From Mycobacteriales bacterium (lineage in GTDB: Bacteria > Actinomycetota > Actinomycetes > Mycobacteriales > CADCTP01), in assembly GCA_045806925.1 (NCBI GenBank), contig JBJMII010000102.1, forward strand, positions 1,478-65,477: DNA of 64,000 nt, in the 5' to 3' direction. Below, one piece after another: positions 1 through 64,000 of the stretch. The notes beneath the pieces were generated by a model. The model did not search any database. It was not told the DNA's origin and worked only from the letters and a program-made list of their open reading frames with translations. The position numbers and the translations under genes were made by a program. Numbering within the stretch: position 1 is the stretch's first letter; each line of letters starts with the position of its first letter.

Positions 1-1
1 C

Positions 2-988
2 GGCGAGCCGCTGCCCGGCGAGCTGGCCCGGCGGGCCCGGGCGGCCACCGGCGCGGCGGTGCACAACATCTACGGGATGACCGAGTGCAACGTCGCGCTC
101 TGGTACGCCTGCCCGCCGGCGGCCCGCTTCGACACCGCACCGCTCGGCGAGCCGGTCGCCGGCCTGGACATCCGGCTGTCCGAAGTAGACAGCGGTGAGC
201 TGGTGGTGGCCGGCCGGCACGTGGCGCTGGAGTACGTCGGGGAGCCGGCGCTCACCGCGGCGCGCTTCTGCACTGTGGACGGCCGGCGCGCGTTCGCGAG
301 CCGGGACCTGGTCGCCCGCGGGCCGGACGGGCTGCGCTTCGGCGGCCGGTCGGACGACCGGGTCAAGGTCCGCGGCTACAGCGTGCAGCTCGGCGGCGTC
401 GAGGCCTGCCTGGCCGCGCACCCGGCGGTGCTGGAGTGCGCGGTGCTGGTCCGCGACCGCGGGGTGAGCGACCAGCGGCTGGAGGCGGTCGCCGTGCTGC
501 GCCGCCCGGTGCCGGTGCCCGAGCTGCAGGAGCACCTGCGCCGCGAGCTGCCGGACTACATGGTGCCCGGGGTGGTCCGGGTGCTGGACGCGCTGCCGCG
601 GCTGAGCAACGGCAAGCTCGACCGGCAGGGTCTGCTGGCCCTGCCGGAGCCGGTCGCCGAGCCGGCGGCGGCCGGCACCGACCGGGTGAGCGCCGACCGG
701 GTGAGCGCCGACCGGGTGAGCGCCGACTGGGTGAGCGAGGCGCGGGCGCTGCTGGCCGGCGTGCTCGGCATCCCGGTCGACCGGGTCGGGCCGGACGACG
801 ACTTCGCCGCGCTCGGCGGCCACAGCCTGCTGCTGCTCCGCCTCGGCGCCGAGATCGAGCGCCGGCACGGGGTGGCGGTCGAGATGGACGAGCTGCTGGA
901 GCGGCCGGCCGCCGCGCAGCTCGGCACCCTGCTCGCGGACCGCGCGGCCGGCGCGCCCGGCGGGACGGACGAGAGGACCGCGGTATGA
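2..988 (+). CDS. NRPS adenylation (C-terminal part) plus peptidyl-carrier (PCP) didomain protein; 5' end lies outside the window
   Basis: Frame-2 reading frame is open from the window edge. Motifs: NIYGMTEC (A5-like), GRSDDRVKVRGY (A8), LSNGKLDR (A10), then FAALGGHSLLLLRL (PCP Ser attachment motif). Stop TGA at 986-988. Confidence 0.85.
   Translation, partial: GEPLPGELARRARAATGAAVHNIYGMTECNVALWYACPPAARFDTAPLGEPVAGLDIRLSEVDSGELVVAGRHVALEYVGEPALTAARFCTVDGRRAFASRDLVARGPDGLRFGGRSDDRVKVRGYSVQLGGVEACLAAHPAVLECAVLVRDRGVSDQRLEAVAVLRRPVPVPELQEHLRRELPDYMVPGVVRVLDALPRLSNGKLDRQGLLALPEPVAEPAAAGTDRVSADRVSADRVSADWVSEARALLAGVLGIPVDRVGPDDDFAALGGHSLLLLRLGAEIERRHGVAVEMDELLERPAAAQLGTLLADRAAGAPGGTDERTAV
680..739 (+). 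repeat. 15-bp tandem repeat (gaccgggtgagcgcc: 3 perfect copies plus 1 imperfect) in the A-PCP linker, encoding DRVSA x3 plus DWVSE
   Basis: Counted directly: perfect units at 680-694, 695-709 and 710-724; degenerate unit at 725-739. Confidence 0.9.
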
Positions 989-1881
989 CCACCGGCACCT
1001 TGCCGAGGCTGACCGAGGCCGACCTGGAGCACTACGACCGGCACGGCTGGTGGCTGTCGCCGGAGCCGGTCTTCAGCGCGGCGGAGCTGGCCGCCGCCCG
1101 GGAGGCGGTGGCGGTGCTGCACCGGGACGGGGTGCCCGCGGGCGCGCCGGTGGCCGGCGCCAAGGCGCACCTGAACTGGAAGCCCGGCGACACCCCGGCC
1201 ATGCGGGCGAACAACTACGCCGCCTTCATCAGCCCGGCGCTGCGCCGGCTGGCCTGCCACCCGGCGGTCGGTGCGATCGCCGCGCAGCTGTCCCGCAGCC
1301 CGGTGATCCGGCTCTTCAACTCCACCCTGGTGCACAAGCCGGCGCAGCTGGCCGACGAGGCCAACTCGGTCGGCTGGCACACCGACAAGGCGTACTGGCC
1401 GGGTTGCACCTCGGACCGGATGCTGACCGCCTGGATCCCGCTGCACGATGTCGCCGCGGACGGCTCGCCGCTGACCGTGCTGGACGGCTCGCACCGCTGG
1501 CCGGAGCGGGAGGTCGCGGACCTGCGGACGGTGCGCGGCTTCGCCGCGAACGAGCGGCACCGGATGGAGGACGCGCTGCGCCGCCGCCAGGTGGACTTCC
1601 GGCCGGTGCCGCTGCCGATGCCGGCCGGGCACCTGTCCTTCCACCACTGCAGGACCTTCCACGGCAGCCCGCCCAACCGGTCGGACCGCCCCCGGCTGTC
1701 GCTGACCTCGCACCTGCAGGACGGCGACAACCGGTGGCGGCCGGCGCTGGACACCGACGGCACCCCGGTGCGCTACCAGCACGACGACAAGGTGCGGCGC
1801 ACCGCCGACGGCGAGCCGGACTACACCGACCCGCGGCTGTGCCCGGTGGTGTGGCCGGTCGAGGGCGCGGGCCAGGGGTGA
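985..1881 (+). CDS. Phytanoyl-CoA dioxygenase (PhyH) family Fe(II)/2-oxoglutarate oxygenase
   Basis: ATG 985 overlaps the upstream stop (ATGA). GWHTDKAY (HxD) and a downstream His (SFHHCRTFHGSPPNRS) fit the PhyH-type facial triad. About 298 aa. Confidence 0.75.
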   Translation: MTTGTLPRLTEADLEHYDRHGWWLSPEPVFSAAELAAAREAVAVLHRDGVPAGAPVAGAKAHLNWKPGDTPAMRANNYAAFISPALRRLACHPAVGAIAAQLSRSPVIRLFNSTLVHKPAQLADEANSVGWHTDKAYWPGCTSDRMLTAWIPLHDVAADGSPLTVLDGSHRWPEREVADLRTVRGFAANERHRMEDALRRRQVDFRPVPLPMPAGHLSFHHCRTFHGSPPNRSDRPRLSLTSHLQDGDNRWRPALDTDGTPVRYQHDDKVRRTADGEPDYTDPRLCPVVWPVEGAGQG

Positions 1882-2984
1882 CCGGAGGGCTGCCGGCCGT
1901 GCGGTCCGGCGACTTCCTGGGGGTGGGCCACCACGTGGCCCTGGTCGAGGGCGCGCCGGAGGCGGTGGCGGCGGCGGTCGCCGAGGCCGCGGCGGACCGG
2001 GAGCCGCTGCACGTCAGCGTGCACGCGGGTACGCCGGCCGAGCGGGACAAGGCCACCGCGGCGCTGCGGGAGGCCGGGATCCGCTGTGCGGTGGACGCGC
2101 TGGTGCAACCGCCGGCCGGGGCCGGCTGCGCGGCGGTGCTCTGGGCGGTGACCGGCGACGGCACGGTCCGCCACCCGGCGCCCGGGACCAGCCGGCTCGA
2201 CTTCGCCGGCGGCAGCCTGGTCCGGCTCGGCCACCTCGAGCCGGGGGCGGCGACCGGCTGGGCCGAGCTGACCGGCCGGCTGCGCGGGCTGGGCCTGGGC
2301 CTGGACCAGGTCTGGAAGACCTGGTCGTACCTGCCGGTGCGGCCGGGGCGGGAGGAGGCGGCCGCCGAGTTCGTCGCCTTCAACCTCGACCGGGCCGAGG
2401 TCTTCGGCGACACCACCTTCCGGCTGGAGCCGCCGGCGGTCGCCGACCGGGCGTACCCGGCGAACACCGGCGTCGCCGACCTGTCCGGCACCGGCACGCT
2501 GACCGGGATCGCCGGCCGGGCCGCCGGCGGCGTCCGCGTGCTCGGCGTGGAGAACCGCCGGCAGCGGCCGCCGCACCGGTACGGCCCGGGGACCGGCCGG
2601 CCGCGGCCGGCCCAGTTCTCCCGGGCGGTCCTGCTCGCCGGCCGCGGCCGGGGGTTGGCCCTGATGGCCGGCACCGCCGCGGTGGTGGAGTCCTCGACGG
2701 TCGGCACCGACGCCGCCGAGCAGCTGGACGTGACGCTCGGCATCGTCGACGGGCTGCTGTCCGCCGGCGCGGCCACCGCCGGCGGGCTCACCCTCGCCGG
2801 CGGGCTGGAGTCGCTGCTGCACCTCGTCGTCTACGTCGCCCGGGCCGGTGACCTGGACCGGGTGCGGCAGCGGGTCGCCGAGCGGGTGCCGGTCCCGGCG
2901 CTGACCGTGCTGGCCCCGCTGACCCGGGCCGACCTGCTGGTCGAGGTGGACGGGCTGGCGGTGGTCGAGGTGCGCGATGGTTGA
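1878..2984 (+). CDS. FkbO/Hyg5-like chorismatase (RidA/YjgF-fold C-terminal domain)
   Basis: GTG 1878 overlaps the upstream stop (GTGA). Segments VWKTWSYLP...FVAFNLDRAEVF, AYPANTGV and ENRRQRPPHRYGPG...AQFSRAV resemble my recollection of conserved FkbO/Hyg5/XanB2 blocks. Confidence 0.6.
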   Translation: MTGGLPAVRSGDFLGVGHHVALVEGAPEAVAAAVAEAAADREPLHVSVHAGTPAERDKATAALREAGIRCAVDALVQPPAGAGCAAVLWAVTGDGTVRHPAPGTSRLDFAGGSLVRLGHLEPGAATGWAELTGRLRGLGLGLDQVWKTWSYLPVRPGREEAAAEFVAFNLDRAEVFGDTTFRLEPPAVADRAYPANTGVADLSGTGTLTGIAGRAAGGVRVLGVENRRQRPPHRYGPGTGRPRPAQFSRAVLLAGRGRGLALMAGTAAVVESSTVGTDAAEQLDVTLGIVDGLLSAGAATAGGLTLAGGLESLLHLVVYVARAGDLDRVRQRVAERVPVPALTVLAPLTRADLLVEVDGLAVVEVRDG

Positions 2985-4227
2985 GCTGCTGCCGCTGGCC
3001 GCCGAGCAGCGCCTGCTGCTGGCCGGCGCGGCCCGGCAGGCGGCGCCGGTCTACACGATCAGCTACGGCTACCGGGTCATCGGCGACCTCGACGTCGGCC
3101 GGCTCGCCGCCGCCACCGGCCGGCTGGCCGCCGAGGTGCCGCTGCTGCGCGCCGCGTTCGAGGGCAGCCGGGTGCTGCCGACCGCGATGCGGGTGCTGCC
3201 GGAGCGGGAGGTCTTCGCCGACCACGGCGTGGTGGAGGACCCGGACGCGTTCGTCGCGGGGCTGGCCGGCCGCCGGGTGCGGCTGCTGCGGGACCCGCTC
3301 TTCCAGGTCGCGGTGGCCCGGCACGGCAGCGACCACGTCGCCTTCACGATGTGGCACCACGCGATCGCCGACGCGTGGTCGGTCGGGCTGTGCACGCGCT
3401 GGCTCGGCGAGCTGTACGCGGGCACCGGCGGGCCGCCGGAGGGTGCCCGGCGGTGGCCGGACTTCGTCGCGGACGAGGCGGCGGCGCTGGCCGCGACGGC
3501 CGACCCGGGCCGGTTCTGGGTGGACCAGCACCGGGACGCCCGCTTCGCCACGCTGGTGCCGGCGGTGCCGGCGGTGCCGGCGGTGCCGGCGGTGCCGGCG
3601 CCGCCGGCGGGCACGGCGGGCACCGTGCTGACCGAGGTGGCCGGCCCCGGCTTCCCGGCGCGGTGCCGGGCGGTGGGCGGCACTGCGGGCTCGGTGCTGC
3701 TCGCCGCCGCCGCGCTCGCCGCCGGCTTTCCGGACGGACCGGTCGCGCTGCCGACGATGCTGGCCAACCGCGAGCCGCCGTACGAGGAGACGGTCGGGCT
3801 GTTGATGCGGACCGCGCTGCTGCGCGCGGAGCCGCTCGGGTCGCAGCCGGCCGCCGAGCTGCGCCGCGGCATGCTGCGGCAGCTCGGCCGCTGCTGGCGG
3901 CACCGGCACGAGTCGCTGCTGCTGCTCGCGGAGCGGTCGCCGGCCGCCGCGGCGGAGCTGGCCGCCGGGCCGCCGCCGTTCTTCGCCCAGGTGCTCGACG
4001 TGCCCCGCCGGGAGCTGGTGCTGCCCGGCTGCAAGACCGAGCTGGTGCACCACGGCTTCGAGCGGACCACCCGCTTCGGGGTGGAGCTGCACCTGCGGCC
4101 GCTGGACGGCGGCGCCGTGCAGGGCGCGTTCGTGCACGACCTGGCGCGCTACCGCCGGGCGGACGTGGAGGACGCGGCGGTTCGCTACCGCGAGCTGGTC
4201 GACCAGCTCACCGAGGTCCGGCCGTGA
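2977..4227 (+). CDS. Stand-alone NRPS condensation (C) domain protein
   Basis: MWHHAIADAWS matches the HHxxxD(G) condensation motif. About 416 aa with no A or PCP domain. ATG 2977 overlaps the upstream stop by 8 nt. Confidence 0.75.
   Translation: MVELLPLAAEQRLLLAGAARQAAPVYTISYGYRVIGDLDVGRLAAATGRLAAEVPLLRAAFEGSRVLPTAMRVLPEREVFADHGVVEDPDAFVAGLAGRRVRLLRDPLFQVAVARHGSDHVAFTMWHHAIADAWSVGLCTRWLGELYAGTGGPPEGARRWPDFVADEAAALAATADPGRFWVDQHRDARFATLVPAVPAVPAVPAVPAPPAGTAGTVLTEVAGPGFPARCRAVGGTAGSVLLAAAALAAGFPDGPVALPTMLANREPPYEETVGLLMRTALLRAEPLGSQPAAELRRGMLRQLGRCWRHRHESLLLLAERSPAAAAELAAGPPPFFAQVLDVPRRELVLPGCKTELVHHGFERTTRFGVELHLRPLDGGAVQGAFVHDLARYRRADVEDAAVRYRELVDQLTEVRP
3556..3609 (+). repeat. 9-bp tandem repeat (gtgccggcg: 5 perfect copies plus 1 imperfect) encoding (VPA)5 inside the C-domain protein
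   Basis: Counted directly: 3556-3600 holds five identical units; 3601-3609 is ccgccggcg. Confidence 0.9.
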
Positions 4228-5830
4228 CCGGGCTGACGTACGCGGAGCTGATCCACGCCGCGTACCGGCGGTACGGCGACCGGCCCGCGTTCGTCTCGGT
4301 GTCCGGCGACCGGCTGACGTACCGGGCCTGCGGCGCGCTGCTGAACCGGCTGACCCGGGCGCTGCACGGCCGCGGGGTCCGGCGGGGGACCGGGGTGGCC
4401 TTCCTCAGCAGCAACCGGCCGGACCTGTCGCTGGCCGTCGCCGCGGTGCTCACCCTCGGCGGCCGGGTCAGCCTGCTGCCGCCGCTGGCCGGCCCGCAGC
4501 GGCTGGCGAGCATGCTGGAGCTGGCCGCGGTGGACGTGCTCGTGGTCGACCCGCTGCTGGCGCCGCTGCTGCCGGCGCTCACCCTGCCCGGCACCGTGCT
4601 CGGGCTCGGGCCGTCCGCGGCGCTGCGCGACCTGCTCGCCGAGGCCGACCAGCAGCCGGAGGCGCCGGTGGAGGTCCTGGCCCGGCCGGACGACCTCGCC
4701 TTCGTGCACTTCACCAGTGCCAGCACCGGCCCGGCCAAGGCGGTGACCGCCACCCAGGGCGCGAGCGCACTCGGCGCACTGCTGCTGGTCGCGAACGTCG
4801 AGTGGCCGGCCGAGACCCGCTTCCTGGCCTGCACCGGGGCGGCGCAGATCCTGCAGGTGCCGGTCCGGCTGCGCGGGGGCTGCGTGCACCTGCACAACGG
4901 CTTCGACCCGGACCGGGCCCGGGACACGATCCGTGCCGTAGGGATCACTGCCAGCTACCTCAGTCCACCGGCACTGCTCCAGCTGGCCCGCGGTGGTGGC
5001 CCGCTGCCGAGCCTGGAGAGCCTCTTCTACGCCGGCACGGTGGTGCCGCCGGCGCACCTGGACGAGGCGCTGGACACCCTCGGGCCGGTGCTGGTCCAGG
5101 CGTACTCGCAGGTCGAGGTCAACACCTGGGCGACCGCGCTGTCCCGGGCCGAGCACCGGACCGGGCCGCCGGGCAGCGCCGGCCGGCCGCTGCCCGGGTG
5201 GCCGTCTCGGTGCGGGACGACGCGGGACGGCCGGTGGAGCCGGGCACGGTCGGCGAGGTGTGCCTGCGCGGGCCGACGCTGACCCGCGGCTACTGGCGGG
5301 ACCCGGCGGCCACCGGCGCGGCCTTCCGGGACGGCTGGCTGCGGACCGGCGACGACGGCGCGCTGGACGGCGACGGCCACCTGCACCTGCTCGGCCGGCG
5401 CTCCGACCGGCTCGCCGACGGGCTGTGGGCGCGGCAGCTGGAGGACCCGGTGTGCGGGCACCCGGAGGTGGCGGACGCGGCCGCGGTGACCGGCCCCGCG
5501 GGCGAGCCGGTGGTCACCGTGGTGCCCCGTCCCGGCGCGCGGGTGGACGAGGCCTCGCTGCGGCGGCTGCTGCCGGCCGGGGTCACCGGCGTGCGTTTCC
5601 GGCCGGTGCCGTCGCTGCCGGTCGCGCCGAGCGGCAAGCTGGACCGGGCGGCCGTACGGGCGGCCGTGCTGGCCGAGCGGGCCGTGCCGGCCGGGGGAGC
5701 CGGGCTGGTCGGGCTGGCCGGGGGAGCCGGGCTGGTCGGGGGAGCGGGGCTGGTCGGGGGAGCGGGGCTGGCCGGGGGAGCGGGGCTGGTCGGGGGAGCG
5801 GGGACCGAGGCGGCGGAGGTGCTGCAGTGA
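4224..5830 (+). pseudogene. Acyl-/aryl-CoA (AMP-forming) ligase, interrupted by a single-nucleotide frameshift near 5196-5198
   Basis: GTG 4224 overlaps the upstream stop (GTGA). Frame 3 carries FTSASTGPAKAV (A3-like). After GSAGRPLPG the homology continues in frame 2 (VAVSVRDDAGRPVEPGTVGEVCLRGPTLTRGYW, WLRTGDDG, APSGKLDR). The total length of 1607 nt is not a multiple of 3. Adding one G to the ggg run at 5196-5198 restores a single ORF. Confidence 0.8.
5693..5803 (+). repeat. About 18-bp tandem repeat (gggggagc[c/g]gggctggtc) encoding the (GGAGLV)n C-terminal tail of the ligase
   Basis: Units at 5693-5710, 5720-5737, 5738-5755, 5756-5773 and 5774-5791, plus partial copies. The translated tail reads GGAGLVGLAGGAGLVGGAGLVGGAGLAGGAGLVGGAG. 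Confidence 0.85.
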
Positions 5831-6834
5831 CCGGCGCGATCGTGACCAGCGAGCCGGTCCGCGGCGGCTTCCCGTCCCCGGCCGTGCTCGGCCTGCCCGG
5901 CTGGCAGCAGATCGCCTCGTACGGCACCGAGCTGCTGCCCCGCTCGCCGCTGAGCCGGCTGCTCGGGCTGACCGTGGCGGGTGCCGAGCTGGGCCGGGCC
6001 AGCTACCGGCTGCCGCTGACGCCGTGGCTGCGCGACGGCGACGGCCGGGTGTCTCCCGCCGTGGTCGCGATCGCCGCGGACGCCGCGCTGGCCGGCGGGG
6101 TGGTCAGCGGCCTGTCGCCCGGGCACGCCCGGATCGCCACCGTCGACCTGTCCCTGCACCACCTCGATGCGGACCTGGACGGCCTGCTCGCGGCCGGCGA
6201 GGGACTGGTCGCGACCGGCTGGCCGTGCGGGCCGGCCGGTCCCGGGCTGGTGCTGGCCGAGCTGGAGGTGACCGCCGACTCCGGCCGGCCGGTGGCCCGC
6301 GGGCTCGGGCACTGCCTGGTCCTCCCGCCGCTGGACCCGCTGCCGCCGGCCCCGCCGTCGCCGGAGCGGCCGGAGCCGCCGGAGCTCGCGACCGGCGACC
6401 CGACCCCGGACCCGTACCAGCGGCCGCTGGACGACGAGGCTCGGGCGGTCGGCCCGCTGACCCGGCTGCTCGGCCTGGCGACCGGTGCGGGGACCTGCAC
6501 GATGCCGGCGACCGGGTGGCTGTGCCCGACCGCGCGGGCCATCCAGGGCGGGTCGCTGGTGATGCTCGGCCAGCTCGCCGCCGAGCGGGCCGCAGCCGGG
6601 GAGCTGGGCCGGCCGGCCGCCGTCACCCAGGTGACCGCCTCGTTCGTGCGGATGGTCTTCCCCCGGGACGCGCTGCTGACCGCGCGGGCCACCGCGACCC
6701 GGCACAGCCGCAACCTGGCCACCGCCGCGGTGGAGCTCACCGACGAGGCCGGCCGGGCGCTGGTCGAGCTGGCCGCGACCTGCTACGACATGTCTCCCGC
6801 CGGACCACCGCCGCCCCCGTACGGTCCCGGTTGA
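5827..6834 (+). CDS. Tandem (double) hotdog-fold thioesterase, PaaI/4HBT-like
   Basis: GTG 5827 overlaps the upstream stop (GTGA). Two PaaI-like halves (LLGLTV...ASYRLPL... and LLGLATG...CTMPATGW...IQGGSLVML) are joined by a Pro-rich linker. Confidence 0.6.
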   Translation: MTGAIVTSEPVRGGFPSPAVLGLPGWQQIASYGTELLPRSPLSRLLGLTVAGAELGRASYRLPLTPWLRDGDGRVSPAVVAIAADAALAGGVVSGLSPGHARIATVDLSLHHLDADLDGLLAAGEGLVATGWPCGPAGPGLVLAELEVTADSGRPVARGLGHCLVLPPLDPLPPAPPSPERPEPPELATGDPTPDPYQRPLDDEARAVGPLTRLLGLATGAGTCTMPATGWLCPTARAIQGGSLVMLGQLAAERAAAGELGRPAAVTQVTASFVRMVFPRDALLTARATATRHSRNLATAAVELTDEAGRALVELAATCYDMSPAGPPPPPYGPG

Positions 6835-6866
6835 TTTCACCGGGCGGTCGATGGAATAAGAGACAC

Positions 6867-7655
6867 ATGGACAATGGAGCGACGTCCTCACCCATCCTGG
6901 TCACCGGTGGCACCGGCACGCTGGGACGCCAGGTGGTGCCCCGGCTGCGGGAGGCGGGCCGGGCGGTGCGCGTGCTCAGCCGGAAGAGCCACCAGCCCGA
7001 GGACGGCATCGAGTACCTGACCGGCGACCTGCTCGAGGGCGTGGGCATCGCGCCGGCGGTGTCCGGCGTGCAGACCGTCCTGCACCTGGCCGGCAGCCGT
7101 AAGGGCGACGACCGGGCCACCCGGAACCTGGTGCAGGCCGCGTCGCAGGCCGGGGTGCGGCACCTGGTCTACATCTCGGTCATCGGGGCGGACCGGGTCC
7201 CGCTGGGTTACTTCCGGTCCAAACTCGGCGCGGAGCAGGCGGTGACCGGGTCCGGCGTGCCGTGGACCACGCTGCGGGCCGCCCAGTTCCACGACTTGGT
7301 CCTGACCGTGACGCGGTCGATGTCGAAGCTGCCGGTGATACCGGTCCCGAGTGGGATCCGGTTCCAGCCGGTCGATTCGGGCGAGGTCGCGGACCGGCTG
7401 GTGGAGCTGACACTCGGCCCGCCGGCCGGCCTGGTGCCCGACCTGGCCGGGCCGAAGGTGTCCGAGATGCGCGAGCTGGTCCGCGGATACCTGCAGGCCC
7501 GCGGCAAGCACCGCATGCTGCTGCCGGTGCGGCTCCCCGGGAAGGCCGGCCGGGCGCTCCGGGCCGGCGGGAACCTACCGCTCGACGCGAGCCTGGGTCA
7601 GCGGAGCTGGGAGGACTTCCTCGCCGAGCGGCTGTCCCAGGACGCGGCCCGCTAG
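6867..7655 (+). CDS. NAD(P)H-binding NmrA-like / atypical SDR protein
   Basis: ILVTGGTGTLGRQV Rossmann motif at the N-terminus. 262 aa. Confidence 0.75.
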   Translation: MDNGATSSPILVTGGTGTLGRQVVPRLREAGRAVRVLSRKSHQPEDGIEYLTGDLLEGVGIAPAVSGVQTVLHLAGSRKGDDRATRNLVQAASQAGVRHLVYISVIGADRVPLGYFRSKLGAEQAVTGSGVPWTTLRAAQFHDLVLTVTRSMSKLPVIPVPSGIRFQPVDSGEVADRLVELTLGPPAGLVPDLAGPKVSEMRELVRGYLQARGKHRMLLPVRLPGKAGRALRAGGNLPLDASLGQRSWEDFLAERLSQDAAR

Positions 7656-7839
7656 CGCGGCGGCGCCGTCCCCGGTGCCTGCATGTCCAGGCCGCGACGC
7701 TGCCCGAGGCGGGGGATTGCCGCCCGGGGGGCCGACGGGCTTGACTCGGGACACCCGCGCGAACCAGCGCGGCCCGGGCGACGGGGCCGGCTCCGATGCC
7801 GGCAGCACGGGGGTCGGGGCGCGCACCGAGGAGTGGGCC

Positions 7840-10155
7840 ATGACGAAGGTCAGGCGCACGGTAACCGTCGCCGCGGTCGCCCTGATGGTGGGTTCGCTGG
7901 CCGGTGGCGGGGTGCTCGCCGCCGGCCAGTCCAGCGACGAGGCGGCGCTCGCTGCCACCCGGCTCGCACCGAGCCAGGCGGTGGAGCAGCGGGTCTCGGC
8001 GCTGCTGGACCGGATGACCGTCGAGGAGAAGCTCCAGCAGGTCCAGCTGCTGGCCGACTGGCAGGCCACCGACGCGGAGGCCAGGGCCGGGGTGGGCGGC
8101 GTCTTCAGCCTGGTGGACCCGGTCCGGATCAACCAGCTGCAGCACATCGCCGTCGAGCAGTCCCGGCTGCACATCCCGATCCTGTTCGCCTTCGACACCA
8201 TCCACGGCTACCGGACGGTCTTCCCGGTGCCGCTCGGCGCGGCCAGCTCGTTCGACCCGTCGGTGGCCCAGACCGACGCCGTCATCGGCGCGCGGGAGTC
8301 CGCGACCGTGGGTATCAAGCAGGTCTACAGCCCGATGGTGGACGTCTCGCACGAGCCGCGCTGGGGTCGGATCGCCGAGGCCGCCGGGGAGGACCCGTAC
8401 CTGGGCTCCGTCCTCGCCGCCGCGCGGGTGAAGGGCGACCAGGGCAGCAGCTATGCCGCAGCGGACAAGGTGGTGGCGAGCGTCAAGCACTACGCCGCGT
8501 ACGGGCAGCCCGAGGGCGGCCGCGACTACAACACCACCGACATGTCCGAGCAGCGGCTGCGCAACCTCTACCTGCCGCCGTACAAGGCCGCCGTGGACGC
8601 CGGCGCGGACACCGCGATGTGCTCCTTCAACGCGGTCAACGGCGTGCCCGGCTGCGCGAACGCGCACCTGGAGACCGGCATCCTCAAGCAGGAGTGGGGT
8701 TTCGACGGCTTCATCGAGAGCGACTACACGGCGGTCGCCGAGCTGCGGGCGTGCCCGCCCGTCCAGCCGAACGACGGCCCGTGCGGGCACGGCGTCGCGG
8801 CGGACGGCCCGTCGGCCGGCGCGCTGGCGCTCAACGCCGGCACCGACTCGGAGATGGTCAGCACGAACATCCGCGACTTCGGCAGGCAGCTGCTCGCCGA
8901 CGGCCGGATCCCGACGTCCCGGTTGGACGACGCGGTGCGGCGGATCCTGCGGGTCAAGTTCCGCGCCGGCCTCTTCGACCACCCGTACGTCGACGTGGCC
9001 AAGGCGCAGGACCCGGCCAGCTTCGTCACCCCGGCCGACCGGGCCGCCGCCCGGAAGGCCGCCGGCAGGTCCACGGTCCTGCTGAAGAACGGCGGCGCCG
9101 TGCTCCCACTCGACCCCGCCCGCAGGACCGCCGTGATCGGGCCGCTCGGGGACGACCAGCACGACATGCTCGGCCCGTGGTGGGGGCAGGGCCGGGACGC
9201 CGACGCGGTCAGCCTCTACACCGGGATCAAGGCTCAGTCGCCCTCGGCGACCTTCACCCAGGGGTGCACCCGGCGCAACCTGGAGCCGCCGGAGGCCCGG
9301 GACGACGACGCGTGCAGCGGGCTCGACGTCGCCGCGGTCACGGCGGCGTCGAACGCGGCCGACCAGGTCGTGCTCGCGCTCGGCGAGACCCGGGAGATGA
9401 GCGGCGAGGCGGCCGCCCGGACCACGATCGACCTGCCCGGCCAGCAGCAGGCGCTGATCGACGCGGTCAAGGCGACCGGCAAGCCGTTCGCGGTGGTGCT
9501 GTTCAACGGCCGCCCGCTGACGCTAGCCCCGGTGGCCGCGTCGTCGCCGGCGATCCTGGAGGCCTGGTTCCCCGGCGTCGAGGCCGGCAACGCGGTCGCC
9601 GACGTGGTCTTCGGGAAGGTCAACCCGGGCGGCAAGCTGCCGGTCTCGTTCCCGCGGGTGATCGGCCAGGTGCCGGTCTACTACAACCACGAGCCGACCG
9701 GCCGCCCGTGCGACGTGGCCCAGAAGTGGAACTCGCGCTACCGCGACCTCGCCGCGTGCGACCCGCTCTACGGCTTCGGGTACGGGCTGAGCTACACCAC
9801 CTTCTCCGTCTCGAACCTCCGGCTGGACCGGACCCGCGTCGGCCCGAACGGGCGGGTCACCGCGTCGGTGGACGTCACCAACACCGGGACCCGCGCCGGT
9901 GACGAGGTCGTGCAGCTCTACCTGCACGACCCGGTCGCCAGCATTTCCCAGCCGGTGCGCCGGCTGCGTGGCTTCGAGCGGGTGACGCTGACGCCGGGAG
10001 CCACCCGGACGGTCAGCTTCACCCTGGACCGGAGCGACTTCGGGTTCTACGACAACAGCGGTGGCTTCGTGGTCGAGCCGGGCCGGATCGACCTCTACGC
10101 CGGCAACTCCTCGACGGCCACGCTGGCCACCTCGTTCACCGTCACCGGCGGCTGA
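7840..10155 (+). CDS. bglX: Secreted glycoside hydrolase family 3 beta-glucosidase (BglX-like)
   Basis: ATG 7840 is preceded by GAGGAG. The N-terminus MTKVRRTVTVAAVALMVGSLAGG looks like a signal peptide. Typical GH3 blocks are present (KHYAAYG, GFDGFIESDY, the FGYGLSYTTF region). 771 aa. Confidence 0.85.
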   Translation: MTKVRRTVTVAAVALMVGSLAGGGVLAAGQSSDEAALAATRLAPSQAVEQRVSALLDRMTVEEKLQQVQLLADWQATDAEARAGVGGVFSLVDPVRINQLQHIAVEQSRLHIPILFAFDTIHGYRTVFPVPLGAASSFDPSVAQTDAVIGARESATVGIKQVYSPMVDVSHEPRWGRIAEAAGEDPYLGSVLAAARVKGDQGSSYAAADKVVASVKHYAAYGQPEGGRDYNTTDMSEQRLRNLYLPPYKAAVDAGADTAMCSFNAVNGVPGCANAHLETGILKQEWGFDGFIESDYTAVAELRACPPVQPNDGPCGHGVAADGPSAGALALNAGTDSEMVSTNIRDFGRQLLADGRIPTSRLDDAVRRILRVKFRAGLFDHPYVDVAKAQDPASFVTPADRAAARKAAGRSTVLLKNGGAVLPLDPARRTAVIGPLGDDQHDMLGPWWGQGRDADAVSLYTGIKAQSPSATFTQGCTRRNLEPPEARDDDACSGLDVAAVTAASNAADQVVLALGETREMSGEAAARTTIDLPGQQQALIDAVKATGKPFAVVLFNGRPLTLAPVAASSPAILEAWFPGVEAGNAVADVVFGKVNPGGKLPVSFPRVIGQVPVYYNHEPTGRPCDVAQKWNSRYRDLAACDPLYGFGYGLSYTTFSVSNLRLDRTRVGPNGRVTASVDVTNTGTRAGDEVVQLYLHDPVASISQPVRRLRGFERVTLTPGATRTVSFTLDRSDFGFYDNSGGFVVEPGRIDLYAGNSSTATLATSFTVTGG

Positions 10156-10161
10156 GCCGAG

Positions 10162-10190
10162 CAGGGGGCGGGCGCCGCGCCCGCCCCCTG
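10162..10190. terminator. Perfect 13-bp stem / 3-nt loop GC hairpin just after the GH3 stop (factor-independent-type, no U tract)
   Basis: cagggggcgggcg (10162-10174), ccg, cgcccgccccctg (10178-10190). The arms are exact reverse complements. Confidence 0.6.
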
Positions 10191-10212
10191 ACCCGGGCCA
10201 GGAGTGCAGGCC

Positions 10213-10336
10213 CTAGCTCTCGGTGGTCTTCTTCAGCCCGGGCCAGGCCCTTCTCGAAGTCCGGGCCGACCATGCCGTCCATCGACTTGAACAGGCCCAT
10301 CACCCGGGTGAGCAGCGTCTTCTTCCCGCGCGGCAG
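10213..10336 (-). pseudogene. Possible 3' remnant of an SRPBCC-family gene
   Basis: The minus strand reads ...RGKKTLLTRVMGLFKSMDGMVGPDFEKGLAR. With a 1-nt shift in the cccggg run it continues LKKTTES*. This resembles the ...DFEKGLANLK...E C-terminal endings of SRPBCC proteins as I recall them. There is no room for the other ~110 codons because dinB starts at 10460. Confidence 0.3.
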
Positions 10337-10431
10337 CCTAGCCCCCCTCGGCAGCAGGGGACCTCGGTGCCGCTGCGCTGTGGCGGGTCGCCGCGGCGGT
10401 CCCGGGGTGTCGGGTCCGCAGGCGTCGTGAC

Positions 10432-10445
10432 CGAACACGTGTTCG
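10432..10445 (+). promoter_or_regulatory. LexA/SOS-box-like perfect palindrome CGAACacgtGTTCG, upstream of dinB
   Basis: cCGAACACGTGTTCGa at 10431-10446 matches the actinobacterial TCGAAC-N4-GTTCGA box at 15 of 16 positions. A TAAGGT -10-like hexamer at 10448-10453 lies 6 nt before GTG 10460, which would suit a leaderless transcript. Confidence 0.6.
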
Positions 10446-10459
10446 AGTAAGGTTGGCCC

Positions 10460-11716
10460 GTGTCCGGCGGGCCGACAATCCTGCACGCCGACCTGGACGC
10501 CTTCTACGCGTCGGTCGAGCAGCTGCTGGACCCGGCGCTGCGCGGACGGCCGATCGCGGTCGGCGGCAGCGAGCGGGGTGGGGTCGTCCTCGCGGCCTCG
10601 TACGAGGCGAAGGTCTTCGGCGTGCACGGCGGCATGGCCGGCTGGCAGGCGCGGCGGCTCTGCCCGGGGCTGACCTTCGTGCGCGGCCACTTCGGGCGCT
10701 ACCAGGAGCTCGCCGACCACGTGATGGACATCCTGCACGGTGTCACGCCGGCGGTGGAGCGGATCTCCATCGACGAGGCGTTCCTCGACGTGTCCGGCTC
10801 GACCCACCTGTTCGGCCCGCCGGCCCGGATCGGCGCGCTGCTGCGCCGCCGGGTCCGGCACGAGGTGGGCCTGCCGATCTCGGTCGGCGCCGCCCGGACC
10901 AAGCACCTGGCCAAGGTCGCGTCCCAGGTGGCCAAGCCGGACAGCCTGATCGTGGTCGAGCCGGAGGCCGAGCGGCAGTTCCTCGACCCGCTGCCGGTCG
11001 GGCTGATGTGGGGCGTCGGCCCGGTGGCCGAGCAGCGGCTGGCCGAGCGGGGGATCCGGACCATCGGCGAGCTCGCCCGGACGCCGTCGCGGGCACTGGA
11101 GGGCCTGCTCGGGCACGCTGTCGGCGCGAAGCTCGCCGCGCTGGCGCTGAACGAGGACCCCCGCCGCATCGTGACCTCGGACCGGGCCAGGTCCGTCGGC
11201 GCCCAGTCCGCGCTGGGCCGCCGCAGCCCCACCCCGGAGCTGGCCCGCGAGGTGCTCGGTCACCTGGCGGACCGGGTGGCCAGCCGGCTGCGGGCGAAGG
11301 ACCGGGCCGGGCGGACCGTCACGGTACGGGTGCGCTTCGCCGGGATGCGGTCGGTGACCCGGTCGCTCACCCTGCCGGCGCCGATCGCCACCACGCTGAC
11401 CCTCACCGAGGTCGCCGAGCAGCTGGCCTGGCAGGCGATCGCGGACCAGGACGACCCGTCGGTGCAGATCAGCCTGCTCGCCATCTCGGTGTCCAACCTG
11501 GCGGCGCAGCACGTCATCCAGCTGGAGCTGCCGGTGCCGCCGGACGACCCGCGCCGGCCGGGCTCGGCGCAGGGCGCCGCCCGGTGGGCGGTGGACCGGT
11601 CCATGGACGCGGTGCGGGTGAAGTTCGGCCGGGACGCCGTCGGCTACCTGCCGGAGCGGACCCGGTCCGCCGGCGTGCCGGACGAGTTCCGCGAGCTCGC
11701 CGAGCGCGACCTTTAG
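10460..11716 (+). CDS. dinB: DNA polymerase IV (Y-family translesion polymerase)
   Basis: ILHADLDAFYASVE, SIDEAFLDV and GVGPV...L...GI.TIGEL blocks are typical of the DinB/UmuC family. 418 aa. Confidence 0.9.
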   Translation: MSGGPTILHADLDAFYASVEQLLDPALRGRPIAVGGSERGGVVLAASYEAKVFGVHGGMAGWQARRLCPGLTFVRGHFGRYQELADHVMDILHGVTPAVERISIDEAFLDVSGSTHLFGPPARIGALLRRRVRHEVGLPISVGAARTKHLAKVASQVAKPDSLIVVEPEAERQFLDPLPVGLMWGVGPVAEQRLAERGIRTIGELARTPSRALEGLLGHAVGAKLAALALNEDPRRIVTSDRARSVGAQSALGRRSPTPELAREVLGHLADRVASRLRAKDRAGRTVTVRVRFAGMRSVTRSLTLPAPIATTLTLTEVAEQLAWQAIADQDDPSVQISLLAISVSNLAAQHVIQLELPVPPDDPRRPGSAQGAARWAVDRSMDAVRVKFGRDAVGYLPERTRSAGVPDEFRELAERDL

Positions 11717-11740
11717 GGGTGTCCCGCCCGCGGCACCGGC

Positions 11741-13444
11741 TCAGGGCAGAGCGGCCGCGAACGTGCGGCGCTGTCGCTCCCGCCAGCTGCCCGGCTCGTA
11801 GTAGCGCTCGGTCCAGGTGTCGTCCTCGGTGAGGCGCCCGCCCTTGCTGCCGGCGGCAGGGTCGGCGTCCCGGGCGGCCCAGTCGCGGAACACGAAGTGC
11901 GTGAACAGCCGCTGGTACTCGGTCAGGTAGACGTCCGCGACCCGGCGGGCCGCGCGGTCGCCGGCGTCGGTGCCGTCGGGCCGGACCAGGATCGTGTTCT
12001 CCTCGTTGTCGGTGGTGGAGTTGTCGGAGTAGTTCGCCGACCCGGTCAGGGTGGTCGGGGAGCCGGTGAGCGGGTCGACCATGATGATCTTGGTGTGGAT
12101 GAACTTGACCCAGCTGTTGAAGCCGGTCAGGTGCTCGGCGGCCCACCGGTCGAACGCGACGTGGTGCAGGTAGTCCCCCCAGGACGTGCGGACGTCGGCA
12201 TCGACCTGAGGGATGCCCTGGCCCGGGTCGGGCGGCTGGTCGAGGAGCACGGTGCGGACCACGTCACGGTCGACGCCGAGCTTGTCCCGGAAGACCTTGT
12301 TGATACCGAAGGCGCCGGTGATGTGGGCGCTGGAGGTGGCGCTGTCGAAGATGCCGGCGTACCAGTCCAGCAGCCTGCTCCGGGTCGCCCGCGGCGACAG
12401 CACGGTGGTGAGGCCGGCCGGCGGCGCGGCCGCGGTGTCGACCGGGTTGTGGGCCTCGTCCCAGGTCCGCATCCGGGCCGTGGTGTTCTGCTGGTCGGCG
12501 AGCTGGGTCCAGTAGTCCAGGAAGCTGGCGGCGACGGCCGGGTCGGTGGTCTGGTGGCCCACGTTGAGGTGGCCGAACACCCCGCCCTGGGTGAGGTTGG
12601 TCGACCCGGTCCACACCGCGACCGGGTCGCCGCCCCGGGTCAGCACGAGGAACTTGTTGTGCTGCAGGGCGCCCCTGTTGGCCGCCGTCCGCCAGGTCAC
12701 CAGGCCGTCGAGGCCGGCGGCGCCGACCGCCGCGCGGTTGTCCTCGGCGGTGGTGTCCTTGTCCTTCCCGCCGGCCGGGTCCTTGTCCCGGCCGTGCACG
12801 ACCAGCGAGACGTCCGCGCCGGCGGCCGCGGCGCCGGCCAGCGCCCGCAGCCCGGTCTGCCAGGTGAACTCGTAGAACGCGCCGCGCAGCCCCCAACCCG
12901 GCCCGGTGGCGCGCTGCACGAACCGGACGAACGCCTCGCCCAGGCCACGCGACAGCCAACCGAACGCCGGATGGTCCTCGCCGGCGCCGGCCGGCGGCGT
13001 GAACTGGCCGAACCGCTTGACGAACGCCTGCGAGCCGGCGACGCCCCGGTTGAACCAGATGCCGTGCCGGCCGTCGTCCTCGGCCTCGCACCGGACGTCC
13101 ACAGTGGTCTCGGCCAGCGGGACCAGCGCACCCGGGGCGCCGCCCCAGGCGACCACCCGGTAGCGGTAGTCGTGCTCCGGCTTGGCCGTGTAGTCGCCCC
13201 ACTGGAAGCCCTGCACCGGGTGGTCGCGCAGCGAGAAGTCCATCCCCGGCCCGGGCTGCGGCACGACGCTCGCGAACACCTTCAGCCCGCGCAGCCAGTA
13301 CGCCTCGTTCTCGGTGCGGTCGGTCCGGTGGATCCCGAACCCCAGGCATCCCGCGGGCGCCGCCAGGTCCCAGCCCAGCAGCACCGTGTGGGTGCCCGCG
13401 GTCACCCGCACCGAGAGGCCGTCGTTGGCTTCGAATGCCCTCAC
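11741..13444 (-). CDS. Phospholipase D-like (HKD superfamily) protein with an N-terminal beta-rich domain
   Basis: Two HKD-type motifs: ALQHNKFLVL...GSTNLT and FIHTKIIMVD...GSANYS. Start GTG 13444 (VRAFEANDG) is preceded by a G-rich stretch. The long upstream in-frame extension in the ORF track lies antisense to kup and is rejected. Confidence 0.7.
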   Translation of the reverse strand: MRAFEANDGLSVRVTAGTHTVLLGWDLAAPAGCLGFGIHRTDRTENEAYWLRGLKVFASVVPQPGPGMDFSLRDHPVQGFQWGDYTAKPEHDYRYRVVAWGGAPGALVPLAETTVDVRCEAEDDGRHGIWFNRGVAGSQAFVKRFGQFTPPAGAGEDHPAFGWLSRGLGEAFVRFVQRATGPGWGLRGAFYEFTWQTGLRALAGAAAAGADVSLVVHGRDKDPAGGKDKDTTAEDNRAAVGAAGLDGLVTWRTAANRGALQHNKFLVLTRGGDPVAVWTGSTNLTQGGVFGHLNVGHQTTDPAVAASFLDYWTQLADQQNTTARMRTWDEAHNPVDTAAAPPAGLTTVLSPRATRSRLLDWYAGIFDSATSSAHITGAFGINKVFRDKLGVDRDVVRTVLLDQPPDPGQGIPQVDADVRTSWGDYLHHVAFDRWAAEHLTGFNSWVKFIHTKIIMVDPLTGSPTTLTGSANYSDNSTTDNEENTILVRPDGTDAGDRAARRVADVYLTEYQRLFTHFVFRDWAARDADPAAGSKGGRLTEDDTWTERYYEPGSWRERQRRTFAAALP

Positions 13445-13548
13445 CGCGCACCCCCCGGGACGCCGACAGTCGATCACACCATAGCCACCCGGAGCCGGAC
13501 CCGGTGGGCGTTCGGCGACGTCCGACAGCTGTCCGACGTCGAAGGGCG

Positions 13549-15537
13549 TCAGATGTCGACGGTGCTGCCCATCACCACCGTGCGGTCCCGCGGCAGGGTG
13601 AAACGCTCGGCCGGGTCGGCGGCGTTGTGGGCCATGCCGATGAACAGGGCCTTGCGCCAGCGGCTCATCCCGGGTGCGTCGGTACGCCGCAGCGAGCCGC
13701 GGGAGACGAAGTAGGACGTGCGGTCGAGGTCGATGTCGCCCTCGATCTCCTCGGAGCGGGCGGCCTGGGCCAGCGCCGACGGGATGTCGGGGGTGTCGTA
13801 GAAGCCGTGCCGGACGGTGAGGTGGACGATGCCGTCGTTGGCATAGCCGAGGTCGTCGACGGTCAGCTGCTGGTCCGCCGGCACGTGCGGCACGCTGCGT
13901 CCCTGCAGCGAGACGATCACCACGTGCTCGTGCAGGACGTGGTTGTGCTGGACGTTCGCCCGCAGCGCCAGCGGGGTGGTGTCCTTGCCCGGGTGCGGGA
14001 AGACCCCGGTGCCGGGCACCCGCGGCAGCCGCTGCCCGCGGACGTCGTCGATGAAGTCGCCCAGCGGGCCCTCGATCTTCCTCCGCCGCTCCAGCACGAT
14101 CTCCCGGCCCCGCCGCCACGTCGTCATCAGCAGGAAGACCAGCGACGCGATCAGCAGCGGCAGCCAGGCGCCGTGCGCGATCTTGGTCAGGTTCGCGGAG
14201 AAGAACAGCAGCTCGGTGCCGCCGAAGGCGACCCCGGCGAGGGCGAGCTGCCACCCCGCCCAGTGCCACATCGCCCGCGCCACCACCAGCAGCAGGATCG
14301 TGTCCACCAGCAGGGCACCGGTGACCGCGATCCCGTACGCGGTGGCGAGCCGGGCCGAGGACCGGAAGCTGAGGATGAGCACGAGCACGCCGGCGAACAG
14401 CGCCCAGTTCACCGCCGGCAGGTAGACCTGGCCCTCCTCGTGCTCGGAGGTCTGCCGGACCCGCAGCGGCGGCAGCAGTCCCAGCTGGGCCGCCTGCCGG
14501 GACACCGAGAAGGCGCCGGAGATGACCGCCTGGGACGCGATGACGGTGGCGGCGGTGGCGAGCACCACCATCGGGATGCGGGCCCACCCTGGCAGCAGCA
14601 GGAAGAACGGGCTGGCGACCGAGCCGGGGCTGTGCAGGATCAGCGAGCCCTGGCCCAGGTAGTTCAGCGTCAGCGCCGGGAAGACCACGGCGAACCAGGC
14701 CCGCCGGATCGGCGGCCGGCCGAAGTGGCCCATGTCGGCGTACAGCGCCTCCGCCCCGGTGATGCACAGCACGACCGCGCCCAGCGCGATGAACGCCACG
14801 TACGGGTGGGAGAAGACGAAGGCGACCGCGTACGTCGGCGACAGCGCCCGCAGCACTCCCGGGTCGGGTACGAGCTGGCGCAGCCCGGCCAGCGCGAGCG
14901 CCGCGAACCAGGCGAGCATCACCGGACCGAACAGCGACCCGATCCGGCTGGTGCCCCAGCGCTGGCCCGCGAACAGCACGGCGAGGATGGTCACCGCGAC
15001 CGGGACGACCAGGTGCTCCAGGCCCGGCGCGGCGACCTTGAGACCCTCCACCGCGGACAGCACCGAGATGGCCGGGGTGATCATCGAGTCCCCGTAGAAC
15101 AGCGACGCGCCGACCACCGCGAGCAGGATGGCCGAGGTGCTGGCCCGCGGGGTGTGGCGCAGCGCCCGCCGGGCGAGCGCGGCCAGCGCCATCACGCCGC
15201 CCTCGCCGGAGTTGTCCGCCCGCATGACGATGCTGACGTACTTGACCGAGACGATCAGGGTCACCGACCAGAAGACCAGGGAGAGCACGCCGTAGACGTC
15301 GCCCGGGGTCGGCTGGACCTTGTTGTGGTCGAGGGAGAAGACCGTCTGCAGCGCGTACAGCGGGCTGGTCCCGATGTCGCCGAAGACGACCCCGAGCGCG
15401 GCCAGCAGCAGCGCCGCGCCGGCCCGGTGCGCCGGCGCCGCTGTCCGTTCGGCGGACTCCGTCGGGGGCGGCGGCGTGGCGGTGGACACCAGGGTGTCTT
15501 CCCCGCCTCGGCGGCGGGCGACACGGCCCCGGCTCAC
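13549..15537 (-). CDS. kup: KUP/HAK/KT family potassium uptake transporter
   Basis: [16 protein letters not shown] plus a polytopic membrane profile. 662 aa. GTG 15537 overlaps the TetR stop (GTGA). Confidence 0.9.
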
Positions 15538-16310
15538 GCTTCGCCTGACCCCGGCCGGGGCCGGACGCGCCGATCACCCGGGGTGGGAGGCGCGCCGGTA
15601 GCCGTCCGCCGGCGTCGGCGGCCCGGGACCGGTCCTGCTGGCCCGGGCTGTCCGGCCGCGTCGTGGGCGCGGGCGAGCCCGTCGAGGACGAGGTCGAGGC
15701 CGAAGAGGAACTCCTCGCCGTAGTCGTACCCGGGCTTCAGGGCGTGCTCGGCGATGAGCTCGGCGAGCCGCGGGTACGCCTCGGCCGGCTGGTGCTCGAG
15801 GATCGTCCCGGCCACCTCGACGAGCTCGTCCGTGTTCTGGAAGGGCAGGCTCGCCTCCTGCATGGCGAAGCCGTAGATGTAGCTGTCCAGCAGGGAGAAG
15901 GCGTGCGCGGCCAGCTCGAGGGAGAAGCCGGCTTCGCGGAGGATGCCGAGCACGCCGTCGTGGTGCCGCAGCGTCGCCGGCCCCGGGGAGGCTCGCGACT
16001 CCATCAGGACGGTCGCCCAGGGGTGGCGGCGCAGCGCCTCCCGGGCCGAGACCGCCCGCCGGCGCATGGCGGCCCGCCAGTCGGCCTCGTCGAGCGGCAG
16101 CTCGATCTCGGCGAAGACGGCGTCCACGATGCCGTCCAGGATGGCGTCCTTGCTGGCCACGTGGTGGTAGAGCGACATCGCCTCCACGCCGAGCTCCTGG
16201 GCGAGCTTGCGCATGCTCAGCGACCCGACGCCGCCGCGGTCGGCCAGGGCGACCGCGGCGCGCAGCACCCGCTGCCTGCTCAGCGGGCTCCGGGCCGCCG
16301 GCTCGGCCAT
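15534..16310 (-). CDS. TetR family transcriptional regulator (tetracycline-repressor-like C-terminal domain)
   Basis: N-terminal [40 protein letters not shown] before ATG 16310. Translationally coupled to kup. Confidence 0.85.
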
Positions 16311-16331
16311 GGACGTCCTCCTCTTGACAGC

Positions 16332-16362
16332 CTTACGCTGTATGGTTACCTTACATCGTAAG
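16332..16362. promoter_or_regulatory. 31-bp imperfect palindrome (candidate TetR operator) overlapping a TTGACA-N17-TACCTT promoter for the divergent oxidoreductase gene
   Basis: cttacgctgtatggt-t-accttacatcgtaag; 13 of 15 positions match between the half-sites. TTGACA at 16324-16329 and TACCTT at 16347-16352. Confidence 0.5.
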
Positions 16363-16385
16363 TCTAGTCAGGGAGCGCGGAGGAC

Positions 16386-17351
16386 ATGAAGGCCATCGTG
16401 CACGAGTCGTACGGCGACACCGACGTCATCGAGTTCCGGGACGTCGCCCGGCCGGAGGTCGGCGATCGGGACGTGCTGGTCCGGGTCCGCGCGGCGGGCG
16501 TGGACCGGGGCGTCTGGCACGTGCTGACCGGCCGGCCCTACCTGATCCGGCTCGCCGGCTTCGGGGTCCGCCGGCCCAAGCACCCCGTGCTCGGTACCGA
16601 CGTCTCCGGCGTGGTCGAGGCCGTCGGCGGCGAGGTCACCCGGTTCCGCCCGGGCGACGAGGTGATGGGCGCCGGCACCGGCGCCTACGCCGAGCACACG
16701 GTGGCCCGGGAGGACCGGCTGGTGGCCAAGCCGGCCAACCTCAGCCACCAGCAGGCGGCCGCCGTGCCGGTCTCCGCGGTCACCGCCCTGCAGGCTCTCC
16801 GCGACCAGGGCCGGGTCCGGCCGGGGCAGCGGGTGCTGGTCATCGGCGCGTCCGGCGGCGTGGGGACGTACGCGGTGCAGCTCGGCAAGGCCCTCGGGGC
16901 GGAGGTCACCGGCGTGTGCAGCACCGGCAAGGTGGACCTGGTCCGCTCGCTCGGCGCCGACCACGTCATCGACTACACCCGCGAGGAGCTGGGCGGCGGA
17001 CCGTACGACCTGGTGGTCGACATCGCCGGGAACCGCCCGGTGTCGCTGATGCGGCGCCTGCTGACCCGGCGGGGCACCCTCGTCATCACCGGCGGCGAGG
17101 GCGGCGACCGGTGGACCGGCGGCCTGCACCGGCAGCTCTTCGCGCTCGCGACCTCGGCCTTCTCGCGGCGGCGGATGCCGGTCTTCGTGGCCCGGGTCAA
17201 GGACCCGGACCTGCGGTTCCTCGCCGGGCTCATCGAGGCCGGCAAGGTCACGCCGGCCGTCGACCGGACCTACTCGCTGGACCAGGCCCCGGAGGCCATC
17301 CGCCACCTGCTGGCCGGCCATGCCCGGGGCAAGCTCGTCCTCACGGTCTGA
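16386..17351 (+). CDS. Zinc-type alcohol dehydrogenase / NADPH:quinone oxidoreductase family (MDR) protein
   Basis: GASGGVGTYAVQLGKALGA nucleotide-binding motif. GGAGGA RBS at 16378-16383. 321 aa. Confidence 0.85.
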   Translation: MKAIVHESYGDTDVIEFRDVARPEVGDRDVLVRVRAAGVDRGVWHVLTGRPYLIRLAGFGVRRPKHPVLGTDVSGVVEAVGGEVTRFRPGDEVMGAGTGAYAEHTVAREDRLVAKPANLSHQQAAAVPVSAVTALQALRDQGRVRPGQRVLVIGASGGVGTYAVQLGKALGAEVTGVCSTGKVDLVRSLGADHVIDYTREELGGGPYDLVVDIAGNRPVSLMRRLLTRRGTLVITGGEGGDRWTGGLHRQLFALATSAFSRRRMPVFVARVKDPDLRFLAGLIEAGKVTPAVDRTYSLDQAPEAIRHLLAGHARGKLVLTV

Positions 17352-17416
17352 CCGCTCCGGGCAGGTCCGGCCCGCCACTCCCGCCCCGGGATACGGTCCC
17401 CGGGGAGGGATACGGC

Positions 17417-18418
17417 ATGAGCGCTGTCCGGGTCGCGCTGGTCGGGTCGGGACGGATGGGGTCCTTCCACGGCCGGACCGTGGCGCACCGGCTGCCCGGC
17501 GCGCAGCTGGTGGCGATCGCCGACCCGGCGCCGGGGGTGGCCGAACAGCTGGCGGCGGAGCTGGGCGCGCGGGCGTACCTGGACCCGATGGCGGTCCTCG
17601 CCGAGTCCGAAGTGGACGCCGTGGTGATCGCCGCGCCGGCCCGTTTCCACGCCGACCTGGTGGTCGCGGCCGCGGGCGCCGGCAAGGGGGTTTTCTGCGA
17701 GAAGCCGATGGCGGTGACGCTTGCCGACGCGGACCGGGCGGTCGAGGCGGCCCGGTCCGCCGGGGCCGTGCTGCAGGTCGGCTTCAACCGCCGCTTCGCC
17801 GCGGACTGGGCGGCCGCCCGGGCGCTGCTGGACGACGGCCGGCTCGGCACCCCGCGGCTGCTGCGCTCGCTGACCCGGGACCCGGGTGGCTTCGAGCCGG
17901 CCACCGTGCCGCCGGACTCGCTGTTCCTGGAGACGCTCATCCACGACTTCGACACGCTGCGCTTCCTCAACCCCGGTGCGGCCGCGGTCGAGACCTACAC
18001 GGCCGCGGACGCGCTGGTCGAGCCGGCCTGGAAGGACCGCGGACTGTTGGACACCGGTGTCGTCGTGGTCCGCTTCGACAACGGCGCCATCGGCACCGCC
18101 GAAGCCTGCTTCGAGGCCCGGTACGGCTACGACGTCCGCGGCGAGGTGCTCGGCTCCGGCGGGATGGCCACGATGGGCGACGGGCGCCGCACCGGCATGG
18201 TCTTCTCCGGCCACAGTGGACGGTCGGTGCAGACGGTCCGCACCGACGAGGAGCTGTTCCGCGACGCGTACACCGCCGAGCTGGCCGCCTTCGTCGAAGC
18301 GGTCCGCACCGGGACGCCGGCGCCGGTGTCCGGTGTGGACGCTCGTGCCGCGCTCGCGATCGCGCTCGCCGCCGCCGAGTCCGCGCGGACCGGGCAGCCG
18401 GTCGAGGTGGCCCGGTGA
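17417..18418 (+). CDS. Gfo/Idh/MocA family NAD(P)-dependent oxidoreductase (inositol/sugar dehydrogenase-like)
   Basis: VALVGSGRMGSFH Rossmann motif and the FCEKPMA (EKP) motif. GGGGAGGGA RBS. 333 aa. Confidence 0.8.
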   Translation: MSAVRVALVGSGRMGSFHGRTVAHRLPGAQLVAIADPAPGVAEQLAAELGARAYLDPMAVLAESEVDAVVIAAPARFHADLVVAAAGAGKGVFCEKPMAVTLADADRAVEAARSAGAVLQVGFNRRFAADWAAARALLDDGRLGTPRLLRSLTRDPGGFEPATVPPDSLFLETLIHDFDTLRFLNPGAAAVETYTAADALVEPAWKDRGLLDTGVVVVRFDNGAIGTAEACFEARYGYDVRGEVLGSGGMATMGDGRRTGMVFSGHSGRSVQTVRTDEELFRDAYTAELAAFVEAVRTGTPAPVSGVDARAALAIALAAAESARTGQPVEVAR

Positions 18419-18490
18419 GCCGGCTGCGCCGCGCTGACCCACCTCGATCCGGCCATGACCGACCGGGTGCGCGTGATCTGAGCGCGGGCG

Positions 18491-19246
18491 TCAGCGGCGG
18501 GCGGCGGCGGGGACGTCCAGCGGCAGCGTCTCCGGGGCACCCAGCAGCCAGGTCAGCGACACCGCGGCGACCGCCTCGGCGGCGAGCAGGCCGACGAGCA
18601 CGACCAGCTGGAAGCGGGCGGCCACGGCCGGGCTGGCGCCGCCGAACAGGGCGCCGATGAACGCCCCGGGCAGCGTGACCAGCCCGACCGTCCGGGTCTG
18701 GTCGATCGCGGGCAGCAGGGCCTCACCGGCGGCGGTCCGGACGATGTCGGCGACCGCCTGCCGCGGCGTCGCGCCGAGCGCGAGCCAACCCTCCACCTCG
18801 TCGCGCCGGGTGCGGATGCCGGCCAGCAGCTGCCGGCCGGCGAGCGTGCACGCGGTCATGGTGCCGCCGAGCACGATGCCGCCGAGCGCCACCACGTACC
18901 GGGCGGACACCTGCACGGCGCCGGTGCCGAACACCACCCCCAGGGTGAGCGACGCGCCGGCCACGCTGGACAGCAGCACCGCGCGCAGCGCGGTGGGGAA
19001 GGCCCGCAGCCGCCGCCCGGCGGTCCACGACGCGGTCGCCAGCATCACCAGCAGCACCGCGCCGGTGGCGAACGGGTACAGGAAGACCAGCCGCAGCACC
19101 GAGCCGATGACCGCGAGCTGCACCGCCGCCCGCACCGCCGCCACCACCACCTGCCGCCGCACCTGGACGCCCGCCACGGTGAGCAGGCCGGCCGCCGCGC
19201 CGGCGAGCAGCACCAGCGCGACCAGCAGCCGGGCGTCAGCCGCCAC
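18491..19246 (-). CDS. FetB/YbbM (UPF0014) family ABC-type permease; no ATPase partner gene nearby
   Basis: 251-aa polytopic protein with LPGAFIGALFGG and IDQTRTVGLV blocks. GGAGGAGGG RBS. Confidence 0.6.
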   Translation of the reverse strand: MAADARLLVALVLLAGAAAGLLTVAGVQVRRQVVVAAVRAAVQLAVIGSVLRLVFLYPFATGAVLLVMLATASWTAGRRLRAFPTALRAVLLSSVAGASLTLGVVFGTGAVQVSARYVVALGGIVLGGTMTACTLAGRQLLAGIRTRRDEVEGWLALGATPRQAVADIVRTAAGEALLPAIDQTRTVGLVTLPGAFIGALFGGASPAVAARFQLVVLVGLLAAEAVAAVSLTWLLGAPETLPLDVPAAARR

Positions 19247-19501
19247 GCCGGGCGCCCTCCTCCGCCGGGACCACCGTCAGCCGGTGCCGAGGGCGGCACG
19301 GACGACCGTGCCGTTCTGCGCGAGGACCTCCAGCCAGGCGTTCATCCCGCCCTGTCTACCAGCCGGTGCTGTCCGCCGCCGGCAGCCCGAACACGTGCCT
19401 GGACTCGTCCTTCGCCCGCAACCGCGACGGCTGGGCCGGCCGAGGCTCGCCGGCAGCCGGATCGTGTGCTCGCGCTCCCACCGCTCGGGAGGTGCAGGCG
19501 G

Positions 19502-19966
19502 CTACGTCTCCCCGCCGAGGTCGACGTGATAGGCCTGGTAGACCAGGTCCGCACCGCGCTCCCGATGCCGCTCGAGCCGGCCGAGCAGAGCCGTTCCGAG
19601 CTCGCGGATCACGCCGACCTCGCCGGCGGCCACCGGAGGCCGGACCCGGACCAGCAGGTCGCCGACGAGCCGGCTGATCTCGGCATGCTCGCCGATCAGG
19701 CGGCCGACGGAGCTCGCCAGCCGCGGTGAGGTCGCCAGAACGGCGCCGTGCAGGCCGCCCGGTCCCTCGGTGACGACGACGTGCTCGCCGAAGTCGGCCG
19801 ACAGCTCCACCAGCGCGACGTCGACCCGCTCGGCCCACGCGTCACTGCGACCGGGCGCGGACGCAGCCAACGCCTGCTCCAGCGCGGCCATCGACCCGCG
19901 CAGCTCGGCACGATGACGGCGAAGGGCGTCCAACCCCGGATCCTCAGCGCCGACGACCGACTCCAT
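19502..19966 (-). CDS. Conserved actinobacterial hypothetical protein (helical; possibly hemerythrin-like)
   Basis: ATG 19966 is preceded by AGGAGG. 154 aa, ending RHRERGADLVYQAYHVDLGGET. The functional assignment is weak. Confidence 0.5.
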   Translation of the reverse strand: MESVVGAEDPGLDALRRHRAELRGSMAALEQALAASAPGRSDAWAERVDVALVELSADFGEHVVVTEGPGGLHGAVLATSPRLASSVGRLIGEHAEISRLVGDLLVRVRPPVAAGEVGVIRELGTALLGRLERHRERGADLVYQAYHVDLGGET

Positions 19967-20206
19967 CCGCGCCTCCTGGTCCCGTGCTTCGATGCTCCCT
20001 CGGTCCCGGCCGCACGTCCAGAGCCGACCGGCGCGGCCGGGCAGGCCCGCGGGTCGCCGCCGGCGGTCGGGCCCCGGCAGCAGAGGCAGGGTCAGGCCCG
20101 GGGCTGTCTGGATCGTTATGGGCGGATCCCTGTTTGCCGGGGCCCGGACGGCGTATAAGGAGTGCCGGGAAGCGCCGGGAAAGCGCCGGGGCGATGGGAG
20201 CGTGCC

Positions 20207-21856
20207 ATGCGCGTCAGTCGTGCTCTGGCAGGGACTGCGGCCGTCGTGGCGTTGAGTCTCTCCGCGCCGGGTCCGGCGGCATCCCAGCTCGGACCCCCGC
20301 TCTGGCAGCAGGCAGTGCCGGTGACCAACCAGGTGGCGAGCTCGCCGGTCGCGGGCGGCGGGTACCACACGCCGGACGGCGTGTACGTCCCCGGCCGGTG
20401 CGGACCGGGGATGCTGAACTCGAACCGGTCGGAGTCGTGGATCGCGGCGAAGCGCGGGACCGAGGACCTGGTCGGGTCGTCGAAGTTCTTCTTCGACCGC
20501 TACAGCACGTTCTACAACTTCCATCTCGGCTCGTACGCGATCGTGAACGGCGCACCGGTGGGCAACAACCAGGTCCAGGGTTATGAGTGCACGACGGTCG
20601 GCACCCAGGCGATGCCGCCGAGCTGGACCCACAACACCGACCCGAACGTCGCCTTCGACACCCAGGGCCGGGCGTACCAGGTGACGTTGCCGTTCAACGC
20701 GTACTGGCAGAACCTGCACCCGAACGCCGCTGTGATGCTCTCCTACAGCGACGACCTGGGCCGGCGTTGGGTCACCGGCAACGGCGGCCGCCCGCTGGAG
20801 CAGTCGCCGAACGCGTCCAGCAAGCAGTTCGGCCACGTGGAGGACAAGCAGTGGGTGGCGGTCAACGACATTCCGGGCGACCGGTACCAGGACCACGTGT
20901 ACGCGGCGTGGGCCGTCTTCAACGGCTCGGCGACGAAGGTCCGGATGGCGGTCTCCCGGGACCGCGGGCAGAGCTTCGAGCGGGCGTTCACGCTCAGCGC
21001 CCCGGCGCAGGTCGGGCCAGCGGTGACCTACGTCTACCCGTCGGTCGACGCCGCCGGGGACATCTACGCGTCGGTGGTGTCGTTCCCGCCGAGCGGCAAG
21101 GCGTCCTCGATCTACGTGGCCCGGTCCACTGACGACGGTCGCACCTGGAGCCGGTTCGTGGCCGCCGTCCCGGACGTGGGCATCCTGCCGGCGGCCGCGC
21201 TGCCGAACACCAGGTTCCGGGACGGCATCGTGGAGAGCTTCACCGCCAGCAAGACCCATCCCGGGCACGTCTACCTCACCTACGAGGACTGGGACGGCGC
21301 CCAGTTCGACGTCTACTTCGCCCAGTCGACCGACGGCGGAGCGACCTGGTCACCGCCGGCGCGGGTCAACGACAACCCCGACCCGGCCGCCAGCGACCAG
21401 TTCCAGCCGTCGGTCGCCGAGGGGCCGGGCGGCGCGGTCGCGGTGGCGTTCTACGACCGGCGGGCGACCTGCCCCGAGGACCCCAGCGTCCTGCCGGCGG
21501 ACCGGGGCCGGGCGAACTTCTGTATCGACGTCTCGGTCCAGGCCTACCGCGACTCCGGGCAGGGAGCGGTGCCGGTGGGCGCGAACGCGCGCGCCTCCTC
21601 CTACACCTGGGACCCGGAGAACCCCGCGCAGCACGTTGGCGGCCTCGGGCAGATGGCGTGCGCCAGCCACGACGACCCCTGCCGACTGTCGTTCATCGGC
21701 GACTACTTCGGGCTCGCCGTGTCCACCGGCAACGTCTACGTGCTGTCGGTCTCCACCCACTACCCGTCGTCGGTGACCGCCGACGAGGGCGGCCCGGTCT
21801 ACTACCAGCAGCAGGTGCTCTCGACGCTGAGCAGAACGGCACTCGGCGTCGCCTGA
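20207..21856 (+). CDS. Secreted BNR/Asp-box repeat protein (sialidase-like beta-propeller)
   Basis: Signal-like N-terminus MRVSRALAGTAAVVALSLSAPGPAAS. Asp-box motifs SYSDDLGRRW, SRDRGQSF, STDDGRTWS and STDGGATWS. Confidence 0.75.
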   Translation: MRVSRALAGTAAVVALSLSAPGPAASQLGPPLWQQAVPVTNQVASSPVAGGGYHTPDGVYVPGRCGPGMLNSNRSESWIAAKRGTEDLVGSSKFFFDRYSTFYNFHLGSYAIVNGAPVGNNQVQGYECTTVGTQAMPPSWTHNTDPNVAFDTQGRAYQVTLPFNAYWQNLHPNAAVMLSYSDDLGRRWVTGNGGRPLEQSPNASSKQFGHVEDKQWVAVNDIPGDRYQDHVYAAWAVFNGSATKVRMAVSRDRGQSFERAFTLSAPAQVGPAVTYVYPSVDAAGDIYASVVSFPPSGKASSIYVARSTDDGRTWSRFVAAVPDVGILPAAALPNTRFRDGIVESFTASKTHPGHVYLTYEDWDGAQFDVYFAQSTDGGATWSPPARVNDNPDPAASDQFQPSVAEGPGGAVAVAFYDRRATCPEDPSVLPADRGRANFCIDVSVQAYRDSGQGAVPVGANARASSYTWDPENPAQHVGGLGQMACASHDDPCRLSFIGDYFGLAVSTGNVYVLSVSTHYPSSVTADEGGPVYYQQQVLSTLSRTALGVA

Positions 21857-21911
21857 CGAAACCCCGCGACCGCTGGTCCCTGCGTCCCGCACCGCTTCCC
21901 CTGCGGCCGCT

Positions 21912-22553
21912 TCAGCGCTCGGCGGCTGCCACCTGCCACACCGGAGCCGACGTCACCGTCGCCGGCCGCAGTCCGTGATCGGAGAGCACCCCGAGCATCG
22001 CGGCCGGTGGATGCGCGAACACCCGGAACTCGCTGCCTCGCAGTCGGAAGAACAGGTTCTGTATGCCGATGACCGCCCTCGACCACGGGGTTCGGGCCAG
22101 GTGGCTGAACACGACCTGCCGGCGCGCGTGCTCGGCGACGGCGCCGAGCAGCCTGGCGTAGTCGGGGTAGCAGCACACGACCCGGTGCAGGACCACGACG
22201 TCGGCGGGTTCGACCTCGTCCGGGGTGGCGGCGATGTCGACGATGCGCCGCTCGACCCGGTCGGTCAGGCCGGCGTCGACGAGCAACCGCCGGGCTTCCG
22301 ACTCGTACGCGGGCGACAGCTCGAGGTTCGTGGCGTGGGCGGCGCCGCGCTTGAGCAGCTCGACCTGGATGTCGCCGACACCGCCGCCGATCTCGAGCAC
22401 GGTCGCGCCCTCGACGCCGTGTCGCGCGATGAGGTCGACCATCCGCCCGGCGGTCTTGTCCAGGCCGCGCTTGCGGTAGCGGTTCGCGTTGCGGCGGGCG
22501 AACCGGTCGTTGAACATCCGGTCGCAGCCGCGTGGGTTGCAGCAGTTCGCCAC
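21912..22553 (-). CDS. Class I SAM-dependent methyltransferase
   Basis: VLEIGGGVGD motif I. 213 aa, with a Cys-rich N-terminus (MANCCNPRGC). Confidence 0.75.
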   Translation of the reverse strand: MANCCNPRGCDRMFNDRFARRNANRYRKRGLDKTAGRMVDLIARHGVEGATVLEIGGGVGDIQVELLKRGAAHATNLELSPAYESEARRLLVDAGLTDRVERRIVDIAATPDEVEPADVVVLHRVVCCYPDYARLLGAVAEHARRQVVFSHLARTPWSRAVIGIQNLFFRLRGSEFRVFAHPPAAMLGVLSDHGLRPATVTSAPVWQVAAAER

Positions 22554-22624
22554 CTACTGACTATCCCACCGGGGCGGGCGCGTTCGCGGGACGGCACCCA
22601 CTCGGCAGGCGTCAGCCCGATCCG

Positions 22625-22798
22625 TCAGCGGCGGAAGGCGTCCTTGATCTTCTCCAGCGCCAGTCTGAGGTTGCCCCGCCGCTGCTGAGCCTGGCCTTCG
22701 CGCGCGAGCCGCGGGTCTCCGCTCGCCGCACCGAGCCGCTGCTTCGCCCGACCGGTCGTCGCCCTCGCTCTGCCTCGCATCTTGTCGCCCGCAGCCAT
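22625..22798 (-). CDS. CsbD-family general stress protein
   Basis: 57 aa: MAAGDKMRGRARATTGRAKQRLGAASGDPRLAREGQAQQRRGNLRLALEKIKDAFRR. GAGGAGG RBS. The longer upstream in-frame ORF is rejected. Confidence 0.65.
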   Translation of the reverse strand: MAAGDKMRGRARATTGRAKQRLGAASGDPRLAREGQAQQRRGNLRLALEKIKDAFRR

Positions 22799-22827
22799 TG
22801 CCGCCTCCTCGCTTCGACGCCTCAGCC

Positions 22828-22853
22828 ATACCCGTCGCAGCAGGCCGGCATGC
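22828..22853 (-). promoter_or_regulatory. SigB/SigF-type stress promoter candidate (GCATG-N15-GGGTAT) upstream of the CsbD-family gene
   Basis: On the minus strand GGGTAT occupies 22833-22828 and GCATG occupies 22853-22849. The spacing fits the GNNTN-N14-16-GGGTAY pattern reported for actinomycete SigB-like sigma factors. Confidence 0.35.
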
Positions 22854-22874
22854 GGCCGTCGGAACCCGACGGTC

Positions 22875-23720
22875 CTACCTCGCCGTCCCCTCGAGGTCCC
22901 TCGCCTGGACGTCGACCTGCTGACCCGTCCGCCCAGCCGGGTCGCCGTGCTGGAGAGCCGGTGTCTTCGACGGCGGATGGAACCGGAGCGGCCACGAGAC
23001 GAGCCGGTGCGTCGTGCGGATGAGGTAGCCGCCGCGGGGGTCGCGGGGTACCGCGGCGGCCGCGCGGTCGACCAGCCCCTCGTCGTCACAGCCGAGGATG
23101 AACTCGACGAGCCGGCGCAGGGTCTGCTCGTCAGCGGCGCGGGCGCGGGACGAGACCAGCCGCCGGCGACGAGGGATGCCGTTGCTTGCCAGCCAGCGGT
23201 CGAGATGGCCGATGTGATCGAAGCGGCGGGGGTGGGCGGGGTCGCTCTCGCGAGCCAGCAGCGCGATGTCGTGCTGGTCCCCGTCCGGCTCCAACCCCGC
23301 TGCCACCGCCACCGCGTCCGGGCGGCAGTGCCCGGCGAGCGCCGCCAGCACCAGGTCCGCGCGTCGGACGTACTGCAGCACGTGGCACAGCAGCACCGCG
23401 TCGTACGCCGCCCCTCGGCCGGATGCGGTGAGCCGGGCGAGGAAGTCGCCGGCCTCGGCGCCGCCTGCGAGCGGCACCGGGGAGTAGGCGCCGAGCTCCG
23501 TGCGCAGCAGCCCGGCAAGTTGCCCACCCGGTTCCGCGCCGTAGTCCAGCAGGTGCAGGTCCGACAGCGGGGGCAGCGCCGACCTGGTCAGCTGGTCGAT
23601 GACGGCTCCGGCAAGGACCTGCGGCTCATCGGAGCAGTCGCGGAAGAGGTCGAAGTTCGACCGTTCCGCGTTGCTCCACACCAGCGACGGCCAGTCGAGA
23701 GGGCTGGGCGGCGTGATCAT
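22875..23720 (-). CDS. Methyltransferase-fold (class I SAM-binding-like) protein of unknown function
   Basis: LLDYGAEPGG (degenerate motif I) and DAVLLCHVLQYV. ATG 23720 overlaps the MTAP stop (ATGA). Confidence 0.5.
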   Translation of the reverse strand: MITPPSPLDWPSLVWSNAERSNFDLFRDCSDEPQVLAGAVIDQLTRSALPPLSDLHLLDYGAEPGGQLAGLLRTELGAYSPVPLAGGAEAGDFLARLTASGRGAAYDAVLLCHVLQYVRRADLVLAALAGHCRPDAVAVAAGLEPDGDQHDIALLARESDPAHPRRFDHIGHLDRWLASNGIPRRRRLVSSRARAADEQTLRRLVEFILGCDDEGLVDRAAAAVPRDPRGGYLIRTTHRLVSWPLRFHPPSKTPALQHGDPAGRTGQQVDVQARDLEGTAR

Positions 23721-24538
23721 GATTCACCAGGGCCTTGGTCGACGGCCGACCGCCAGTTGGGCAGTTGGTGAACCCCTGGGCTGTTGGCGCAACCGCACTT
23801 GCCGTAGGGCTGGTCCAACATCAAGGGCACCGTCGCCCGGACGAGCTGCTCGATGTCGCCGGCGTGCCGGCCGCGCATCATCGCGACATCCTCGTTGGAG
23901 ATGGGTTGATCGCTGATGCCCGCGCCATAATTCGAGACCAGCACCACGCACGCGTAGCAAAGCCCGGCCTCGCGCGCCATGATGGCCTCCGTGACGCCCG
24001 TGTGCCCGACCACGTCGCCGCCGAGAGTCCGGAACATCCGCACCTCGGCGGCCGTCTCGTACCGAGGGCCATCCACGCCGACGTAACAGACATCGTCGTG
24101 CAACGGCAGTCCGGCCGCGCTCGCCGCCGCCCTGACCAGGGACCGCAGGTGTGGGCAGTAGGGCAGCGTCATGTCGGTGTATCCGAAGCCGTGCTCGTCG
24201 AACAGGGTGGGCGGCCGATGCCGGGTGAAGTCGATGAACTGGCTGACGTCGACCAGGGCGCCGGGTGGCAGGTCCCGGCGCAGGGACCCGGCGACACACG
24301 TGGACAGGACGAGTTCGGCACCCAGGTCCCGCAGCGCCAGGATGTTGGCACGGTAGTTGACCCGGCTGGGCTCGAGCGGGTGGCGGGCGCCGGCCCGGCG
24401 GAGCAGCAGCATCTCGTCGGCGCCGACCGCGGCGACGTGCAGGGGGACCTCGCCGTAGCGGGTGGCGACCACCTGCAACCGGAGATCCTCCGCCTCGCCC
24501 ATCGACAGGCTGCTGGTCCCGATCACGGCGACCCTCAT
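23717..24538 (-). CDS. 5'-methylthioadenosine / purine nucleoside phosphorylase family protein (MTAP-like)
   Basis: MRVAVIGTSS..., VNYRANILALRDLG, GPRYETAAEVRMFRTLGGDVVGHTGVTEA. GGGGGAGG RBS before ATG 24538. The upstream in-frame extension is rejected. Confidence 0.75.
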   Translation of the reverse strand: MRVAVIGTSSLSMGEAEDLRLQVVATRYGEVPLHVAAVGADEMLLLRRAGARHPLEPSRVNYRANILALRDLGAELVLSTCVAGSLRRDLPPGALVDVSQFIDFTRHRPPTLFDEHGFGYTDMTLPYCPHLRSLVRAAASAAGLPLHDDVCYVGVDGPRYETAAEVRMFRTLGGDVVGHTGVTEAIMAREAGLCYACVVLVSNYGAGISDQPISNEDVAMMRGRHAGDIEQLVRATVPLMLDQPYGKCGCANSPGVHQLPNWRSAVDQGPGES

Positions 24539-24756
24539 GCAGCCTCCCCCGTCCGGCAGGTCCCCGGATCCCGGCTCAACGGCGCCGGCGTGACCGGCAT
24601 CCTCCCGTCCTCCGGGTGCCACGACCCCATGCGGGCCAGGCTCTCGGTCGCGAGCAGGCACTGTGCTGCCTGGAAGCTGTTCGAACTCAAGGCACTTGTC
24701 GCGAACATGCCTGATAGTGTCCTGGTGCGCTATTACTGTCAAGGAGTCCCTTCCTG

Positions 24757-24804
24757 CTGCGGGTACGCCGACCTGCGGGTACGCCGACCTGCGGGTACGC
24801 CGAC
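24757..24804. repeat. Three perfect tandem copies of a 16-bp unit (ctgcgggtacgccgac) in the divergent intergenic region
   Basis: Counted base by base: 24757-24772, 24773-24788, 24789-24804. The repeat lies 42-89 nt upstream of ATG 24846. Confidence 0.9.
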
Positions 24805-24845
24805 CGCGAGCTACCGTGCAGGTGTCCGGCGGGCCGGAGGGCAGG

Positions 24846-25718
24846 ATGGATCGTCGTGCGGCCGCTACACCCCGGCTGTTCAGCACGCACTCCCAGCACA
24901 TTTTCGAAGACAACGTCGACGATCGGGAGCGGCTGCAGCATCAGTTCGATCTCCTCCGGGAGGATTTCGACCTCTGGTTCGACGAGACCCTCCGCCTGGG
25001 TGGGCTGTCCACGGACCGGGACCGGGCCACCTGGTCGGTGCTGGACGTCGGGTGCGGCGAGGGTCAGTTCACCCGCGAGATCGCACGGCGCTATCCCCGG
25101 GCGCGGGTGGTCGGAATAGACGCGGACCGGGTGGCGATATCGACCGCAGCACGGCTCGCCGCATCCGACTCGATCGAGTTCCTGGTAGGTGACGCGGGCG
25201 GGTCACTGTCGCTGTCGCGGCGCGCCGGGGTCGGCTTCGACGTCGCGGTCATGTGGCTGGTCCTGCCCTATCTGCCGGACCGACGGCAGGCTCTGGCCAA
25301 CCTGGCCGCGGTGCTGCGGTCCGGCGGTGTCCTCCTGCTGGGCAACGTGCCGGACGAGTCGCTTCGACTGGATCATCCGGCGGCGACGGAGATCATGGCG
25401 GCCGCTCGGGACATGGTCGGGCGCCTCCGGCTGATCGGGCTGGAGGACACTCTCGCGCCGCTGCTGGAGGGGGCAGGCTTCGAGGACGTCGTCAGCGCGG
25501 TGTTGCGGTACCCGGTCGGTGGCGCGACCAGCTACGGCCAGCGCTGGCATGCGTATCTGCTCACCAGCCTGAAGGCCGCGAGAAACGCCGTAGTGAACGT
25601 GTGCGGGCTGATGGACGGAGCAGAGTTCGACCGGCATCTCCAGCGGCTGGCCGCCGAGTCGGTGCTCCAGATGTCCGGTGAGGTGCGCTTCCTCGCCACG
25701 CTCGCACGCCGCGCATGA
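24846..25718 (+). CDS. Class I SAM-dependent methyltransferase
   Basis: VLDVGCGEGQFT motif I. GGAGGG RBS 6 nt before ATG 24846. 290 aa. Confidence 0.8.
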   Translation: MDRRAAATPRLFSTHSQHIFEDNVDDRERLQHQFDLLREDFDLWFDETLRLGGLSTDRDRATWSVLDVGCGEGQFTREIARRYPRARVVGIDADRVAISTAARLAASDSIEFLVGDAGGSLSLSRRAGVGFDVAVMWLVLPYLPDRRQALANLAAVLRSGGVLLLGNVPDESLRLDHPAATEIMAAARDMVGRLRLIGLEDTLAPLLEGAGFEDVVSAVLRYPVGGATSYGQRWHAYLLTSLKAARNAVVNVCGLMDGAEFDRHLQRLAAESVLQMSGEVRFLATLARRA

Positions 25719-25742
25719 CACGCCCGACAGACCGGCGACCGC

Positions 25743-26909
25743 TCACCATGGTGCCGGCTGAGGTGCTGTCCTGCCGCTGTCGGCGAGCGTCCCGGTCGGT
25801 ATGAAGCGCACGGGCAGTGCCGCGGGCCCGCGCAGGTGCGGGTTGACCTGCCAGGCGACCTGGTTCGGGTCGACGGCAAGGGACAGTTCGGCGCAGTGGT
25901 CGAGGAGGACTCGCAGGGCGATCCCGGCTTCCATCCGGGCGAGTGGAGCGCCGAGGCAGTAGTGGATGCCGTGGCCGAAGCCGAGGTGTCCGGTCTGGGT
26001 GCGCCGGGTCTGGAACAGGTCCGGATCGGCGAAGCGGTCCGGGTCGCGGTCGGCGGAGCCGATCGCGAGGAGCACGACCTCGCCGCCGCCGGGGATCGTC
26101 ACGTCGCCGATGGTGATCTCTTCGGTGGTGAACCTGCTGATGCCCAGTTCGATCGGGCCGTCGTAGCGCACCATCTCTTCGATCGCGGCCGGCAGCAGGG
26201 AGGGGTCGGCGCGCAGCGCGGCGTGTTGGCCCGGGTCGCGCAGCAACGCGAGGGTGCCGCTGCCGATGAGGTCCACGGTGGTGCTGTGCCCGGCGGTGAG
26301 CAGGAGCCAGGCCATGCCGAGCAGTTCGTCCTCGTCGAGGCGCTGCCCCTCGTCGCGCACCGCGACCAGCGCGCTGAGCAGGTCATCGCCGGCGGGTTCC
26401 CGGGTCTTGCGGGCGACCAGATCGACGAAGTATCCGCGGATCGCGGTGTAGCCCGCCGTCTCCTCCGGCAGGCTGTCCGGTCCCCGTGGCACCGTCATCC
26501 GCGCCCACTGGTGGAACTGGTCGCGGTCCGCCTCCGGCAGACCCAGCAGCTCCATGATCACCATCAGCGGCAGCGGGAAGGCGAACTCGGCGATCAACTC
26601 GGCCTCTCCCCGCGGCAGGAACCGCGCGGCCAGGCCGTCTGCCATCTCCTGCACGCGCGGGCGCAGCTGCTCGATCCGGCCGGACGTGAACGCTTTGCTC
26701 ACCAACCGGCGCAGCCGGGTGTGCGTCGGTGGGTCCGACCGCAGCAGATTGCGATCCAGGCCCATCATCCGCTCGCCCAGCACCCAGGCACCGGCCGCGG
26801 TTGGATAAGGGTCGGTCTTGAAACCGGGGTCGGTGGCGTCAAGATCGACTATTGTCGGACACGGCCGGCGCCGCCTTCCGGAAAGGGGTTCCCACTGTCC
26901 AGCTGCCAC
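25743..26909 (-). CDS. Cytochrome P450; the N-terminal region is shorter than canonical
   Basis: FGHGIHYCLG heme-thiolate loop, the EEMVRY (ExxR) motif and AGHSTT in the I-helix. Only about 28 residues separate DPYP from DPPTHTRLRR, against roughly 60-70 in the typical bacterial P450s I recall. Confidence 0.8.
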   Translation of the reverse strand: MAAGQWEPLSGRRRRPCPTIVDLDATDPGFKTDPYPTAAGAWVLGERMMGLDRNLLRSDPPTHTRLRRLVSKAFTSGRIEQLRPRVQEMADGLAARFLPRGEAELIAEFAFPLPLMVIMELLGLPEADRDQFHQWARMTVPRGPDSLPEETAGYTAIRGYFVDLVARKTREPAGDDLLSALVAVRDEGQRLDEDELLGMAWLLLTAGHSTTVDLIGSGTLALLRDPGQHAALRADPSLLPAAIEEMVRYDGPIELGISRFTTEEITIGDVTIPGGGEVVLLAIGSADRDPDRFADPDLFQTRRTQTGHLGFGHGIHYCLGAPLARMEAGIALRVLLDHCAELSLAVDPNQVAWQVNPHLRGPAALPVRFIPTGTLADSGRTAPQPAPW

Positions 26910-27008
26910 CGAACGGGGTCAATGGGGTATTGAAAAGGCACTGCGAGTCCGGCTGGAGTGGCCGACTTCGAGCGCCACGAGGTGCTCTCGGACCGAGTGG
27001 AGAGTGGT

Positions 27009-27037
27009 AGCCCGCCCCGACGACGACGGGGCGGGCT
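27009..27037. terminator. Strong orphan GC hairpin (about 10-11 bp stem) directly upstream of the PTS promoter
   Basis: a-gcccgcccc-g...c-ggggcgggc-t. Left arm 27010-27018 and right arm 27028-27036 are exact complements. Confidence 0.4.
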
Positions 27038-27039
27038 TC

Positions 27040-27055
27040 ACTGGTCTAGACCGGT
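27040..27055 (+). promoter_or_regulatory. DasR-responsive element (dre) between the -35 and -10 of the PTS EIIB-EIIA promoter
   Basis: ACTGGTCTAGACCGGT matches the dre consensus A(G/C)TGGTCTAGACCA(G/C)T at 15 of 16 positions. It is flanked by TTCACT (27037-27042) and TAGTAT (27060-27065) with a 17-nt spacer. Confidence 0.7.
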
Positions 27056-27090
27056 TGGATAGTATCGGGGCCTCGGGCTGAGGAGGCGCC

Positions 27091-27324
27091 GTGGGCAAGG
27101 CTGAGTCGATCATCGCCGGGCTGGGCGGGGCGGCGAACATCGCCGAGATCGAGCCGTGCGCGACCCGGTTGCGGACCGAGGTGCGGGACCCGGCCAAGGT
27201 GGACCAGGCCGCGCTCAAGGCCGCCGGCGCGTACGGGGTGCTCGCCTCCGGCCGGGTGGTGCAGGTCGTGGTCGGCCCGGAGGCCGACACGCTGGCCGCT
27301 GACATCGAGGACCTGCTCGGGTGA
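27091..27324 (+). CDS. PTS EIIB component (glucose/GlcNAc family)
   Basis: The NIAEIEPCATRLR active-site Cys motif. AGGAGG RBS at 27081-27086. 77 aa. Confidence 0.85.
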   Translation: MGKAESIIAGLGGAANIAEIEPCATRLRTEVRDPAKVDQAALKAAGAYGVLASGRVVQVVVGPEADTLAADIEDLLG

Positions 27325-27761
27325 GGGTGGCCGCTCCGGTCGCCGGGACGGCCGTCCCGCTGTCCGCGGTGCCCGACCCGGTCTTCGCCGAGGAGCTCGT
27401 CGGCCCCGGGCTCGCGGTCGACCCGGTCCTTGGTGCGGCTCTCGTCGTGTCCCCTGTGGATGGTCGCGTGTCGACGCTGCACCCGCACGCGTTCGTGGTG
27501 ACGTCCGGGGGACGCGGTGTGCTCGTGCACCTCGGCATCGACACCGTACGGCTCGGCGGCGCCGGCTTCGAGCTGCTCGTCGAGGCCGGCGCCACCGTCT
27601 GGAGTGGACAGCCGATGGTCCGCTGGAACCCGGCCGCGGTTCAGGCCGGTGGGCTCTCCCCGGTATGCCCGGTGGTGGCCCTGGACGCGGCCGCCGGCGC
27701 GCTGTCCGGGCTCGCCGCCGGGCCGGTGTCGGTGGGTGACCCGCTGTTCTCCTGGTCCTGA
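27321..27761 (+). CDS. PTS EIIA component (glucose family)
   Basis: HAFVVTS...GVLVHLGIDTV (two-His motif). GTG 27321 overlaps the EIIB stop (GTGA). 146 aa. Confidence 0.85.
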   Translation: MRVAAPVAGTAVPLSAVPDPVFAEELVGPGLAVDPVLGAALVVSPVDGRVSTLHPHAFVVTSGGRGVLVHLGIDTVRLGGAGFELLVEAGATVWSGQPMVRWNPAAVQAGGLSPVCPVVALDAAAGALSGLAAGPVSVGDPLFSWS

Positions 27762-28972
27762 CGCTCCCGCCCCGGCGTCGGCAGGTCGAACCGTCGGATG
27801 AGGAACCGGAACAGCAGGTAGTACACGACCGCGTACACCACCCCGATCAGCAGGACCAGCAACGGGTTGTGGGTGTTCGACTTGCCGAAGTTGAGCAGGT
27901 AGTCGATGAGGCCGGCGGAGAAGCCGAACCCGATCTTGACGTTGAGCAGCGCGGCGAGGCTCATCGAGATCCCGGTGAGCAGGGCGTGCACCGCGAACAG
28001 CGCCGGCGCGACGAACAGGAACGAGAACTCGATCGGCTCGGTGACGCCGGTGACCAGCGACGTCGCCGCGGCGGCGACCATGATGCCGCCGATGGCCCGG
28101 CGCCGGTCCGGCCGGGCCTCGTGCCACATCGCCAGCGCCGCGGCCGGCAGCCCGAACATCATCACCGGGAAGAACCCGGCCATGAACGTGCCGGTGCCGT
28201 CCTGGCCGGCGAAGTAGCAGGTGAGGTCGCCGTGCTGGACTTGGCCGGCGGCGTTGGTGCAGTCCCCGACGGTGAACCAGACCAGCGAGTTGACCACGTG
28301 GTGCAGGCCGAGCGGCAGCAGCGCCCGGTTGACCACCCCGTAGATGCCGGCGCCGGCGGCGCCGTTGTCGGCCGACCAGTTGCCGACCGGGGTGAGCACG
28401 TGCTCGCCGACCCAGGGCCAGACCAGCCGGAACAGCAGGCCGATCAGCAGCCCCACCACCGCCATCAGGATCGGCACGAACCGGCGGCCGCCGAAGAACG
28501 CCAGCCACGGCACCAGCTTCACCCGGTGGTAGCGCTGCCAGAGGATCGCAGCAGTCAGCCCGATGGTGATGCCGCCGAGCACGCCGGGTACCGCGGTGCT
28601 GTCGATGTCCTTGGTGAGTGAGACGTAGACCGCGTCGAAGGTGAGGTAGCCCACCACGGCGGCCAGCGCGGTCGAGCCGTCCGCCCTGCGGGCGAAGCCG
28701 ATCGCGACGCCGAGCGCGAACAGCAGCGGCAGGTTGTCGAACACCGCGCCGCCGGCCGCGGCCAGCACCTTCGCCACGTCGGCGGACCAGCTGAACCCGT
28801 CGTACTTGGCCAGCCCGTCGGTGCCCAGCATGTCCGCTTGGCCGAGCCGGAGCAGGATCGCCGCCGCGGGCAGCACCGCGATCGGCATCATCAGGCTGCG
28901 GCCGATCCGTTGCAGGACGGCGAAGCTACGGCTGGCTCGGGTGGGGCTGTTCTCCGCGATGACGGCCGCCAT
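27641..28972 (-). CDS. PTS EIIC permease, N-acetylglucosamine-type (NagE-like)
   Basis: LQRIGRSLMMPIAVLPAAAILLRLGQ and GVAIGFARRADGSTALAA blocks. ATG 28972 is preceded by GGGAGGA. The 3' end overlaps the convergent EIIA gene by 121 nt. Confidence 0.85.
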   Translation of the reverse strand: MAAVIAENSPTRASRSFAVLQRIGRSLMMPIAVLPAAAILLRLGQADMLGTDGLAKYDGFSWSADVAKVLAAAGGAVFDNLPLLFALGVAIGFARRADGSTALAAVVGYLTFDAVYVSLTKDIDSTAVPGVLGGITIGLTAAILWQRYHRVKLVPWLAFFGGRRFVPILMAVVGLLIGLLFRLVWPWVGEHVLTPVGNWSADNGAAGAGIYGVVNRALLPLGLHHVVNSLVWFTVGDCTNAAGQVQHGDLTCYFAGQDGTGTFMAGFFPVMMFGLPAAALAMWHEARPDRRRAIGGIMVAAAATSLVTGVTEPIEFSFLFVAPALFAVHALLTGISMSLAALLNVKIGFGFSAGLIDYLLNFGKSNTHNPLLVLLIGVVYAVVYYLLFRFLIRRFDLPTPGRERQDQENSGSPTDTGPAASPDSAPAAASRATTGHTGESPPA

Positions 28973-28988
28973 CGATCCTCCCAGGGGC

Positions 28989-29014
28989 ACTGGTCCATAC
29001 CGGTCCGGACCAGA
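28989..29014 (-). promoter_or_regulatory. Two overlapping dre-like boxes upstream of the EIIC gene, downstream of a TTGACA -35
   Basis: ACTGGTCCATACCGGT (28989-29004, 13 of 16) and ACCGGTCCGGACCAGA (28999-29014, 12 of 16) against the dre consensus. TTGACA on the minus strand at 29041-29036. Confidence 0.45.
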
Positions 29015-29068
29015 TTCGCCCATGGCAGCTTCAGCTGTCAACGGGGTCCGTTGCACTGATCGAGTTCG

Positions 29069-30673
29069 TCAGGAACCCGGAGGCCGGCGGCGCCCAGGCC
29101 GGGAACGCGCTGTCGTGCTCGGCGCACCAGTCCGGCACGGCAGGTCAACGGCTTCGTCCGACAGCGGCTCCGCCGCCCGCCGACCAAGCGGCCAGCCGAT
29201 GCTGAAAGCCGGGCCGGAAGGGCGACCGCGGGCGGCCAGCAGGAGCAGCACCAGCGCGGTCGCGGTGCCGTAGGCCAGTTTCTTGGTGGGCTCCATCTCG
29301 AGGTCGAGCGCGCCGACGAAGTAGGGCAGGTAGGCCGCCGCGGCGGCCGGCATCCACTCCCACCGCCCGGACAGCGCGATCAGCGCGACGAGCAGCAGCG
29401 CGTACCACGGGTAGTTGGGACCGGCGAGCAGCACCGCGACCCCGGTCAGCACCACCGCGCCGTCCCACGGCCGGTCCGGGTCCGCCCGCCACGCCGCCCA
29501 GCCGGCGACCGCGGCCAGCAGCAGGGCGGCGAGCAGCAGGGTGACCGGGGGTGGCATCCCCGGCAGCAGCAGCCGCAGCACCGGGAACCGCCCGGACCCG
29601 TCGTACCCCTCCTCCTTCAGGTAGCCGGGCAGGTAGCCGAGCACCTTGGTGCCCACGGCGAGCACGTGCGGGACGTACGAGACCGCGAAGGTGAGCGCCG
29701 CCGCGGCGACGATCGGTGCTCCGCGTCGTCGCAGTACGGCCGGCAGCAGCAGCGCCGGGTAGAGCTTGACCGCCACCGCCGCGCCGAGCAGCCCGCCGGC
29801 GGCGACCGGCCGGCGGGCCGCGACCAGGCGCAGGCCGACCACCGCGAGCAGCGCGGCGAGCACGTCGACGTGTGCGGAGTTGCCGGCCTCGATGACGACC
29901 AGCGGGCACCAGGCCCACAGCACCGCCCAGCGCGGGTCCCGCCCGGCCCGCCGCAGCCCGCCGATCAGCGCCAGCGTGGTGAGCAGGGCGAGCAGCGCGG
30001 CGGCGAGCTGCCACGGCTTCCACCGGCTGCCCGGCGGGGACAGCAGGTGGACGGCGAGGAAGTAGGCCTCGGCGACCGGCGGGTAGATCGTCGGCGAGCC
30101 GGGGTGGTTCATGATCGTGCAGACCGGGACGCGGTCCCGGCACTCCGGCGGGAACAGCCAGTCGTCCCGCAGGGGGGCCAGCGCCGGGTCGACGGGCAGG
30201 TGCCGGTACGGGTCGGTGCCGGCCGCCTGCACCCGCCCGTCCCAGGCGTAGCGGAAGAGGTCGTCGGTGCTCCGCGGCGGTACGGCGACGGTGGCGAGCT
30301 GGAGCAGCGCGGCGCCGGCCAGGACGATCGGCACGGCCCGCCGGGGCGGCGTGCGGAGCACCAACCAGACCGCGACCGGGAAGACCAGCCAGGCGGCCGC
30401 GACCAGGCCGAGCAGCAGCCAGCGGGCGTCGTTGGGCCGGCCGGCCGCGAAGGCCGCGGCGAGCAGGCCGGCGAGCGTGAGCAGGCCGCCGACCGCCGCC
30501 CACACCCGCGCTGCCCCGCCGCCGGACCGGTCGGGCTGCCCGGCCGTGACGACCAAGCCGGCCGGGACGCCGGGACCGGCCGCGGTCAGGGCGTGTCCCG
30601 CCTCGTCGTCGCCGTCCGCGCCGGGAACGGCGCCGGAGCCGGTCGGGACGGGATGGTCGGGACGGGGATTCAT
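29069..30673 (-). CDS. Polytopic membrane glycosyltransferase, GT87/DUF2029-like (mannosyltransferase-like)
   Basis: 534 aa with many TM segments. Blocks DLFRYAWDGR, TIYPPVAEAYF and VKLYPALLLP resemble DUF2029/GT-C enzymes. The start ATG 30673 was chosen because the upstream in-frame part is low-complexity. Confidence 0.6.
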   Translation of the reverse strand: MNPRPDHPVPTGSGAVPGADGDDEAGHALTAAGPGVPAGLVVTAGQPDRSGGGAARVWAAVGGLLTLAGLLAAAFAAGRPNDARWLLLGLVAAAWLVFPVAVWLVLRTPPRRAVPIVLAGAALLQLATVAVPPRSTDDLFRYAWDGRVQAAGTDPYRHLPVDPALAPLRDDWLFPPECRDRVPVCTIMNHPGSPTIYPPVAEAYFLAVHLLSPPGSRWKPWQLAAALLALLTTLALIGGLRRAGRDPRWAVLWAWCPLVVIEAGNSAHVDVLAALLAVVGLRLVAARRPVAAGGLLGAAVAVKLYPALLLPAVLRRRGAPIVAAAALTFAVSYVPHVLAVGTKVLGYLPGYLKEEGYDGSGRFPVLRLLLPGMPPPVTLLLAALLLAAVAGWAAWRADPDRPWDGAVVLTGVAVLLAGPNYPWYALLLVALIALSGRWEWMPAAAAAYLPYFVGALDLEMEPTKKLAYGTATALVLLLLAARGRPSGPAFSIGWPLGRRAAEPLSDEAVDLPCRTGAPSTTARSRPGRRRPPGS

Positions 30674-30787
30674 CGGGTCCAGACTTCCCCGTCGGCGGGT
30701 CGCCGCGGGCGCCGGCTCGTCGCTCGTTCGCAGCCCGTAATGCCGCTGCGCCGGTCCGCGGCGCCGGGGCGTGCCTACGGTGCCCGC

Positions 30788-31951
30788 ATGCGCTCGCCGC
30801 TGACCCACCCGCTGCCGGCCCCGCCGCAGGTGCTGCGCCGGGGCCCGCTGCGCCCGGACGCCTTCCCGTCCCCGCTGCACGATGCCGCCACCGCCGCGCG
30901 GATCGGCCGCTGGCTGGGCACCGCGTTCGCGACCTGCTTCGTCACCGGTCTGATCAGCCACTACCTGCAGCAGCCGCCGTCCTGGCTGACGGTGCCGAGC
31001 CGGCCGGTCTGGGGCTACCGGCTCTCCCAGGGCATCCACGTCGGCACCGGCATCGCCACCGTCCCGCTCCTGCTGGCGAAGCTGTGGACCGTGTCGCCGC
31101 GGCTGTGGGCCTGGCCGCCGGTCCGCTCGGTCCTGCACGGCCTGGAGCGGCTGTCCGTCCTGGTGCTCGTCGCGGCCGCGCTCTTCGAGGTGGTCACCGG
31201 CCTGGTCAACGTCGTCCAGTGGTACCCGTGGTCGTTCTACTTCCCGCGCGTGCACTACTACGTCGCCTGGGTGGCGATCGGCTCGATCGTGCTGCACGTG
31301 TCGGTCAAGGCCCCGGTCATCGCGGCGGCCCTGGCCGAGCCCGAGCAGGCCGCGGACGGCCTGAGCCGGCGCGGGTTCCTCGCCGCGGTCGGGGCCGCGG
31401 TCGCCACGGTCACGGTCGTCACCGTCGGGCAGACTCTGCGCCCGCTCAGCCCGCTCGCGCTGCTGGCGCCGCGCCGCCCCGACATCGGCCCGCAGGGCCT
31501 GCCGGTCAACCGCACCGCGGCCGCCGCCCGGGTCAGCGGGCTCGTCCGGGAGCCGGACTACCGGTTGCAGGTGACCGGTCCCCGCCCGTACGCGCTGAGC
31601 CTGGCCGACCTGCGCGCCCTGCCGCAGCACGAGGTGGAGCTGCCGATCACCTGCGTGGAGGGCTGGAGCGCGACCGGTCGGTGGCGCGGCGTCCGGCTGC
31701 GCGACCTGCTCGACCGGGCCGGTGCCCCGCCGGGCGCCGCCGCCCGGCTGGTCTCGCTGGAGCCGGCCGGGCTCTACCGCGAGTCGGTAGTGGACAGTGC
31801 ACACGCGACGGACGAGCTGACGCTGCTCGCCCTGGAGCTGAACGGGGAGCCGCTCGCCCCGGACCACGGCAGCCCGGTGCGGCTGATCGCGCCGAACCGG
31901 CCGGGCGTGCTGCAGACGAAGTGGGTCGGCCGCATCGAGGTGCGGCAGTGA
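30788..31951 (+). CDS. Molybdopterin-dependent oxidoreductase (sulfite-oxidase fold) fused to an N-terminal multi-TM domain
   Basis: The C-terminal ITCVEGWSATGRWRGVRLRDLL...NGEPL...HGSPVRLIAPN block is typical of the Moco-binding domain. The N-terminal ~190 aa are hydrophobic. The RRGFLAAVGAA segment is Tat-like but internal. Confidence 0.75.
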   Translation: MRSPLTHPLPAPPQVLRRGPLRPDAFPSPLHDAATAARIGRWLGTAFATCFVTGLISHYLQQPPSWLTVPSRPVWGYRLSQGIHVGTGIATVPLLLAKLWTVSPRLWAWPPVRSVLHGLERLSVLVLVAAALFEVVTGLVNVVQWYPWSFYFPRVHYYVAWVAIGSIVLHVSVKAPVIAAALAEPEQAADGLSRRGFLAAVGAAVATVTVVTVGQTLRPLSPLALLAPRRPDIGPQGLPVNRTAAAARVSGLVREPDYRLQVTGPRPYALSLADLRALPQHEVELPITCVEGWSATGRWRGVRLRDLLDRAGAPPGAAARLVSLEPAGLYRESVVDSAHATDELTLLALELNGEPLAPDHGSPVRLIAPNRPGVLQTKWVGRIEVRQ

Positions 31952-32379
31952 CCGGCGTCCGCGGGTGGCGGGTCGGCCTCGGTGCCCTCGGCATCGCGGC
32001 GATCGGGTACGGCGGGCGGGGCGTGCTGACCGGCGGGGTGGCGACCGACTGGCCGGTGACCGCGACCTGGCTGCTGGCCGGGGTGCTCCTGCACGACCTC
32101 GTGGCGGTTCCGGTGGTCGCCGTCGCCGGCTGGCTGGTCACCCGGCTGGTGCCGGCGCCGATCCGGCCGGTGGTCCGCGGCGGCCTGGCGGTGGCCGTAC
32201 TGGTCACCGTCGTGGCGCTGCCGGTGGTGAGCGGCCGCGGCGACCCCGGCAACCCGTCCAGCACGCCGCTGGACTACCCGCGCAACCTCGCGCTCGTGCT
32301 CCTGGCCGTCGCCGCGGGCACCGCGGTGCTCGCGGTCCGGCGGCACCGCAAGCTCAGACCGGCAGCGGGAGGCGGATGA
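31948..32379 (+). CDS. Small integral membrane protein (4 predicted TM), unknown function
   Basis: GTG 31948 overlaps the upstream stop (GTGA). The 143-aa sequence is hydrophobic. Confidence 0.5.
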   Translation: MTGVRGWRVGLGALGIAAIGYGGRGVLTGGVATDWPVTATWLLAGVLLHDLVAVPVVAVAGWLVTRLVPAPIRPVVRGGLAVAVLVTVVALPVVSGRGDPGNPSSTPLDYPRNLALVLLAVAAGTAVLAVRRHRKLRPAAGGG

Positions 32380-33391
32380 CGAAGCGGCAGCCGGAGCCCG
32401 CGTTCTCCACCGCGATCTCGCCGCGGTGCGCCTCCACCAGGCCGCGGGCGATCGCCAGCCCGAGCCCGGCGCTGCCGGCCGGGGCCGCGGCCGGGACCTC
32501 GGCGGTGCGGGTCCGGGCCGCCTCCCCACGGAAGGCGACGTCGAAGACCCGCGGCAGGTCCGCGTCCGGGATGCCGCCGCACGAGTCCTGCACGGCGAAC
32601 CACGCCTCGTCGCGGTCCGCGCCGGCGGCCAGGACGACAGTGCCTTCGCTCGGGGTGTGCCGGACCGCGTTGGCGAGCAGGTTGCGGACCACCCGGGCCA
32701 GTTCCGGGTCGCTGCCGCGCACCACCGGCCAGCCGCCGGTGCCGTCGGCGAGGATGCGCACCCGCTTGGCCTCCGCGGTCGGCCGGATGATCGCGACCGC
32801 GTCCGACACCACGTCGGCGAGCGACACCGCGTCGAAGTGCAGCCCGAGCGCGCCGGCGTGGATCCGGGACAGCTCGAAGAGGTCGTCGACCATCGTGGAC
32901 AGCCGGTCGACCTCGCGGGTCATGGTGCCGTGGTAGCGGGCCACCTGCGCCGGCTCCGTCACCACCCCGTCCGCCAGGGCCTCGGCGACCGCGCGCAGGC
33001 CGGCCAGTGGGCCGCGCAGGTCGTGCGAGACCCAGGCGACCAGCTCCCGCCGGCTCGCCTCCAGCGTCCGCTCCCGGTCGGCCGCCTCCCGCTCCCACAC
33101 GCTCTGCCGAGCCAGCCTCCGGCCCACCAGGAGAGCCCAGCCGAGCGCGACGGCTCCGGCCACCGCGACCACGGTCAACACCACTCCGAGGTCGTGCGGG
33201 GACAGGAACATCGCGTACGCCGTGCCGACGACGCCGGCCACGACGCTGAGCACGGCGGCCGCGACGAGCGTGGAGACGCTGCCGACGATCGACCGTTGGC
33301 CCAGCAGCCGCAGCACCAGGCCGCCGGCGAGGCCGACCGGGATCGCGCAGCACAGCGCGATCACCACCACCAGCAGCGGGTCGGGGATCAC
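32354..33391 (-). CDS. Sensor histidine kinase (HisKA + HATPase_c)
   Basis: H-box WVSHDLRGPLAGL; N/G boxes RNLLANAVRHTP and GLGLAIARGLVEAH. GTG 33391 overlaps the regulator stop (GTGA). Confidence 0.85.
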   Translation of the reverse strand: MIPDPLLVVVIALCCAIPVGLAGGLVLRLLGQRSIVGSVSTLVAAAVLSVVAGVVGTAYAMFLSPHDLGVVLTVVAVAGAVALGWALLVGRRLARQSVWEREAADRERTLEASRRELVAWVSHDLRGPLAGLRAVAEALADGVVTEPAQVARYHGTMTREVDRLSTMVDDLFELSRIHAGALGLHFDAVSLADVVSDAVAIIRPTAEAKRVRILADGTGGWPVVRGSDPELARVVRNLLANAVRHTPSEGTVVLAAGADRDEAWFAVQDSCGGIPDADLPRVFDVAFRGEAARTRTAEVPAAAPAGSAGLGLAIARGLVEAHRGEIAVENAGSGCRFVIRLPLPV

Positions 33392-34098
33392 CGGGCCTCC
33401 TGCAGGTCCACCGGGTCGTACCGGTAGCCGACGCCCCACACCGTGGCCACCCGCGTCGCGGCGGCGCCGGGCTCCAGCTTCTCCCGCAGCCGTCGTACGT
33501 GGACGGTCACTGTGGACTGGTCGCCGAAGGTCCAGCCCCAGACCCGCTCCAGCAGCTCCGCGCGGGTGAAGGCCCGCCCGGGGTGGCCGAGCAGGAAGGC
33601 GAGCAGGTCGAACTCGCGGACGGTCAGCAGCAGCGGCCGGCCGGCCACGCCGGCCCGCCGCGCGGCCAGGTCGACGACCAGGTCGCGGTCCCGCAACACC
33701 GTGGGGTGCCCCGGCGGCGGGCCGGGCTCCCGGCTGCGGCGCAGCACCGACTGCACCCGCAGCGCCAGCTCACGCGGCGAGAAGGGCTTCGTGACGTAGT
33801 CGTCCGCGCCGAGCTCGAGTCCGAGCACACGGTCGGACTCCTCGCCCAGCGCGGTGAGCATGACGATCGGCACCCACCCGCCGGTGTCCGCCTCCCGCAG
33901 CCGGCGGCACACGTCCAGACCGGACATGCCGGGCAGCATGAGGTCGAGCACCACGGCGTCCGGCGGGTCGGCGAGCGCGCGCGCCAGCGCCGAGGCGCCG
34001 TCGCGGACCACCTCGACGGCGAGCCCGTCGCGCTCCAGGTAGCGGCGGACGACGTCGCCGATGGTCTCGTCGTCGTCGACCACCAGCACCCGACCCAC
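33388..34098 (-). CDS. OmpR/PhoB-family response regulator
   Basis: VLVVDDDE...DLMLPGMSG...ADDYVTKPFSPREL receiver domain, plus a winged-helix C-terminal domain (TVHVRRLREKLE...VWGVGYR). Confidence 0.9.
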   Translation of the reverse strand: MGRVLVVDDDETIGDVVRRYLERDGLAVEVVRDGASALARALADPPDAVVLDLMLPGMSGLDVCRRLREADTGGWVPIVMLTALGEESDRVLGLELGADDYVTKPFSPRELALRVQSVLRRSREPGPPPGHPTVLRDRDLVVDLAARRAGVAGRPLLLTVREFDLLAFLLGHPGRAFTRAELLERVWGWTFGDQSTVTVHVRRLREKLEPGAAATRVATVWGVGYRYDPVDLQEAR

Positions 34099-34199
34099 GC
34101 ACGCAGCGTAGGCCCGGGCCGCGGGGCGCCGCCCGGGCGGCGGACGGCGTCAGCGAGTCGTAAGGGTCGTGGCCGGGACCACGCGGCTACGGTCCGCCC

Positions 34200-34862
34200 G
34201 TGCCCGCCGAGATCGACGCCGTGCTGCCCTGCCTGGACGAGGCTGCGGCGCTGCCCTGGGTGCTCGGCCGGATGCCGGCCGGCTACCGGGCGGTCGTCGC
34301 GGACAACGGCTCCACCGACGGCTCGGCCGACGTCGCCCGGTCGCTCGGCGCGCTGGTGGTCCAGGTGCCGCAGCGCGGCTTCGGCGCGGCCGTGCACGCC
34401 GGGCTGCTCGCCTGCCGCTCCGAAGTGGTCTGCGTGCTGGACGCGGATGGCTCGCTCGACCCGGCTGAGCTGCCGGACGTCGCCGGGCCGGTGCTGCGTG
34501 GCGAGGCCGACCTGGTGCTCGGCCGGCGCCGGCCGACCGGCCGCGGCGCGTGGCCGTGGCACGGGCGGGTGGGCAACGCGGTGCTCGCCCACCGGCTGCG
34601 CCGGCATACCGGCACCCGGTTGCACGACCTCGGCCCGATGCGCGCCTTCCGCCGGCAGCCGCTGCTCGACCTGCCGGTGCGGGACCGCCGCTTCGGCTAC
34701 CCGCTCGAGGTGGTGCTGCACGCCGCCGCCGCCGGCTGGCGGATCGCCGAGGTGGACGTCGGCTACCGGCCCCGGGCGGCGGGCACCCGCTCCAAGGTCA
34801 CCGGCTCCGTCCGCGGCACCGCCCGCGCGGTCCGGGACATGGCCGCGGTGCTGTCCCGGTGA
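34200..34862 (+). CDS. Family 2 glycosyltransferase (GT-A)
   Basis: VVADNGSTDGS and VLDADGS (DxD-type) motifs. 220 aa. Confidence 0.75.
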   Translation: MPAEIDAVLPCLDEAAALPWVLGRMPAGYRAVVADNGSTDGSADVARSLGALVVQVPQRGFGAAVHAGLLACRSEVVCVLDADGSLDPAELPDVAGPVLRGEADLVLGRRRPTGRGAWPWHGRVGNAVLAHRLRRHTGTRLHDLGPMRAFRRQPLLDLPVRDRRFGYPLEVVLHAAAAGWRIAEVDVGYRPRAAGTRSKVTGSVRGTARAVRDMAAVLSR

Positions 34863-35548
34863 CGGCCCGGCTGCTGGTGCTGGCGAAGGCGCCGGTGCCG
34901 GGCCGGGTGAAGACCCGGCTCTGCCCGCCGTGCACGCCGGACCAGGCCGCCGGCATCGCCGCCGCCGCACTCACCGACACCTTGGCGTCGGCCACCGCGA
35001 CCGCCGGCACCGTGCTCGCGCTGGACGGCCGGATGGTGGCGCCGCCCGGCGTCGCGGTCCGCCCGCAGCGCGGCGGCAACCTGGGCGAGCGGATCGCCGC
35101 CGCCTTCGCGGAGCTGTCCGGCCCGCTGCTGCAGATCGGCATGGACACCCCGCAGGTGACGCCGCGGCTGCTGGCCCGGTGCCTGTCCGCACTGGACGAC
35201 GGGGTGGATGCCGTGCTGGGCCCGGCCGCGGACGGCGGCTGGTGGGCGCTCGGCCTGCACGACCCGTCCTGCGCCCGGGTGCTCGCGGACGTCCCGATGT
35301 CCACACCGGACACCGGCCGGCTCACCGCGCGGGCGCTGCGGGACGCCGGGTTGCGGGTGGGCACGCTGCCGACGCTGCGGGACGTCGACACCTGGCCGGA
35401 CGCGGTCGCGGTGGCCGAGCTGGCGCCGCACGGCCGGTTCGCCGCGACCGTCGCGGCGGTGGCCGGCGTTCCTGGGGTCTCCGGGGCCGCCGCTGCCGGG
35501 GCCGCCGCGGCCGCCGGGGCCGGAGGGATCGCCGGGATCGCCGGATGA
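34859..35548 (+). CDS. DUF2064 / GT-A-related (TIGR04282-like) protein
   Basis: LVLAKAPVPGRVKTRL N-terminus and GPAADGGWWALGL block. GTG 34859 overlaps the upstream stop (GTGA). Ala/Gly-rich tail. Confidence 0.6.
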   Translation: MTARLLVLAKAPVPGRVKTRLCPPCTPDQAAGIAAAALTDTLASATATAGTVLALDGRMVAPPGVAVRPQRGGNLGERIAAAFAELSGPLLQIGMDTPQVTPRLLARCLSALDDGVDAVLGPAADGGWWALGLHDPSCARVLADVPMSTPDTGRLTARALRDAGLRVGTLPTLRDVDTWPDAVAVAELAPHGRFAATVAAVAGVPGVSGAAAAGAAAAAGAGGIAGIAG

Positions 35549-36315
35549 GCCGCGCCCCGGTCGAGGTGTACGAGGCGGGGCTGCGGGCCGCCGGGCGCGG
35601 GTGCTCCGCCGGGTGGCGCATCCGGTACGCCGACGGGACCGCCGCCGAGCTACCGCTCGCCGGCTGGACCGGCGGTGCCCGCCCCGGCGACTCCGGCCTG
35701 CTGGACCGGTGCGCCGGGCCGACGCTCGACCTCGGTTGCGGGCCGGGCCGGCTGACCGGGCTGCTCGCCGCCCGCGGCGTGCCGGCGCTCGGTGTCGACC
35801 TCGCGCCGCACGCGGTGGCGCTCGCGCGCGGCCGCGGCGGGACCGCGCTGCGCCGCGACCTCTTCGGCCCGCTGCCCGGCGAGGGCCGCTGGCACCGGCT
35901 GCTGCTCGCCGACGGCAACCTCGGCATCGGCGGTGACCCGGCCGCGCTGCTGCGGCGCTGCGCCGGGCTGCTGCACCCGGAGGGGATCCTGCTGTGCGAG
36001 ACCGACCCGCCCGGTGCGGGGCTGCGCCCCGTCCGGGTGCGGCTGGAGCCGCCGGCGGCACCGCCGTCCGCCTGGTTCCGGTGGGCTCAGGTCGGCGCGG
36101 ACGCGCTGCCCGCGCTCGGGCCGGCGGTCGGGCTCGTGCCGGCCGGCGGCTGGACGGAAGCCGGGCGGTGGTTCGCCGTGCTGACGCCGGCCCGCAGCGG
36201 CGCGGCGGCGAAGGCCGCCATGCCGTCGGCGAAGCCGAGCTGCGCCGACCAGCCGAGCTCGGACCGGGCCCGCTCGGACGACGCGGTGACGTGCCGCACG
36301 TCGCCGAGCCGGTAG
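35545..36315 (+). CDS. Class I SAM-dependent methyltransferase
   Basis: TLDLGCGPGRLTGLLA motif I. ATG 35545 overlaps the upstream stop (ATGA). The last ~45 codons run antisense to the convergent epimerase gene and may be read-through. Confidence 0.7.
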   Translation: MSRAPVEVYEAGLRAAGRGCSAGWRIRYADGTAAELPLAGWTGGARPGDSGLLDRCAGPTLDLGCGPGRLTGLLAARGVPALGVDLAPHAVALARGRGGTALRRDLFGPLPGEGRWHRLLLADGNLGIGGDPAALLRRCAGLLHPEGILLCETDPPGAGLRPVRVRLEPPAAPPSAWFRWAQVGADALPALGPAVGLVPAGGWTEAGRWFAVLTPARSGAAAKAAMPSAKPSCADQPSSDRARSDDAVTCRTSPSR

Positions 36316-37241
36316 TCGCCGGTGACCACCGGCGCCGGCCCGCCGGACGCGGCGGCCAGCGCTCCGGCCAGCTCACCGACCGTGTGCGGGATGCCGCTGC
36401 CCACGTTGTACGCGCGCAGCGTGCCGGTCGGCACAGCGCCGCCGGCCACCGCCTCCAGGGCCACCACGTTCGCCGCGGCGACGTCCCGCACCTCGACGAA
36501 GTCCCGCCGCTGGCGGCCGTCCTCGAACACCCGCGGTGCCTCGCCCCGGGCCAGTGCCGAGCGGAACAGCGAGGCGACCCCGGCGTACGGGGTGTCCCGC
36601 GGCATCCGCGCGCCGTAGACGTTGTGGTATCGCAGCGCGGCGACCGAGCCGCCGCTGACCCGCGCCCAGGACGCGGCGAGGTGCTCCTGCGCGACCTTGG
36701 TCGCGGCGTAGACGTTGCGCGGGTCGAGGCGGGCGTCCTCGCCGACGAAGTCCGGCTCCAGCGGCCGCCCGCAGACCGGGCACGGCGGCTCGAACCGGCC
36801 GGCGTCCAGATCGGACGGTCGTCGCGGCCCGGGTGCGACGTCGCCGTGCTCGACGCACCGGTAGCGGCCTTCGCCGTACACCACCATCGAGCTCGCCAGC
36901 ACGAGCCGGCGGATCCCCGCGCGGGCCGCCTCGGCGAGCAGCACGGCGGTGCCGAGGTCGTTCGCCCCCGCGTAGCCCGGCAGGTCGTCCAGGTCGACGC
37001 CGAGCCCGACCATGGCCGCCTGGTGGCAGACGGCGTCCACATCGGACAGCGCCGCGGCCACCGCACCGGCGTCCCGGACATCCGCCGTCACCAGCTCAAC
37101 GCCGGCCGGCGGCGGCGGCGGGACGGCGTGCACCTCCGGCAGCAGCGCGTCCAACACCCGGACGCCGTGCCCGGCGGCCAGCAGTCCGTCGGTCACGTGC
37201 GAGCCGATGAACCCCGCACCGCCGGTCACCAACACGAGCAC
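36087..37241 (-). CDS. NAD-dependent epimerase/dehydratase (extended SDR)
   Basis: VLVTGGAGFIGSHV and YAATKVAQE (YxxxK). An inserted CxxC-containing segment (PPCPVCGRPLEP) is present. Confidence 0.85.
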   Translation of the reverse strand: MLVLVTGGAGFIGSHVTDGLLAAGHGVRVLDALLPEVHAVPPPPPAGVELVTADVRDAGAVAAALSDVDAVCHQAAMVGLGVDLDDLPGYAGANDLGTAVLLAEAARAGIRRLVLASSMVVYGEGRYRCVEHGDVAPGPRRPSDLDAGRFEPPCPVCGRPLEPDFVGEDARLDPRNVYAATKVAQEHLAASWARVSGGSVAALRYHNVYGARMPRDTPYAGVASLFRSALARGEAPRVFEDGRQRRDFVEVRDVAAANVVALEAVAGGAVPTGTLRAYNVGSGIPHTVGELAGALAAASGGPAPVVTGDYRLGDVRHVTASSERARSELGWSAQLGFADGMAAFAAAPLRAGVSTANHRPASVQPPAGTSPTAGPSAGSASAPT

Positions 37242-37449
37242 CCCCGGACCCTACTTCTCCGGCGGATCCGGCCGTGGCCGGCCGGAAGTTGTCCGGGCCG
37301 GCCAGACCGCCGCCCCGGGACGTACGTACCGTCAGACGCGACGGTCCAGGTGCCGCCGGCGTCCCGCGGCTGGGATGCTGGCCGGGTCTGCGCCGGTCGG
37401 GTGCCGCCTGGAGTCGTCGTCGAAGGGAGATGGTCCGTGGTCGAGGCGT

Positions 37450-38281
37450 TTGCGCACTCCGGACGACCGGTTCCGCGGCCTGCCCGGCTGGGCCCACGCA
37501 CCGTCGTACCTGGCGGACCTGCCGGGCTATGAAGGGCTGCGGGCGCACTACGTCGACCTCGGGCCGCGCGACGCCACGGACACGTACCTGCTCCTGCACG
37601 GCGAGCCGACCTGGGCGTACCTGTACCGGAAGATGATCCCGGTCTTCCTGGCGGCCGGCGGAAGGGTCGTCGCGCCGGACTTCTTCGGCTTCGGCCGGTC
37701 GGACAAGCCGGTCGAGCAGTCCGTGTACAGCTTCGACTTCCACCGCGAGCACCTGCTCCGGCTGGTGGAACGCCTCGACCTCACCGGCGTAACGCTGGTC
37801 GTGCAGGACTGCAGCGGCCTGCTCGGGCTGCCGCTGCCGCTGGACGCCGGGTTCGCGCCGCGGCTGTCCCGGCTGCTGGCCATGAACACCGGCCTCGCCG
37901 TCGGCACCTCACCCGGCAAGGGCTTCGAGGACTGGCGCGGCTACGTCGCGTCCCATCCGGACCTCCCGGTCGGCAGCCTGCTCAAGCGCAGCGTGCCGAC
38001 CCTGAGCGACGCCGAGGCGGCGGCGTACGACGCGCCGTTCCCGGACGCCTCTCTCCCGAGCGGCGGAACGGTTCTGGTCCGGGTGGGACGGGCCGAGCTT
38101 CCTCGCCGTCGGTGCCCAGGACCCGGTGCTCGGGGTGCCGGCGATGCAGCGGCTGCGCCGGATCGTCCGGGGCGCTCCGCCGCCGCTGGTCCTCCAGAAC
38201 GCCGGCCACTTCGTGCAGGAGAGCGGCGACATCGTGGCCGGGGCCGCCCTCGCCGCCTTCAGTCGTCCGGCACCGGACTGA
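37450..38281 (+). pseudogene. DhlA/HLD-I-type haloalkane dehalogenase (alpha/beta hydrolase), disrupted by an internal deletion plus frameshift near 38060-38070
   Basis: Frame 1 reads RTPDDRFRGLPGW...LLLHGEPTWAYLYRKMIPVF...APDFFGFGRSDKP...VVQDCSGLLGL...AAYDAPFPDAS. Homology resumes in frame 2 as AAERFWSGWDGPSFLAVGAQDPVLG...NAGHFVQESGDIVA...*. About 23 residues (YKAG.R.FP..VP...) that I expect between these blocks are missing. The nucleophile elbow reads QDCSG rather than QDWGG. The start (TTG 37450) is uncertain. Confidence 0.65.
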
Positions 38282-38325
38282 AACCCCGCCCTGATCACCT
38301 GCTGCCTGGTCTTGACCGCTGTCCT

Positions 38326-38354
38326 CGCGGCCGGCGGCCTTCGGTCCGGCCGCG
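38326..38354. terminator. Bidirectional GC hairpin between convergent genes (9-bp stem, 11-nt loop)
   Basis: cgcggccgg (38326-38334) and ccggccgcg (38346-38354) are exact complements. Confidence 0.45.
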
Positions 38355-38355
38355 G

Positions 38356-39771
38356 CTACTTCTTCGGCAGGTCGGCCTGGTACGTCCGAGCGCGGCCGCC
38401 GTGGCCGGCTGCCAGCGTCGCGTAGGCCGGAATTTGGTAGAGGGTCATCCGGTCGTCGAGGAAGTCGCTGTAGGCCAGGGTGCGGCCGTCGGGCGAGACG
38501 TCCAGCCCGGTCGGCTGGTTGCCGCCGACGATCGCATCGAGGATCCGTCCGGTCCGGGTGTCGATGGCCAGGACGGAGCCCCATTCCGGGCCGGGCAGGT
38601 AGTAGTTGCTGCCGTTCCGGCCCCGGTCGGAGACGTACAGCACGCGCCCGTCCGGGCTCAGGTCGATCGTGTTCGGGGTGTGGCCGGTGTCGGCGAGCTT
38701 CCGTACGCTGCTGGTCCGCAGGTCGACGACGAAGACCTCGTTCGTCCCCATGTCGTCCGCGTAGAGCCGACCCTGAACCGGATCGGCGACGAGGTGGCGC
38801 ATCGCGCCGCCGGTGTGCAGCAGCGCCGTCGACCGGCCGGTGGCGAGGTCGATCGAGGCGAGCTCGCCGCGCGCGTAGCCGGCGACGTAGAGCCGCTTGC
38901 CGTCGGCCGTGGGGTAGAGACCGCGTGGCGTGCCCACCGTGGGGAGCAGCCGGCGCACCCGGCCGGAGGCGAGGTCGATCTCGGACACGTCGTTGCTCAC
39001 CCAGTTGGCGACGTACATCGTCCGCTCGTCCGACGACAGCGCCATCACCTTGCTCCAGACTCCCTTCGTCGGCAGCTGCCGGCGGACCCGGTGGGTGCGT
39101 CGGTCGATCTCGAATACCGACGCCGTCTCCATCTGGCTCGCGTAGACGGTGCGGCCGTCCCGGGTGAAGACGACCTCGACCGCGCCGTGCGAGCCGAGCC
39201 GGACGTCGGCCGTGCGCCGGAGCGTGGTCCGGTCGAAGACCTGCAGGCCGTGACCCCCGAGCAGGCTCACCCAGATCTCCCGGCCGTCCGGGGTGAAGGC
39301 CACCTGCTTCGGCGCCGGCCCGGTGCCGAGCACGCCCACCTTGTGGTGCAGCAGACCCGCCGGATCGAGCCACCGGTGCAGCGAGCGGTCCCGGTCCAGG
39401 TCCAGTTGCTCGGTCAGGGGGTTGTATCCGGGCCGCACCAGTGTCAGCCGCAGGCGACCACCGGCCACTGTCCCCGAGAAGGGAGTTCGCTGCACGGTGG
39501 TCGCGCCGTCCTCGCGGGTGATGCGCAACTGGGCGCCCGCGGGATCGCTCGTCACCTTCAGCCGGTGCGGTGCCGGGGCGATCCCCGCCGCCTGGCGCTG
39601 CGTCGGGAGCTTCTCCCCCGGCGACAGGGCACGGACAGGCGCCGCGGCATCGCCGGACCTCGTCGGGAAGCCCAGGTCGAGCCGCCCGGCCGCTGCGAGC
39701 GCTCCTGCCGCCAGGACGCCCGCCGCCGCGACGGCGGTGATGGTCCACTTGCCTACACCCGGCATGGTCAT
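38356..39771 (-). CDS. Membrane-anchored or secreted PEGA-domain plus YVTN/YncE-type beta-propeller repeat protein
   Basis: N-terminus MTMPGVGKWTITAVAAAGVLAAGALAAAG. LKVTSDPAGAQLRI...LTLVRPGYNP is PEGA-like. Repeated P.G...SPDGR.LYV-type propeller blades are present. ATG 39771 follows a GAGG. Confidence 0.7.
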   Translation of the reverse strand: MTMPGVGKWTITAVAAAGVLAAGALAAAGRLDLGFPTRSGDAAAPVRALSPGEKLPTQRQAAGIAPAPHRLKVTSDPAGAQLRITREDGATTVQRTPFSGTVAGGRLRLTLVRPGYNPLTEQLDLDRDRSLHRWLDPAGLLHHKVGVLGTGPAPKQVAFTPDGREIWVSLLGGHGLQVFDRTTLRRTADVRLGSHGAVEVVFTRDGRTVYASQMETASVFEIDRRTHRVRRQLPTKGVWSKVMALSSDERTMYVANWVSNDVSEIDLASGRVRRLLPTVGTPRGLYPTADGKRLYVAGYARGELASIDLATGRSTALLHTGGAMRHLVADPVQGRLYADDMGTNEVFVVDLRTSSVRKLADTGHTPNTIDLSPDGRVLYVSDRGRNGSNYYLPGPEWGSVLAIDTRTGRILDAIVGGNQPTGLDVSPDGRTLAYSDFLDDRMTLYQIPAYATLAAGHGGRARTYQADLPKK

Positions 39772-40144
39772 CGCCTCGATGCGAGTCGCTGCGGAACGAC
39801 GCACCCTAGCCCAAGGTCTGACCCGGCTGGGGAGCACGCTCCCAGCCCACATCGACAGCTGGGACCGGCGCCCGGGCAGCGGCCGATGCGCCGAGCCGAG
39901 CGGAAGGTCCGTCGTCGGTCGGAGCACCTCGAGGTCGGCGCTGACGCCGAAGTGGTCGCTCGCCGGTAGCGGGAGCTTGAGCGGCAACCAAGCGGACAGT
40001 GGCGTCAGCGGGGCCGTTGTTGGCGGAGTCGCGCCGTTGTGGGGTCGCACTTGTCGCCGGCGGGCTCCTGGTCGATGATCGGCGCGACACCGCGCGATCG
40101 TCGGGACCGGCCCGACGGTGTGACGGTGCGGGTTGGCGGTCGAC

Positions 40145-41044
40145 ATGAGCGGCAGTCATTCGCGGCGCTGGCGCCGGTGGCCGGGCCTGGTCCTCGCGCT
40201 GGCGGTAATGATGCTGCCGGGCGCTCTCTCGCCCACCGTCGCGGCCGCCGGCGTGCAGCCGGTGCATCCGGGCTTCGGCTATCTCGCCCTGGGTGACTCG
40301 GTCGCGTTCGGTTATCGGCCCCCTGCGGTCACGCCGCAGGCCGACTACTTCGACGCCGACAACTTCGTCGGGTACCCGGAGGACCTCGCGGCGGCGAGAT
40401 CGCTCCGGCTCGCCAACGCCTCGTGCCCCGGCGAGACGACCGCCAGCATGATCACGGCCGGGGCGCAGAGCAACGGCTGTGAGAACTCGCTCGGGTCGCC
40501 GGTCGGGTACCGCACCGTGTTCCCGCTGCACGTCGCCTACTCGGGCACCCAACTCGCCTTTGCCGTCGACTACCTGCGAAGCCATCCCCGTACCCGGCTG
40601 GTCACGATCAACATCGGTGCCAACGATCTGTTCCTCTGCCAGGCGACCACCGCGGACCGCTGCACCGGCGCGGACTTCCCGGCCGCGCTGCGACAGATCA
40701 GCGAGAACCTGACGACCATCCTCACCGCGCTGCGGGAGACGGCGCACTATCACCACGACCTGGCTCTGCTCACCTACTACTCGCTCAACTACGCCGACCC
40801 GGTCCAGGTCGCGGGCACGACGGCGTTGAACGCCGCTCTCGTTGCCGTCGCCGCCCGGTTCGACGTGGTCGTCGCTGACGGGTTCGCCGCGTTCCTGCAC
40901 GCGTCGCAGAGCTTCGGCGGTGACTCGTGCGCGGCCGGCCTGCTGATCGCGTTGCCCGGCGGTGGATGCAACATCCACCCGTCCGCCCTCGGACACCAGG
41001 TCCTCGCCGCAGCCGTCGACGACGTCGTTCCGTCGTCCCCTTAG
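40145..41044 (+). CDS. Secreted SGNH/GDSL-family hydrolase (lipase/esterase)
   Basis: Signal-like N-terminus. YLALGDSVAFG (block I GDS), INIGANDL (block III) and the C-terminal block HPSALGHQV. Confidence 0.8.
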   Translation: MSGSHSRRWRRWPGLVLALAVMMLPGALSPTVAAAGVQPVHPGFGYLALGDSVAFGYRPPAVTPQADYFDADNFVGYPEDLAAARSLRLANASCPGETTASMITAGAQSNGCENSLGSPVGYRTVFPLHVAYSGTQLAFAVDYLRSHPRTRLVTINIGANDLFLCQATTADRCTGADFPAALRQISENLTTILTALRETAHYHHDLALLTYYSLNYADPVQVAGTTALNAALVAVAARFDVVVADGFAAFLHASQSFGGDSCAAGLLIALPGGGCNIHPSALGHQVLAAAVDDVVPSSP

Positions 41045-41091
41045 TTCGGGGCGCGGCCGCACCCGCCGCGTGCCCTCTACCGCTCGCGTCG

Positions 41092-41326
41092 TCACGGCCG
41101 CAACGGCCGGTGGGCGTCGGAGCGGTGTTCGATGGCCAGGACGTCGACCCGGTGTTTTCTCGTCGTCGACGCGGTAGATCACTCGGTAGTCGCCGCGCCG
41201 GGCGCTCCGCAGTCCTTCCATCTCGAGCTCGAGGGGCTTGCCGACCCGGTACGGGTTCGCGGCCAGTGGGCGGTAAAGGAACTCGACCGACACGATCTTC
41301 AAGTCGACGCCGCTCTCCAGGCCCAC
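41092..41326 (-). pseudogene. RelE/ParE-family toxin remnant (frameshifted and N-terminally fused or truncated), with scrambled antitoxin-like fragments upstream to about 41484
   Basis: Reads ...PLAANPYRVGKPLELEMEGLRSARRGDYRVIYRVDDEK, then only after a 1-nt shift near 41148-41156 continues RVDVLAIEHRSDAHRPLRP*. The upstream frames contain YefM/Phd-like fragments (RNLPR..., PPIKLHEGRYTAATVGLES) spread over three frames. Confidence 0.45.
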
Positions 41327-41534
41327 GGTCGCGGCCGTGTACCGACCCTCGTGCAGCTTGATCGGCGGACGTCGTGCGCGTGCATCCGTGGGCGTGGCAG
41401 GTTGCGCTGATCTTGGCTGACGGCGACGCCCGCCGGATCGAGATCGAGAGCGCTACCGCCGTCGTCGTCCGTAACGCGCGTCACAGCTGACGCCCTGTTC
41501 CGTCACACACCTACCCCACAAGAAGGAGAGTTCG

Positions 41535-42062
41535 ATGCGTAGAACTCTGACGCTCGTGCTGCTGGTCCTAGCCGCCCTGCTCGGCCTCGCTGGGCCGGCC
41601 GACGCCCGCACGGTCTACAACGCACGGTGGGGCGTCGACTCGGACACGTATAACCACTACCGCAATCCGGCCCGCGGCGAGGCTCGGGGAGACACCTGGG
41701 TCGACGAGCAGTACTCCGACGTCGAGCCGTACATCGAGCGGGTCCGCGGCTTCGCCCGCGCGGTCAGGGTGGCGCGCGTCGCGCGGATCCAGATCGACGT
41801 CGTGCGGCTCGAGGACCAGAACTCGACGGTTTGGGCGCGCAACGCGACCCCGGTCAACTCGGGAACGAACGCGACCGCGATCCAGACCACGGCGTGGGTC
41901 AACGCCGGCGACGAGTTCGGGTTCCCGTACTCGTGCGACTCGACCCGGCTGACGCCCCTGCGGACCCGGGCGGCGATCTCGATCCGGTGGACCGACGGTA
42001 CGCTGTCGCGCGTGACCGCCCTGAGCCAATTCTCCGAGTCCGAGTTCTGCCGCCGCGCCTAA
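41535..42062 (+). CDS. Secreted protein of unknown function
   Basis: Strong RBS AAGGAGA. Signal peptide MRRTLTLVLLVLAALLGLAGPADA. 175 aa with 2 Cys near the C-terminus. I recognise no family motif. Confidence 0.7.
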   Translation: MRRTLTLVLLVLAALLGLAGPADARTVYNARWGVDSDTYNHYRNPARGEARGDTWVDEQYSDVEPYIERVRGFARAVRVARVARIQIDVVRLEDQNSTVWARNATPVNSGTNATAIQTTAWVNAGDEFGFPYSCDSTRLTPLRTRAAISIRWTDGTLSRVTALSQFSESEFCRRA

Positions 42063-42072
42063 CCAACAAATG

Positions 42073-42099
42073 GGAGGGCCCGGTTCCGTCGGGCCTTCC
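42073..42099 (+). terminator. Hairpin after the secreted-protein gene (10-bp stem including one G-U pair, 7-nt loop)
   Basis: ggagggcccg (42073-42082), gttccgt, cgggccttcc (42090-42099). Confidence 0.45.
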
Positions 42100-42471
42100 G
42101 TGCGCTTGGACTCACGTGCTGAGCGCATCCGTGCGCGGCCCGGACGCGGCCCCGGCGCCGTTCCACGTGAACGACCGCGCGCGTGCCGGCACGCCCGATC
42201 TGACACGATCGCGCCGCGGCTGAGTGCCGGTGTGCGATGCTGATAGACCTACGTCGACTTTGCGGGGTGACTATGTTCGGGAGTGGCAGTTTTTCATGTC
42301 AACTTCGGTTTGGGGCCCATTTCCCCTCAAGAAGTCGCGAGCGAGCACAGTCCGGCCCCGGACGTTCCGCGGTTGTTCCGTTGAGGGTCGCTCGTGATCT
42401 TGTTCTTCGTGTTTCCCGAGCTCAGGACGGCGATCATCCTCACCAGGAAGGTTTGATATGCAAATGATCGC

Positions 42472-42689
42472 TCACGCTTCTGCCTGTTCGGCCCGCTCGC
42501 GGTCGGCCAGCATGCGTGCAACTCGTCGGCGTTGATCGCTTCGCCGCGGCTGATCTCGTCCTCGGCTTGGCGTATCTGTTCGAGCGCGTCGGGAGTGTCC
42601 AGGATGTCGAGGCTCTCCTCCAACGCCTGCAGGTCGGTCTCGTCGAGCACAGCGGGCAGCCCGGCTGACAACGTCGAGGGCTTGTTCAG
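42472..42689 (-). pseudogene. Phd/YefM-type antitoxin remnant (N-terminus missing, C-terminus frameshifted); a possible YoeB-like toxin scrap follows at about 42327-42475
   Basis: Reads GLPAVLDETDLQALEESLDILDTPDALEQIRQAEDEISRGEAINADELHA, and after a 1-nt shift near 42510-42520 continues MLADRERAEQAEA*. The reading frame begins inside the 3' end of the SARP gene. Downstream GTGAGCGATCATTTGCATATCAAACCTTCCTGGTGA gives VSDHLHIKPSW*, followed by broken frames. Confidence 0.4.
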
Positions 42690-45535
42690 CAGGCTCCTAA
42701 TGGGGCCGCCGCCTCCGGCAGGCAGGCGAAGCGCACGGTCTCCGCGACCGTCCGGCTGCGTCCTCGCTCCCGGGCCAGCTCGAAGTCGGCCGGGTCCAGC
42801 TCCCGCCGCACCCGGTCGACCGTCCCGGCCAGCCGGACCTGGTCCACCGGCGCGGGCACGGCCTCGGCCGCCTGCCGGAGCAGCTCCGCGGCGGCCAGCA
42901 GCGTGGCCGCCCGGACCGGGTCCCGCGCGGCCATCGCCAGCAGCTCCAGCGTGCTGGCCAGCCGGCCCCGGTCGCCGAGCTGGTGGAACGTGACCAGCGC
43001 GGCGACCAGCGCGGCCGTGGCCACCGCCGGGCTGCCGTCCGCGAGCGCGAGCCGGCCGAGCGCGAGCTGGGCCCGGGCGGTCCCGGCCGGGACCCCCAGC
43101 TGCCGGAGCCGCTCGCTCGCGTCCGCCAGCAGCGCCCTGGCGACGGCGTGGTCGCCGTGCACCGCTGCCAGCTCGCCGCGCTGCAGCGTGGCGGTGGCGA
43201 GCCCGGTCGCGTCGTCCAGCGCCAGGTAAAGCCGCGCGGCCTGGTCCAGCAGCGGGTACGCCGCCTCCGCTCGGCCGGTCACCGCCTCCAGCTCGGCCAG
43301 CAGGATCAGGTACTCCGCCGCCGCGTGCAGCCCACCGCCCGCCTGCGCGGACCGGAGCGCCCGACGGTAGAGGCTGGTCGCGGCGGCGTACCGGCCGCGG
43401 CCGGCGGCGAACGAGCCGAGCACGGCCAGCTCGCGGTGGGTCGCCGGCCGCTCGGCTGGCGGCCTGGTGCCGGTGTCCGGGCGCGACCGGTCCAGGATCG
43501 CGGCCAGCTCGGTGGCGGCGCCGACGTGGTCCCGCGCCACGAACCAGGACATCGCCTCGCGCAGGTTGTCCTCCTCCGCGGCGACCGCCTCGGGGCCGGC
43601 CGCCGGCGCCCACAGCCGGAAGTACGCGGCGTGCCGGCGGCGGCGCTCGGCCAGCCCGCCGCAGCTCTCCAGCCGGTGCCGGGCGAACTGGCGCAGCGGC
43701 TCCAGCAGGCGGTAGCGGACGGTCCGCGCGCCCGGCTCCACCATCACCATCGACTTGACCGCCAGGTCGGCCAGCAGCCCGAACGCGTCGGTGTCCCGGC
43801 CCGGCCGGGTGCAGACGCCGGCGGCGGCCGCCGCGGTGAAACCGCCGGCGAAGACCGACAGCTCCTGGAACAGCCGGCGCTCGTCCGGCTCCAGCAGCGC
43901 GTAGCTCCACTCCACGGCCCGCCGGAGCGTCCGGTGGTCCGGTCGGCCGGTCCGGCTGCCGCCGGTCAGCAGCCCGAGCTGGTCGTCCAGCCGGGCCGCC
44001 ACCTCCTCGATCGGCAGCGCGTCGAGGCGGGCCGCGGCCAGCTCGATGGCCAGCGGCACCCCGTCCAGCCGGCGCACGATGTCCTCGACGTACGGTGCCA
44101 GCCGGGAGGTGACCGCGAACCCGGGCCGGGCGGCGGCCGCCCGGTCCAGGAAGAGGGCGGTCGCGTCGTCGCAGTGCGCGCCGACGGCTGACCGGGGGCC
44201 GGCGCGCGGCGTCGGCAGCGGGGTGAGCCGCATCCGGTGCTCGCCCGGCACCGCGAGCGGCTCCCGGCTGGTGACCAGCAGCCGGATGCCGGGGCAGCCG
44301 GTGAGCAGCCGGACCGCCAGCCCGGCGCAGGCGTCGACGAGGTGCTCGCAGTTGTCGAGCACCACCACCGCGGCTCGGCCGCGGAGCTGGTCGACCAGGT
44401 CGCCGTCCGGCCGCAGGCCCAGCTCGGCGGCGACCGCCCCCGGCAGCCGGGCCGGGTCGGCCACCCCGGCAACCTGGACGAGGTGGGACGCCTCGAACCC
44501 GGGCTGGTTCAGCACGTGCTGGACCAGCCGGCTCTTGCCGCAGCCCGCCGGGCCGGTGATGGTCAGCAGCCGGATCCCGGCGATCAGCTGGAGCACCTCG
44601 CCGGCCTCGCGGACCCGCCCGACGAACCGGGTCAGCTGCTCGGGGCCATCGCGGCGGTCCGGCTCGGCCGCGGCCGCCGGGGTGTGCCGGGGAACCGTCG
44701 CGACGGCGCCGGTGGACCGCGGGGCGGCGCGGGTGGTCGGCCGGCCGATCCGGTGCGCGCGCGGCGCGGCCACCGCCCGCCGCTCCGGCGCGGCCAGGTC
44801 GAGCGCGGGGTTGCGGTCCAGCACGGCGGCCTGCAGCTCCTGCAGCTCCCGGCCGGGTTCGATGCCGAGCTCGGTGACCAGCGCCCGGCGGGCGTCCCGG
44901 TACGCCAGCAGCGCCTCGCCCGGCCGCCCGGCGCGGTAGAGCGCGAGCATGAGCTGGCCGCGCAGCCGCTCCCGCAGCGGGTGCTCGGCGACCAGCTGGC
45001 GCAGCCGGTCCACCAGGTCGGCGTGCTCGCCGAGCTCCAGGCCGACGTCGGTGCGCTCCTCGACCGCGCGCAGCCGTCGCTCCTCCAGCTGGACGCCCTC
45101 GGTCCGGCGCAGGTGGTCGGAACCCACGTCGGCGAGCGCCTGCCCTCGCCACAGCCGCAGCGCCTCGTCGAGGACGGCCGCCGCCGGCGCGGCGCTGCCG
45201 CCGGACCGGAGCGCCCTCGCCCGCTGGACGAGCGCCTCGAACCGGTGCAGGTCCAGGTCCTGCGGCGGGACATCCACCAGGTAGCCCGGCGCCCTGGTCC
45301 GGATCACCTGCGGCCCGAGCGCCCGGCGCAGCCGGAGCACGTACGTCTGCAGCGTCACCCGCGCGGTCTTCGGCGGCAGGGCGCCCCACAGCCGTTCGAC
45401 CAGCCGGTCCGTGGAGACCACCCGCCCCGCGTCGAGCAGCAGGGCTGCCAGCACCGCACGCTGCATCGGTGCGATGATCGGCAGCGGCTGCCCGTCCCGG
45501 GCGACCTCCAGCGGACCCAGAATCCCAAACTGCAT
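42686..45535 (-). CDS. Large SARP/AfsR-family regulator (OmpR-type winged helix + BTAD + NB-ARC-type ATPase + TPR)
   Basis: MQFGILGPLEV...RLWRGQALADV...LMLALYRAGRPGEAL (SARP/BTAD), ITGPAGCGKSRL (P-loop) and VVLDNCEHL. The C-terminus contains TPR-like repeats. GGAGAG RBS before ATG 45535. A TTA Leu codon sits at 42698-42700, four codons before the stop. Confidence 0.85.
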   Translation of the reverse strand: MQFGILGPLEVARDGQPLPIIAPMQRAVLAALLLDAGRVVSTDRLVERLWGALPPKTARVTLQTYVLRLRRALGPQVIRTRAPGYLVDVPPQDLDLHRFEALVQRARALRSGGSAAPAAAVLDEALRLWRGQALADVGSDHLRRTEGVQLEERRLRAVEERTDVGLELGEHADLVDRLRQLVAEHPLRERLRGQLMLALYRAGRPGEALLAYRDARRALVTELGIEPGRELQELQAAVLDRNPALDLAAPERRAVAAPRAHRIGRPTTRAAPRSTGAVATVPRHTPAAAAEPDRRDGPEQLTRFVGRVREAGEVLQLIAGIRLLTITGPAGCGKSRLVQHVLNQPGFEASHLVQVAGVADPARLPGAVAAELGLRPDGDLVDQLRGRAAVVVLDNCEHLVDACAGLAVRLLTGCPGIRLLVTSREPLAVPGEHRMRLTPLPTPRAGPRSAVGAHCDDATALFLDRAAAARPGFAVTSRLAPYVEDIVRRLDGVPLAIELAAARLDALPIEEVAARLDDQLGLLTGGSRTGRPDHRTLRRAVEWSYALLEPDERRLFQELSVFAGGFTAAAAAGVCTRPGRDTDAFGLLADLAVKSMVMVEPGARTVRYRLLEPLRQFARHRLESCGGLAERRRRHAAYFRLWAPAAGPEAVAAEEDNLREAMSWFVARDHVGAATELAAILDRSRPDTGTRPPAERPATHRELAVLGSFAAGRGRYAAATSLYRRALRSAQAGGGLHAAAEYLILLAELEAVTGRAEAAYPLLDQAARLYLALDDATGLATATLQRGELAAVHGDHAVARALLADASERLRQLGVPAGTARAQLALGRLALADGSPAVATAALVAALVTFHQLGDRGRLASTLELLAMAARDPVRAATLLAAAELLRQAAEAVPAPVDQVRLAGTVDRVRRELDPADFELARERGRSRTVAETVRFACLPEAAAPLGAC

Positions 45536-45660
45536 GCGTCTCTCCGACGGAGCCGCCCGGCCGACGACCACACGGTAGTTAAGTCATGACTCAGTGTCAG
45601 ACCGCTCTTCCGTCCTGCTAGTGGGCGTCTAGCGTCGATCCCGCGCGTTTGACCGGCGTG

Positions 45661-46920
45661 CTACTCGACGAAGGCCCAGGACACCCCGCCGCCGCGGGAC
45701 GCGTTCACCACCGGCGACGCGGCCGAGCCCCGCACCAGGAGCCCGCTGGACCGGTCCCCGTACACGTACATGCCGAGCACCAGGTGGTGCGGCGCCTGCC
45801 CGCCGCCCGCACCGGACAGGTCCACAGTGGACGTCGGCACCCGCTGCTGGCAGGCCCACGTCTCGACCCCGTCGGCCAGCAGCAGCCGGCGCAGGTCGTC
45901 CCGGGAGCGGTCGGCGCCGAGGAAGACTCCCTCGCCGCCGTAGGAGTAGCTGCGCTTGAAGACGTACCCGTCCTTGTCCGCCAGGGCCGCGTCCACGGTG
46001 TCCCGGCTCAGGTCGAAGGTGTGCGGCAGGTACCGGACGACCGCGGCCCGCTCCCGCTCGTCGAGGAGGACCTGGTAGCGCGGGTCGCACAGCAGCGAGA
46101 ACCACCGCCGGTGCATCTTCAGCTCGGCCTCGAACATGCACGTGACGGTGGCACCGCTGTCGCGCACCGCGGCGAGGAATGCGCCGCCGTCGGCGACGTC
46201 GCCCAAGGTGACCAGCCGGTGGACGAGCGTGCGTCCCGCCTCGCCGGCCCGCAGCCACCGGTCCGGGTAGCTCAGCTCGTCGCAGTACGCGATCTCCAGC
46301 TCCGGCGCCATCAGCCGCAGGTAGTCCTGGAGGGCTCGGTGCTCGCCGTACCCCCACTGCCGGTGCCGGGACGAGTCCAGCACGACCACCCGGGTGAGCC
46401 CGGCCCGCCGGCACTCGGTCACGTACAGGTGCGCCAGCTCCCGGAACGGCGACACACCGGAGACCGGCCGGCCGAGCAGCTCGGCGAACGTCCGCGCGCT
46501 GTGGTAGCACTCGCCGCCGCCGACCCCGGAGAAGTGGTTGAGCTCGCAGAAGTAGTAGCCGGAGTCGGTCGGCACGATGTCGGCCCGCAGCATCCGCAAC
46601 CGGCTCGATGCCGCGTCCGCCCAGTCCAGCCGCGACGCCATGTCCGGTGGCACCCGGAACATCGCCACCAGCTCGTCCGGGGACCGGGTCGAGCAGAGCT
46701 GGCGCAGCACCTTCTCCTGCGCGCCGACCAGCGCGTCGGTGGCCCGGACCAGCTCGTCGTACGTCGCCGCGTCGACCCGGAAGTAGCACGGCAGCGAGCG
46801 GTACGCGACGCCGAGGTCCGCCAGCACCCGGTCCGCTCCGCGGGCGGCCATCGCGTGGTCGGCGGCATCGGCGTGCCGACGCTGGTCGGCCAGGAACGTG
46901 CGGTTGTAGCCGGCGAACAT
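45661..46920 (-). CDS. Glutathionylspermidine-synthase-like (pre-ATP-grasp / ATP-grasp) amide ligase
   Basis: 419 aa. MLRADIVPTDSGYYFCELNHFSGVGGGE resembles the R.D...G....E.N.D.P block of GSP_synth-type ligases. ATG 46920 directly abuts the MFS stop (TGAATG). Confidence 0.6.
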   Translation of the reverse strand: MFAGYNRTFLADQRRHADAADHAMAARGADRVLADLGVAYRSLPCYFRVDAATYDELVRATDALVGAQEKVLRQLCSTRSPDELVAMFRVPPDMASRLDWADAASSRLRMLRADIVPTDSGYYFCELNHFSGVGGGECYHSARTFAELLGRPVSGVSPFRELAHLYVTECRRAGLTRVVVLDSSRHRQWGYGEHRALQDYLRLMAPELEIAYCDELSYPDRWLRAGEAGRTLVHRLVTLGDVADGGAFLAAVRDSGATVTCMFEAELKMHRRWFSLLCDPRYQVLLDERERAAVVRYLPHTFDLSRDTVDAALADKDGYVFKRSYSYGGEGVFLGADRSRDDLRRLLLADGVETWACQQRVPTSTVDLSGAGGGQAPHHLVLGMYVYGDRSSGLLVRGSAASPVVNASRGGGVSWAFVE

Positions 46921-48459
46921 TCAGGGCCCTTCCTGGCCCGGTAGCCGGGCCGGTCCGGCCGGGCGGCGGCCCGCGGCGTACGCCACCGCGAACGCGGCGG
47001 TGAGCAGCCCGAGCAGCAGGAACGCGGCCGCGAACGTGCCGTGCAGCGCCGCCATCCGGGCGGCGCCGCCATCCGGCCCGGTGGCGAGCCGGTGCCGGGT
47101 CTCCAGGAACACCACGAAGGCGGCGCAGGACGCGGCGCCGACGGACCCGCCGAGGCTGCGGGCCAGGTTGAACAGCAGCGACCCGGACGGCGCCTGGGCC
47201 GAGGTCAGCGACCGGGTGACCAGCAGACCCAGCGCGGCGAGCAGCAGGCCGGCGCCGACCGACCGGGCCACCTGCGCGACGATGATCTCCGGGCCGGTCG
47301 GCGACTCGCCGGCGAGGAAGGGCACCAGCGCGCTCAGCGCGAAGATCGCGGCCCCGGCCACCGACACCAGGTGCGGGTCGACGCGCCGCAGCAGGATCGG
47401 CAGCGTCAGCGCGACCGCCAGCTGCACCACGCCGCCGTAGAGCGAGACCGTCCCGATCTCGCCGACCGAGTAGCCCAGCGTCGTGAGGTAGTAGGGGATC
47501 AGGAAGTAGCTGGCGTACACCGCCGCCCCGACGACGAGGTTGAACGAGCAGGTGCGCAGGAAGGGCAGCTGGCGCAGCAGGCGGAGGTCGACCAGCGGCC
47601 GGCGGGTCCGCAGCTCGGTGCGGACGAACAGGGCGAGCATCGCCACCGCGACGGCCGCGGCCAGGGTCACGGCGGCCGAGGTGAACCAGCCCCGCGCGTT
47701 GCCCGAGTCCAGCACGTACTGGGTGCAGTACAGCCCGACCACGGCGGCCCCCACGCTGACCAGGCTCACCTTCCGGCCGAGCGGGGAGCCGGCGGCCGGC
47801 ACCATCCGCAGGCCAGGCACGCCGAGCCAGAGGGCGACCGCCCCGACCGGCACCGACACGTAGTAGAGCGCCCGCCAGCTCGACCACTCGGCCAGGGTGA
47901 TGCACAGGACGGGCCCGAGCACGCCCGAGCCGGTGACGATGAAGGAGAAGGCGGAGATCGCCTTCGGCTGCTCCCGGCCCTGCATCAGCGCGACGATGAG
48001 GTAGTAGGCGAACGGCATGATCGCGCCGCTGGCCGCGCCCTGGACGATGCGCGCCACCACCAGGCTCTCGAAGCTCCACGCGTTCGCGCTCAGCAGCGCG
48101 CCCGCGACGAAGCAGGACACCAGCAGGACCAGGTAGGTCCGCGGGTGGAACACGCGGGTCAGGTAGGCGCTCAGCGCGAGGGTGACCAGCTCGGCGGTGG
48201 CGTAGGCGGAGATGACCAGGGCGCCCTTCGCCAGCGGCGCGCCGAGGCTCTGCTGGATGCTGCCCAGGGCGGTGCTGGTCATGGTCAGGTCCATGACCGT
48301 CATCGCCGCGGCGACGATGCTGCCCAGCACGGCCCGCCAGCGGTAGGCCGCCGGCACCGTCGTGGCCGGCCCGGCCGGCTCCACCGGGGTACCGGCCGCC
48401 GGGGTGCCCGGGGCCGGCCGGCGGCCGGGCCGGTCGGACGACCCGGACCCGGTCAGCAC
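46921..48459 (-). CDS. MFS transporter (drug:H+ antiporter-like, about 14 TM)
   Basis: The sequence is hydrophobic throughout, with the MFS signature region ARIVQGAASGAIMP. The proposed GTG 48459 overlaps the upstream stop (GTGCTGA). Confidence 0.75.
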   Translation of the reverse strand: MLTGSGSSDRPGRRPAPGTPAAGTPVEPAGPATTVPAAYRWRAVLGSIVAAAMTVMDLTMTSTALGSIQQSLGAPLAKGALVISAYATAELVTLALSAYLTRVFHPRTYLVLLVSCFVAGALLSANAWSFESLVVARIVQGAASGAIMPFAYYLIVALMQGREQPKAISAFSFIVTGSGVLGPVLCITLAEWSSWRALYYVSVPVGAVALWLGVPGLRMVPAAGSPLGRKVSLVSVGAAVVGLYCTQYVLDSGNARGWFTSAAVTLAAAVAVAMLALFVRTELRTRRPLVDLRLLRQLPFLRTCSFNLVVGAAVYASYFLIPYYLTTLGYSVGEIGTVSLYGGVVQLAVALTLPILLRRVDPHLVSVAGAAIFALSALVPFLAGESPTGPEIIVAQVARSVGAGLLLAALGLLVTRSLTSAQAPSGSLLFNLARSLGGSVGAASCAAFVVFLETRHRLATGPDGGAARMAALHGTFAAAFLLLGLLTAAFAVAYAAGRRPAGPARLPGQEGP

Positions 48460-49316
48460 GGCCCGCGGTCGGCCGGCCCGCCCGGCCCGCCGTCGCCCGG
48501 CGCACAGTCGGCCGGGCCGGTGACCTTCCGGCCCCAGGCGTACACGGTGACCGACCGGATGTCCCGGAAGCCCGGGGTCCGGCACAGGGCGAGCACCGCG
48601 TCCACGTCCGGCCCGGTCAGCAGCCCGCGGTCGACCAGGTAGCCGCCTTCCTGGCGGATGTTCGCCACCGACAGCCGACCGTACGGGCCGGGCTCGCCGA
48701 GGCAGTTGGCCCTGGTCAGCACGGCGACGTCGCGCAGGCCGGCGCGCGCCAGCTGGGAAGGCAGGGTCTGGGCCCAGGACATGTCGGTGCCCTGCGCGCG
48801 CCAGGCCGCCTCCAGCGCGGTGAAGAACCGCCGGACCGGCTCGTGCACCGAGCCCGCCGCCGGCAGGCACAGCGGGTCGCCGATCACCAGCCAGCCGCCC
48901 GGCGCCAGCCAGCGGACCGCCGCGGCGACCACCGACTCCCGCTCCGCGAGATGGCAGAACGTGCACCGGGAGTGCACCAGGTCGAACGAGCCGGGCGGGA
49001 GGTCCAGCGCGCCGACCTCGCCGGTACGGACCTCGAGGTTTCCCGGCGCCTCGCCGGCGAGGTAGCGGGTGTCGCTGTCGACCGCGACGACGCCGCCGTC
49101 GCGGCACTCCGCGGCCAGCCACCGCGCCACCGAGCCGGCGCCGGCCCCGATCTCCAGGCACCGCCACGAGGGGTCGAGCCCGATCGTCCGGAGGACGGCG
49201 TGGGTGTCGGGGTCACCCCACGCCTCCAGCAGCCGCAGCCGCTCCAGCTCCCCGGGGCTGTCCTTGCTCAGCGCGCCCTCGGAGTACGCGGTCGCCAAGC
49301 TCACCTCTCGACTCAT
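48453..49316 (-). CDS. Class I SAM-dependent methyltransferase
   Basis: CLEIGAGAGSVARWLA motif I and LAPGGWLVI. AGGAGA precedes ATG 49316. Confidence 0.8.
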   Translation of the reverse strand: MSREVSLATAYSEGALSKDSPGELERLRLLEAWGDPDTHAVLRTIGLDPSWRCLEIGAGAGSVARWLAAECRDGGVVAVDSDTRYLAGEAPGNLEVRTGEVGALDLPPGSFDLVHSRCTFCHLAERESVVAAAVRWLAPGGWLVIGDPLCLPAAGSVHEPVRRFFTALEAAWRAQGTDMSWAQTLPSQLARAGLRDVAVLTRANCLGEPGPYGRLSVANIRQEGGYLVDRGLLTGPDVDAVLALCRTPGFRDIRSVTVYAWGRKVTGPADCAPGDGGPGGPADRGPC

Positions 49317-50772
49317 GATCTCCTGCCTGACTCGTGGGAGCCGCGGCCAGCGGAGGCCGCCGGTGACGCTGGCCCAGCTCGGCTTCCAGCACCGCGGCGA
49401 CCCTCAGCACGGTCGCCTCGTCGAATCGTCGCCCGACCAGCTGCAGGCCGATCGGCAGGCCGTTGCGGGCGACGCCGGTCGGCAGGGACACCGCCGGGTG
49501 CCCGGACACGTTGAACGGGATGGTCTGCATCTCGCTGGCCAGCTTCGGCGGCGGCCAGTCGTCCGGGAAGTCGGCGAACCGCGCCGCGGTGGCCTGCCCG
49601 CACGCGGTGACCAGGACGTCGTGGCGACCGAAGGCCAGCTGGTCGAGCGCCCGGGTGAGCCGCCGCCGGACCTCCCGGGCCCGGAGCAGGTCGGCGGCCA
49701 GCACCCCGGCCCCCGGCAGCACCCGCTGGTAGGTGAACCGGCCGAACGAGCGCGGCCGCCGCCGCAGGTCGTCCTCGTGGACCGCGAAGGCCTCCGCCGC
49801 CATGATCACCCGGCCGCACGCGTTGAACAGGTCGTAGTCGGGGAGCTCGACCTCCTCGACGGTCGCGCCGCCGTGCTCGAGCACGGCGAGCGCCCGCTCG
49901 ATGGCGGCGACGATCTCCGGCATCGTGGCGGGGTCGCGGGCGTACCAGCCGGGGGAGTGGGCGACCTTCAGGCCGGCCACCCCGGCGGACAACCCGGCCA
50001 GGTAGTCGGGCACCGGCACGTCGCCGGCCCGCGGGTCAGCCGGGTCAGCCGGGTCGGCACCGGCGATCACTCGCAGGGCCGCCGCCGCGTCGGCCACCGT
50101 CCAGGCCAGCGGTCCGAAGTGGTCCAGCGTGACCGACAGCGGGTGCGCGCCGCGGCCGGGCACCCGGCCGTACGTCGGCTTGAGCCCCACCGCGCCGCAG
50201 TGGAACGCCGGGCCGCGGATCGACCCGCTGGTGTCGGAGCCGACGGCGATGGGGACCAGCCCGGCGGCCACCGCGGCGCCCGCTCCCGAGGACGAGCCGC
50301 TGGGCACGTGGTCCGGGCTCCAGGGGTTGCGCGCCGGCGGGAAGGGCAGGTCGAAGCTGGGCCCGCCTACGGCGAACTCGTAGGTCGTCAGCTTCCCGAG
50401 CAGGACCCCGCCGCCGGCGCGCAGCCGGTGCTCGACCGCGCTGTCCCGGGCCGGTACGTCCTCGACGGTCAGCCAGGAGCCATTGGTCGTCGGCAGCCCG
50501 CGCACGTCGAAGATGTCCTTCAGCGCGTACGGGATCCCGTGCAGCGGCCCGCGGTCCAGGCCGGCACTCAGCTCCCGGTCGGCCCGGGCGGCGCGCCGCA
50601 GCGCCAGCTCGCCGGTCACCAGGACGAACGCGTGCAGCGTCGGCTCCAGCCGGTCGATCGCCGCCAGCGCGTGCCGGGTGAGCTCCACCGACTTGAGGTC
50701 GCCGGAGCGCAGCAGCTCGCCGGCGTCGCGGACCGACAGCTCGCCGAGCGCCGCCGCCGCCGCGTCAGGCAT
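49213..50772 (-). CDS. Amidase-signature (AS) family amidase
   Basis: GIPYALKDIF (catalytic Lys region), SGSSSGAGAAVAAG and GSDTSGSIRGPA (Ser-cisSer). The reading frame runs 104 nt into the downstream methyltransferase gene. Confidence 0.8.
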   Translation of the reverse strand: MPDAAAAALGELSVRDAGELLRSGDLKSVELTRHALAAIDRLEPTLHAFVLVTGELALRRAARADRELSAGLDRGPLHGIPYALKDIFDVRGLPTTNGSWLTVEDVPARDSAVEHRLRAGGGVLLGKLTTYEFAVGGPSFDLPFPPARNPWSPDHVPSGSSSGAGAAVAAGLVPIAVGSDTSGSIRGPAFHCGAVGLKPTYGRVPGRGAHPLSVTLDHFGPLAWTVADAAAALRVIAGADPADPADPRAGDVPVPDYLAGLSAGVAGLKVAHSPGWYARDPATMPEIVAAIERALAVLEHGGATVEEVELPDYDLFNACGRVIMAAEAFAVHEDDLRRRPRSFGRFTYQRVLPGAGVLAADLLRAREVRRRLTRALDQLAFGRHDVLVTACGQATAARFADFPDDWPPPKLASEMQTIPFNVSGHPAVSLPTGVARNGLPIGLQLVGRRFDEATVLRVAAVLEAELGQRHRRPPLAAAPTSQAGDHESRGELGDRVLRGRAEQGQPRGAGAAAAAGGVG

Positions 50773-51871
50773 CCGGCGCCTCCGTCCCGGCTCCGCCGGC
50801 TCCGCCGGCGCTCGGCCCGGCCTGGCGCAGCAACGTGGTCATCTCCCGCAGCGCCCGGTAGCCGTGCAGCACGCCGCCGGCGAGGTCGGCCGGCACGTCC
50901 AGGTCCAGGCGCCGGGTCAGGACGTCGAGCTCCCGCTCGGCCGCGGCCGGGACCTGCCCCAGGTGGGCGCAGGTGATCAGGTCCAGCGACGCGCAGCCGG
51001 TCGAGCTGAAGACGGTCCGCCGCCGGTCCAGCCCGGCGGCCGCGGGCGACTCCAGCGCGTCGAGCTCGATCGCCGTCCGGTGCAGGTCACCGGCCTCCGC
51101 GACCGCGGTGGCGCGGTCCTCGACGATCAGCACGCTGCTGCGCAGGAGGTCCGCGTCCAGCTCGCGGGACCCGACCGTGTGCGCGCCCATGCAGTTGACG
51201 TGCACGTGGTCGGACAGGTCCGGCGAGATCGGCAGCGGGGCCGCCGACGTGGTCGCGGTGGCGAGGATGTCGACCCCGCGGCTGGCGTCCGCCGCCGAGC
51301 CGCACACGACCACCCTGGTGCCGTCGCCCGCGGCCTGCGCGACGTGGCGGCCGAAGGCCGCGGCACGGTCGGCCGTACGGGAGTAGATGCGCACCTCCTC
51401 CAGGTCGCGCACGGCCGACACCGCCCGGTACTGCAGGCGCGCCTGCACGCCGGCACCGATGATGCCGAGCACCCCGCCGGCCGGCGCCGCGCACCGGTCG
51501 GTCACCAGGGCCGTCACCGCCGCACACTTGAGGTTGGTCACGACGGCGCCGTCCATCACCCGGAGGACCCTCCCGCTCCCCGCCGCGAAGACCGACACGA
51601 CCGACGTTACCGTCGTGTCCCTGCCGCCAACGCTGTCCGGGACAATTGTAGCAGTCTTGTTTATGAACAGGTCGTAGTCGGGCGATACGGCAGGCATGGA
51701 CACGTACTTCCGACCGGTCGGGTCCTCGACGACCTCGCGGCGCGGGACGGTCATGCGCCGGACGGCGCCGCGCCGCAGCGCGGCGCTCATCTCAGCGGCC
51801 AGCGACCGGACCAGGTCCACGGAGGGCTCGCCGGGGGAGGCCGGCGGGCCGGGACCGCCGGCCGCCCTCAC
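50765..51871 (-). CDS. Ornithine cyclodeaminase / mu-crystallin family NAD(P)-dependent enzyme
   Basis: GIIGAGVQARLQ Rossmann motif, with family-typical length and blocks. GTG 51871 overlaps the upstream stop (GTGA). Confidence 0.7.
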   Translation of the reverse strand: MRAAGGPGPPASPGEPSVDLVRSLAAEMSAALRRGAVRRMTVPRREVVEDPTGRKYVSMPAVSPDYDLFINKTATIVPDSVGGRDTTVTSVVSVFAAGSGRVLRVMDGAVVTNLKCAAVTALVTDRCAAPAGGVLGIIGAGVQARLQYRAVSAVRDLEEVRIYSRTADRAAAFGRHVAQAAGDGTRVVVCGSAADASRGVDILATATTSAAPLPISPDLSDHVHVNCMGAHTVGSRELDADLLRSSVLIVEDRATAVAEAGDLHRTAIELDALESPAAAGLDRRRTVFSSTGCASLDLITCAHLGQVPAAAERELDVLTRRLDLDVPADLAGGVLHGYRALREMTTLLRQAGPSAGGAGGAGTEAPDA

Positions 51872-53106
51872 CCGGCACCGTCCAGCACGGCGAGGAGCAC
51901 GGAGGCGAAGTCGTCCGTCATCGCGGCGGTCATGTCGCCGCGCAGCATCAGCCGCACCCCGGCCTGGCCGCGGGCGACGATCGGGAAGAACATTGCCGAG
52001 CAGTAGTAGCCGCGGCGGTAGAGCTCGGTGGACAGCCGCACCGCCGCGTCGTTGTCGCCGACGGTGACGAACTTGATGTGCGAGCCGGCCCCGCGCAGGC
52101 CCCGCCCCGCCAGCCGGCGGTCGAAGAGCCGGACGTTGTCGGCCAGCCGGCGCTGCCGCCGGCCGAGCTCAACGCTCCGGTGCACCTCGATGCTGCCGAG
52201 GCTGGTGCCCACGGCCGCCGTCCGCAGCCCCTGCGACCAGCCGAGCGGGCCGGACCGGTAGAGGAAGTCGTACCTGCCGGGGGAGCCGATCATCGCGATG
52301 CCGCCGGTGCTGCCGAACGCCTTGGCGATCGAGGCCACCACGATGGTCCGGTCGTCCAGCTCCGCGAAGACCGACCGCGCGTAGCCCTCGCCGTGCCGGC
52401 CCTGGGTGGACAGCGCGTGCGAGTCGTCGACGTACAGGAACAGGCCGTACCGGTCCTGCAGCGCGCGCAGGCCGGCCAGGTCGGCGAGACCGCCGACGGA
52501 GTACGCGCCCTCGCACACGTACGCCACCCGGGGGTGCTGCCGGCACACGTCCTCCAGGAACTGCATGTCGTTGTGCGGGCTGGTCAGCACCATCGCCTCG
52601 TCGGCGACGACCGGCTTGAGGAAGCTCAGCGAGAAGTGCGCGAACCGGTCGAAGACGACGACGAGCGGCTCGCTGTCGGTGAGGTGGCCCGAGGCCAGCA
52701 GCGGCAGCAGCGCGGCGCTGAGCACACCGCACGAGATCGACGGCAGCACGCGGGCGCCGAAGAGCTCCGACAGCTCCTCCTCCAGCCGGTGCATCAGCTC
52801 CAGCCGGATCCGGAACTCCGCCATCGCCAGGCCGGTGATGCCCTGCTCCCGCAGCGCGGCCACGCCGCCGGCGACGACCGCGGGATGGCTGTTCAGCCCC
52901 AGGTACGAGCACGAGGAGAGGTTCACGAACTCGTGCCCGGTGCGGACGTCGCGCAGCCGGTTCTGGCCGGCCACCGCCTCGACCCGGATGTCCAGCATGC
53001 CGCTGTCCCGGGCGAGCCGCCACGCGGACTCGCTGGCCGGGACCATGCGCTGGTTGTTCCTGAACCGGTGCGGTCCGACCACGGTGTCGCGGTCGAGGTC
53101 GGTCAC
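51868..53106 (-). CDS. PLP-dependent alpha-oxoamine synthase family enzyme (AONS/SPT/ALAS-like)
   Basis: VNLSSCSYLGL, YVDDSHALS (D..H) and SIAKAFGSTGG (PLP-Lys motif S.xK..G..GG). GTG 53106 overlaps the upstream stop (GTGA). Confidence 0.75.
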   Translation of the reverse strand: MTDLDRDTVVGPHRFRNNQRMVPASESAWRLARDSGMLDIRVEAVAGQNRLRDVRTGHEFVNLSSCSYLGLNSHPAVVAGGVAALREQGITGLAMAEFRIRLELMHRLEEELSELFGARVLPSISCGVLSAALLPLLASGHLTDSEPLVVVFDRFAHFSLSFLKPVVADEAMVLTSPHNDMQFLEDVCRQHPRVAYVCEGAYSVGGLADLAGLRALQDRYGLFLYVDDSHALSTQGRHGEGYARSVFAELDDRTIVVASIAKAFGSTGGIAMIGSPGRYDFLYRSGPLGWSQGLRTAAVGTSLGSIEVHRSVELGRRQRRLADNVRLFDRRLAGRGLRGAGSHIKFVTVGDNDAAVRLSTELYRRGYYCSAMFFPIVARGQAGVRLMLRGDMTAAMTDDFASVLLAVLDGAG

Positions 53107-54071
53107 CGTCCCGCCCCCTCCGCGGCCGCCGGCAGCCGGCCGGCGCGCCGCCCGGTCGGCGGGGACTGCAGGAAGCGCCCCAGCCGGCCGAGCGCCTGCC
53201 GCGCCTTGGCCAGCCGCCGGTGGTGCAGGTGCCAGACGTGCACCATCCCGGGCCAGACCTCGAGCGTGACCGGGGAGCCGGCGTCGGCCAGCTTGGCGGC
53301 GAACCGCTCGGCGTCGCTGAGCAGCATCTCCCGCTCGCCCACCTGGATGAGGACGGGAGGGAGGCCGTGCACGGACCCGTACAACGGGGAGGCGTAGGGC
53401 GTCTCCGGGGGGACGCCGGCCAGGTAGGACTCGGCCACCAGCGCCACCACCCGCCTGGTGATCAGGGGGTCGACCGCCTCCTTGGTCCGGAACGTCTCGC
53501 CGGTTCCGGCCAGGTCCACCCACGGCGAGATGCACGCCGCCGCCCGGGGCATCGGCAGGCCCTGGTCCCGGGCGGCGAGCAGGGTCGCCAGCACCAGGCC
53601 GCCGCCGGCCGAGTCCCCGGCCACCACGACGGCGCCCGGTGGCCACCCCTCGTCCAGCAGCCCGGCGTACGCGCTCACCGCGTCCTGCAGCGCCGCCGGG
53701 TAGCGGTGCTCCGGCGCCCGGCGGTACTGCAGGTGCAGCATCGGGCAGCGCGCCGCGCGCGCGGCCTCGGCGGCCAGGCTGCCGTGGCTGGCCTGGGAGC
53801 CGTAGACGTAGCCGCCGCCGTGCAGGTACAAGCCGATCGTCGAGTCGTCGGCGTCCGGCGGGGTCAGCAGGTACGCCGGTACGTCGCCGACCGGTCGGCG
53901 GCGCACCCGGACGTCCGGCGCGACCGGCGCCCCCCAGGCGTCGTAGAAGCGCCGGGCCTCGGCGATGTCGTCCGGCCACCGGTCCGCCGCGAGCGCAGTC
54001 AGCAGGCGCGCCAGCTCCGCCTCGTCGGCTGCCGTGATGGCCGGGACGTCTCCGCTGCGCACCGGTGCCAC
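53103..54071 (-). CDS. Alpha/beta hydrolase fold-3 (HSL-like esterase/lipase)
   Basis: LHGGGY oxyanion motif and the GDSAGG nucleophile elbow. 322 aa. Confidence 0.8.
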   Translation of the reverse strand: MAPVRSGDVPAITAADEAELARLLTALAADRWPDDIAEARRFYDAWGAPVAPDVRVRRRPVGDVPAYLLTPPDADDSTIGLYLHGGGYVYGSQASHGSLAAEAARAARCPMLHLQYRRAPEHRYPAALQDAVSAYAGLLDEGWPPGAVVVAGDSAGGGLVLATLLAARDQGLPMPRAAACISPWVDLAGTGETFRTKEAVDPLITRRVVALVAESYLAGVPPETPYASPLYGSVHGLPPVLIQVGEREMLLSDAERFAAKLADAGSPVTLEVWPGMVHVWHLHHRRLAKARQALGRLGRFLQSPPTGRRAGRLPAAAEGAGR

Positions 54072-54078
54072 GGCGGCC

Positions 54079-55002
54079 TCAGCTCTCGACGGTGGCCGGG
54101 CGCTGCGCCGGCAGGCTGGAGTCCACTCCGCGGTGGTAGCGCTGGTGCGCCGCGGCGTCGGGGACCTCCAGCGTGACCTGGGGGATGCCGAGGCGGTAGT
54201 GCCGGTACCACCGCTCCAGGTCCGAGCCGTCCGGGAACTGGAACTCCAGGTGCCGGATCGGCCGGGTGCCCGGCTCGGCCGGGTCGGTGAGCCGCGGCAT
54301 CGAGCCGGCGTGCGCCAGGCCGCCGCTCACCTCGTTGTCCAGCACCACCATGACCAGGTCGTGCTGCAGGTCGACGTCCACGCCGACCGAGTAGTCGGCC
54401 AGGATCGCCTCGCTGTACTGCTCCTTGACCGCGACGTTGTAGCTGTGCGGCATCAGCTCGACCAGGTCGGCCGGGTCGATACCGTGGTCGGTGCAGTAGT
54501 CGCGGGTGTCGCAGACGATCGGCATCCCGCCGCTGATGTTGGTGTTCGGGCCGTAGATGTTGCCGATGAACGGGGTCGCGGCATCGAAGTGGACGCACTT
54601 CGTGGTGAGGAACTCGCGCGACGTGGTGTGGTCGCTGTTCGGGGTGAAGTGCGTGTTCTTGTTGAAGCCGTCGACGTCCATGCTGGCGACGCGGTCGTAG
54701 CCCATGGCGACCGGGCTGTTCATGGCGGCATCGACCTCGGCCGCGAAGGCGCGGAAGGCCGACTCCAGGTAGTCCCGCGCGACCGCGGCGTCCGCTGCCC
54801 GGTGCACGTCCATGCCGTGCCGGGCGAACAGGGCGTTCGCGCCGTGGCAGACGGCCAGCCCGGCACCGTCGGCGACCAGCTCGAGCAGCCGGGCGGTCAG
54901 CTCGCCGCCGACCATCCGGAGCTGGCCGTCGACCAGCTCCGCGTCGTAGCCGGACACGTCGACCATCGACTCCCTGACGATGTCCTGCATCGAGATCTCC
55001 AC
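54079..55002 (-). CDS. Hypothetical protein; family not recognised (possible HxD...H metal site)
   Basis: The ORF is open to 55053, but GGAGGA followed by GTG 55002 or ATG 54990 (MQDIVRES) looks like the real start. It contains CVHFDAATP and, about 90 residues later, GGLAHAGSMPR. Confidence 0.55.
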   Translation of the reverse strand: MEISMQDIVRESMVDVSGYDAELVDGQLRMVGGELTARLLELVADGAGLAVCHGANALFARHGMDVHRAADAAVARDYLESAFRAFAAEVDAAMNSPVAMGYDRVASMDVDGFNKNTHFTPNSDHTTSREFLTTKCVHFDAATPFIGNIYGPNTNISGGMPIVCDTRDYCTDHGIDPADLVELMPHSYNVAVKEQYSEAILADYSVGVDVDLQHDLVMVVLDNEVSGGLAHAGSMPRLTDPAEPGTRPIRHLEFQFPDGSDLERWYRHYRLGIPQVTLEVPDAAAHQRYHRGVDSSLPAQRPATVES

Positions 55003-55071
55003 GTTTCCTCCACGTTGTCGTCGGTACGCTGGCAAGCGCCGGGGTGTCGTCACCGGCCGGTCCGGACCGGG

Positions 55072-55920
55072 TCAGCCGACCGGTTTCGCCGTCTCGTCGT
55101 GGAGCCGCAGCATCCGCCGGGCCCTGAGCACGAACGGGGGCGCGAGCACGCCGTCCTCGGTCACGGCGAAGCCCTGCACGTTCCGCTCGTACTCGCGGAT
55201 CGTCCGGCGGTAGCCGGCCAGCTCGGCCGGGTCCACGGCGAACGCGTCGGTGATCGGGTCGACCTGCCGCGGGTGGATGGCCGCCTTGCCGGTGAAGCCG
55301 CAGCGCCGCGCGGCCTCGCTGGCTGCCCGGACCACGTCCATGTCCCGCAGCTCGAACGAGTTCGTGTCGATGGCCGGCAGCCCGTACTTGGCGGCCGCGA
55401 CGCACAGCCGCGCGCGGGCGTGCCCGAGGAACGACTCGTTCGGCGCGTACATCTCGGCGACCAGGTCCGCCTGCCCGAAGCACAGCCCGTCGCTCAGCGC
55501 GGCGATCTCGTACGCGTTCTCCACCGCGTCCACCGTCTCGATGAAGCTGCAGATGTCGACCGGGTCGGGCAGACCCGACAGCAGCGACCGGTAGACGACG
55601 ACATCGCCGCCGCCGGCGACCTTGGGCACGAAGACCGTCTGCACCGGGACTCCGCCGACCCGGCCGCCCAGCGCGAGCACCGCCTCGACGTCGCGCAGGC
55701 CGTCCGGGGTCGCGATGCTGTTGACCCGCAGGCCGACCCCGGGCAGCCCGGACCCGGACAGGTCGACGCTCGCCAGCCGGTCGCGGGCCGCGCCCTTCGC
55801 GTGCGCCGGGATGGAGTCCTCGAGGTCGAGCACCACCATGCCGGTCCGCGGCGGCACCGACCGGAGCAGCGCGTCGACGCGGAGCGCCGGGGTGTAGAGC
55901 AGGCACGGGTGCACCCTCAT
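55072..55920 (-). CDS. HpcH/HpaI aldolase / citrate lyase beta-subunit (CitE)-like protein
   Basis: VVLDLEDSI, CFGQADL and GKAAIHPRQV blocks are typical of CitE/malyl-CoA lyase-type enzymes. ATG 55920 overlaps the upstream stop (ATGA). Confidence 0.75.
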   Translation of the reverse strand: MRVHPCLLYTPALRVDALLRSVPPRTGMVVLDLEDSIPAHAKGAARDRLASVDLSGSGLPGVGLRVNSIATPDGLRDVEAVLALGGRVGGVPVQTVFVPKVAGGGDVVVYRSLLSGLPDPVDICSFIETVDAVENAYEIAALSDGLCFGQADLVAEMYAPNESFLGHARARLCVAAAKYGLPAIDTNSFELRDMDVVRAASEAARRCGFTGKAAIHPRQVDPITDAFAVDPAELAGYRRTIREYERNVQGFAVTEDGVLAPPFVLRARRMLRLHDETAKPVG

Positions 55921-56870
55921 GCCGAGCCCTCCCGGCCGAACAGCGCGTTCATCTTCTGCAACGAGAAGGCCTCGTAGCGGATCGGCTCGTACCGGGCCGC
56001 GCGGGTCCGGGTGAACGTCGGGAAGCACTCGATGACCGCGTCGTCGTTGGCCAGCTTGAAGAAGACCACGGACTGCCGCGGCCGGTCGGCCAGCTTGACC
56101 CGGTGCGGCGTCGAGACGTACTCGTCGTTGGACCAGCGCGCCATCAGGTCGCCGATGTTGACGACGAACCAGTCCCGCCGGCCGTCCCCGACGTCCAGCC
56201 AGCGGCCGGCCACGTCCCGGATCTGCAGGCCGGGGCCGTCCTGGGTGAGCAGCGTGATGAGGGTGCCGTCGGTGTGCTCGCCCATGCCCTGGTCGGTGCG
56301 GAGCTCCGGGCGCAGGCCGGGGTAGTAGTGGGAGCGGAGCGAGTCGTTCGACCGGTCGGTCCGGGTCGCGAAGAAGTCGCGCGGCAGCTCGAGCGCGACG
56401 GTCAGCAGCTCGGCGATCCTGCCGGCCACCGTCTCGCACGCGGCGAAGTAGTCCCTCAGGGCGGTCCGCAGCCGGCCGCCCTGCTCGTCCGGTGGGAACG
56501 GCAGGTCCTCGGTGTCGTCCAGGACGAGCCGGCCGACGCTGAACTTCTCCACGTAGTCCGACGGCATGCCCGGCCGGCCGGTGTAGGCGTACGCGTTCTC
56601 GGACAGCAGCGCGCTGTACCCGTACGGGCTGTAGTCGTTCTCGCCGCGGCGGGTGCTGGTGCGCATCGCGTACTCGCGCTTCTGTCCGGTCGGCCGGCGG
56701 AAGAACTCGAGGGACGCGGAGTACGCGTGGTCGAAGACCGCCGGCTCGATGCCGTGGTCGCGCACCACGAAGAACCCGACCTGCATGCACGCCGCCGAGA
56801 TCTCCGCGGCCACGGCCGGCTCGTCGCCGGACCGGGCCCGCTCCAGACTGATCACCGGAATGGACGTCAT
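55917..56870 (-). CDS. 2OG-Fe(II) oxygenase, isopenicillin-N-synthase/DIOX_N type
   Basis: IPVISL...GFFVVRDHGI (DIOX_N); HTDGTLITLL (HxD), STPHRV (distal His) and RQSVVFF (RxS). ATG 56870 overlaps the upstream stop (ATGA). Confidence 0.85.
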   Translation of the reverse strand: MTSIPVISLERARSGDEPAVAAEISAACMQVGFFVVRDHGIEPAVFDHAYSASLEFFRRPTGQKREYAMRTSTRRGENDYSPYGYSALLSENAYAYTGRPGMPSDYVEKFSVGRLVLDDTEDLPFPPDEQGGRLRTALRDYFAACETVAGRIAELLTVALELPRDFFATRTDRSNDSLRSHYYPGLRPELRTDQGMGEHTDGTLITLLTQDGPGLQIRDVAGRWLDVGDGRRDWFVVNIGDLMARWSNDEYVSTPHRVKLADRPRQSVVFFKLANDDAVIECFPTFTRTRAARYEPIRYEAFSLQKMNALFGREGSA

Positions 56871-57418
56871 CTCTCTCCCTCGGTCGGCACCGGGCGGCCG
56901 GTCCGCCGGTCCCCGGCGGCCCGGAGGGACACCAGGACCGTCCGGAGGAACTCGATGACCCGCGCGCCGTGCTGGTTGAGCCCGACGGTGCGCACCGTGA
57001 CGACGCCCTCGCCGGGCCGGGAGGCGGAGGGCCGCTTCGCGATGACGGTGGTCTCCGCGTAGAGCGTGTCGCCGACATGCACGGGGGCGCTCAGCCGCAC
57101 GTTGTCCCAGCCCAGGTTGGCGACGGCCTTCTGGCTGACCGACCGGACCGTCATCCCGTTGACGATGCTGAAGGTCACCAGGCTCGACACCAGCGCCTGC
57201 CCGAACGGGGTCCGCGCGGCGTACGCGCCGTCGATGTGGAGCGGGTGCTGGTTGAGGCACAGCAACGAGCTCCAGGTGTTGTCGGTGGCGGAGATGGTCC
57301 GCCCGGGCCGGTGCTCGATGACGTCGCCGACGACGAAGTCCTCGTACTGCAGCCCGTGGTCCTCCCGGTACCGGCCGGGCTCCAGCTCGAGGTAGGCCGG
57401 CAGCTCCTCGGCGCTCAT
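56867..57418 (-). CDS. MaoC-like (R)-specific enoyl-CoA hydratase/dehydratase (hotdog fold)
   Basis: FVVGDVIEHRPGRTI...NQHPLHIDGAYAA...FGQALVSS. ATG 57418 overlaps the upstream stop (ATGA). Confidence 0.75.
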   Translation of the reverse strand: MSAEELPAYLELEPGRYREDHGLQYEDFVVGDVIEHRPGRTISATDNTWSSLLCLNQHPLHIDGAYAARTPFGQALVSSLVTFSIVNGMTVRSVSQKAVANLGWDNVRLSAPVHVGDTLYAETTVIAKRPSASRPGEGVVTVRTVGLNQHGARVIEFLRTVLVSLRAAGDRRTGRPVPTEGER

Positions 57419-59190
57419 CGCGCGATCTCGGCCGAGCCGACCGGCTGCGGCCCGGCCGTGCGGAGTCCGTGCAGGGCGCCGCCGCGGTGCAGCGCGGCGA
57501 GCACCGACCTCACCGCGGCGACCGGCTCGGTCGGCGCCAGCCCCACGCCCCACACCGGCCGCCGGTCCACCAGCACCTCCGCGTAGCACACCCGCCGCGG
57601 GCCGGCCGGGATGCCGGTCTCCGCACCGGTGAGCTGTCGGAGCTCGGCCTGGGTCCCGCCGGCGCGCACGGCGCCCAGCAGCGTCCCGACCGGATCGTCG
57701 CGGTCGTCGAGCTCGAACACCGCGGTCCCCGGGACGGTGACGACGACCGCGCCGCCGTCGCCGGTGCACGGGGTCCGGACTGTGCCGCCCGGCTCGCAGT
57801 ACTCGGCCCGGAAGAGTTCCCAGAGCCGGCCGGGCTCCAGCTCCGTGCCGGTGCTGTCGGCGACCCGCTGCACCACCCGGGCGAAGTCGACGCGCAGGCC
57901 GGTGGGGAGGTCGAGGCCCCAGCGGGCGTGCAGCACGTGGGCGATGCCGCCCTTGCCCGACTGGCTGTTCACCCGGATGATCGCGCGGTAGTCACGGCCG
58001 ACGTCGTGCGGGTCGATCGGCAGGTACGGCACCTGCCACGGCAGCTCCGCGGGCGTCCGCCGGGCGGCCGCGGCCCGGTCGGCCAGGTGCGCGAGGCCCT
58101 TGGCGACGGCGTCCTGGTGGGTGCCGGAGAACGCGGTGAACACCAGGTCCCCGGCGTACGGGTGCCGGGGGTGCACCGGCATCTCGTTGCACCGCTCGAC
58201 GACGTCCCGGACGGTGGTCAGGTCGGAGAGGTCGAGCTGCGGGTCGACGCCGCGGCTGAACTGGTTGAGCGCGAGCGTGACCAGGCAGACGTTGCCGGTC
58301 CGCTCCCCGTTGCCGAACAGCGTCCCCTCGACCCGGTCCGCCCCGGCGGCGAGGGCGAACTCGGCGGCCGCCACGGCGGTGCCGCGGTCGTTGTGCGGGT
58401 GCACCGAGAGGATGATCGCCGCGCGCCGGTCCAGGTTGCGGTGCATCCACTCGACCTGGTCGGCGAAGACGTCCGGGGTGTGCACCTCCACCGTGGTCGG
58501 CAGGTTGAGCGTCAGCGGCCGGTCCGCGCTCGCGTCGACCACCTCGGCGACGGTGTTCGCGATCTCCAGCGCGAAGTCCGGCTCGGTGAGGTTGAAGGTC
58601 TCCGGGGAGTACTCGAACCGGATGCCGGAGCCGGCCGTCCGGTCGGCCAGCCGCACCATCAGCCGCGCGCTGTCCCGGGCGAGCGCCAGCACTTCGGCCG
58701 GGGTCAGCCTGAACACGACCTCCCGCCACAGGCAGGCCGTGGCGTGGCACAGGTGCACGATCGCGCGGTCGGCGCCGCGGACCGCGTCGAAGGTCCGCTC
58801 GATCAGGTCCGCCCGGGCCGGCGTGAAGACGGAGATGGTCACGTCGTCCGGGATGCGGTCGGCGGTGATCAGCTCGCGGACGAACCCGAAGTCGGCCTCA
58901 CTGGCCGACGGGTAGCCGACCTCGATGTCCTTGACGCCGATCCGGACCAGCAGGTCGAACATCGACCGCTTGCGGCGCAGGTCCATCGGGTTGGCCAGCG
59001 CCTGGTTGCCGTCGCGCAGGTCCACCGAGCTCCATAGCGGTGCCCGGTCGACCGGGCGGTCGATCCAGGCGCGCGAGCCGGGCGCTGGCCGGTCGGCGCG
59101 GACGTACCGGTGCACGGGCATGGCGGACGGCCGCTGCGGATTCCACCATGGCTGCGTCCCGGATCGGTCGGCCGGGGAGGTCGTGGACAC
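57415..59190 (-). CDS. 2-isopropylmalate synthase paralogue (long LeuA type with C-terminal regulatory domain)
   Basis: VDLRDGNQAL, IEVGYPSASEADF, SVHPHNDRGT and GTLFGNGERTGN. The usually conserved H.YNSTS block reads HLCHATA, which suggests a diverged paralogue rather than the housekeeping leuA. Confidence 0.8.
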   Translation of the reverse strand: MSTTSPADRSGTQPWWNPQRPSAMPVHRYVRADRPAPGSRAWIDRPVDRAPLWSSVDLRDGNQALANPMDLRRKRSMFDLLVRIGVKDIEVGYPSASEADFGFVRELITADRIPDDVTISVFTPARADLIERTFDAVRGADRAIVHLCHATACLWREVVFRLTPAEVLALARDSARLMVRLADRTAGSGIRFEYSPETFNLTEPDFALEIANTVAEVVDASADRPLTLNLPTTVEVHTPDVFADQVEWMHRNLDRRAAIILSVHPHNDRGTAVAAAEFALAAGADRVEGTLFGNGERTGNVCLVTLALNQFSRGVDPQLDLSDLTTVRDVVERCNEMPVHPRHPYAGDLVFTAFSGTHQDAVAKGLAHLADRAAAARRTPAELPWQVPYLPIDPHDVGRDYRAIIRVNSQSGKGGIAHVLHARWGLDLPTGLRVDFARVVQRVADSTGTELEPGRLWELFRAEYCEPGGTVRTPCTGDGGAVVVTVPGTAVFELDDRDDPVGTLLGAVRAGGTQAELRQLTGAETGIPAGPRRVCYAEVLVDRRPVWGVGLAPTEPVAAVRSVLAALHRGGALHGLRTAGPQPVGSAEIAR

Positions 59191-59193
59191 GCC

Positions 59194-61443
59194 TCAACAC
59201 TGCACGTCCGGCCCTAGACGGCCGCTAGCGCGCCGGAAGCCCCGCCGACCGCCGGACCGGCGAACCCGCGGCCCTGCCTGTCCCTCCACGTCGATGGCCG
59301 GCAGCAGGCGATCGAGCCAGCGCGGAACCCACCAGTTCGCGTCCCCCAGCAGCTTCATCGTCGCCGGCACCACGATCATCCGTACGATCGTCGCGTCGAT
59401 GAAGATGGCGGTGGCCAGGCCGAGGCCGAACATCTTGATTCTCGGGTCGTCACCCAGGGCGAAACCGAGGAAGACCGAAATCATGATCAGAGCTGCCGAC
59501 GTGATCACCCGGGCGGTGCGGGCGATGCCATTGATCACGGAGGTGTCGTTGTCGCCGGTGCGGATGTATTCCTCACGCACCCGGGAGAGGAGGAACACCT
59601 CGTAGTCCATCGACAGGCCGAAGAGGATGGCGAACATGAACATCGGGATGAACGAGACGATCGGCACGGTGGATTCCAGGCCGATGATGCCGGCGCCCCA
59701 TCCCCACTGGAACACCATGACCAGCACGCCGTACGAGGCGCCGATGCTCAGCAGGTTCAGCAGCGCTGCCTTCAGCGGCACGAGCACCGACCGGAAGACC
59801 AGGGTGAGCAGCAGGAAGGACAGCAGGATCACCGCGGCGACGAACAGCGGCAGCCGATCCCGGACCCGGCCGCCGACGTCGGCGAAGGTCGCGGTCTGGC
59901 CACCGACGTGAGCTCGCGCCGGGCTCTGGTCGAGCACGGACGGGAACACGACCGTCCGCAGCCTCTGCACCGTGTCGAACGTGGCCTCGTCCTGCGGTCC
60001 GGTGGTGGGGTACGCAACCAGCGTCGCGACGCCGGCTCCGGGGTTCACCGCGGCCGGGGCGACCGCGGCAATGCCATCGTCCGCCAGCACGGCGTCGCGC
60101 AGCGGACCGAGCACGCGAGGGTCCTCGGAGGTGTCGACGGCGATGACCAGTGGGCCGTTGACACCGGGACCGAAGCCCTCCGCGACGAGGTCGTAGGCCC
60201 GCCGCTCGGTGCGGGACTCGGGTAGCGCTCCGTCGTCGGGGTTGCCCACCCGGAGGGCCAGCACGGGTGCGGTGAGCGCCAGGAGAAGCAGGGTGAAGCC
60301 GATCAGGTAGACCCACGCGTTCCCGGAGACGTGGGCGACCCATCGCCGCCAGCCCACCGCGGCGCCGTCCCGGGCAGTGGACCGCCGGAGGCCGAGGCGG
60401 TTGATCCAGTGCCCGGCAATACCGAGGAACGCGGGCAGCAGCGTGACCGACGCGATCATCATGATCAGCACGATGACCGAGATGGCGATACCGCCGGCGG
60501 TCATGAACGGTATGCCGGCGACGGCGAGACCGAGGATCGCGATGACGACGGTGCCACCGGCGAAGACCACTGCCCGACCGGCCGTGGCGACGGCGCGACC
60601 GGCTGACTCCGCGACGGTCATCCCGCGGGCGAGGTACTCGCGGTGTCGGACGACCAGGAACAGGGCGTAGTCGATGCCCACCCCGAGGCCGACCATGCTG
60701 CCGATGACCGGTGCCCAGCTGGGGATGTCGATCAGGTAGGTGACTAGCGACATCGAGCTGATGCCGAGGGCGAGGCCGAAGATCGCCATCCCGATCGGGA
60801 GGACCATGGCGATCAGTGATCCGAATGCCAGCAGCAGGATGACGACCGCTGCGGCCAGACCGAGGATCTCGCCCGGGCCCGCGCCGCTCTGCTCGAACGC
60901 GAAGAACAGGTCGCCACCCATCTCGATCCGCAGCGGAGAACCCTCCCGGGCCGTGGCGCCGAGCTCCTTGAGGTCGTCGAGAACGGCCGGGTCCAGTCCT
61001 TCGAGCGGCGGGTACTGGACCCGGATGAGCGCGACCCGCCCGTCAGGCGACACCGCTCCACTCGCCGCGGCCGCGCCGGGTCCCTTGGCCAGCGCACCGG
61101 CGGCGTCCGTGGCGCCGAGCACCGTGGGCAGGTCGGCGACCATCTGCTGGACCTCGGTCAGTGCGGCCCGGGCGTCGGCCGAGTCGAAGAACGTCGCCCG
61201 GTCGTCGAGCGGCGTGAGGACCACCTGCGCGGTGAGCCCGGCCTGCTCCGCCCCGGCGGCCGTGAGCAGCTCGGCGGCCTCCTGGGAGTCGGCACCCGGA
61301 GCGTCGAAGGTGTCCTCGAGCTGGCGGCCGAGAGCGCCGGACGCTCCGACCACGAACACCGAGACGACGAGCCATGTCCCGATCACCGCCCACGGGCGGC
61401 GCGCGGCGAAGCGGCCCAGCCGGTACAGAGCCTGCGACATCAT
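59194..61443 (-). CDS. MMPL-family (RND superfamily) membrane transporter
   Basis: 749 aa with two 6-TM bundles, starting MMSQALYRLGRFAARRPWAV. GGAGGAG RBS. The stop lies 3 nt before the LeuA-paralogue start. Confidence 0.85.
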   Translation of the reverse strand: MMSQALYRLGRFAARRPWAVIGTWLVVSVFVVGASGALGRQLEDTFDAPGADSQEAAELLTAAGAEQAGLTAQVVLTPLDDRATFFDSADARAALTEVQQMVADLPTVLGATDAAGALAKGPGAAAASGAVSPDGRVALIRVQYPPLEGLDPAVLDDLKELGATAREGSPLRIEMGGDLFFAFEQSGAGPGEILGLAAAVVILLLAFGSLIAMVLPIGMAIFGLALGISSMSLVTYLIDIPSWAPVIGSMVGLGVGIDYALFLVVRHREYLARGMTVAESAGRAVATAGRAVVFAGGTVVIAILGLAVAGIPFMTAGGIAISVIVLIMMIASVTLLPAFLGIAGHWINRLGLRRSTARDGAAVGWRRWVAHVSGNAWVYLIGFTLLLLALTAPVLALRVGNPDDGALPESRTERRAYDLVAEGFGPGVNGPLVIAVDTSEDPRVLGPLRDAVLADDGIAAVAPAAVNPGAGVATLVAYPTTGPQDEATFDTVQRLRTVVFPSVLDQSPARAHVGGQTATFADVGGRVRDRLPLFVAAVILLSFLLLTLVFRSVLVPLKAALLNLLSIGASYGVLVMVFQWGWGAGIIGLESTVPIVSFIPMFMFAILFGLSMDYEVFLLSRVREEYIRTGDNDTSVINGIARTARVITSAALIMISVFLGFALGDDPRIKMFGLGLATAIFIDATIVRMIVVPATMKLLGDANWWVPRWLDRLLPAIDVEGQAGPRVRRSGGRRGFRRASGRLGPDVQC

Positions 61444-61488
61444 CGTGATCTCCTCCGGGGTTCCCCGGTGCGGTACGGCGACCGGGTG

Positions 61489-61506
61489 GCCTCATCGTCA
61501 TGAGGC
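61489..61506. promoter_or_regulatory. 7-bp inverted repeat (GCCTCAT-N4-ATGAGGC) in the divergent MMPL / histidine-kinase intergenic region
   Basis: Read directly from the sequence. Its function is unknown. Confidence 0.25.
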
Positions 61507-61579
61507 TCCATCGCGGGCACATCGGCCCGGGCGCCAGGATTTCGGCTGGCCGATCGGGTGAGGAGCGGGCAGAATCGCC

Positions 61580-62776
61580 GTGCTTTCGGCCGATCCGCCG
61601 TACGCGTGGGTTCTCTACGGTGAGGTCGTGGTGGGAGACGCCGTCCGCTCGATGTGGGCCGAGCCCCGAGCCCCGCAGCCGCCGGAGCGGGTGTGGCGGG
61701 ACTGGCTGCTCGTCGCCGTGCTGGTGCCGACGGCGGTCCTCGAAGGCGTCTTCCGCCCGGACCTGGTGTGGCGGCCCGTCGCGCTCGTGCTCGCCGTCGC
61801 GCTGGTCTTCACGCTGCTGTGGCGGCGCACGCACCCTCTTGCCATGGTCGCGGTCGCGTTCGGCGCCGTGATCGCCGTGAGCGTCGCCTCGGTCTGGGCC
61901 GGCGGACCGGTCGGGCTCTACACCATGATCTTCATCTTGCTGCTCCCCTACTCGTTGTTCCGCTGGGGAGCGGGCCGGGAAGCCGCGATCGGGCTGGCCA
62001 TCATGGTGGTCGCCGGTGTCCTCGGTACGGCGGTCGACTACCCGGGCATCGTCGAGGCGGCAGTCGGCGGCCTGTTCCTGCTCTTCCCCGCGGTGCTCGG
62101 TGCATCGGTCCGCTACCGGAGCACCGCCCGGCTGCGTGAGATGGACCAGGTCAGGCTCCGCGAGCGGGAACAGTTGGCGCGCGAGTTGCACGACACGGTC
62201 GCCCACCACATCTCGGCCATCGCGATCAGGGCGCAGGCCGGCCGGGTGGTCGCCGCCTCCCGTCCCGACGCCGCCCTGGACGCTCTCGACGTCATCGAGG
62301 AGGAGGCCTCGCGGACTCTCGTCGAGATGCGCGGCATGGTCGGTGTCCTGCGCGAGGGCGGCGAGGAACCCGATCTGGCCCCGCAACGCGGAGTCGCCGA
62401 CATCGAGCGGCTCGCCGGCGGTGTCGGGGGCCGGCCGCGGGTCGAGGTGGACCTCTCGGGTGACCTCGACGAACTCAGGCCGCCGGTCGCCGCGGCGATC
62501 TACCGCATCGCCCAGGAGTCGATCACGAACGCGGTGCGGCACGCACGGCACGCGACCCGCGTCGATGTCTCGGTCGCCGGCGATGACGACTGCGTGCGAC
62601 TGACCGTCCGCGACGACGGCGATGCCAGCTCGAGCGGCCGGAGCTGGGCGGGCTACGGCCTGGTCGGCATGGCCGAACGAGCGATGCTCCTCGGTGGCAC
62701 CCTCGATGCCGGTCCCAGTCCCGACGGGGGCTGGACGGTCAGCGCAGTGCTGCCGAGGAGGATCCCGGTCACATGA
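61580..62776 (+). CDS. Sensor histidine kinase, HisKA_3 / NarL-partner type
   Basis: ARELHDTVAHHISAIAIRA H-box, the ITNAVRHA N-box and GYGLVGMAERA. 4-5 N-terminal TM segments. The start is uncertain (GTG 61580 or ATG 61652). Confidence 0.8.
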   Translation: MLSADPPYAWVLYGEVVVGDAVRSMWAEPRAPQPPERVWRDWLLVAVLVPTAVLEGVFRPDLVWRPVALVLAVALVFTLLWRRTHPLAMVAVAFGAVIAVSVASVWAGGPVGLYTMIFILLLPYSLFRWGAGREAAIGLAIMVVAGVLGTAVDYPGIVEAAVGGLFLLFPAVLGASVRYRSTARLREMDQVRLREREQLARELHDTVAHHISAIAIRAQAGRVVAASRPDAALDALDVIEEEASRTLVEMRGMVGVLREGGEEPDLAPQRGVADIERLAGGVGGRPRVEVDLSGDLDELRPPVAAAIYRIAQESITNAVRHARHATRVDVSVAGDDDCVRLTVRDDGDASSSGRSWAGYGLVGMAERAMLLGGTLDAGPSPDGGWTVSAVLPRRIPVT

Positions 62777-63429
62777 GCATCCGCGTGCTCGTCGCTGATG
62801 ATCAGGAGATCGTCCGGACAGGTCTGGCGATGATCCTCGACGCCCAGCCGGACATCGAAGTGGTCGGGCAGGCGGCGGACGGACGCGCGGCGGTGGCCCT
62901 GGCCCGCAAGCTCCGCCCCGACGTGTGCCTCTTCGACATCCGCATGCCCGAGGTGGACGGGATCGAGGCAACCCGACAGCTCGCCGGCCCCGGTGTCGAC
63001 GACCCGATCGCGATCGTCGTGATCACGACTTTCGACCTCGACGAGTACGTGCACGGCGCCCTCAAGGCAGGTGCCCGAGGCTTCCTGCTCAAGGACGCCG
63101 GACCCGCACTCCTGATCCAGGCGATCCAGGCCGCCGCCGGCGGTGACGCGCTCATCGCCCCGAACGTCACCGGCCGACTCCTCGCCGCGTTCTCCGATGC
63201 CCGGGGAAAGCGGCCGCCGGCCCAGCCCGCCGAACCGCTCACCCTCCGGGAGGAGGAGGTCCTGATCACGGTGGCCCGCGGTCGCACCAACGCCGAGATC
63301 GCCGGCGAGCTGCACATCAGCCTCAGCACGGTCAAGACCCATCTGGCCAGCCTGATGAACAAGCTCGGTGCCCGAAACCGCGTTGAAATCGTGATGTGGG
63401 CGTACGAAACGGAGCGGATCAAGAGCTGA
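62773..63429 (+). CDS. NarL/LuxR-family response regulator
   Basis: VLVADDQEIVR...FDIRMPEVDG receiver domain; LTLREEEVLITVARGRTNAEIAGELHISLSTVKTH HTH. ATG overlaps the kinase stop (ATGA). Confidence 0.9.
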   Translation: MSIRVLVADDQEIVRTGLAMILDAQPDIEVVGQAADGRAAVALARKLRPDVCLFDIRMPEVDGIEATRQLAGPGVDDPIAIVVITTFDLDEYVHGALKAGARGFLLKDAGPALLIQAIQAAAGGDALIAPNVTGRLLAAFSDARGKRPPAQPAEPLTLREEEVLITVARGRTNAEIAGELHISLSTVKTHLASLMNKLGARNRVEIVMWAYETERIKS

Positions 63430-63493
63430 TCCGGAGGTTCTGCACGAAGGCCTGTCCGGCGGCGATCCACCGGCCGATGCTGCCGCGCCGATC

Positions 63494-64000
63494 TCAACCA
63501 AGATCACCAGTGGATCCGGGCTCGGACCGGCCGGAGTAGGTCTGCTCCCCGGCCCGTATGGGGACCGTCAACCAGTTCTCCCGGGGCGCCAACGGACAGG
63601 CGTATCGCCAGTCGTAGGCACAGGACGGGTTGTACGCATAGTTGAAGTCGACGACTGCGTGATCAGCATGCAGGACGACGCCCCGACCAAAAGTGCCCTT
63701 GATGGTGTCGAGTAGATAACGGCCCGCGCCGTAGGTGGCGCTGCCCGACGTCAGGTCCCGGAACGGCATGAAGAGGCCGCCGGCGTACCCGGTCAGCCAG
63801 AACATGGTCAGCTCCCCGAACGGGGTGCCGAGTCGAGCGACTCTGCGGTAATGGAGGATGCCGTCCTCTCCGCCGGTGTCGATGGTGACCTCTCCGTCGT
63901 CCGCGTCCGGAACGAGCGTGGCTTGGACCCGATACTGGACGTCATATTCAAAGAACGGCAGAGTATCGAGTCTCTCCCGATCGTCGGGTTCCAGTGCCGA
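63494..64000 (-). CDS. DUF1684-family protein; 5' end lies outside the window
   Basis: The frame is open to the window edge. MPFRDLTSGSATYGAGRYL, DFNYAYNPSCAY and CPLAPRENWL...IRAGE are DUF1684-like blocks. Confidence 0.65.
   Translation of the reverse strand, partial: SALEPDDRERLDTLPFFEYDVQYRVQATLVPDADDGEVTIDTGGEDGILHYRRVARLGTPFGELTMFWLTGYAGGLFMPFRDLTSGSATYGAGRYLLDTIKGTFGRGVVLHADHAVVDFNYAYNPSCAYDWRYACPLAPRENWLTVPIRAGEQTYSGRSEPGSTGDLG

Follow-up and report, generated by a model that had tools for sequence, protein, structure and literature searches.

The enzymes of the chorismate/isochorismate branch point set the aromatic building blocks of siderophores, antibiotics and quinones. Chorismatases are divided into three classes, represented by FkbO (CH-I), Hyg5 (CH-II) and XanB2 (CH-III), and to our knowledge the characterised members are described as acting on chorismate. 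In the 2,3-dihydroxybenzoate (2,3-DHB) arm of enterobactin and vibriobactin biosynthesis, an isochorismate synthase (ICS) acts first, the enolpyruvyl group is removed, and the resulting acid is activated by adenylation and tethered to a carrier protein, with a free condensation (C) domain and a hotdog thioesterase completing the set. Here we describe a carrier-protein-dependent operon that combines such parts with a divergent chorismatase-fold enzyme. It lies at the left end of the 64-kb stretch of DNA that was analysed (the window) and comprises the following features:

2..988, plus strand: G1, C-terminal part of an adenylation (A) domain and a PCP (Pfam/NCBIfam matches to the C-terminal part of AMP-binding, AMP-binding_C and PP-binding)
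985..1881, plus strand: G2, PhyH-family Fe(II)/2-oxoglutarate oxygenase (Pfam PF05721, 87.5 bits, cutoff 22)
1878..1904, plus strand: in-frame ICS deletion scar (alignment to L094)
1878..2984, plus strand: G3, divergent chorismatase-fold enzyme of 368 aa (AF2/Foldseek fold, sequence matches and motifs)
2977..4227, plus strand: G4, free-standing C domain of 416 aa (Pfam PF00668, 37.8 bits, cutoff 30.6)
4224..5830, plus strand: G5, ANL-superfamily acyl/aryl-CoA-ligase-like gene with a broken frame (PF00501, 184 bits once the frame is repaired)
about 5196-5199, plus strand: 1-nt deletion in a G run of G5 (alignment with four orthologues)
5827..6834, plus strand: G6, double-hotdog thioesterase-like protein of 335 aa (AF2 and Foldseek fold, weak 4HBT sequence matches)

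Organisation of the operon

The six plus-strand genes and their five start/stop overlaps, reported in a preliminary description of this DNA, were all verified on the sequence of the window (ATGA at 985, GTGA at 1878, an 8-nt overlap at 2977-2984, and GTGA at 4224 and 5827). Such overlaps are frequent in high-GC actinobacterial operons and unremarkable alone; the pattern of 4, 4, 8, 4 and 4 nt is repeated at orthologous loci, L094 and L007 among them, and the compact layout is therefore conserved. The Pfam and NCBIfam domains back the earlier view of a carrier-dependent NRPS-type operon, of which the window holds the 3′ 6.8 kb. The cluster does extend upstream as had been claimed, since the G1 reading frame is open up to the left edge, which cuts off ~0.8 kb (estimated from orthologues of 582-608 aa). 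Synteny suggests that the upstream part amounts to only a few kb, made up of the remaining A-PCP and a divergent fatty acyl-AMP ligase (FAAL).

G1 carries the motifs A5 (NIYGMTE, 65-85), A10 (NGKLDR, 608-625) and the PCP GGHSL (815-829), and is 74% identical to the A-PCP of L007 and 53% to that of L004. The HxD...H triad of G2 (WHTD at 1375-1386, with the distal His in FHGS at 1657-1668) indicates a hydroxylase-type and not a halogenase-type enzyme; in the PDB, G2 is best matched by SnoN and SnoK. G4 has the active-site motif HHAIAD (HHxxxD, 3355-3372), found as WHHAIADAWS in six of seven orthologues, and an in-frame 9-nt repeat in seven copies (PAV repeats, 3555-3619). Its PDB matches are the C domains of Txo1, Txo2 and TycC, with VibH marginal (E 0.006). 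Modelling confirmed the double-hotdog fold predicted for G6: the AF2 model (pLDDT 83) matches TesB/FatA/ACOT double hotdogs over ~300 columns (E ~1e-10), and its halves (~residues 40-166 and 200-320) align with each other and resemble PaaI and DHNA-CoA thioesterase. Sequence matches of G6 to 4HBT, 4HBT_3 and TIGR00369 are weak, with Pfam/TIGR scores below the cutoffs (20.6 versus 24.3 and 21.6 versus 36.6).

The domain types assigned earlier were borne out, the ligase by its AMP-binding ANL motifs, but 4224-5830 is not the single open reading frame it was taken for. It spans 1607 nt, which is no multiple of three; the frame from 4224 runs into a stop at 5282, with the C-terminal half encoded in a different frame. 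At the deletion the window reads CCCGGGTGG and the orthologues CCCGGGGTGG or CCCGGCGTGG, the missing base falling in CCCGG(G/C)GTGG in the comparison with four orthologues. Insertion of one G restores a 535-aa ligase, whose C-terminal tail is built of an 18-nt repeat in five copies (5710-5803). Past the frameshift, G5 is ~82% identical to its orthologues in the corrected frame, so that the lesion either arose very recently or is an assembly error in a homopolymer. Orthologues of G5 are intact in L094, L013 and L003, frameshifted in L007 and missing from L001, L004, L008 and L010. Because it is absent from most cassettes and frameshifted here, G5 appears to be an accessory gene, not the core aryl-acid ligase of the preliminary description.

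A rare cassette in uncultured bacteria

Approximately nine related loci, ranging from 39 to 78% GC, carry a conserved cassette of a C domain, A-PCP, PhyH enzyme, ICS, G3 and a release enzyme. PhyH-ICS-G3 together with A-PCP and C occurs in L003/L007, L094, L004/5, L008/9, L010-12 and L013, the last of which ends upstream of PhyH, so that its A-PCP is not visible. The HHxxxD motif of the C domain and the GGHSL of the PCP are kept across the cassettes, as is the WHTD/FHGS triad of PhyH in all of them. In the deeper lineages the release enzyme is a stand-alone thioester-reductase-like SDR (best match NAD_binding_4, 102-123 bits), and the same slot is taken by the hotdog protein in the actinobacterial subclade of the window, where the extra ligase G5 is present in four of five loci. 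HlyD-like and ABC export genes come after L008. The FAAL is frameshifted in L003, and the frameshifts of the metagenome-assembled genomes (MAGs) differ between assemblies, with none in common.

The cassette is extremely rare, with 26 proteins in 5.8 billion clusters, and is known from metagenomes only, the one exception being a truncated relic from a cultured strain. None of 78 loci around generic chorismatase-superfamily genes had the cassette neighbours, and full-text literature searches found no paper on this gene combination.

G3 is a divergent member of the chorismatase fold

Within the chorismatase fold, G3 is part of a separate and very rare clade. Its AF2 model (pLDDT 87, pTM 0.90) has three RidA-like domains in one chain (a pseudo-trimer fold), and the sole full-length PDB matches by Foldseek are Hyg5 and FkbO (5a3k, 5ag3 and 4bps; ~350 columns, E 1e-14, TM 0.6-0.68), which are also matched by sequence (E 1e-13 to 1e-15). 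Single-domain RidA structures match one third of the model (E 1e-4), and the Pfam/NCBIfam search of G3 gave no match to PF01042 or TIGR00004 (RidA/YjgF). Against TIGR04444, G3 scored 79.3 bits (E 3e-22) over profile positions 96-310 only, missing the cutoff of 325, and ten of its relatives scored 56-167 bits. The initial chorismatase call thus stands for the fold and the catalytic Glu, and G3 is no generic RidA, but it falls below the family cutoff and into a clade of its own.

Three motifs locate the signature residues: PANTGV (2457-2474) aligns G198 with Hyg5 G173, AGTAAVV (2667-2687) aligns G265 with G240, and PLTRADLLVE (2916-2945) aligns T349 with C327 and E356 with the catalytic E334 (Hyg5 G173, G240 and C327 being Nat-Hyg5 G164, G231 and C318). 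The resulting Gly/Gly/Thr signature, with Ser for T349 in a few members, is Hyg5-like at two of three positions. The last two positions are Gly and Cys in Hyg5 and Ala and Ala in FkbO, and the third residue of G3 matches neither. E356 is invariant within the clade; its FkbO equivalent is Glu338, in the C-terminal LLVE motif, and Hyg5 Glu334, with which it aligns, is essential (PMC7170507).

Linkage to isochorismate synthase and its loss

An ICS gene (TIGR00543, 236 bits, cutoff 224.75; lysine of KVVL(A/S)R present) lies directly upstream of the G3 orthologue in six of nine related lineages, mostly with overlapping start and stop. The three lineages without a nearby ICS are the window, L001 and L006, and no ICS gene is found within the 64-kb window. 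Both nearest relatives, L094 (82%) and L013 (80%), have ICS immediately 5′. Alignment to L094 shows an in-frame loss of the ICS gene from the window: positions 1700-1886 align to L094 4795-4984 and positions 1844-2100 to L094 6132-6387, and between these blocks L094, L013 and L007 hold an ICS of ~1.15 kb. The scar consists of the codons GTG ACC GGA, corresponding to the ICS start of L094, then four linker codons and the ancestral G3 start (V-R-S).

The ICS-less arrangement is common to the window and L001, which are 24% divergent in G3, and dN/dS is 0.3-0.6, which is not low; together these suggest that the cassette persisted without its own ICS. The position of ICS directly upstream in most lineages points, on the basis of gene adjacency only, to isochorismate rather than chorismate as the ancestral substrate of G3. 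Given the lineages without a nearby ICS, chorismate is a possible substrate.

Proposed pathway

In A domains that activate amino acids, Asp235 of the FDxS motif binds the alpha-amino group. The preliminary description had the A-PCP load an amino acid, but all five full-length orthologues show the pocket FTS(V/I)(L/I)RQ, in which Thr is aligned with Asp235 of LgrA. In G1 this position falls outside the window and Thr235 is deduced from the orthologues. The A domain of the cassette is NRPS-type, not EntE-like, with a TIGR01733 score of 268 bits (cutoff 317). Judged by sequence, it appears to be no standard amino-acid activator, and because Thr replaces Asp235 in every full-length orthologue, a ring-acid loader is more likely than an amino-acid loader.

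We give roughly even weight to the proposal that this rare conserved cassette makes an (iso)chorismate-derived acid that is PCP-loaded, oxidised, acylated or condensed, and released. G3 would protonate isochorismate and remove its enolpyruvyl side chain, yielding pyruvate and either salicylate, 3-hydroxybenzoate or 2,3-dihydro-2,3-dihydroxybenzoate. In the window, with ICS deleted, G3 would draw on isochorismate supplied by menaquinone metabolism or act on chorismate itself. As the Thr235 pocket suggests, the A domain would adenylate the ring acid and load its own PCP, and the PhyH enzyme could then hydroxylate or desaturate the loaded acid. The C domain may acylate or condense it, with a fatty acyl group from the upstream divergent fatty acyl-AMP ligase of the relatives or a soluble amine (VibH-like) as partner, and the double hotdog would hydrolyse the thioester. 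Against this scheme, it is unusual to see a C domain next to a separate release enzyme when there is a single carrier. The cassette probably yields an isochorismate-derived small molecule and not the N-aroyl amino acid originally put forward, which sits poorly with the lack of Asp235 in the A domain, the accessory nature of G5 and the ICS coupling in relatives.

More tentatively, and with somewhat less than even confidence, we propose that the G3 clade comprises the first isochorismate-specialised chorismatase-fold enzymes and that the six-gene cassette leads to an undescribed carrier-bound isochorismate-derived metabolite. If so, G3 would be a non-homologous replacement of EntB/PhzD-type isochorismatases or PchB-type lyases, in a cassette that spans 39% to 78% GC bacteria and is intact so far only in uncultured organisms. 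An ICS-fixed clade would extend the fold to a new reaction or, failing that, a new substrate, and would point to an unknown small-molecule family whose six-gene cassette is compact enough for synthesis. Known almost only from metagenomes, it would be missed by culture-based work.

Alternative interpretations

That the window copy is an eroding, non-functional remnant of the cassette is doubtful, but has to be reckoned with. The ICS deletion, the 1-nt frameshift in G5, the dN/dS values and the loss of the A domain in L001 would all fit, as would a 204-aa relic beside IS elements in Solwaraspora and a close relative (its GH3 neighbour is 94% identical) in which G4 to G6 and the catalytic end of the G3 protein are gone and a chimeric ORF joins the ICS N-terminus, G3 up to residue ~270 and the GH3 C-terminus. 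However, G1-G4 and G6 are unbroken and keep every family-invariant residue, the overlaps are preserved, and the identity retained past the G5 frameshift marks that lesion as very recent or as an assembly error. Other MAGs carry different frameshifts (G5 in L007, FAAL in L003), and lineages 24% apart have the ICS-less form in common. We consider it unlikely that G3 is an ordinary FkbO/Hyg5-type chorismatase that converts chorismate to 3-/4-hydroxybenzoate or DCDC, with G5 as aryl ligase, the A-PCP loading an amino acid, the C domain making an N-aroyl amino acid and PhyH hydroxylating it. Its TIGR04444 score falls short (79 bits versus 325), its G/G/T signature matches neither the FkbO nor the Hyg5 pattern, L094 and L013 have ICS upstream where the window has a deletion scar, the A-PCP orthologues lack Asp235, and G5 is missing from L001, L004, L008 and L010 and frameshifted in the window. 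In favour of this reading are the fold and catalytic Glu of G3, the absence of ICS from the 64-kb window, and the presence of G5, as a further adenylating enzyme, together with a C domain.

Rather improbable, in our view, is a non-canonical 2,3-DHB catecholate arm parallel to EntC/EntB/EntA/EntE, VibH and EntH, making a small DHB-amide siderophore. G3 would stand in for the EntB isochorismatase, PhyH or the SDR for EntA, and the A-PCP for EntE and ArCP, while the free C domain would form an amide with a soluble amine and the hotdog would proofread like EntH. The parts correspond one to one (ICS, enolpyruvyl-cleaving enzyme, oxidant, aryl loader with carrier, free C domain and hotdog), and the HlyD-like and ABC export genes after L008 would suit a siderophore. 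Yet siderophore uptake or reductase genes were not found near the window cluster, the A domain is not EntE-like, VibH is matched only marginally (E 0.006), release of the product by the C domain would make an R-type reductase or thioesterase superfluous, and an aromatising desaturation by the PhyH enzyme is speculative. As for a RidA/YjgF-type enamine/imine deaminase unrelated to chorismate chemistry, the JGI label 'enamine deaminase RidA' on some homologues and the RidA-like domains of the fold speak for it. It is nonetheless exceedingly improbable for a 368-aa three-domain monomer that resembles FkbO/Hyg5, has the chorismatase Glu and motifs, matches neither PF01042 nor TIGR00004, and is coupled to ICS in relatives.

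Comparison with known systems

Like the enterobactin/vibriobactin arm, the cassette has ICS as its first step, an enolpyruvyl-removing enzyme, a carrier-held acid, a free C domain and a hotdog protein. Unlike that arm, it lacks both an isochorismatase-family (EntB/PhzD) domain and an EntA-type SDR, its loader is an NRPS-type A-PCP and not an EntE-like stand-alone enzyme, the PhyH oxygenase is invariant, deeper lineages have an R-type reductase, and iron-uptake genes are not adjacent. The order C, A-PCP ... NAD_binding_4 reductase in L008 and L010-12, with its single carrier, resembles a split C / A-T / R minimal NRPS (myxochelin MxcG-type, myxalamid MxaA R domain). In contrast to these modules, the domains of the cassette are separate proteins, its A domain lacks Asp235, and the window has a double hotdog and an extra ligase instead of the reductase.

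Compared with characterised chorismatases, G3 is only 20-23% identical and its clade has a specific, invariant Asn in PANTG. Most G3 relatives are coupled to ICS, whereas the papers searched gave no instance of an ICS pairing with characterised chorismatases. G3 nevertheless shares with FkbO and Hyg5 the three-domain RidA-like fold over its full length, the C-terminal ...R.DLLVE..G with the essential Glu, and the equivalent motifs W.(T/F)W(N/S), PA.TG, EN..Q, F(A/S)RA, (S/A)GTA and VYV, and, like the genes of characterised chorismatases, its gene lies within a natural-product operon beside an adenylating enzyme.

Operon layout and borders

The operon call of the preliminary description stands: six successive plus-strand genes (2-6834) overlap one another, and all five claimed junctions are present (ATGA at 985, GTGA at 1878, an 8-nt overlap at 2977-2984, GTGA at 4224 and GTGA at 5827). 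GC content is ~77% across the first 8 kb of the window.

Genes of the operon and its 3′ neighbour
G1, left window edge to the junction at 985 (+): C-terminal part of an adenylation domain and a PCP (A-PCP)
G2, from 985 (+): PhyH-family oxygenase, 87.5 bits
G3, 1878-2984 (+): chorismatase-like enzyme
G4, from 2977 (+): condensation (C) domain, 37.8 bits (cutoff 30.6), with HHAIAD
G5, 4224-5830 (+): ANL ligase, 184 bits
G6, from 5827 to 6834 (+): double-hotdog protein
6867-7655 (+): NmrA-like/NAD_binding_10 atypical SDR gene, starting 32 nt after G6

The G1 frame is open up to the left window edge and, judging from synteny with relatives, the cluster would extend upstream by only the missing ~0.8 kb of the A-PCP gene and probably a divergent fatty acyl-AMP ligase (FAAL) gene. 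Since the genes 3′ of G6 (encoding the NmrA-like protein, a GH3 glucosidase, DinB, a PLD-like protein, a TetR regulator and an ADH) are unrelated, we place the right border at 6834. The NmrA-like gene was considered as a cluster member and rejected, being non-orthologous to the reductase (SDR) found in related loci and not kept downstream in relatives; it may be co-transcribed with G6. A promoter and terminator scan returned no sites and is uninformative at 77% GC. Further downstream, a 1278-aa stop-to-stop ORF (11744-15577, minus strand) has a PLD-like domain near its C-terminus as sole Pfam match, with high GC3 backing coding only over ~13549-15573.

In-frame short tandem repeats occur in three cluster genes:
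678-737: 15 nt × 4 (DRVSA repeats), A-PCP linker
3555-3619: 9 nt × 7 (PAV repeats), inside the C domain of G4
5710-5803: 18 nt × 5 (GAGLVG repeats), forming the C-terminal tail of the G5 ligase

A rare and divergent chorismatase-like clade

G3 had been described as an FkbO/Hyg5-like chorismatase. It has no Pfam match and reaches 79.3 bits against TIGR04444 (cutoff 325), aligning only with the last two thirds of the profile, and so falls short of membership in this curated family. A phmmer search retrieved, at E 1e-13 to 1e-15, Hyg5 (5a3k, 5ag3) and FkbO (4bps), and the only full-length structural matches of the AF2 model (pLDDT 87, pTM 0.90) were Hyg5/FkbO chorismatases (TM 0.6-0.68, E 1e-14), whereas single-domain RidA proteins matched no better than E 1e-4; the G3 product is therefore not simply a generic RidA. 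Residue E356 (in DLLVE) aligns with Glu334 of Hyg5, an essential proton donor; mutating the equivalent residue abolished production in vivo (PMC7170507). Model and alignment together thus show a predicted chorismatase fold with the catalytic glutamate in place. The three subfamily-signature positions, Gly198, Gly265 and Thr349, match neither Hyg5 (Gly/Gly/Cys) nor FkbO, which has Ala at the last two.

The G3 clade is rare. A single-sequence search gave 22 matches in 5.8 billion clusters and a clade-profile search 26 at E 1e-30 or better, while among 185,579 species genomes the clade occurred in two MAG loci only; in an exhaustive profile search, scores fell steeply from >200 to ~180 bits. No intact copy was found in a cultured organism in these searches. 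The only clade trace in a cultured strain is a 204-aa truncated relic on the Solwaraspora sp. WMMB335 chromosome (locus L093, 10001-10615), which lies between IS-element genes, adjoins a type I PKS region and lacks the gene set described below.

A conserved cassette with isochorismate synthase

Nine distinct G3-clade lineages were recovered with flanking DNA and cross-checked by tblastn. Relatives of G3 share a gene set, here termed the cassette, that includes an isochorismate synthase (ICS) gene in most loci.

Gene content of related loci carrying the G3 clade
L010-12 (GC 39%): C, A-PCP, PhyH, ICS-like, G3, SDR
L008/9 (GC 58%): C, A-PCP, PhyH, ICS-like, G3, SDR, then HlyD-like and ABC export genes
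L004/5 (GC 69%): SDR (divergent), A-PCP, PhyH, ICS, G3, C
L094 and L003/L007 (GC 76% in L003/L007): FAAL (divergent), A-PCP, PhyH, ICS, G3, C, G5, hotdog
L013 (GC 78%): PhyH, ICS, G3, C, G5, hotdog; contig begins inside PhyH
L001 (GC 77%): FAAL (divergent), PCP, PhyH, G3, C, hotdog
L006 (GC 68%): PhyH fragment, A, G3-like

The ICS-like gene scores 236 bits against the isochorismate synthase model (cutoff 224.75) and retains the lysine of KVVL(A/S)R, the residue by which MenF and EntC activate water; its stop overlaps the G3 start in most loci. Among 78 metagenome loci with generic chorismatase-superfamily genes, none had ICS, PhyH, A-PCP or C neighbours. The cassette SDRs match PDB entries weakly and inconsistently by sequence, and we call them thioester-reductase-like on the basis of their best Pfam match, the acyl-thioester reductase family NAD_binding_4 (102-123 bits). 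The FAAL matches NF006624 at 290 bits. In L094 (1-555 and 552-2198), genes for an AurF-like diiron oxidase and an ACP of 87 aa converge on the divergent FAAL upstream of the cassette, and may form an extra lipid-tailoring sub-cluster.

Motifs common to all cassettes are WHHAI(A/V)DAWS in the C domain, the PhyH triad (WHTD ... FHGS), GGHSL in the PCP, and FTS(V/I)(L/I)RQ, SFFPS, GGEPL and N(V/I)YGMTECN in the A-domain pocket. As the Thr of FTS falls on Asp235 in a HMMER alignment to LgrA, the conserved A domain seems, by this criterion, not to be an activator of alpha-amino acids; we know of no substrate that fits its approximate specificity code, T-S-R-S-(H/L)-G-(V/I)-V-A-K. The closest solved structures to G2 are SnoN and SnoK. 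G6 gave only sub-threshold 4HBT matches by sequence, and its two halves align with each other; its AF2 model (14 homologues, pLDDT 83) resembles the TesB, FatA and ACOT double hotdogs over ~300 columns (E ~1e-10). These comparisons show a conserved cassette in which every partner carries competent-looking motifs.

Loss of ICS and erosion of the cassette

The nearest relatives of the window by G3 identity, L094 (82%) and L013 (80%), both have ICS; a tblastn search across all 64 kb of the window found none. At the window junction, ICS has been cleanly deleted in frame: what was once the start of ICS now supplies G3 codons 1-3 (GTG ACC GGA), four linker codons come next, and the ancestral V-R-S start of G3 lies after them. 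Across this ICS-less junction, L001 and the window are collinear. A further deletion, the third and unlike the others, is recorded in the metagenome protein P0015 (ENA metagenome, 3 contigs), a chimeric ORF of a close relative that corresponds to window positions ~1878-2711 joined to 9856-10146: 57 ICS N-terminal codons and G3 up to AGTAAVV run directly into the Fn3-like C-terminal part of the neighbouring GH3 glucosidase, which is 94% identical to window 9856-10146. This relative no longer has G4, G5, G6 or the catalytic end of G3. The structure implies that ~7 kb with the rest of the cassette was deleted, and that ICS was lost in frame independently.

The preliminary description missed a break in G5: the interval 4224-5830 (1607 nt) is not a single ORF, since the frame from 4224 closes at 5282 and the remainder of the ligase, its C-terminal half, reads to 5830 in a different frame. 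Compared with four orthologues, G5 is one base short in a G run at ~5196-5199 (CCCGGGTGG versus CCCGG(G/C)GTGG), and with one G inserted the gene again encodes 535 aa. Either the assembly is wrong at this homopolymer or the gene was inactivated very recently. Together, the ICS loss, the P0015 deletions and this frameshift show that the cassette is eroding in the window's lineage.

Several findings speak against decay of the window copy itself. No clade-invariant residue is missing from G1-G4 and G6, whose overlaps are also preserved, and G5 beyond the frameshift is still ~82% identical to its orthologues, which are intact in L003, L013 and L094. Moreover, the frameshifts differ between L007 and L003, long-read MAG loci that are nearly identical: L007 has a split ligase (12323-13818) and an intact FAAL, L003 a split FAAL (4404-6027) and an intact ligase. 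That these are unshared suggests that such frameshifts in these MAG assemblies are often errors, which also weighs against decay. The dN/dS values of 0.3-0.6 are inflated by extreme GC3 and so cannot tell a functional copy from a decaying one.

Proposed pathway and comparison with known systems

We propose that G3 acts on isochorismate and breaks its enolpyruvyl ether. By analogy with FkbO this would proceed by hydrolysis to 2,3-dihydro-2,3-DHB or, by analogy with Hyg5, by elimination to salicylate or 3-HBA through an arene oxide. The A domain with Thr at position 235 would load this acid onto the PCP, with oxidation carried out by the PhyH enzyme and acylation or condensation by the C domain. 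Release would be reductive in the SDR lineages and hydrolytic, via G6, in the window; that one and the same slot holds either a NAD_binding_4 reductase or a hotdog thioesterase speaks for both acting in release, and this shared slot also suggests that the C domain works on a carrier-held intermediate. Its acyl donor could come from the divergent FAAL. Alternatively, the C domain might amidate a soluble amine in the manner of VibH. The window copy, having no ICS of its own, would rely on cellular isochorismate or use chorismate. The scheme first put forward, in which chorismate is the substrate, G5 an aryl ligase, A-PCP an amino-acid loader and the product an N-aroyl amino acid, is not favoured.

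Full-text literature searches returned no description of a chorismatase homologue coupled to ICS, nor of the cassette gene set. In kind, the window cluster is an NRPS-like operon whose starter enzyme belongs to the chorismate family.

Follow-up and report, generated by a model that had tools for sequence, protein, structure and literature searches.

A 64,000-nucleotide stretch of a Mycobacteriales genome (hereafter the window) carries a gene for an alpha-oxoamine synthase (AOS) that runs directly into one for an OCD/mu-crystallin homologue, which raises the question of what the two enzymes do together. The first-pass annotation took them to be coupled and offered two routes: (a) the OCD homologue reduces a cyclic imine formed from the AOS aminoketone, or (b) it supplies a cyclic amino acid, of the proline or pipecolate type, as AOS substrate. 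Both open reading frames lie exactly where that annotation placed them, and the motifs that it reported are present, with SIAKAFGSTGG at AOS residues 259-269 (including Lys262), DDSHA at residues 227-231, and GIIGAGVQA in the OCD homologue. The AOS is a PLP enzyme coupling an amino acid and an acyl-CoA; it scores 442.9 bits against the NCBIfam PRK07505 subfamily (cut-off, 342) and 133 bits against the bioF equivalog, below the cut-off of 426. Lys262, Asp227/228, and His230 are unvaried across 23 orthologues, and the AOS tree places it in a separate, well-supported clade apart from the AOS enzymes of ketomemicin (ktm) clusters.

The GTGA overlap between the two genes is real: the AOS stop codon TGA (51868-51870) shares bases with the GTG at 51869-51871. 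Such an in-frame overlap is retained in 37 of 39 related loci (ATGA, n = 20; GTGA, n = 17) and therefore exceeds chance. A public gene call for the same protein (P0003, 351 aa) begins 17 codons later; judging from conservation of the overlap, the overlapping start is probably the one used. The first-pass annotation had suggested a survey of gene neighbourhoods and held that non-conserved adjacency would weaken its case; adjacency and the four-nucleotide overlap are shared by Streptomyces, Kitasatospora, Embleya, Nocardia, and metagenome-assembled genomes (MAGs) of Frankiaceae, Micromonosporaceae, and Streptosporangiaceae, which supports functional coupling of the genes. OCD relatives of only 34-47% identity, including those in Burkholderia, Corallococcus, and metagenomic contigs, are also linked to an AOS gene, there with different gene orders. 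We found no description of the AOS-OCD pairing in the literature.

The same annotation left it to be checked whether the OCD homologue keeps the residues of a cyclodeaminase or of a ketimine reductase. Aligned with lysine cyclodeaminase, it has Lys115 for Arg121, His231 for Asp236, and Ser235 for Lys240, with no acidic residue at the Glu63 position (the candidates are Val57 and Ser58), and these residues speak against a canonical cyclodeaminase. Its dinucleotide motif, Ser-Arg-Thr, is of the NADPH type, resembling Asn-Arg-Thr of NADPH-binding mu-crystallin rather than Asp-Thr-Asp of the NAD+ cyclodeaminase, and two residues of its carboxylate site, Arg45 and Lys72, are retained. It scores far below every NCBIfam equivalog cut-off. 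Lys115-Cys116 together with His231 form a signature (K-C/H) that is unvaried in 28 of 28 members and present in 44 of the best 150 representative clusters; an AOS gene lies within 5 kb in all six K-C/H contexts sampled. The protein is best read as the dedicated reductase of its pathway rather than a cyclodeaminase; it may reduce either a conjugated C=C, perhaps by way of an imine tautomer, or a cyclic imine.

The reductase domain does not account for the whole open reading frame. The last ~60 residues have no match among family models, but in 34 loci tblastn matches them to a separate small open reading frame that immediately precedes the amidase gene, its frame mostly differing from that of the OCD gene, which is often 1.5 kb away; in one locus (L027) the equivalent is a separate open reading frame beyond a stop codon. 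In the window the tail and the OCD domain are joined in frame. Its sequence pattern suggests that the tail may serve the GatA/AtzE-like amidase as a GatC/AtzG-like partner.

The pair sits within a 13-gene minus-strand operon (Table 1) that reads LeuA paralogue, MaoC hydratase, two Fe/2OG oxygenases with the CitE-type lyase, esterase, AOS, and OCD, and then amidase, methyltransferase, MFS exporter, ATP-grasp-like ligase candidate, and SARP.

Table 1. Features of the operon and of the AOS-OCD junction (window positions)
Feature	Position	Strand	Basis
2-Isopropylmalate synthase (LeuA) paralogue	57415-59190	minus	NCBIfam PRK03739, 692 bits
MaoC/mesaconyl-CoA-hydratase-type dehydratase, KtmC-like	56867-57418	minus	Pfam MC_hydratase + MaoC
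IPNS-type 2OG-Fe(II) oxygenase	55917-56870	minus	Pfam DIOX_N + 2OG-FeII_Oxy; limits from GC3 frame plot
CitE/HpcH-type acyl-CoA aldolase-lyase, KtmA-like	55072-55920	minus	Pfam HpcH_HpaI
Divergent TauD/CsiD/CarC-like Fe(II)/2-oxoglutarate oxygenase	54079-55053	minus	AlphaFold model + Foldseek
Hormone-sensitive-lipase-type esterase, Abhydrolase_3	53103-54071	minus	Pfam, 195 bits
AOS, PLP enzyme, 412 aa	51868-53106	minus	NCBIfam PRK07505 subfamily
GTGA stop/start overlap, AOS to OCD	51868-51871	minus	read directly in sequence
OCD/mu-crystallin open reading frame, 368 aa	50765-51871	minus	Pfam OCD_Mu_crystall PF02423, 125 bits
OCD/mu-crystallin-fold reductase domain, residues 1-305 of 368	50957-51871	minus	Pfam PF02423, 125 bits
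C-terminal tail of OCD open reading frame	50765-~50956	minus	tblastn, small-ORF homology
Amidase-signature amidase, GatA/AtzE-like	49213-50772	minus	Pfam Amidase, 313 bits
Class I SAM methyltransferase, weakly like carboxyl O-methyltransferases BioC/Tam	48453-49316	minus	family models
MFS exporter	46921-48459	minus	Pfam MFS_1
ATP-grasp-like ligase candidate	45661-46920	minus	faint GSP_synth match only, E 0.31
SARP-family regulator with AAA domain	42686-45571	minus	Pfam BTAD + Trans_reg_C

The operon is kept across actinomycete families, with MaoC, CitE, TauD-like oxygenase, AOS, and OCD genes each in 38-39 of the 43 loci scored; the methyltransferase gene is present in only 12 of 43. Several assignments stop at the level of the broad family, with scores under the cut-offs of narrower models: RipB/Ich for the MaoC-type gene (208 bits), RipC/Ccl for the CitE-type gene (119 bits), the GESAG HSL subfamily for the esterase (270 bits; cut-off, 430), and AtzE for the amidase (301 bits). 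The TauD-like oxygenase has no Pfam match, and its assignment is predicted from an AlphaFold model (pLDDT 77, pTM 0.81) whose top Foldseek matches are all TauD, CsiD/GlaH, AtsK, or CarC (probability up to 1.0, TM 0.3-0.44); H155-x-D157, H248, R264, and R267 are unvaried. A family search gave no significant match for the ATP-grasp-like ligase candidate, which has 31-44% identical homologues in Corallococcus and metagenomic clusters. A second LeuA encoded elsewhere in the genome is 54% identical to the operon paralogue, and in the Burkholderia cluster LeuA is of a proteobacterial type of its own, consisting of the catalytic domain and lacking the regulatory one. Gene fusions occur, joining CitE and MaoC in two loci (L054 and L055) and esterase and AOS in a metagenomic protein (P0363).

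These neighbours supply a context absent from the first-pass annotation: AOS and OCD are part of a ketomemicin-like module of CitE-type aldolase, MaoC-type dehydratase, and AOS. Ketomemicin clusters are reportedly treated by Ogasawara 2016 and Kawata 2017, and in the latter (Kawata et al.) KtmF is said to be a double-bond reductase. The ktm genes code for KtmA aldolase, KtmB PLP C-acyltransferase, KtmC dehydratase, KtmD PGM1-type ligase, KtmE amidinotransferase, and KtmF dehydrogenase, and the product of the Micromonospora sp. ATCC 39149 cluster (L101) was validated through heterologous expression (PMC11943689). Relative to the L101 proteins, those of the window are 52% (AOS), 59% (MaoC-type), and 35% (CitE-type) identical; across ktm clusters the latter two range over 59-60% and 32-35%. 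The OCD gene occupies the position of KtmF relative to the ktm module, and this raises a role that rivals both earlier routes, reduction of a conjugated double bond.

Of 119 AOS loci in reference genomes, 48 carry OCD only, 56 carry KtmF only, and 15 carry neither; the two never occur together. These counts are phylogenetically non-independent, and the AOS tree requires only two partner changes. Within the ktm clade of that tree, two Nocardia loci (L105 and L108) have CitE-AOS-MaoC-OCD and no KtmF; within the OCD-type clade, a Cysteiniphilum locus (L133) has a KtmF-like MDR gene directly after AOS and no OCD. OCD is the sole reductase in three minimal modules (L050, L053, and L105), and one CitE-AOS-MaoC cluster (L122) is without any reductase. 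In Corallococcus coralloides (L131) and in locus L132, AOS and OCD are adjacent with no CitE or MaoC gene within 10 kb, and OCD therefore follows AOS and not the enoyl-forming genes; a KtmF-like MDR gene (31-34% identical) is also present there, in a divergent KS-KS operon, so the exclusivity of OCD and MDR is not universal. Several Kitasatospora genomes hold both a ktm and an OCD-type cluster.

The best explanation, which we favour tentatively and put somewhat short of an even chance, is that AOS and the OCD homologue act one after the other in an NRPS/PKS-independent pathway of specialised metabolism, sister to that of ketomemicin, in which the OCD homologue saturates a conjugated C=C. The data show the gene families, the conserved coupling, the relationship to ktm, the lack of KtmF, and the loss of cyclodeaminase residues; from these we infer substrates, reduced bond, and product as follows. 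The CitE-type aldolase and MaoC-type dehydratase would convert a 2-oxo acid and acetyl- or malonyl-CoA to an unsaturated dicarboxylic acyl-CoA; the leucine pathway is a possible source of the 2-oxo acid, which would explain the LeuA paralogue in the operon. The AOS would join this acyl-CoA to an amino acid, with loss of CO2, to give a 5-amino-4-oxo acid. As a dedicated NADPH reductase in the role of the MDR dehydrogenase KtmF, the OCD homologue would then saturate the conjugated C=C of the intermediate, either by hydride transfer to C2, the carboxylate-bearing carbon, or by reducing an alpha-imino-ketone tautomer of the amino-enone. The resulting ketomethylene-type amino acid would be hydroxylated, ligated or trimmed, and exported. 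We know of no C=C reduction in the OCD/mu-crystallin family, which counts against this reading; to our knowledge, its characterised members all act on C=N or C-N at the carboxylate-bearing carbon. The L131 and L132 arrangement, the reductase-free L122 cluster, and the non-independence of the locus counts weigh against it as well.

It is possible, if doubtful, that the first-pass route (a) applies and that the AOS aminoketone cyclises, the OCD homologue reducing the cyclic imine to a substituted pyrrolidine, piperidine, or proline-like imino acid. The ring could form when a side-chain amine (from Orn, Lys, DABA, or Arg) attacks the new ketone, or when the alpha-amine closes onto a 2-oxo acid end produced by the Fe/2OG oxygenases. 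The nearest characterised relatives of the OCD homologue are indeed cyclic ketimine reductases (mu-crystallin/thiomorpholine-carboxylate dehydrogenase, Pyr2C and Pip2C reductases), the NADPH-type motif fits an imine reductase, and the Corallococcus adjacency outlasts a change of acyl donor. Genes for M24B Xaa-Pro aminopeptidases/dipeptidases recur in many clusters and a Pro_racemase-family gene and DAO adjoin one, a better fit to a proline-like cyclic product than to C=C reduction; one variant feeds an NRPS, suggestive of a building block of amino-acid type, and an ArgRS gene beside L050 hints at a basic amino acid. Within the substrate loop of the AOS, Glu97 is invariant in the main clade (Thr in the ktm clade), although deep OCD-associated lineages do not keep it. 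However, the AOS reaction removes the alpha-carboxylate, leaving a ketone/side-chain-amine imine without the adjacent carboxylate for the usual binding site of the family, and the TauD-like oxygenase needed for the 2-oxo acid route is missing from the three minimal modules that keep OCD. The exchange of OCD for KtmF-like MDR enzymes, atypical as imine reductases, is also harder to explain by a ring imine.

The remaining roles appear improbable. The OCD homologue might reduce the new C4 ketone to a vicinal amino alcohol (a hydroxyethylene-type isostere), a long shot that has its parallel in the sphingolipid paradigm of AOS then ketoreductase, where 3-ketosphinganine reductase acts after serine palmitoyltransferase; the MDR enzymes standing in for OCD could be alcohol dehydrogenases, and replacement of the carboxylate-binding Arg by Lys-Cys counts in the same direction, but we know of no OCD-family ketoreductase, and ketomemicins retain their ketone despite KtmF in their clusters (PMC11943689). 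There is likewise only a slim chance that it acts upstream of AOS and makes its amino acid, whether by cyclodeamination or by working on a 2-oxo acid of the LeuA/CitE branch in the manner of an AlaDH-like amino acid dehydrogenase. The family includes archaeal alanine dehydrogenase as well as cyclodeaminases, the cluster has a 2-oxo acid source in the LeuA paralogue and CitE lyase, and the retained Arg45 and Lys72 favour such a role; yet the residues required of a cyclodeaminase are missing, OCD is retained in Nocardia clusters without LeuA and Corallococcus clusters without CitE, and ordinary transaminases would be enough. Route (b) itself, with proline or pipecolate supplied to the AOS, is unlikely because these secondary amines cannot form the PLP aldimine that the AOS requires, and the NADPH-type motif also speaks against it. 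Finally, most loci come from related actinomycetes and few partner changes are needed, as expected if the genes were neighbours by descent only, with no common pathway; this reading is close to refuted by an association that persists at 34-47% OCD identity across gene orders and phyla, by the conserved overlap, and by the linkage to AOS of all K-C/H members sampled.

Comparison with known systems places the two enzymes and their cluster. The closest solved structure to the AOS (E 8e-76 over residues 24-403) is Alb29 (PDB 8XHA), an alpha-oxoamine synthase that is specific for L-glutamate and acts in albogrisin biosynthesis (Zhang et al. 2024, Int J Biol Macromol 268:131696); both have the PLP Lys and Asp/His motifs, although Alb29 is less alike than the ktm-type AOS (259 bits versus 52% identity, which are different measures). 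The top structural relatives of the OCD homologue are mu-crystallin/ketimine reductase (4BV8 and 2I99, E 1e-29) and Delta1-pyrroline-2-carboxylate reductase (6T3E), over a range of E 1e-29 to 1e-22; it shares with mu-crystallin-type reductases the NADPH-type Arg-Thr and the lack of cyclodeaminase acidic residues, but has Lys115-Cys116 for their carboxylate-binding Arg-Thr and the invariant His231 where CRYM has Ser. The cyclodeaminases PpOCD (1X7D) and SpLCD (5GZI; PMC5935100) have the same fold and Rossmann motif, and Lys72 aligns with their carboxylate-binding Lys. Like BioC-BioH-BioF, the operon unites a carboxyl-type methyltransferase candidate, an alpha/beta-hydrolase esterase, and a BioF-family AOS, a resemblance that we offer as analogy only: the BioC likeness is weak (27 bits; cut-off, 185), the esterase is HSL-type, unlike BioH, and the AOS is under the bioF cut-off. 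The ktm cluster is likewise NRPS/PKS-independent, with one reductase per module. L101 also holds the PGM1-type ligase, amidinotransferase, and MDR dehydrogenase, whereas the window cluster lacks KtmD, KtmE, and KtmF homologues, has a reductase of OCD/mu-crystallin rather than MDR fold, and adds the LeuA paralogue, two Fe/2OG oxygenases, esterase, amidase, methyltransferase, and a different ligase candidate. The window holds an uncharacterised antibiotic-type cluster, sister to the one known for ketomemicin, a ketomethylene pseudopeptide.

The alpha-oxoamine synthase (AOS) gene and its OCD/mu-crystallin-family neighbor form an overlapping pair related to the ketomemicin (ktm) clusters, and the OCD homologue has lost the features of a cyclodeaminase. 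The pair lies within a run of genes, all on the minus strand and either overlapping or separated by tiny gaps, which codes in order for an MmpL-family transporter, a LeuA paralogue, a MaoC/RipB-like hydratase, an IPNS-type 2OG oxygenase, a CitE/RipC-like lyase, a 324-aa protein, an HSL-type esterase, AOS, the OCD homologue, a GatA/AtzE-like amidase, a methyltransferase, an MFS protein, a 419-aa ATP-grasp-like protein, and a SARP. The longest ORF of this stretch, a 668-aa "CitE fusion" (55072-57078, minus), was rejected, the GC3 frame plot revealing an over-extended high-G+C frame that hides the MaoC, 2OG oxygenase, and CitE genes, which are themselves linked by ATGA overlaps.

Coordinates of features in the AOS-OCD operon
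Feature	Position	Strand	Remarks
MmpL-family transporter	59194-61443	minus	Head of operon
MaoC	56867-57418	minus	Gene limits from GC3 frame plot
2OG oxygenase (IPNS-type)	55917-56870	minus	Gene limits from GC3 frame plot
CitE	55072-55920	minus	Gene limits from GC3 frame plot
AOS (alpha-oxoamine synthase)	51868-53106	minus	412 aa; SIAKAFGSTGG with Lys262; DDSHA at residues 227-231
OCD/mu-crystallin homologue	50765-51871	minus	368-aa ORF; GIIGAGVQA

The first-pass annotation described an AOS-like ORF with SIAKAFGSTGG and DDSHA motifs, and both were read at that position. They supply the family's PLP lysine (S-x-x-K-x-x-G block) and Asp/His pair (Asp227/Asp228 and His230), which are invariant in 23 orthologues. 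A PDB sequence search returned 52 entries at E <= 1e-3, every one of them AOS-family, and the nearest solved relative is the L-Glu-specific alpha-oxoamine synthase Alb29 (8XHA, E 8e-76). Among NCBIfam models, AOS passes PRK07505 (442.9 bits against a cut-off of 342) and falls below the TIGR00858 (bioF) equivalog (133 bits against 426), so it is not BioF proper; the Kbl, ALAS, and SPT equivalogs also exclude it. When positions differing between clades were compared, Glu97-Phe98 proved invariant in the main AOS clade, and was rejected as a pointer to the amino acid substrate, the pair not being conserved in deep OCD-linked lineages.

Scanning one genome for each species yielded 44 related loci, and 43 were scored for gene content. 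The OCD gene is present in 39 of these, MaoC, CitE, and the TauD-like gene in 38 each, and LeuA, the IPNS-like oxygenase, the esterase, and the amidase in 34-36 each; Nocardia loci keep the core without LeuA, the IPNS-like oxygenase, and the esterase. None of the 43 has a counterpart of the MmpL gene, which may be a local addition to the operon. The cluster family was encountered at 39 loci of reference genomes from Actinomycetota and Burkholderia, as well as in Corallococcus and metagenome contigs. The proposed survey of AONS-OCD neighborhoods finds the adjacency conserved, as is the overlap, in which the AOS stop TGA and the OCD GTG share four bases: an in-frame junction of this kind (20 ATGA, 17 GTGA) is kept in 37 of 39 related loci, bearing out the GTGA overlap that the first-pass annotation had read. 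The public gene call of the same OCD protein (P0003) starts 17 codons downstream of the overlapping GTG. Because the in-frame overlap is so widely kept, the overlapping start is, on sequence grounds, very probably real and the AOS-OCD coupling under selection.

The last ~60 residues of the OCD ORF (50765-50956, minus) are a distinct conserved peptide, with the consensus ...EF..L..RLGIEVPADL..GVL.GY..LR.M..LLR, fused in frame to OCD in the window. Its counterpart in 34 related loci is a small separate ORF immediately upstream of the GatA/AtzE-like amidase (e.g. L027:12148-12372 and L001:13748-13882). The peptide may be a GatC/AtzG-like subunit, a label that remains a guess since no NCBIfam model matched either the tail or the small ORFs. 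In Embleya sp. NBC_00888 (L032:11194-13605) the OCD frame is open for ~800 codons without a stop and may enter an M24 peptidase gene.

That the downstream gene belongs to the OCD family, as proposed from its GIIGAGVQA motif, holds: it scores 125 bits against PF02423 (gathering score 24), and G139, G141, and A144 of this Rossmann G-x-G-x-x-A element are invariant. It lies under every NCBIfam equivalog cut-off, including those of the cyclodeaminases (PRK07589, 70 against 350 bits; PRK08291, 85 against 408 bits); the highest scorers are models of the Pyr2C-reductase type, and the best reductase equivalog, PRK07340, reaches 129 bits against a cut-off of 266. Among solved structures it is closest to mu-crystallin/ketimine reductase and to Pyr2C reductase. 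We compared it with the ligand contacts of lysine cyclodeaminase SpLCD (Glu63, Arg121, Asp236, and Lys240; PMC5935100) and with Asp228 of PpOCD, and the residues with which solved ornithine and lysine cyclodeaminases hold the substrate amine and carboxylate are not kept. Arg121, Asp236, and Lys240 of SpLCD are replaced by Lys115, His231, and Ser235, and the candidate counterparts of Glu63, Val57/Ser58, placed by spacing from Lys72 rather than by alignment, are not acidic. The dinucleotide motif is Ser-Arg-Thr, compared with Asn-Arg-Thr in NADPH-binding mu-crystallin and Asp-Thr-Asp in an NAD+ cyclodeaminase. Whereas Pyr2C/Pip2C and ketimine reductases bind carboxylate through the Arg-Thr of an R-T-A-A block, the OCD homologue has an invariant Lys-Cys; Lys115-Cys116 and His231 (the K-C/H signature) are invariant across 28 members with identity down to 32%. 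Set against the suggested choice between ornithine/lysine-binding and ketimine-reductase-type residues, Arg45 and Lys72 are retained, and the cyclodeaminase residues and the ketimine-type Arg-Thr are both replaced. The protein may work like a reductase despite falling outside the Pyr2C, Pip2C, and ketimine-reductase groups.

An exhaustive profile search with the OCD homologue gave 62 representative clusters at E <= 1e-30, and the K-C/H signature occurs in 44 of the best 150 representative clusters. Contigs were read for six distant K-C/H members (34-46% identity), and in every case an AOS gene lies no more than 5 kb away, in varying gene orders and with partners that include CitE and MaoC, an NRPS, a Ddl-like ligase, ArgRS, and an M24 peptidase with a proline-racemase-family gene. 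The TauD-like gene, esterase, AOS, OCD, 2OG oxygenase, and ligase candidate persist in Corallococcus coralloides and in a single metagenomic contig, where a divergent KS-KS, thioesterase, AKR, MDR, and acyl-CoA-dehydrogenase set takes the place of CitE and MaoC. Natural fusions in relatives, a 456-aa CitE::MaoC in two contigs (L054:2249-3619 and L055:2093-3463) and a 716-aa esterase::AOS (P0363) on that metagenomic contig (L132:9001-11151), suggest that the members of each pair act consecutively. An arginyl-tRNA synthetase gene at L050:943-2718 has as neighbors an MFS gene and a minimal set of AOS, MaoC, CitE, and OCD; as a possible self-resistance copy, it would hint at an arginine-like product. 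A metagenomic variant has a multi-module NRPS (A-T-C-A-T-C...) directly after the cluster (L048:4188-9347), which may use the pathway product as a building block. Genes of the M24B Xaa-Pro aminopeptidase/dipeptidase type recur in clusters (L009:12168-13784; L037:3614-4897 in Burkholderia ubonensis; L132:14499-15983; and two in Cysteiniphilum, L133:5486-8984) whereas the window's copy has none; their role could be in processing or self-resistance, or they could be a sign of a proline-like product.

The 324-aa protein has no Pfam or family match; its predicted fold (pLDDT 77, pTM 0.81) matches TauD, CsiD, and CarC at modest TM-scores (0.3-0.44), and with an invariant H-x-D...H iron triad (H155, D157, and H248) and a double-stranded beta-helix in the model it fits a TauD/CsiD-type Fe(II)/2OG oxygenase. 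The source genome, a MAG that is 80% complete, carries a second LeuA elsewhere, 54% identical to the operon paralogue. In B. ubonensis, where OCD is 4 kb from AOS in the same cluster, LeuA is a proteobacterial-type catalytic domain without the regulatory domain, which suggests that LeuA was recruited independently for a leucine-pathway precursor. The operon LeuA could instead be a self-resistance copy, but this is less likely, as precursor supply fits better with Burkholderia having recruited a catalytic domain of its own type without the regulatory one. Between the first AOS gene and OCD, the B. ubonensis locus (L037:11232-14422) also holds a second PRK07505-type AOS paralogue (496 bits), a 299-aa protein of unknown function, and a fatty-acid-desaturase-family gene. 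Bestatin (AHPA-Leu), brought to mind as a product by the LeuA paralogue and Streptoverticillium-type hosts, was dropped. A stand-alone condensation-domain protein (2923-4227, plus) and a cytochrome P450 (25743-26918, minus) lie elsewhere in the window, far from the operon, with no link seen.

The kinship to ketomemicin emerged from an outlying locus, L038, with CitE-AOS-MaoC and a PGM1-type ligase. A search with the L038 AOS found 72 loci, and among the organisms represented are Salinispora and Micromonospora sp. ATCC 39149, the ktm clusters of which PMC11943689 describes. Judged by family or motif, the Micromonospora cluster (L101) contains a PGM1-type ligase, the MDR-type dehydrogenase KtmF, CitE, AOS, MaoC, and an amidinotransferase. 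The window AOS is 52% identical to that of L101, and the CitE/HpcH-type aldolase (KtmA-like) and MaoC-type dehydratase (KtmC-like) are 32-35% and 59-60% identical to their ktm counterparts, the MaoC of L101 standing at 59%. The PGM1-type ATP-grasp ligase (KtmD), amidinotransferase (KtmE), and MDR dehydrogenase (KtmF) are all absent from the window cluster by tblastn with L101 proteins, the sole match in the window being an unrelated MDR gene (16386-17093, 34% identical). Of 119 AOS loci from reference genomes, 48 carry OCD but lack KtmF, 56 carry KtmF but lack OCD, no locus combines the two, and 15 lack both; an alternative reductase was sought in two of these last (L122 and L123) and none was found. 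In a FastTree phylogeny of AOS, the ktm clade has as its sister the main OCD-linked clade (42 rows, support 100), and linkage to OCD extends to deep long branches as well. Within the ktm clade, OCD takes the place of KtmF at two Nocardia loci, and Cysteiniphilum, within the OCD-type clade, has a KtmF-like MDR (split into two ORFs) directly after AOS and no OCD. OCD-type and KtmF-type (ketomemicin-like) clusters are distinct pathways, because they coexist in five genomes of Kitasatospora: L041 and L060 (K. aburaviensis), L028 and L067 (K. hibisci), L026 and L081, L025 and L073, and L034 and L064.

We propose that CitE and MaoC would give an unsaturated dicarboxylic acyl-CoA, with a 2-oxo acid possibly coming from the leucine pathway, that AOS would condense this with an amino acid, and that the OCD homologue would perform the one NADPH-dependent reduction of the pathway. 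The KtmF step in ketomemicin biosynthesis is reportedly a double-bond reduction, a finding attributed to Kawata et al. in 2017. The reading we rank first, though we put it somewhat short of an even chance, is that the OCD homologue likewise saturates the conjugated double bond, which we favor because OCD swaps with an MDR dehydrogenase. Hydride could be delivered directly to the carboxylate-bearing C2, isosteric with an imino acid carbon, or a dienamine tautomer could give an alpha-imino ketone that is then reduced.

Cyclic-imine reduction, one of two routes in the first-pass annotation, ranks second, not far behind; it would yield a pyrrolidine, a piperidine, or a proline-like compound. It is favored by the known chemistry of the OCD/mu-crystallin family, by the survival of the AOS-OCD pair without CitE and MaoC, and by the recurrence of M24B peptidases. 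We consider it improbable that the OCD homologue reduces the ketone, and equally so that it supplies the amino acid upstream, a role akin to the other earlier route in which a cyclic amino acid feeds AOS. The K-C/H signature sets apart a branch of the OCD/mu-crystallin family that has gone unstudied, whose activity can be tested and may be new, and the natural AOS-reductase pair is of interest in biocatalysis for chiral amino-ketone or cyclic amine products.

Ketomethylene isosteres are classic protease-inhibitor scaffolds. The cluster family has the ketomethylene-forming core in common with the ketomemicin clusters and differs in its reductase, tailoring genes, and likely building blocks, which makes it a concrete place to look for new compounds of a protease-inhibitor-like or antimetabolite kind. 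A full-text literature search found no paper tying an AOS to an OCD-family gene in a cluster, and no published gene cluster for arphamenine came up in a search; a Burkholderia AOS query, run to look for a link to arphamenine, turned up no Chromobacterium homologue in the genome scan or in the top 120 proteins, a result that does not speak for absence. Ketomemicins and arphamenines are stated to be the sole natural ketomethylene pseudopeptides, all with a C-terminal residue from Phe or Tyr, and the ktm-like variants surveyed all retain ktmA-F (PMC11943689). What is new here is that a module of the ketomethylene type carries an OCD-fold reductase along with different tailoring genes. We tentatively suggest, as a possibility rather below even, that the K-C/H subfamily was recruited to a non-alpha-imino-acid substrate, an amino-enone or alpha-imino-ketone from a KtmB-type AOS, whose reduction would be new to the family, and that the cluster would make a third, undescribed class of natural ketomethylene pseudopeptide, one that would be widespread in actinomycetes, Burkholderia, and myxobacteria and would probably have a leucine-pathway residue in place of Phe or Tyr.
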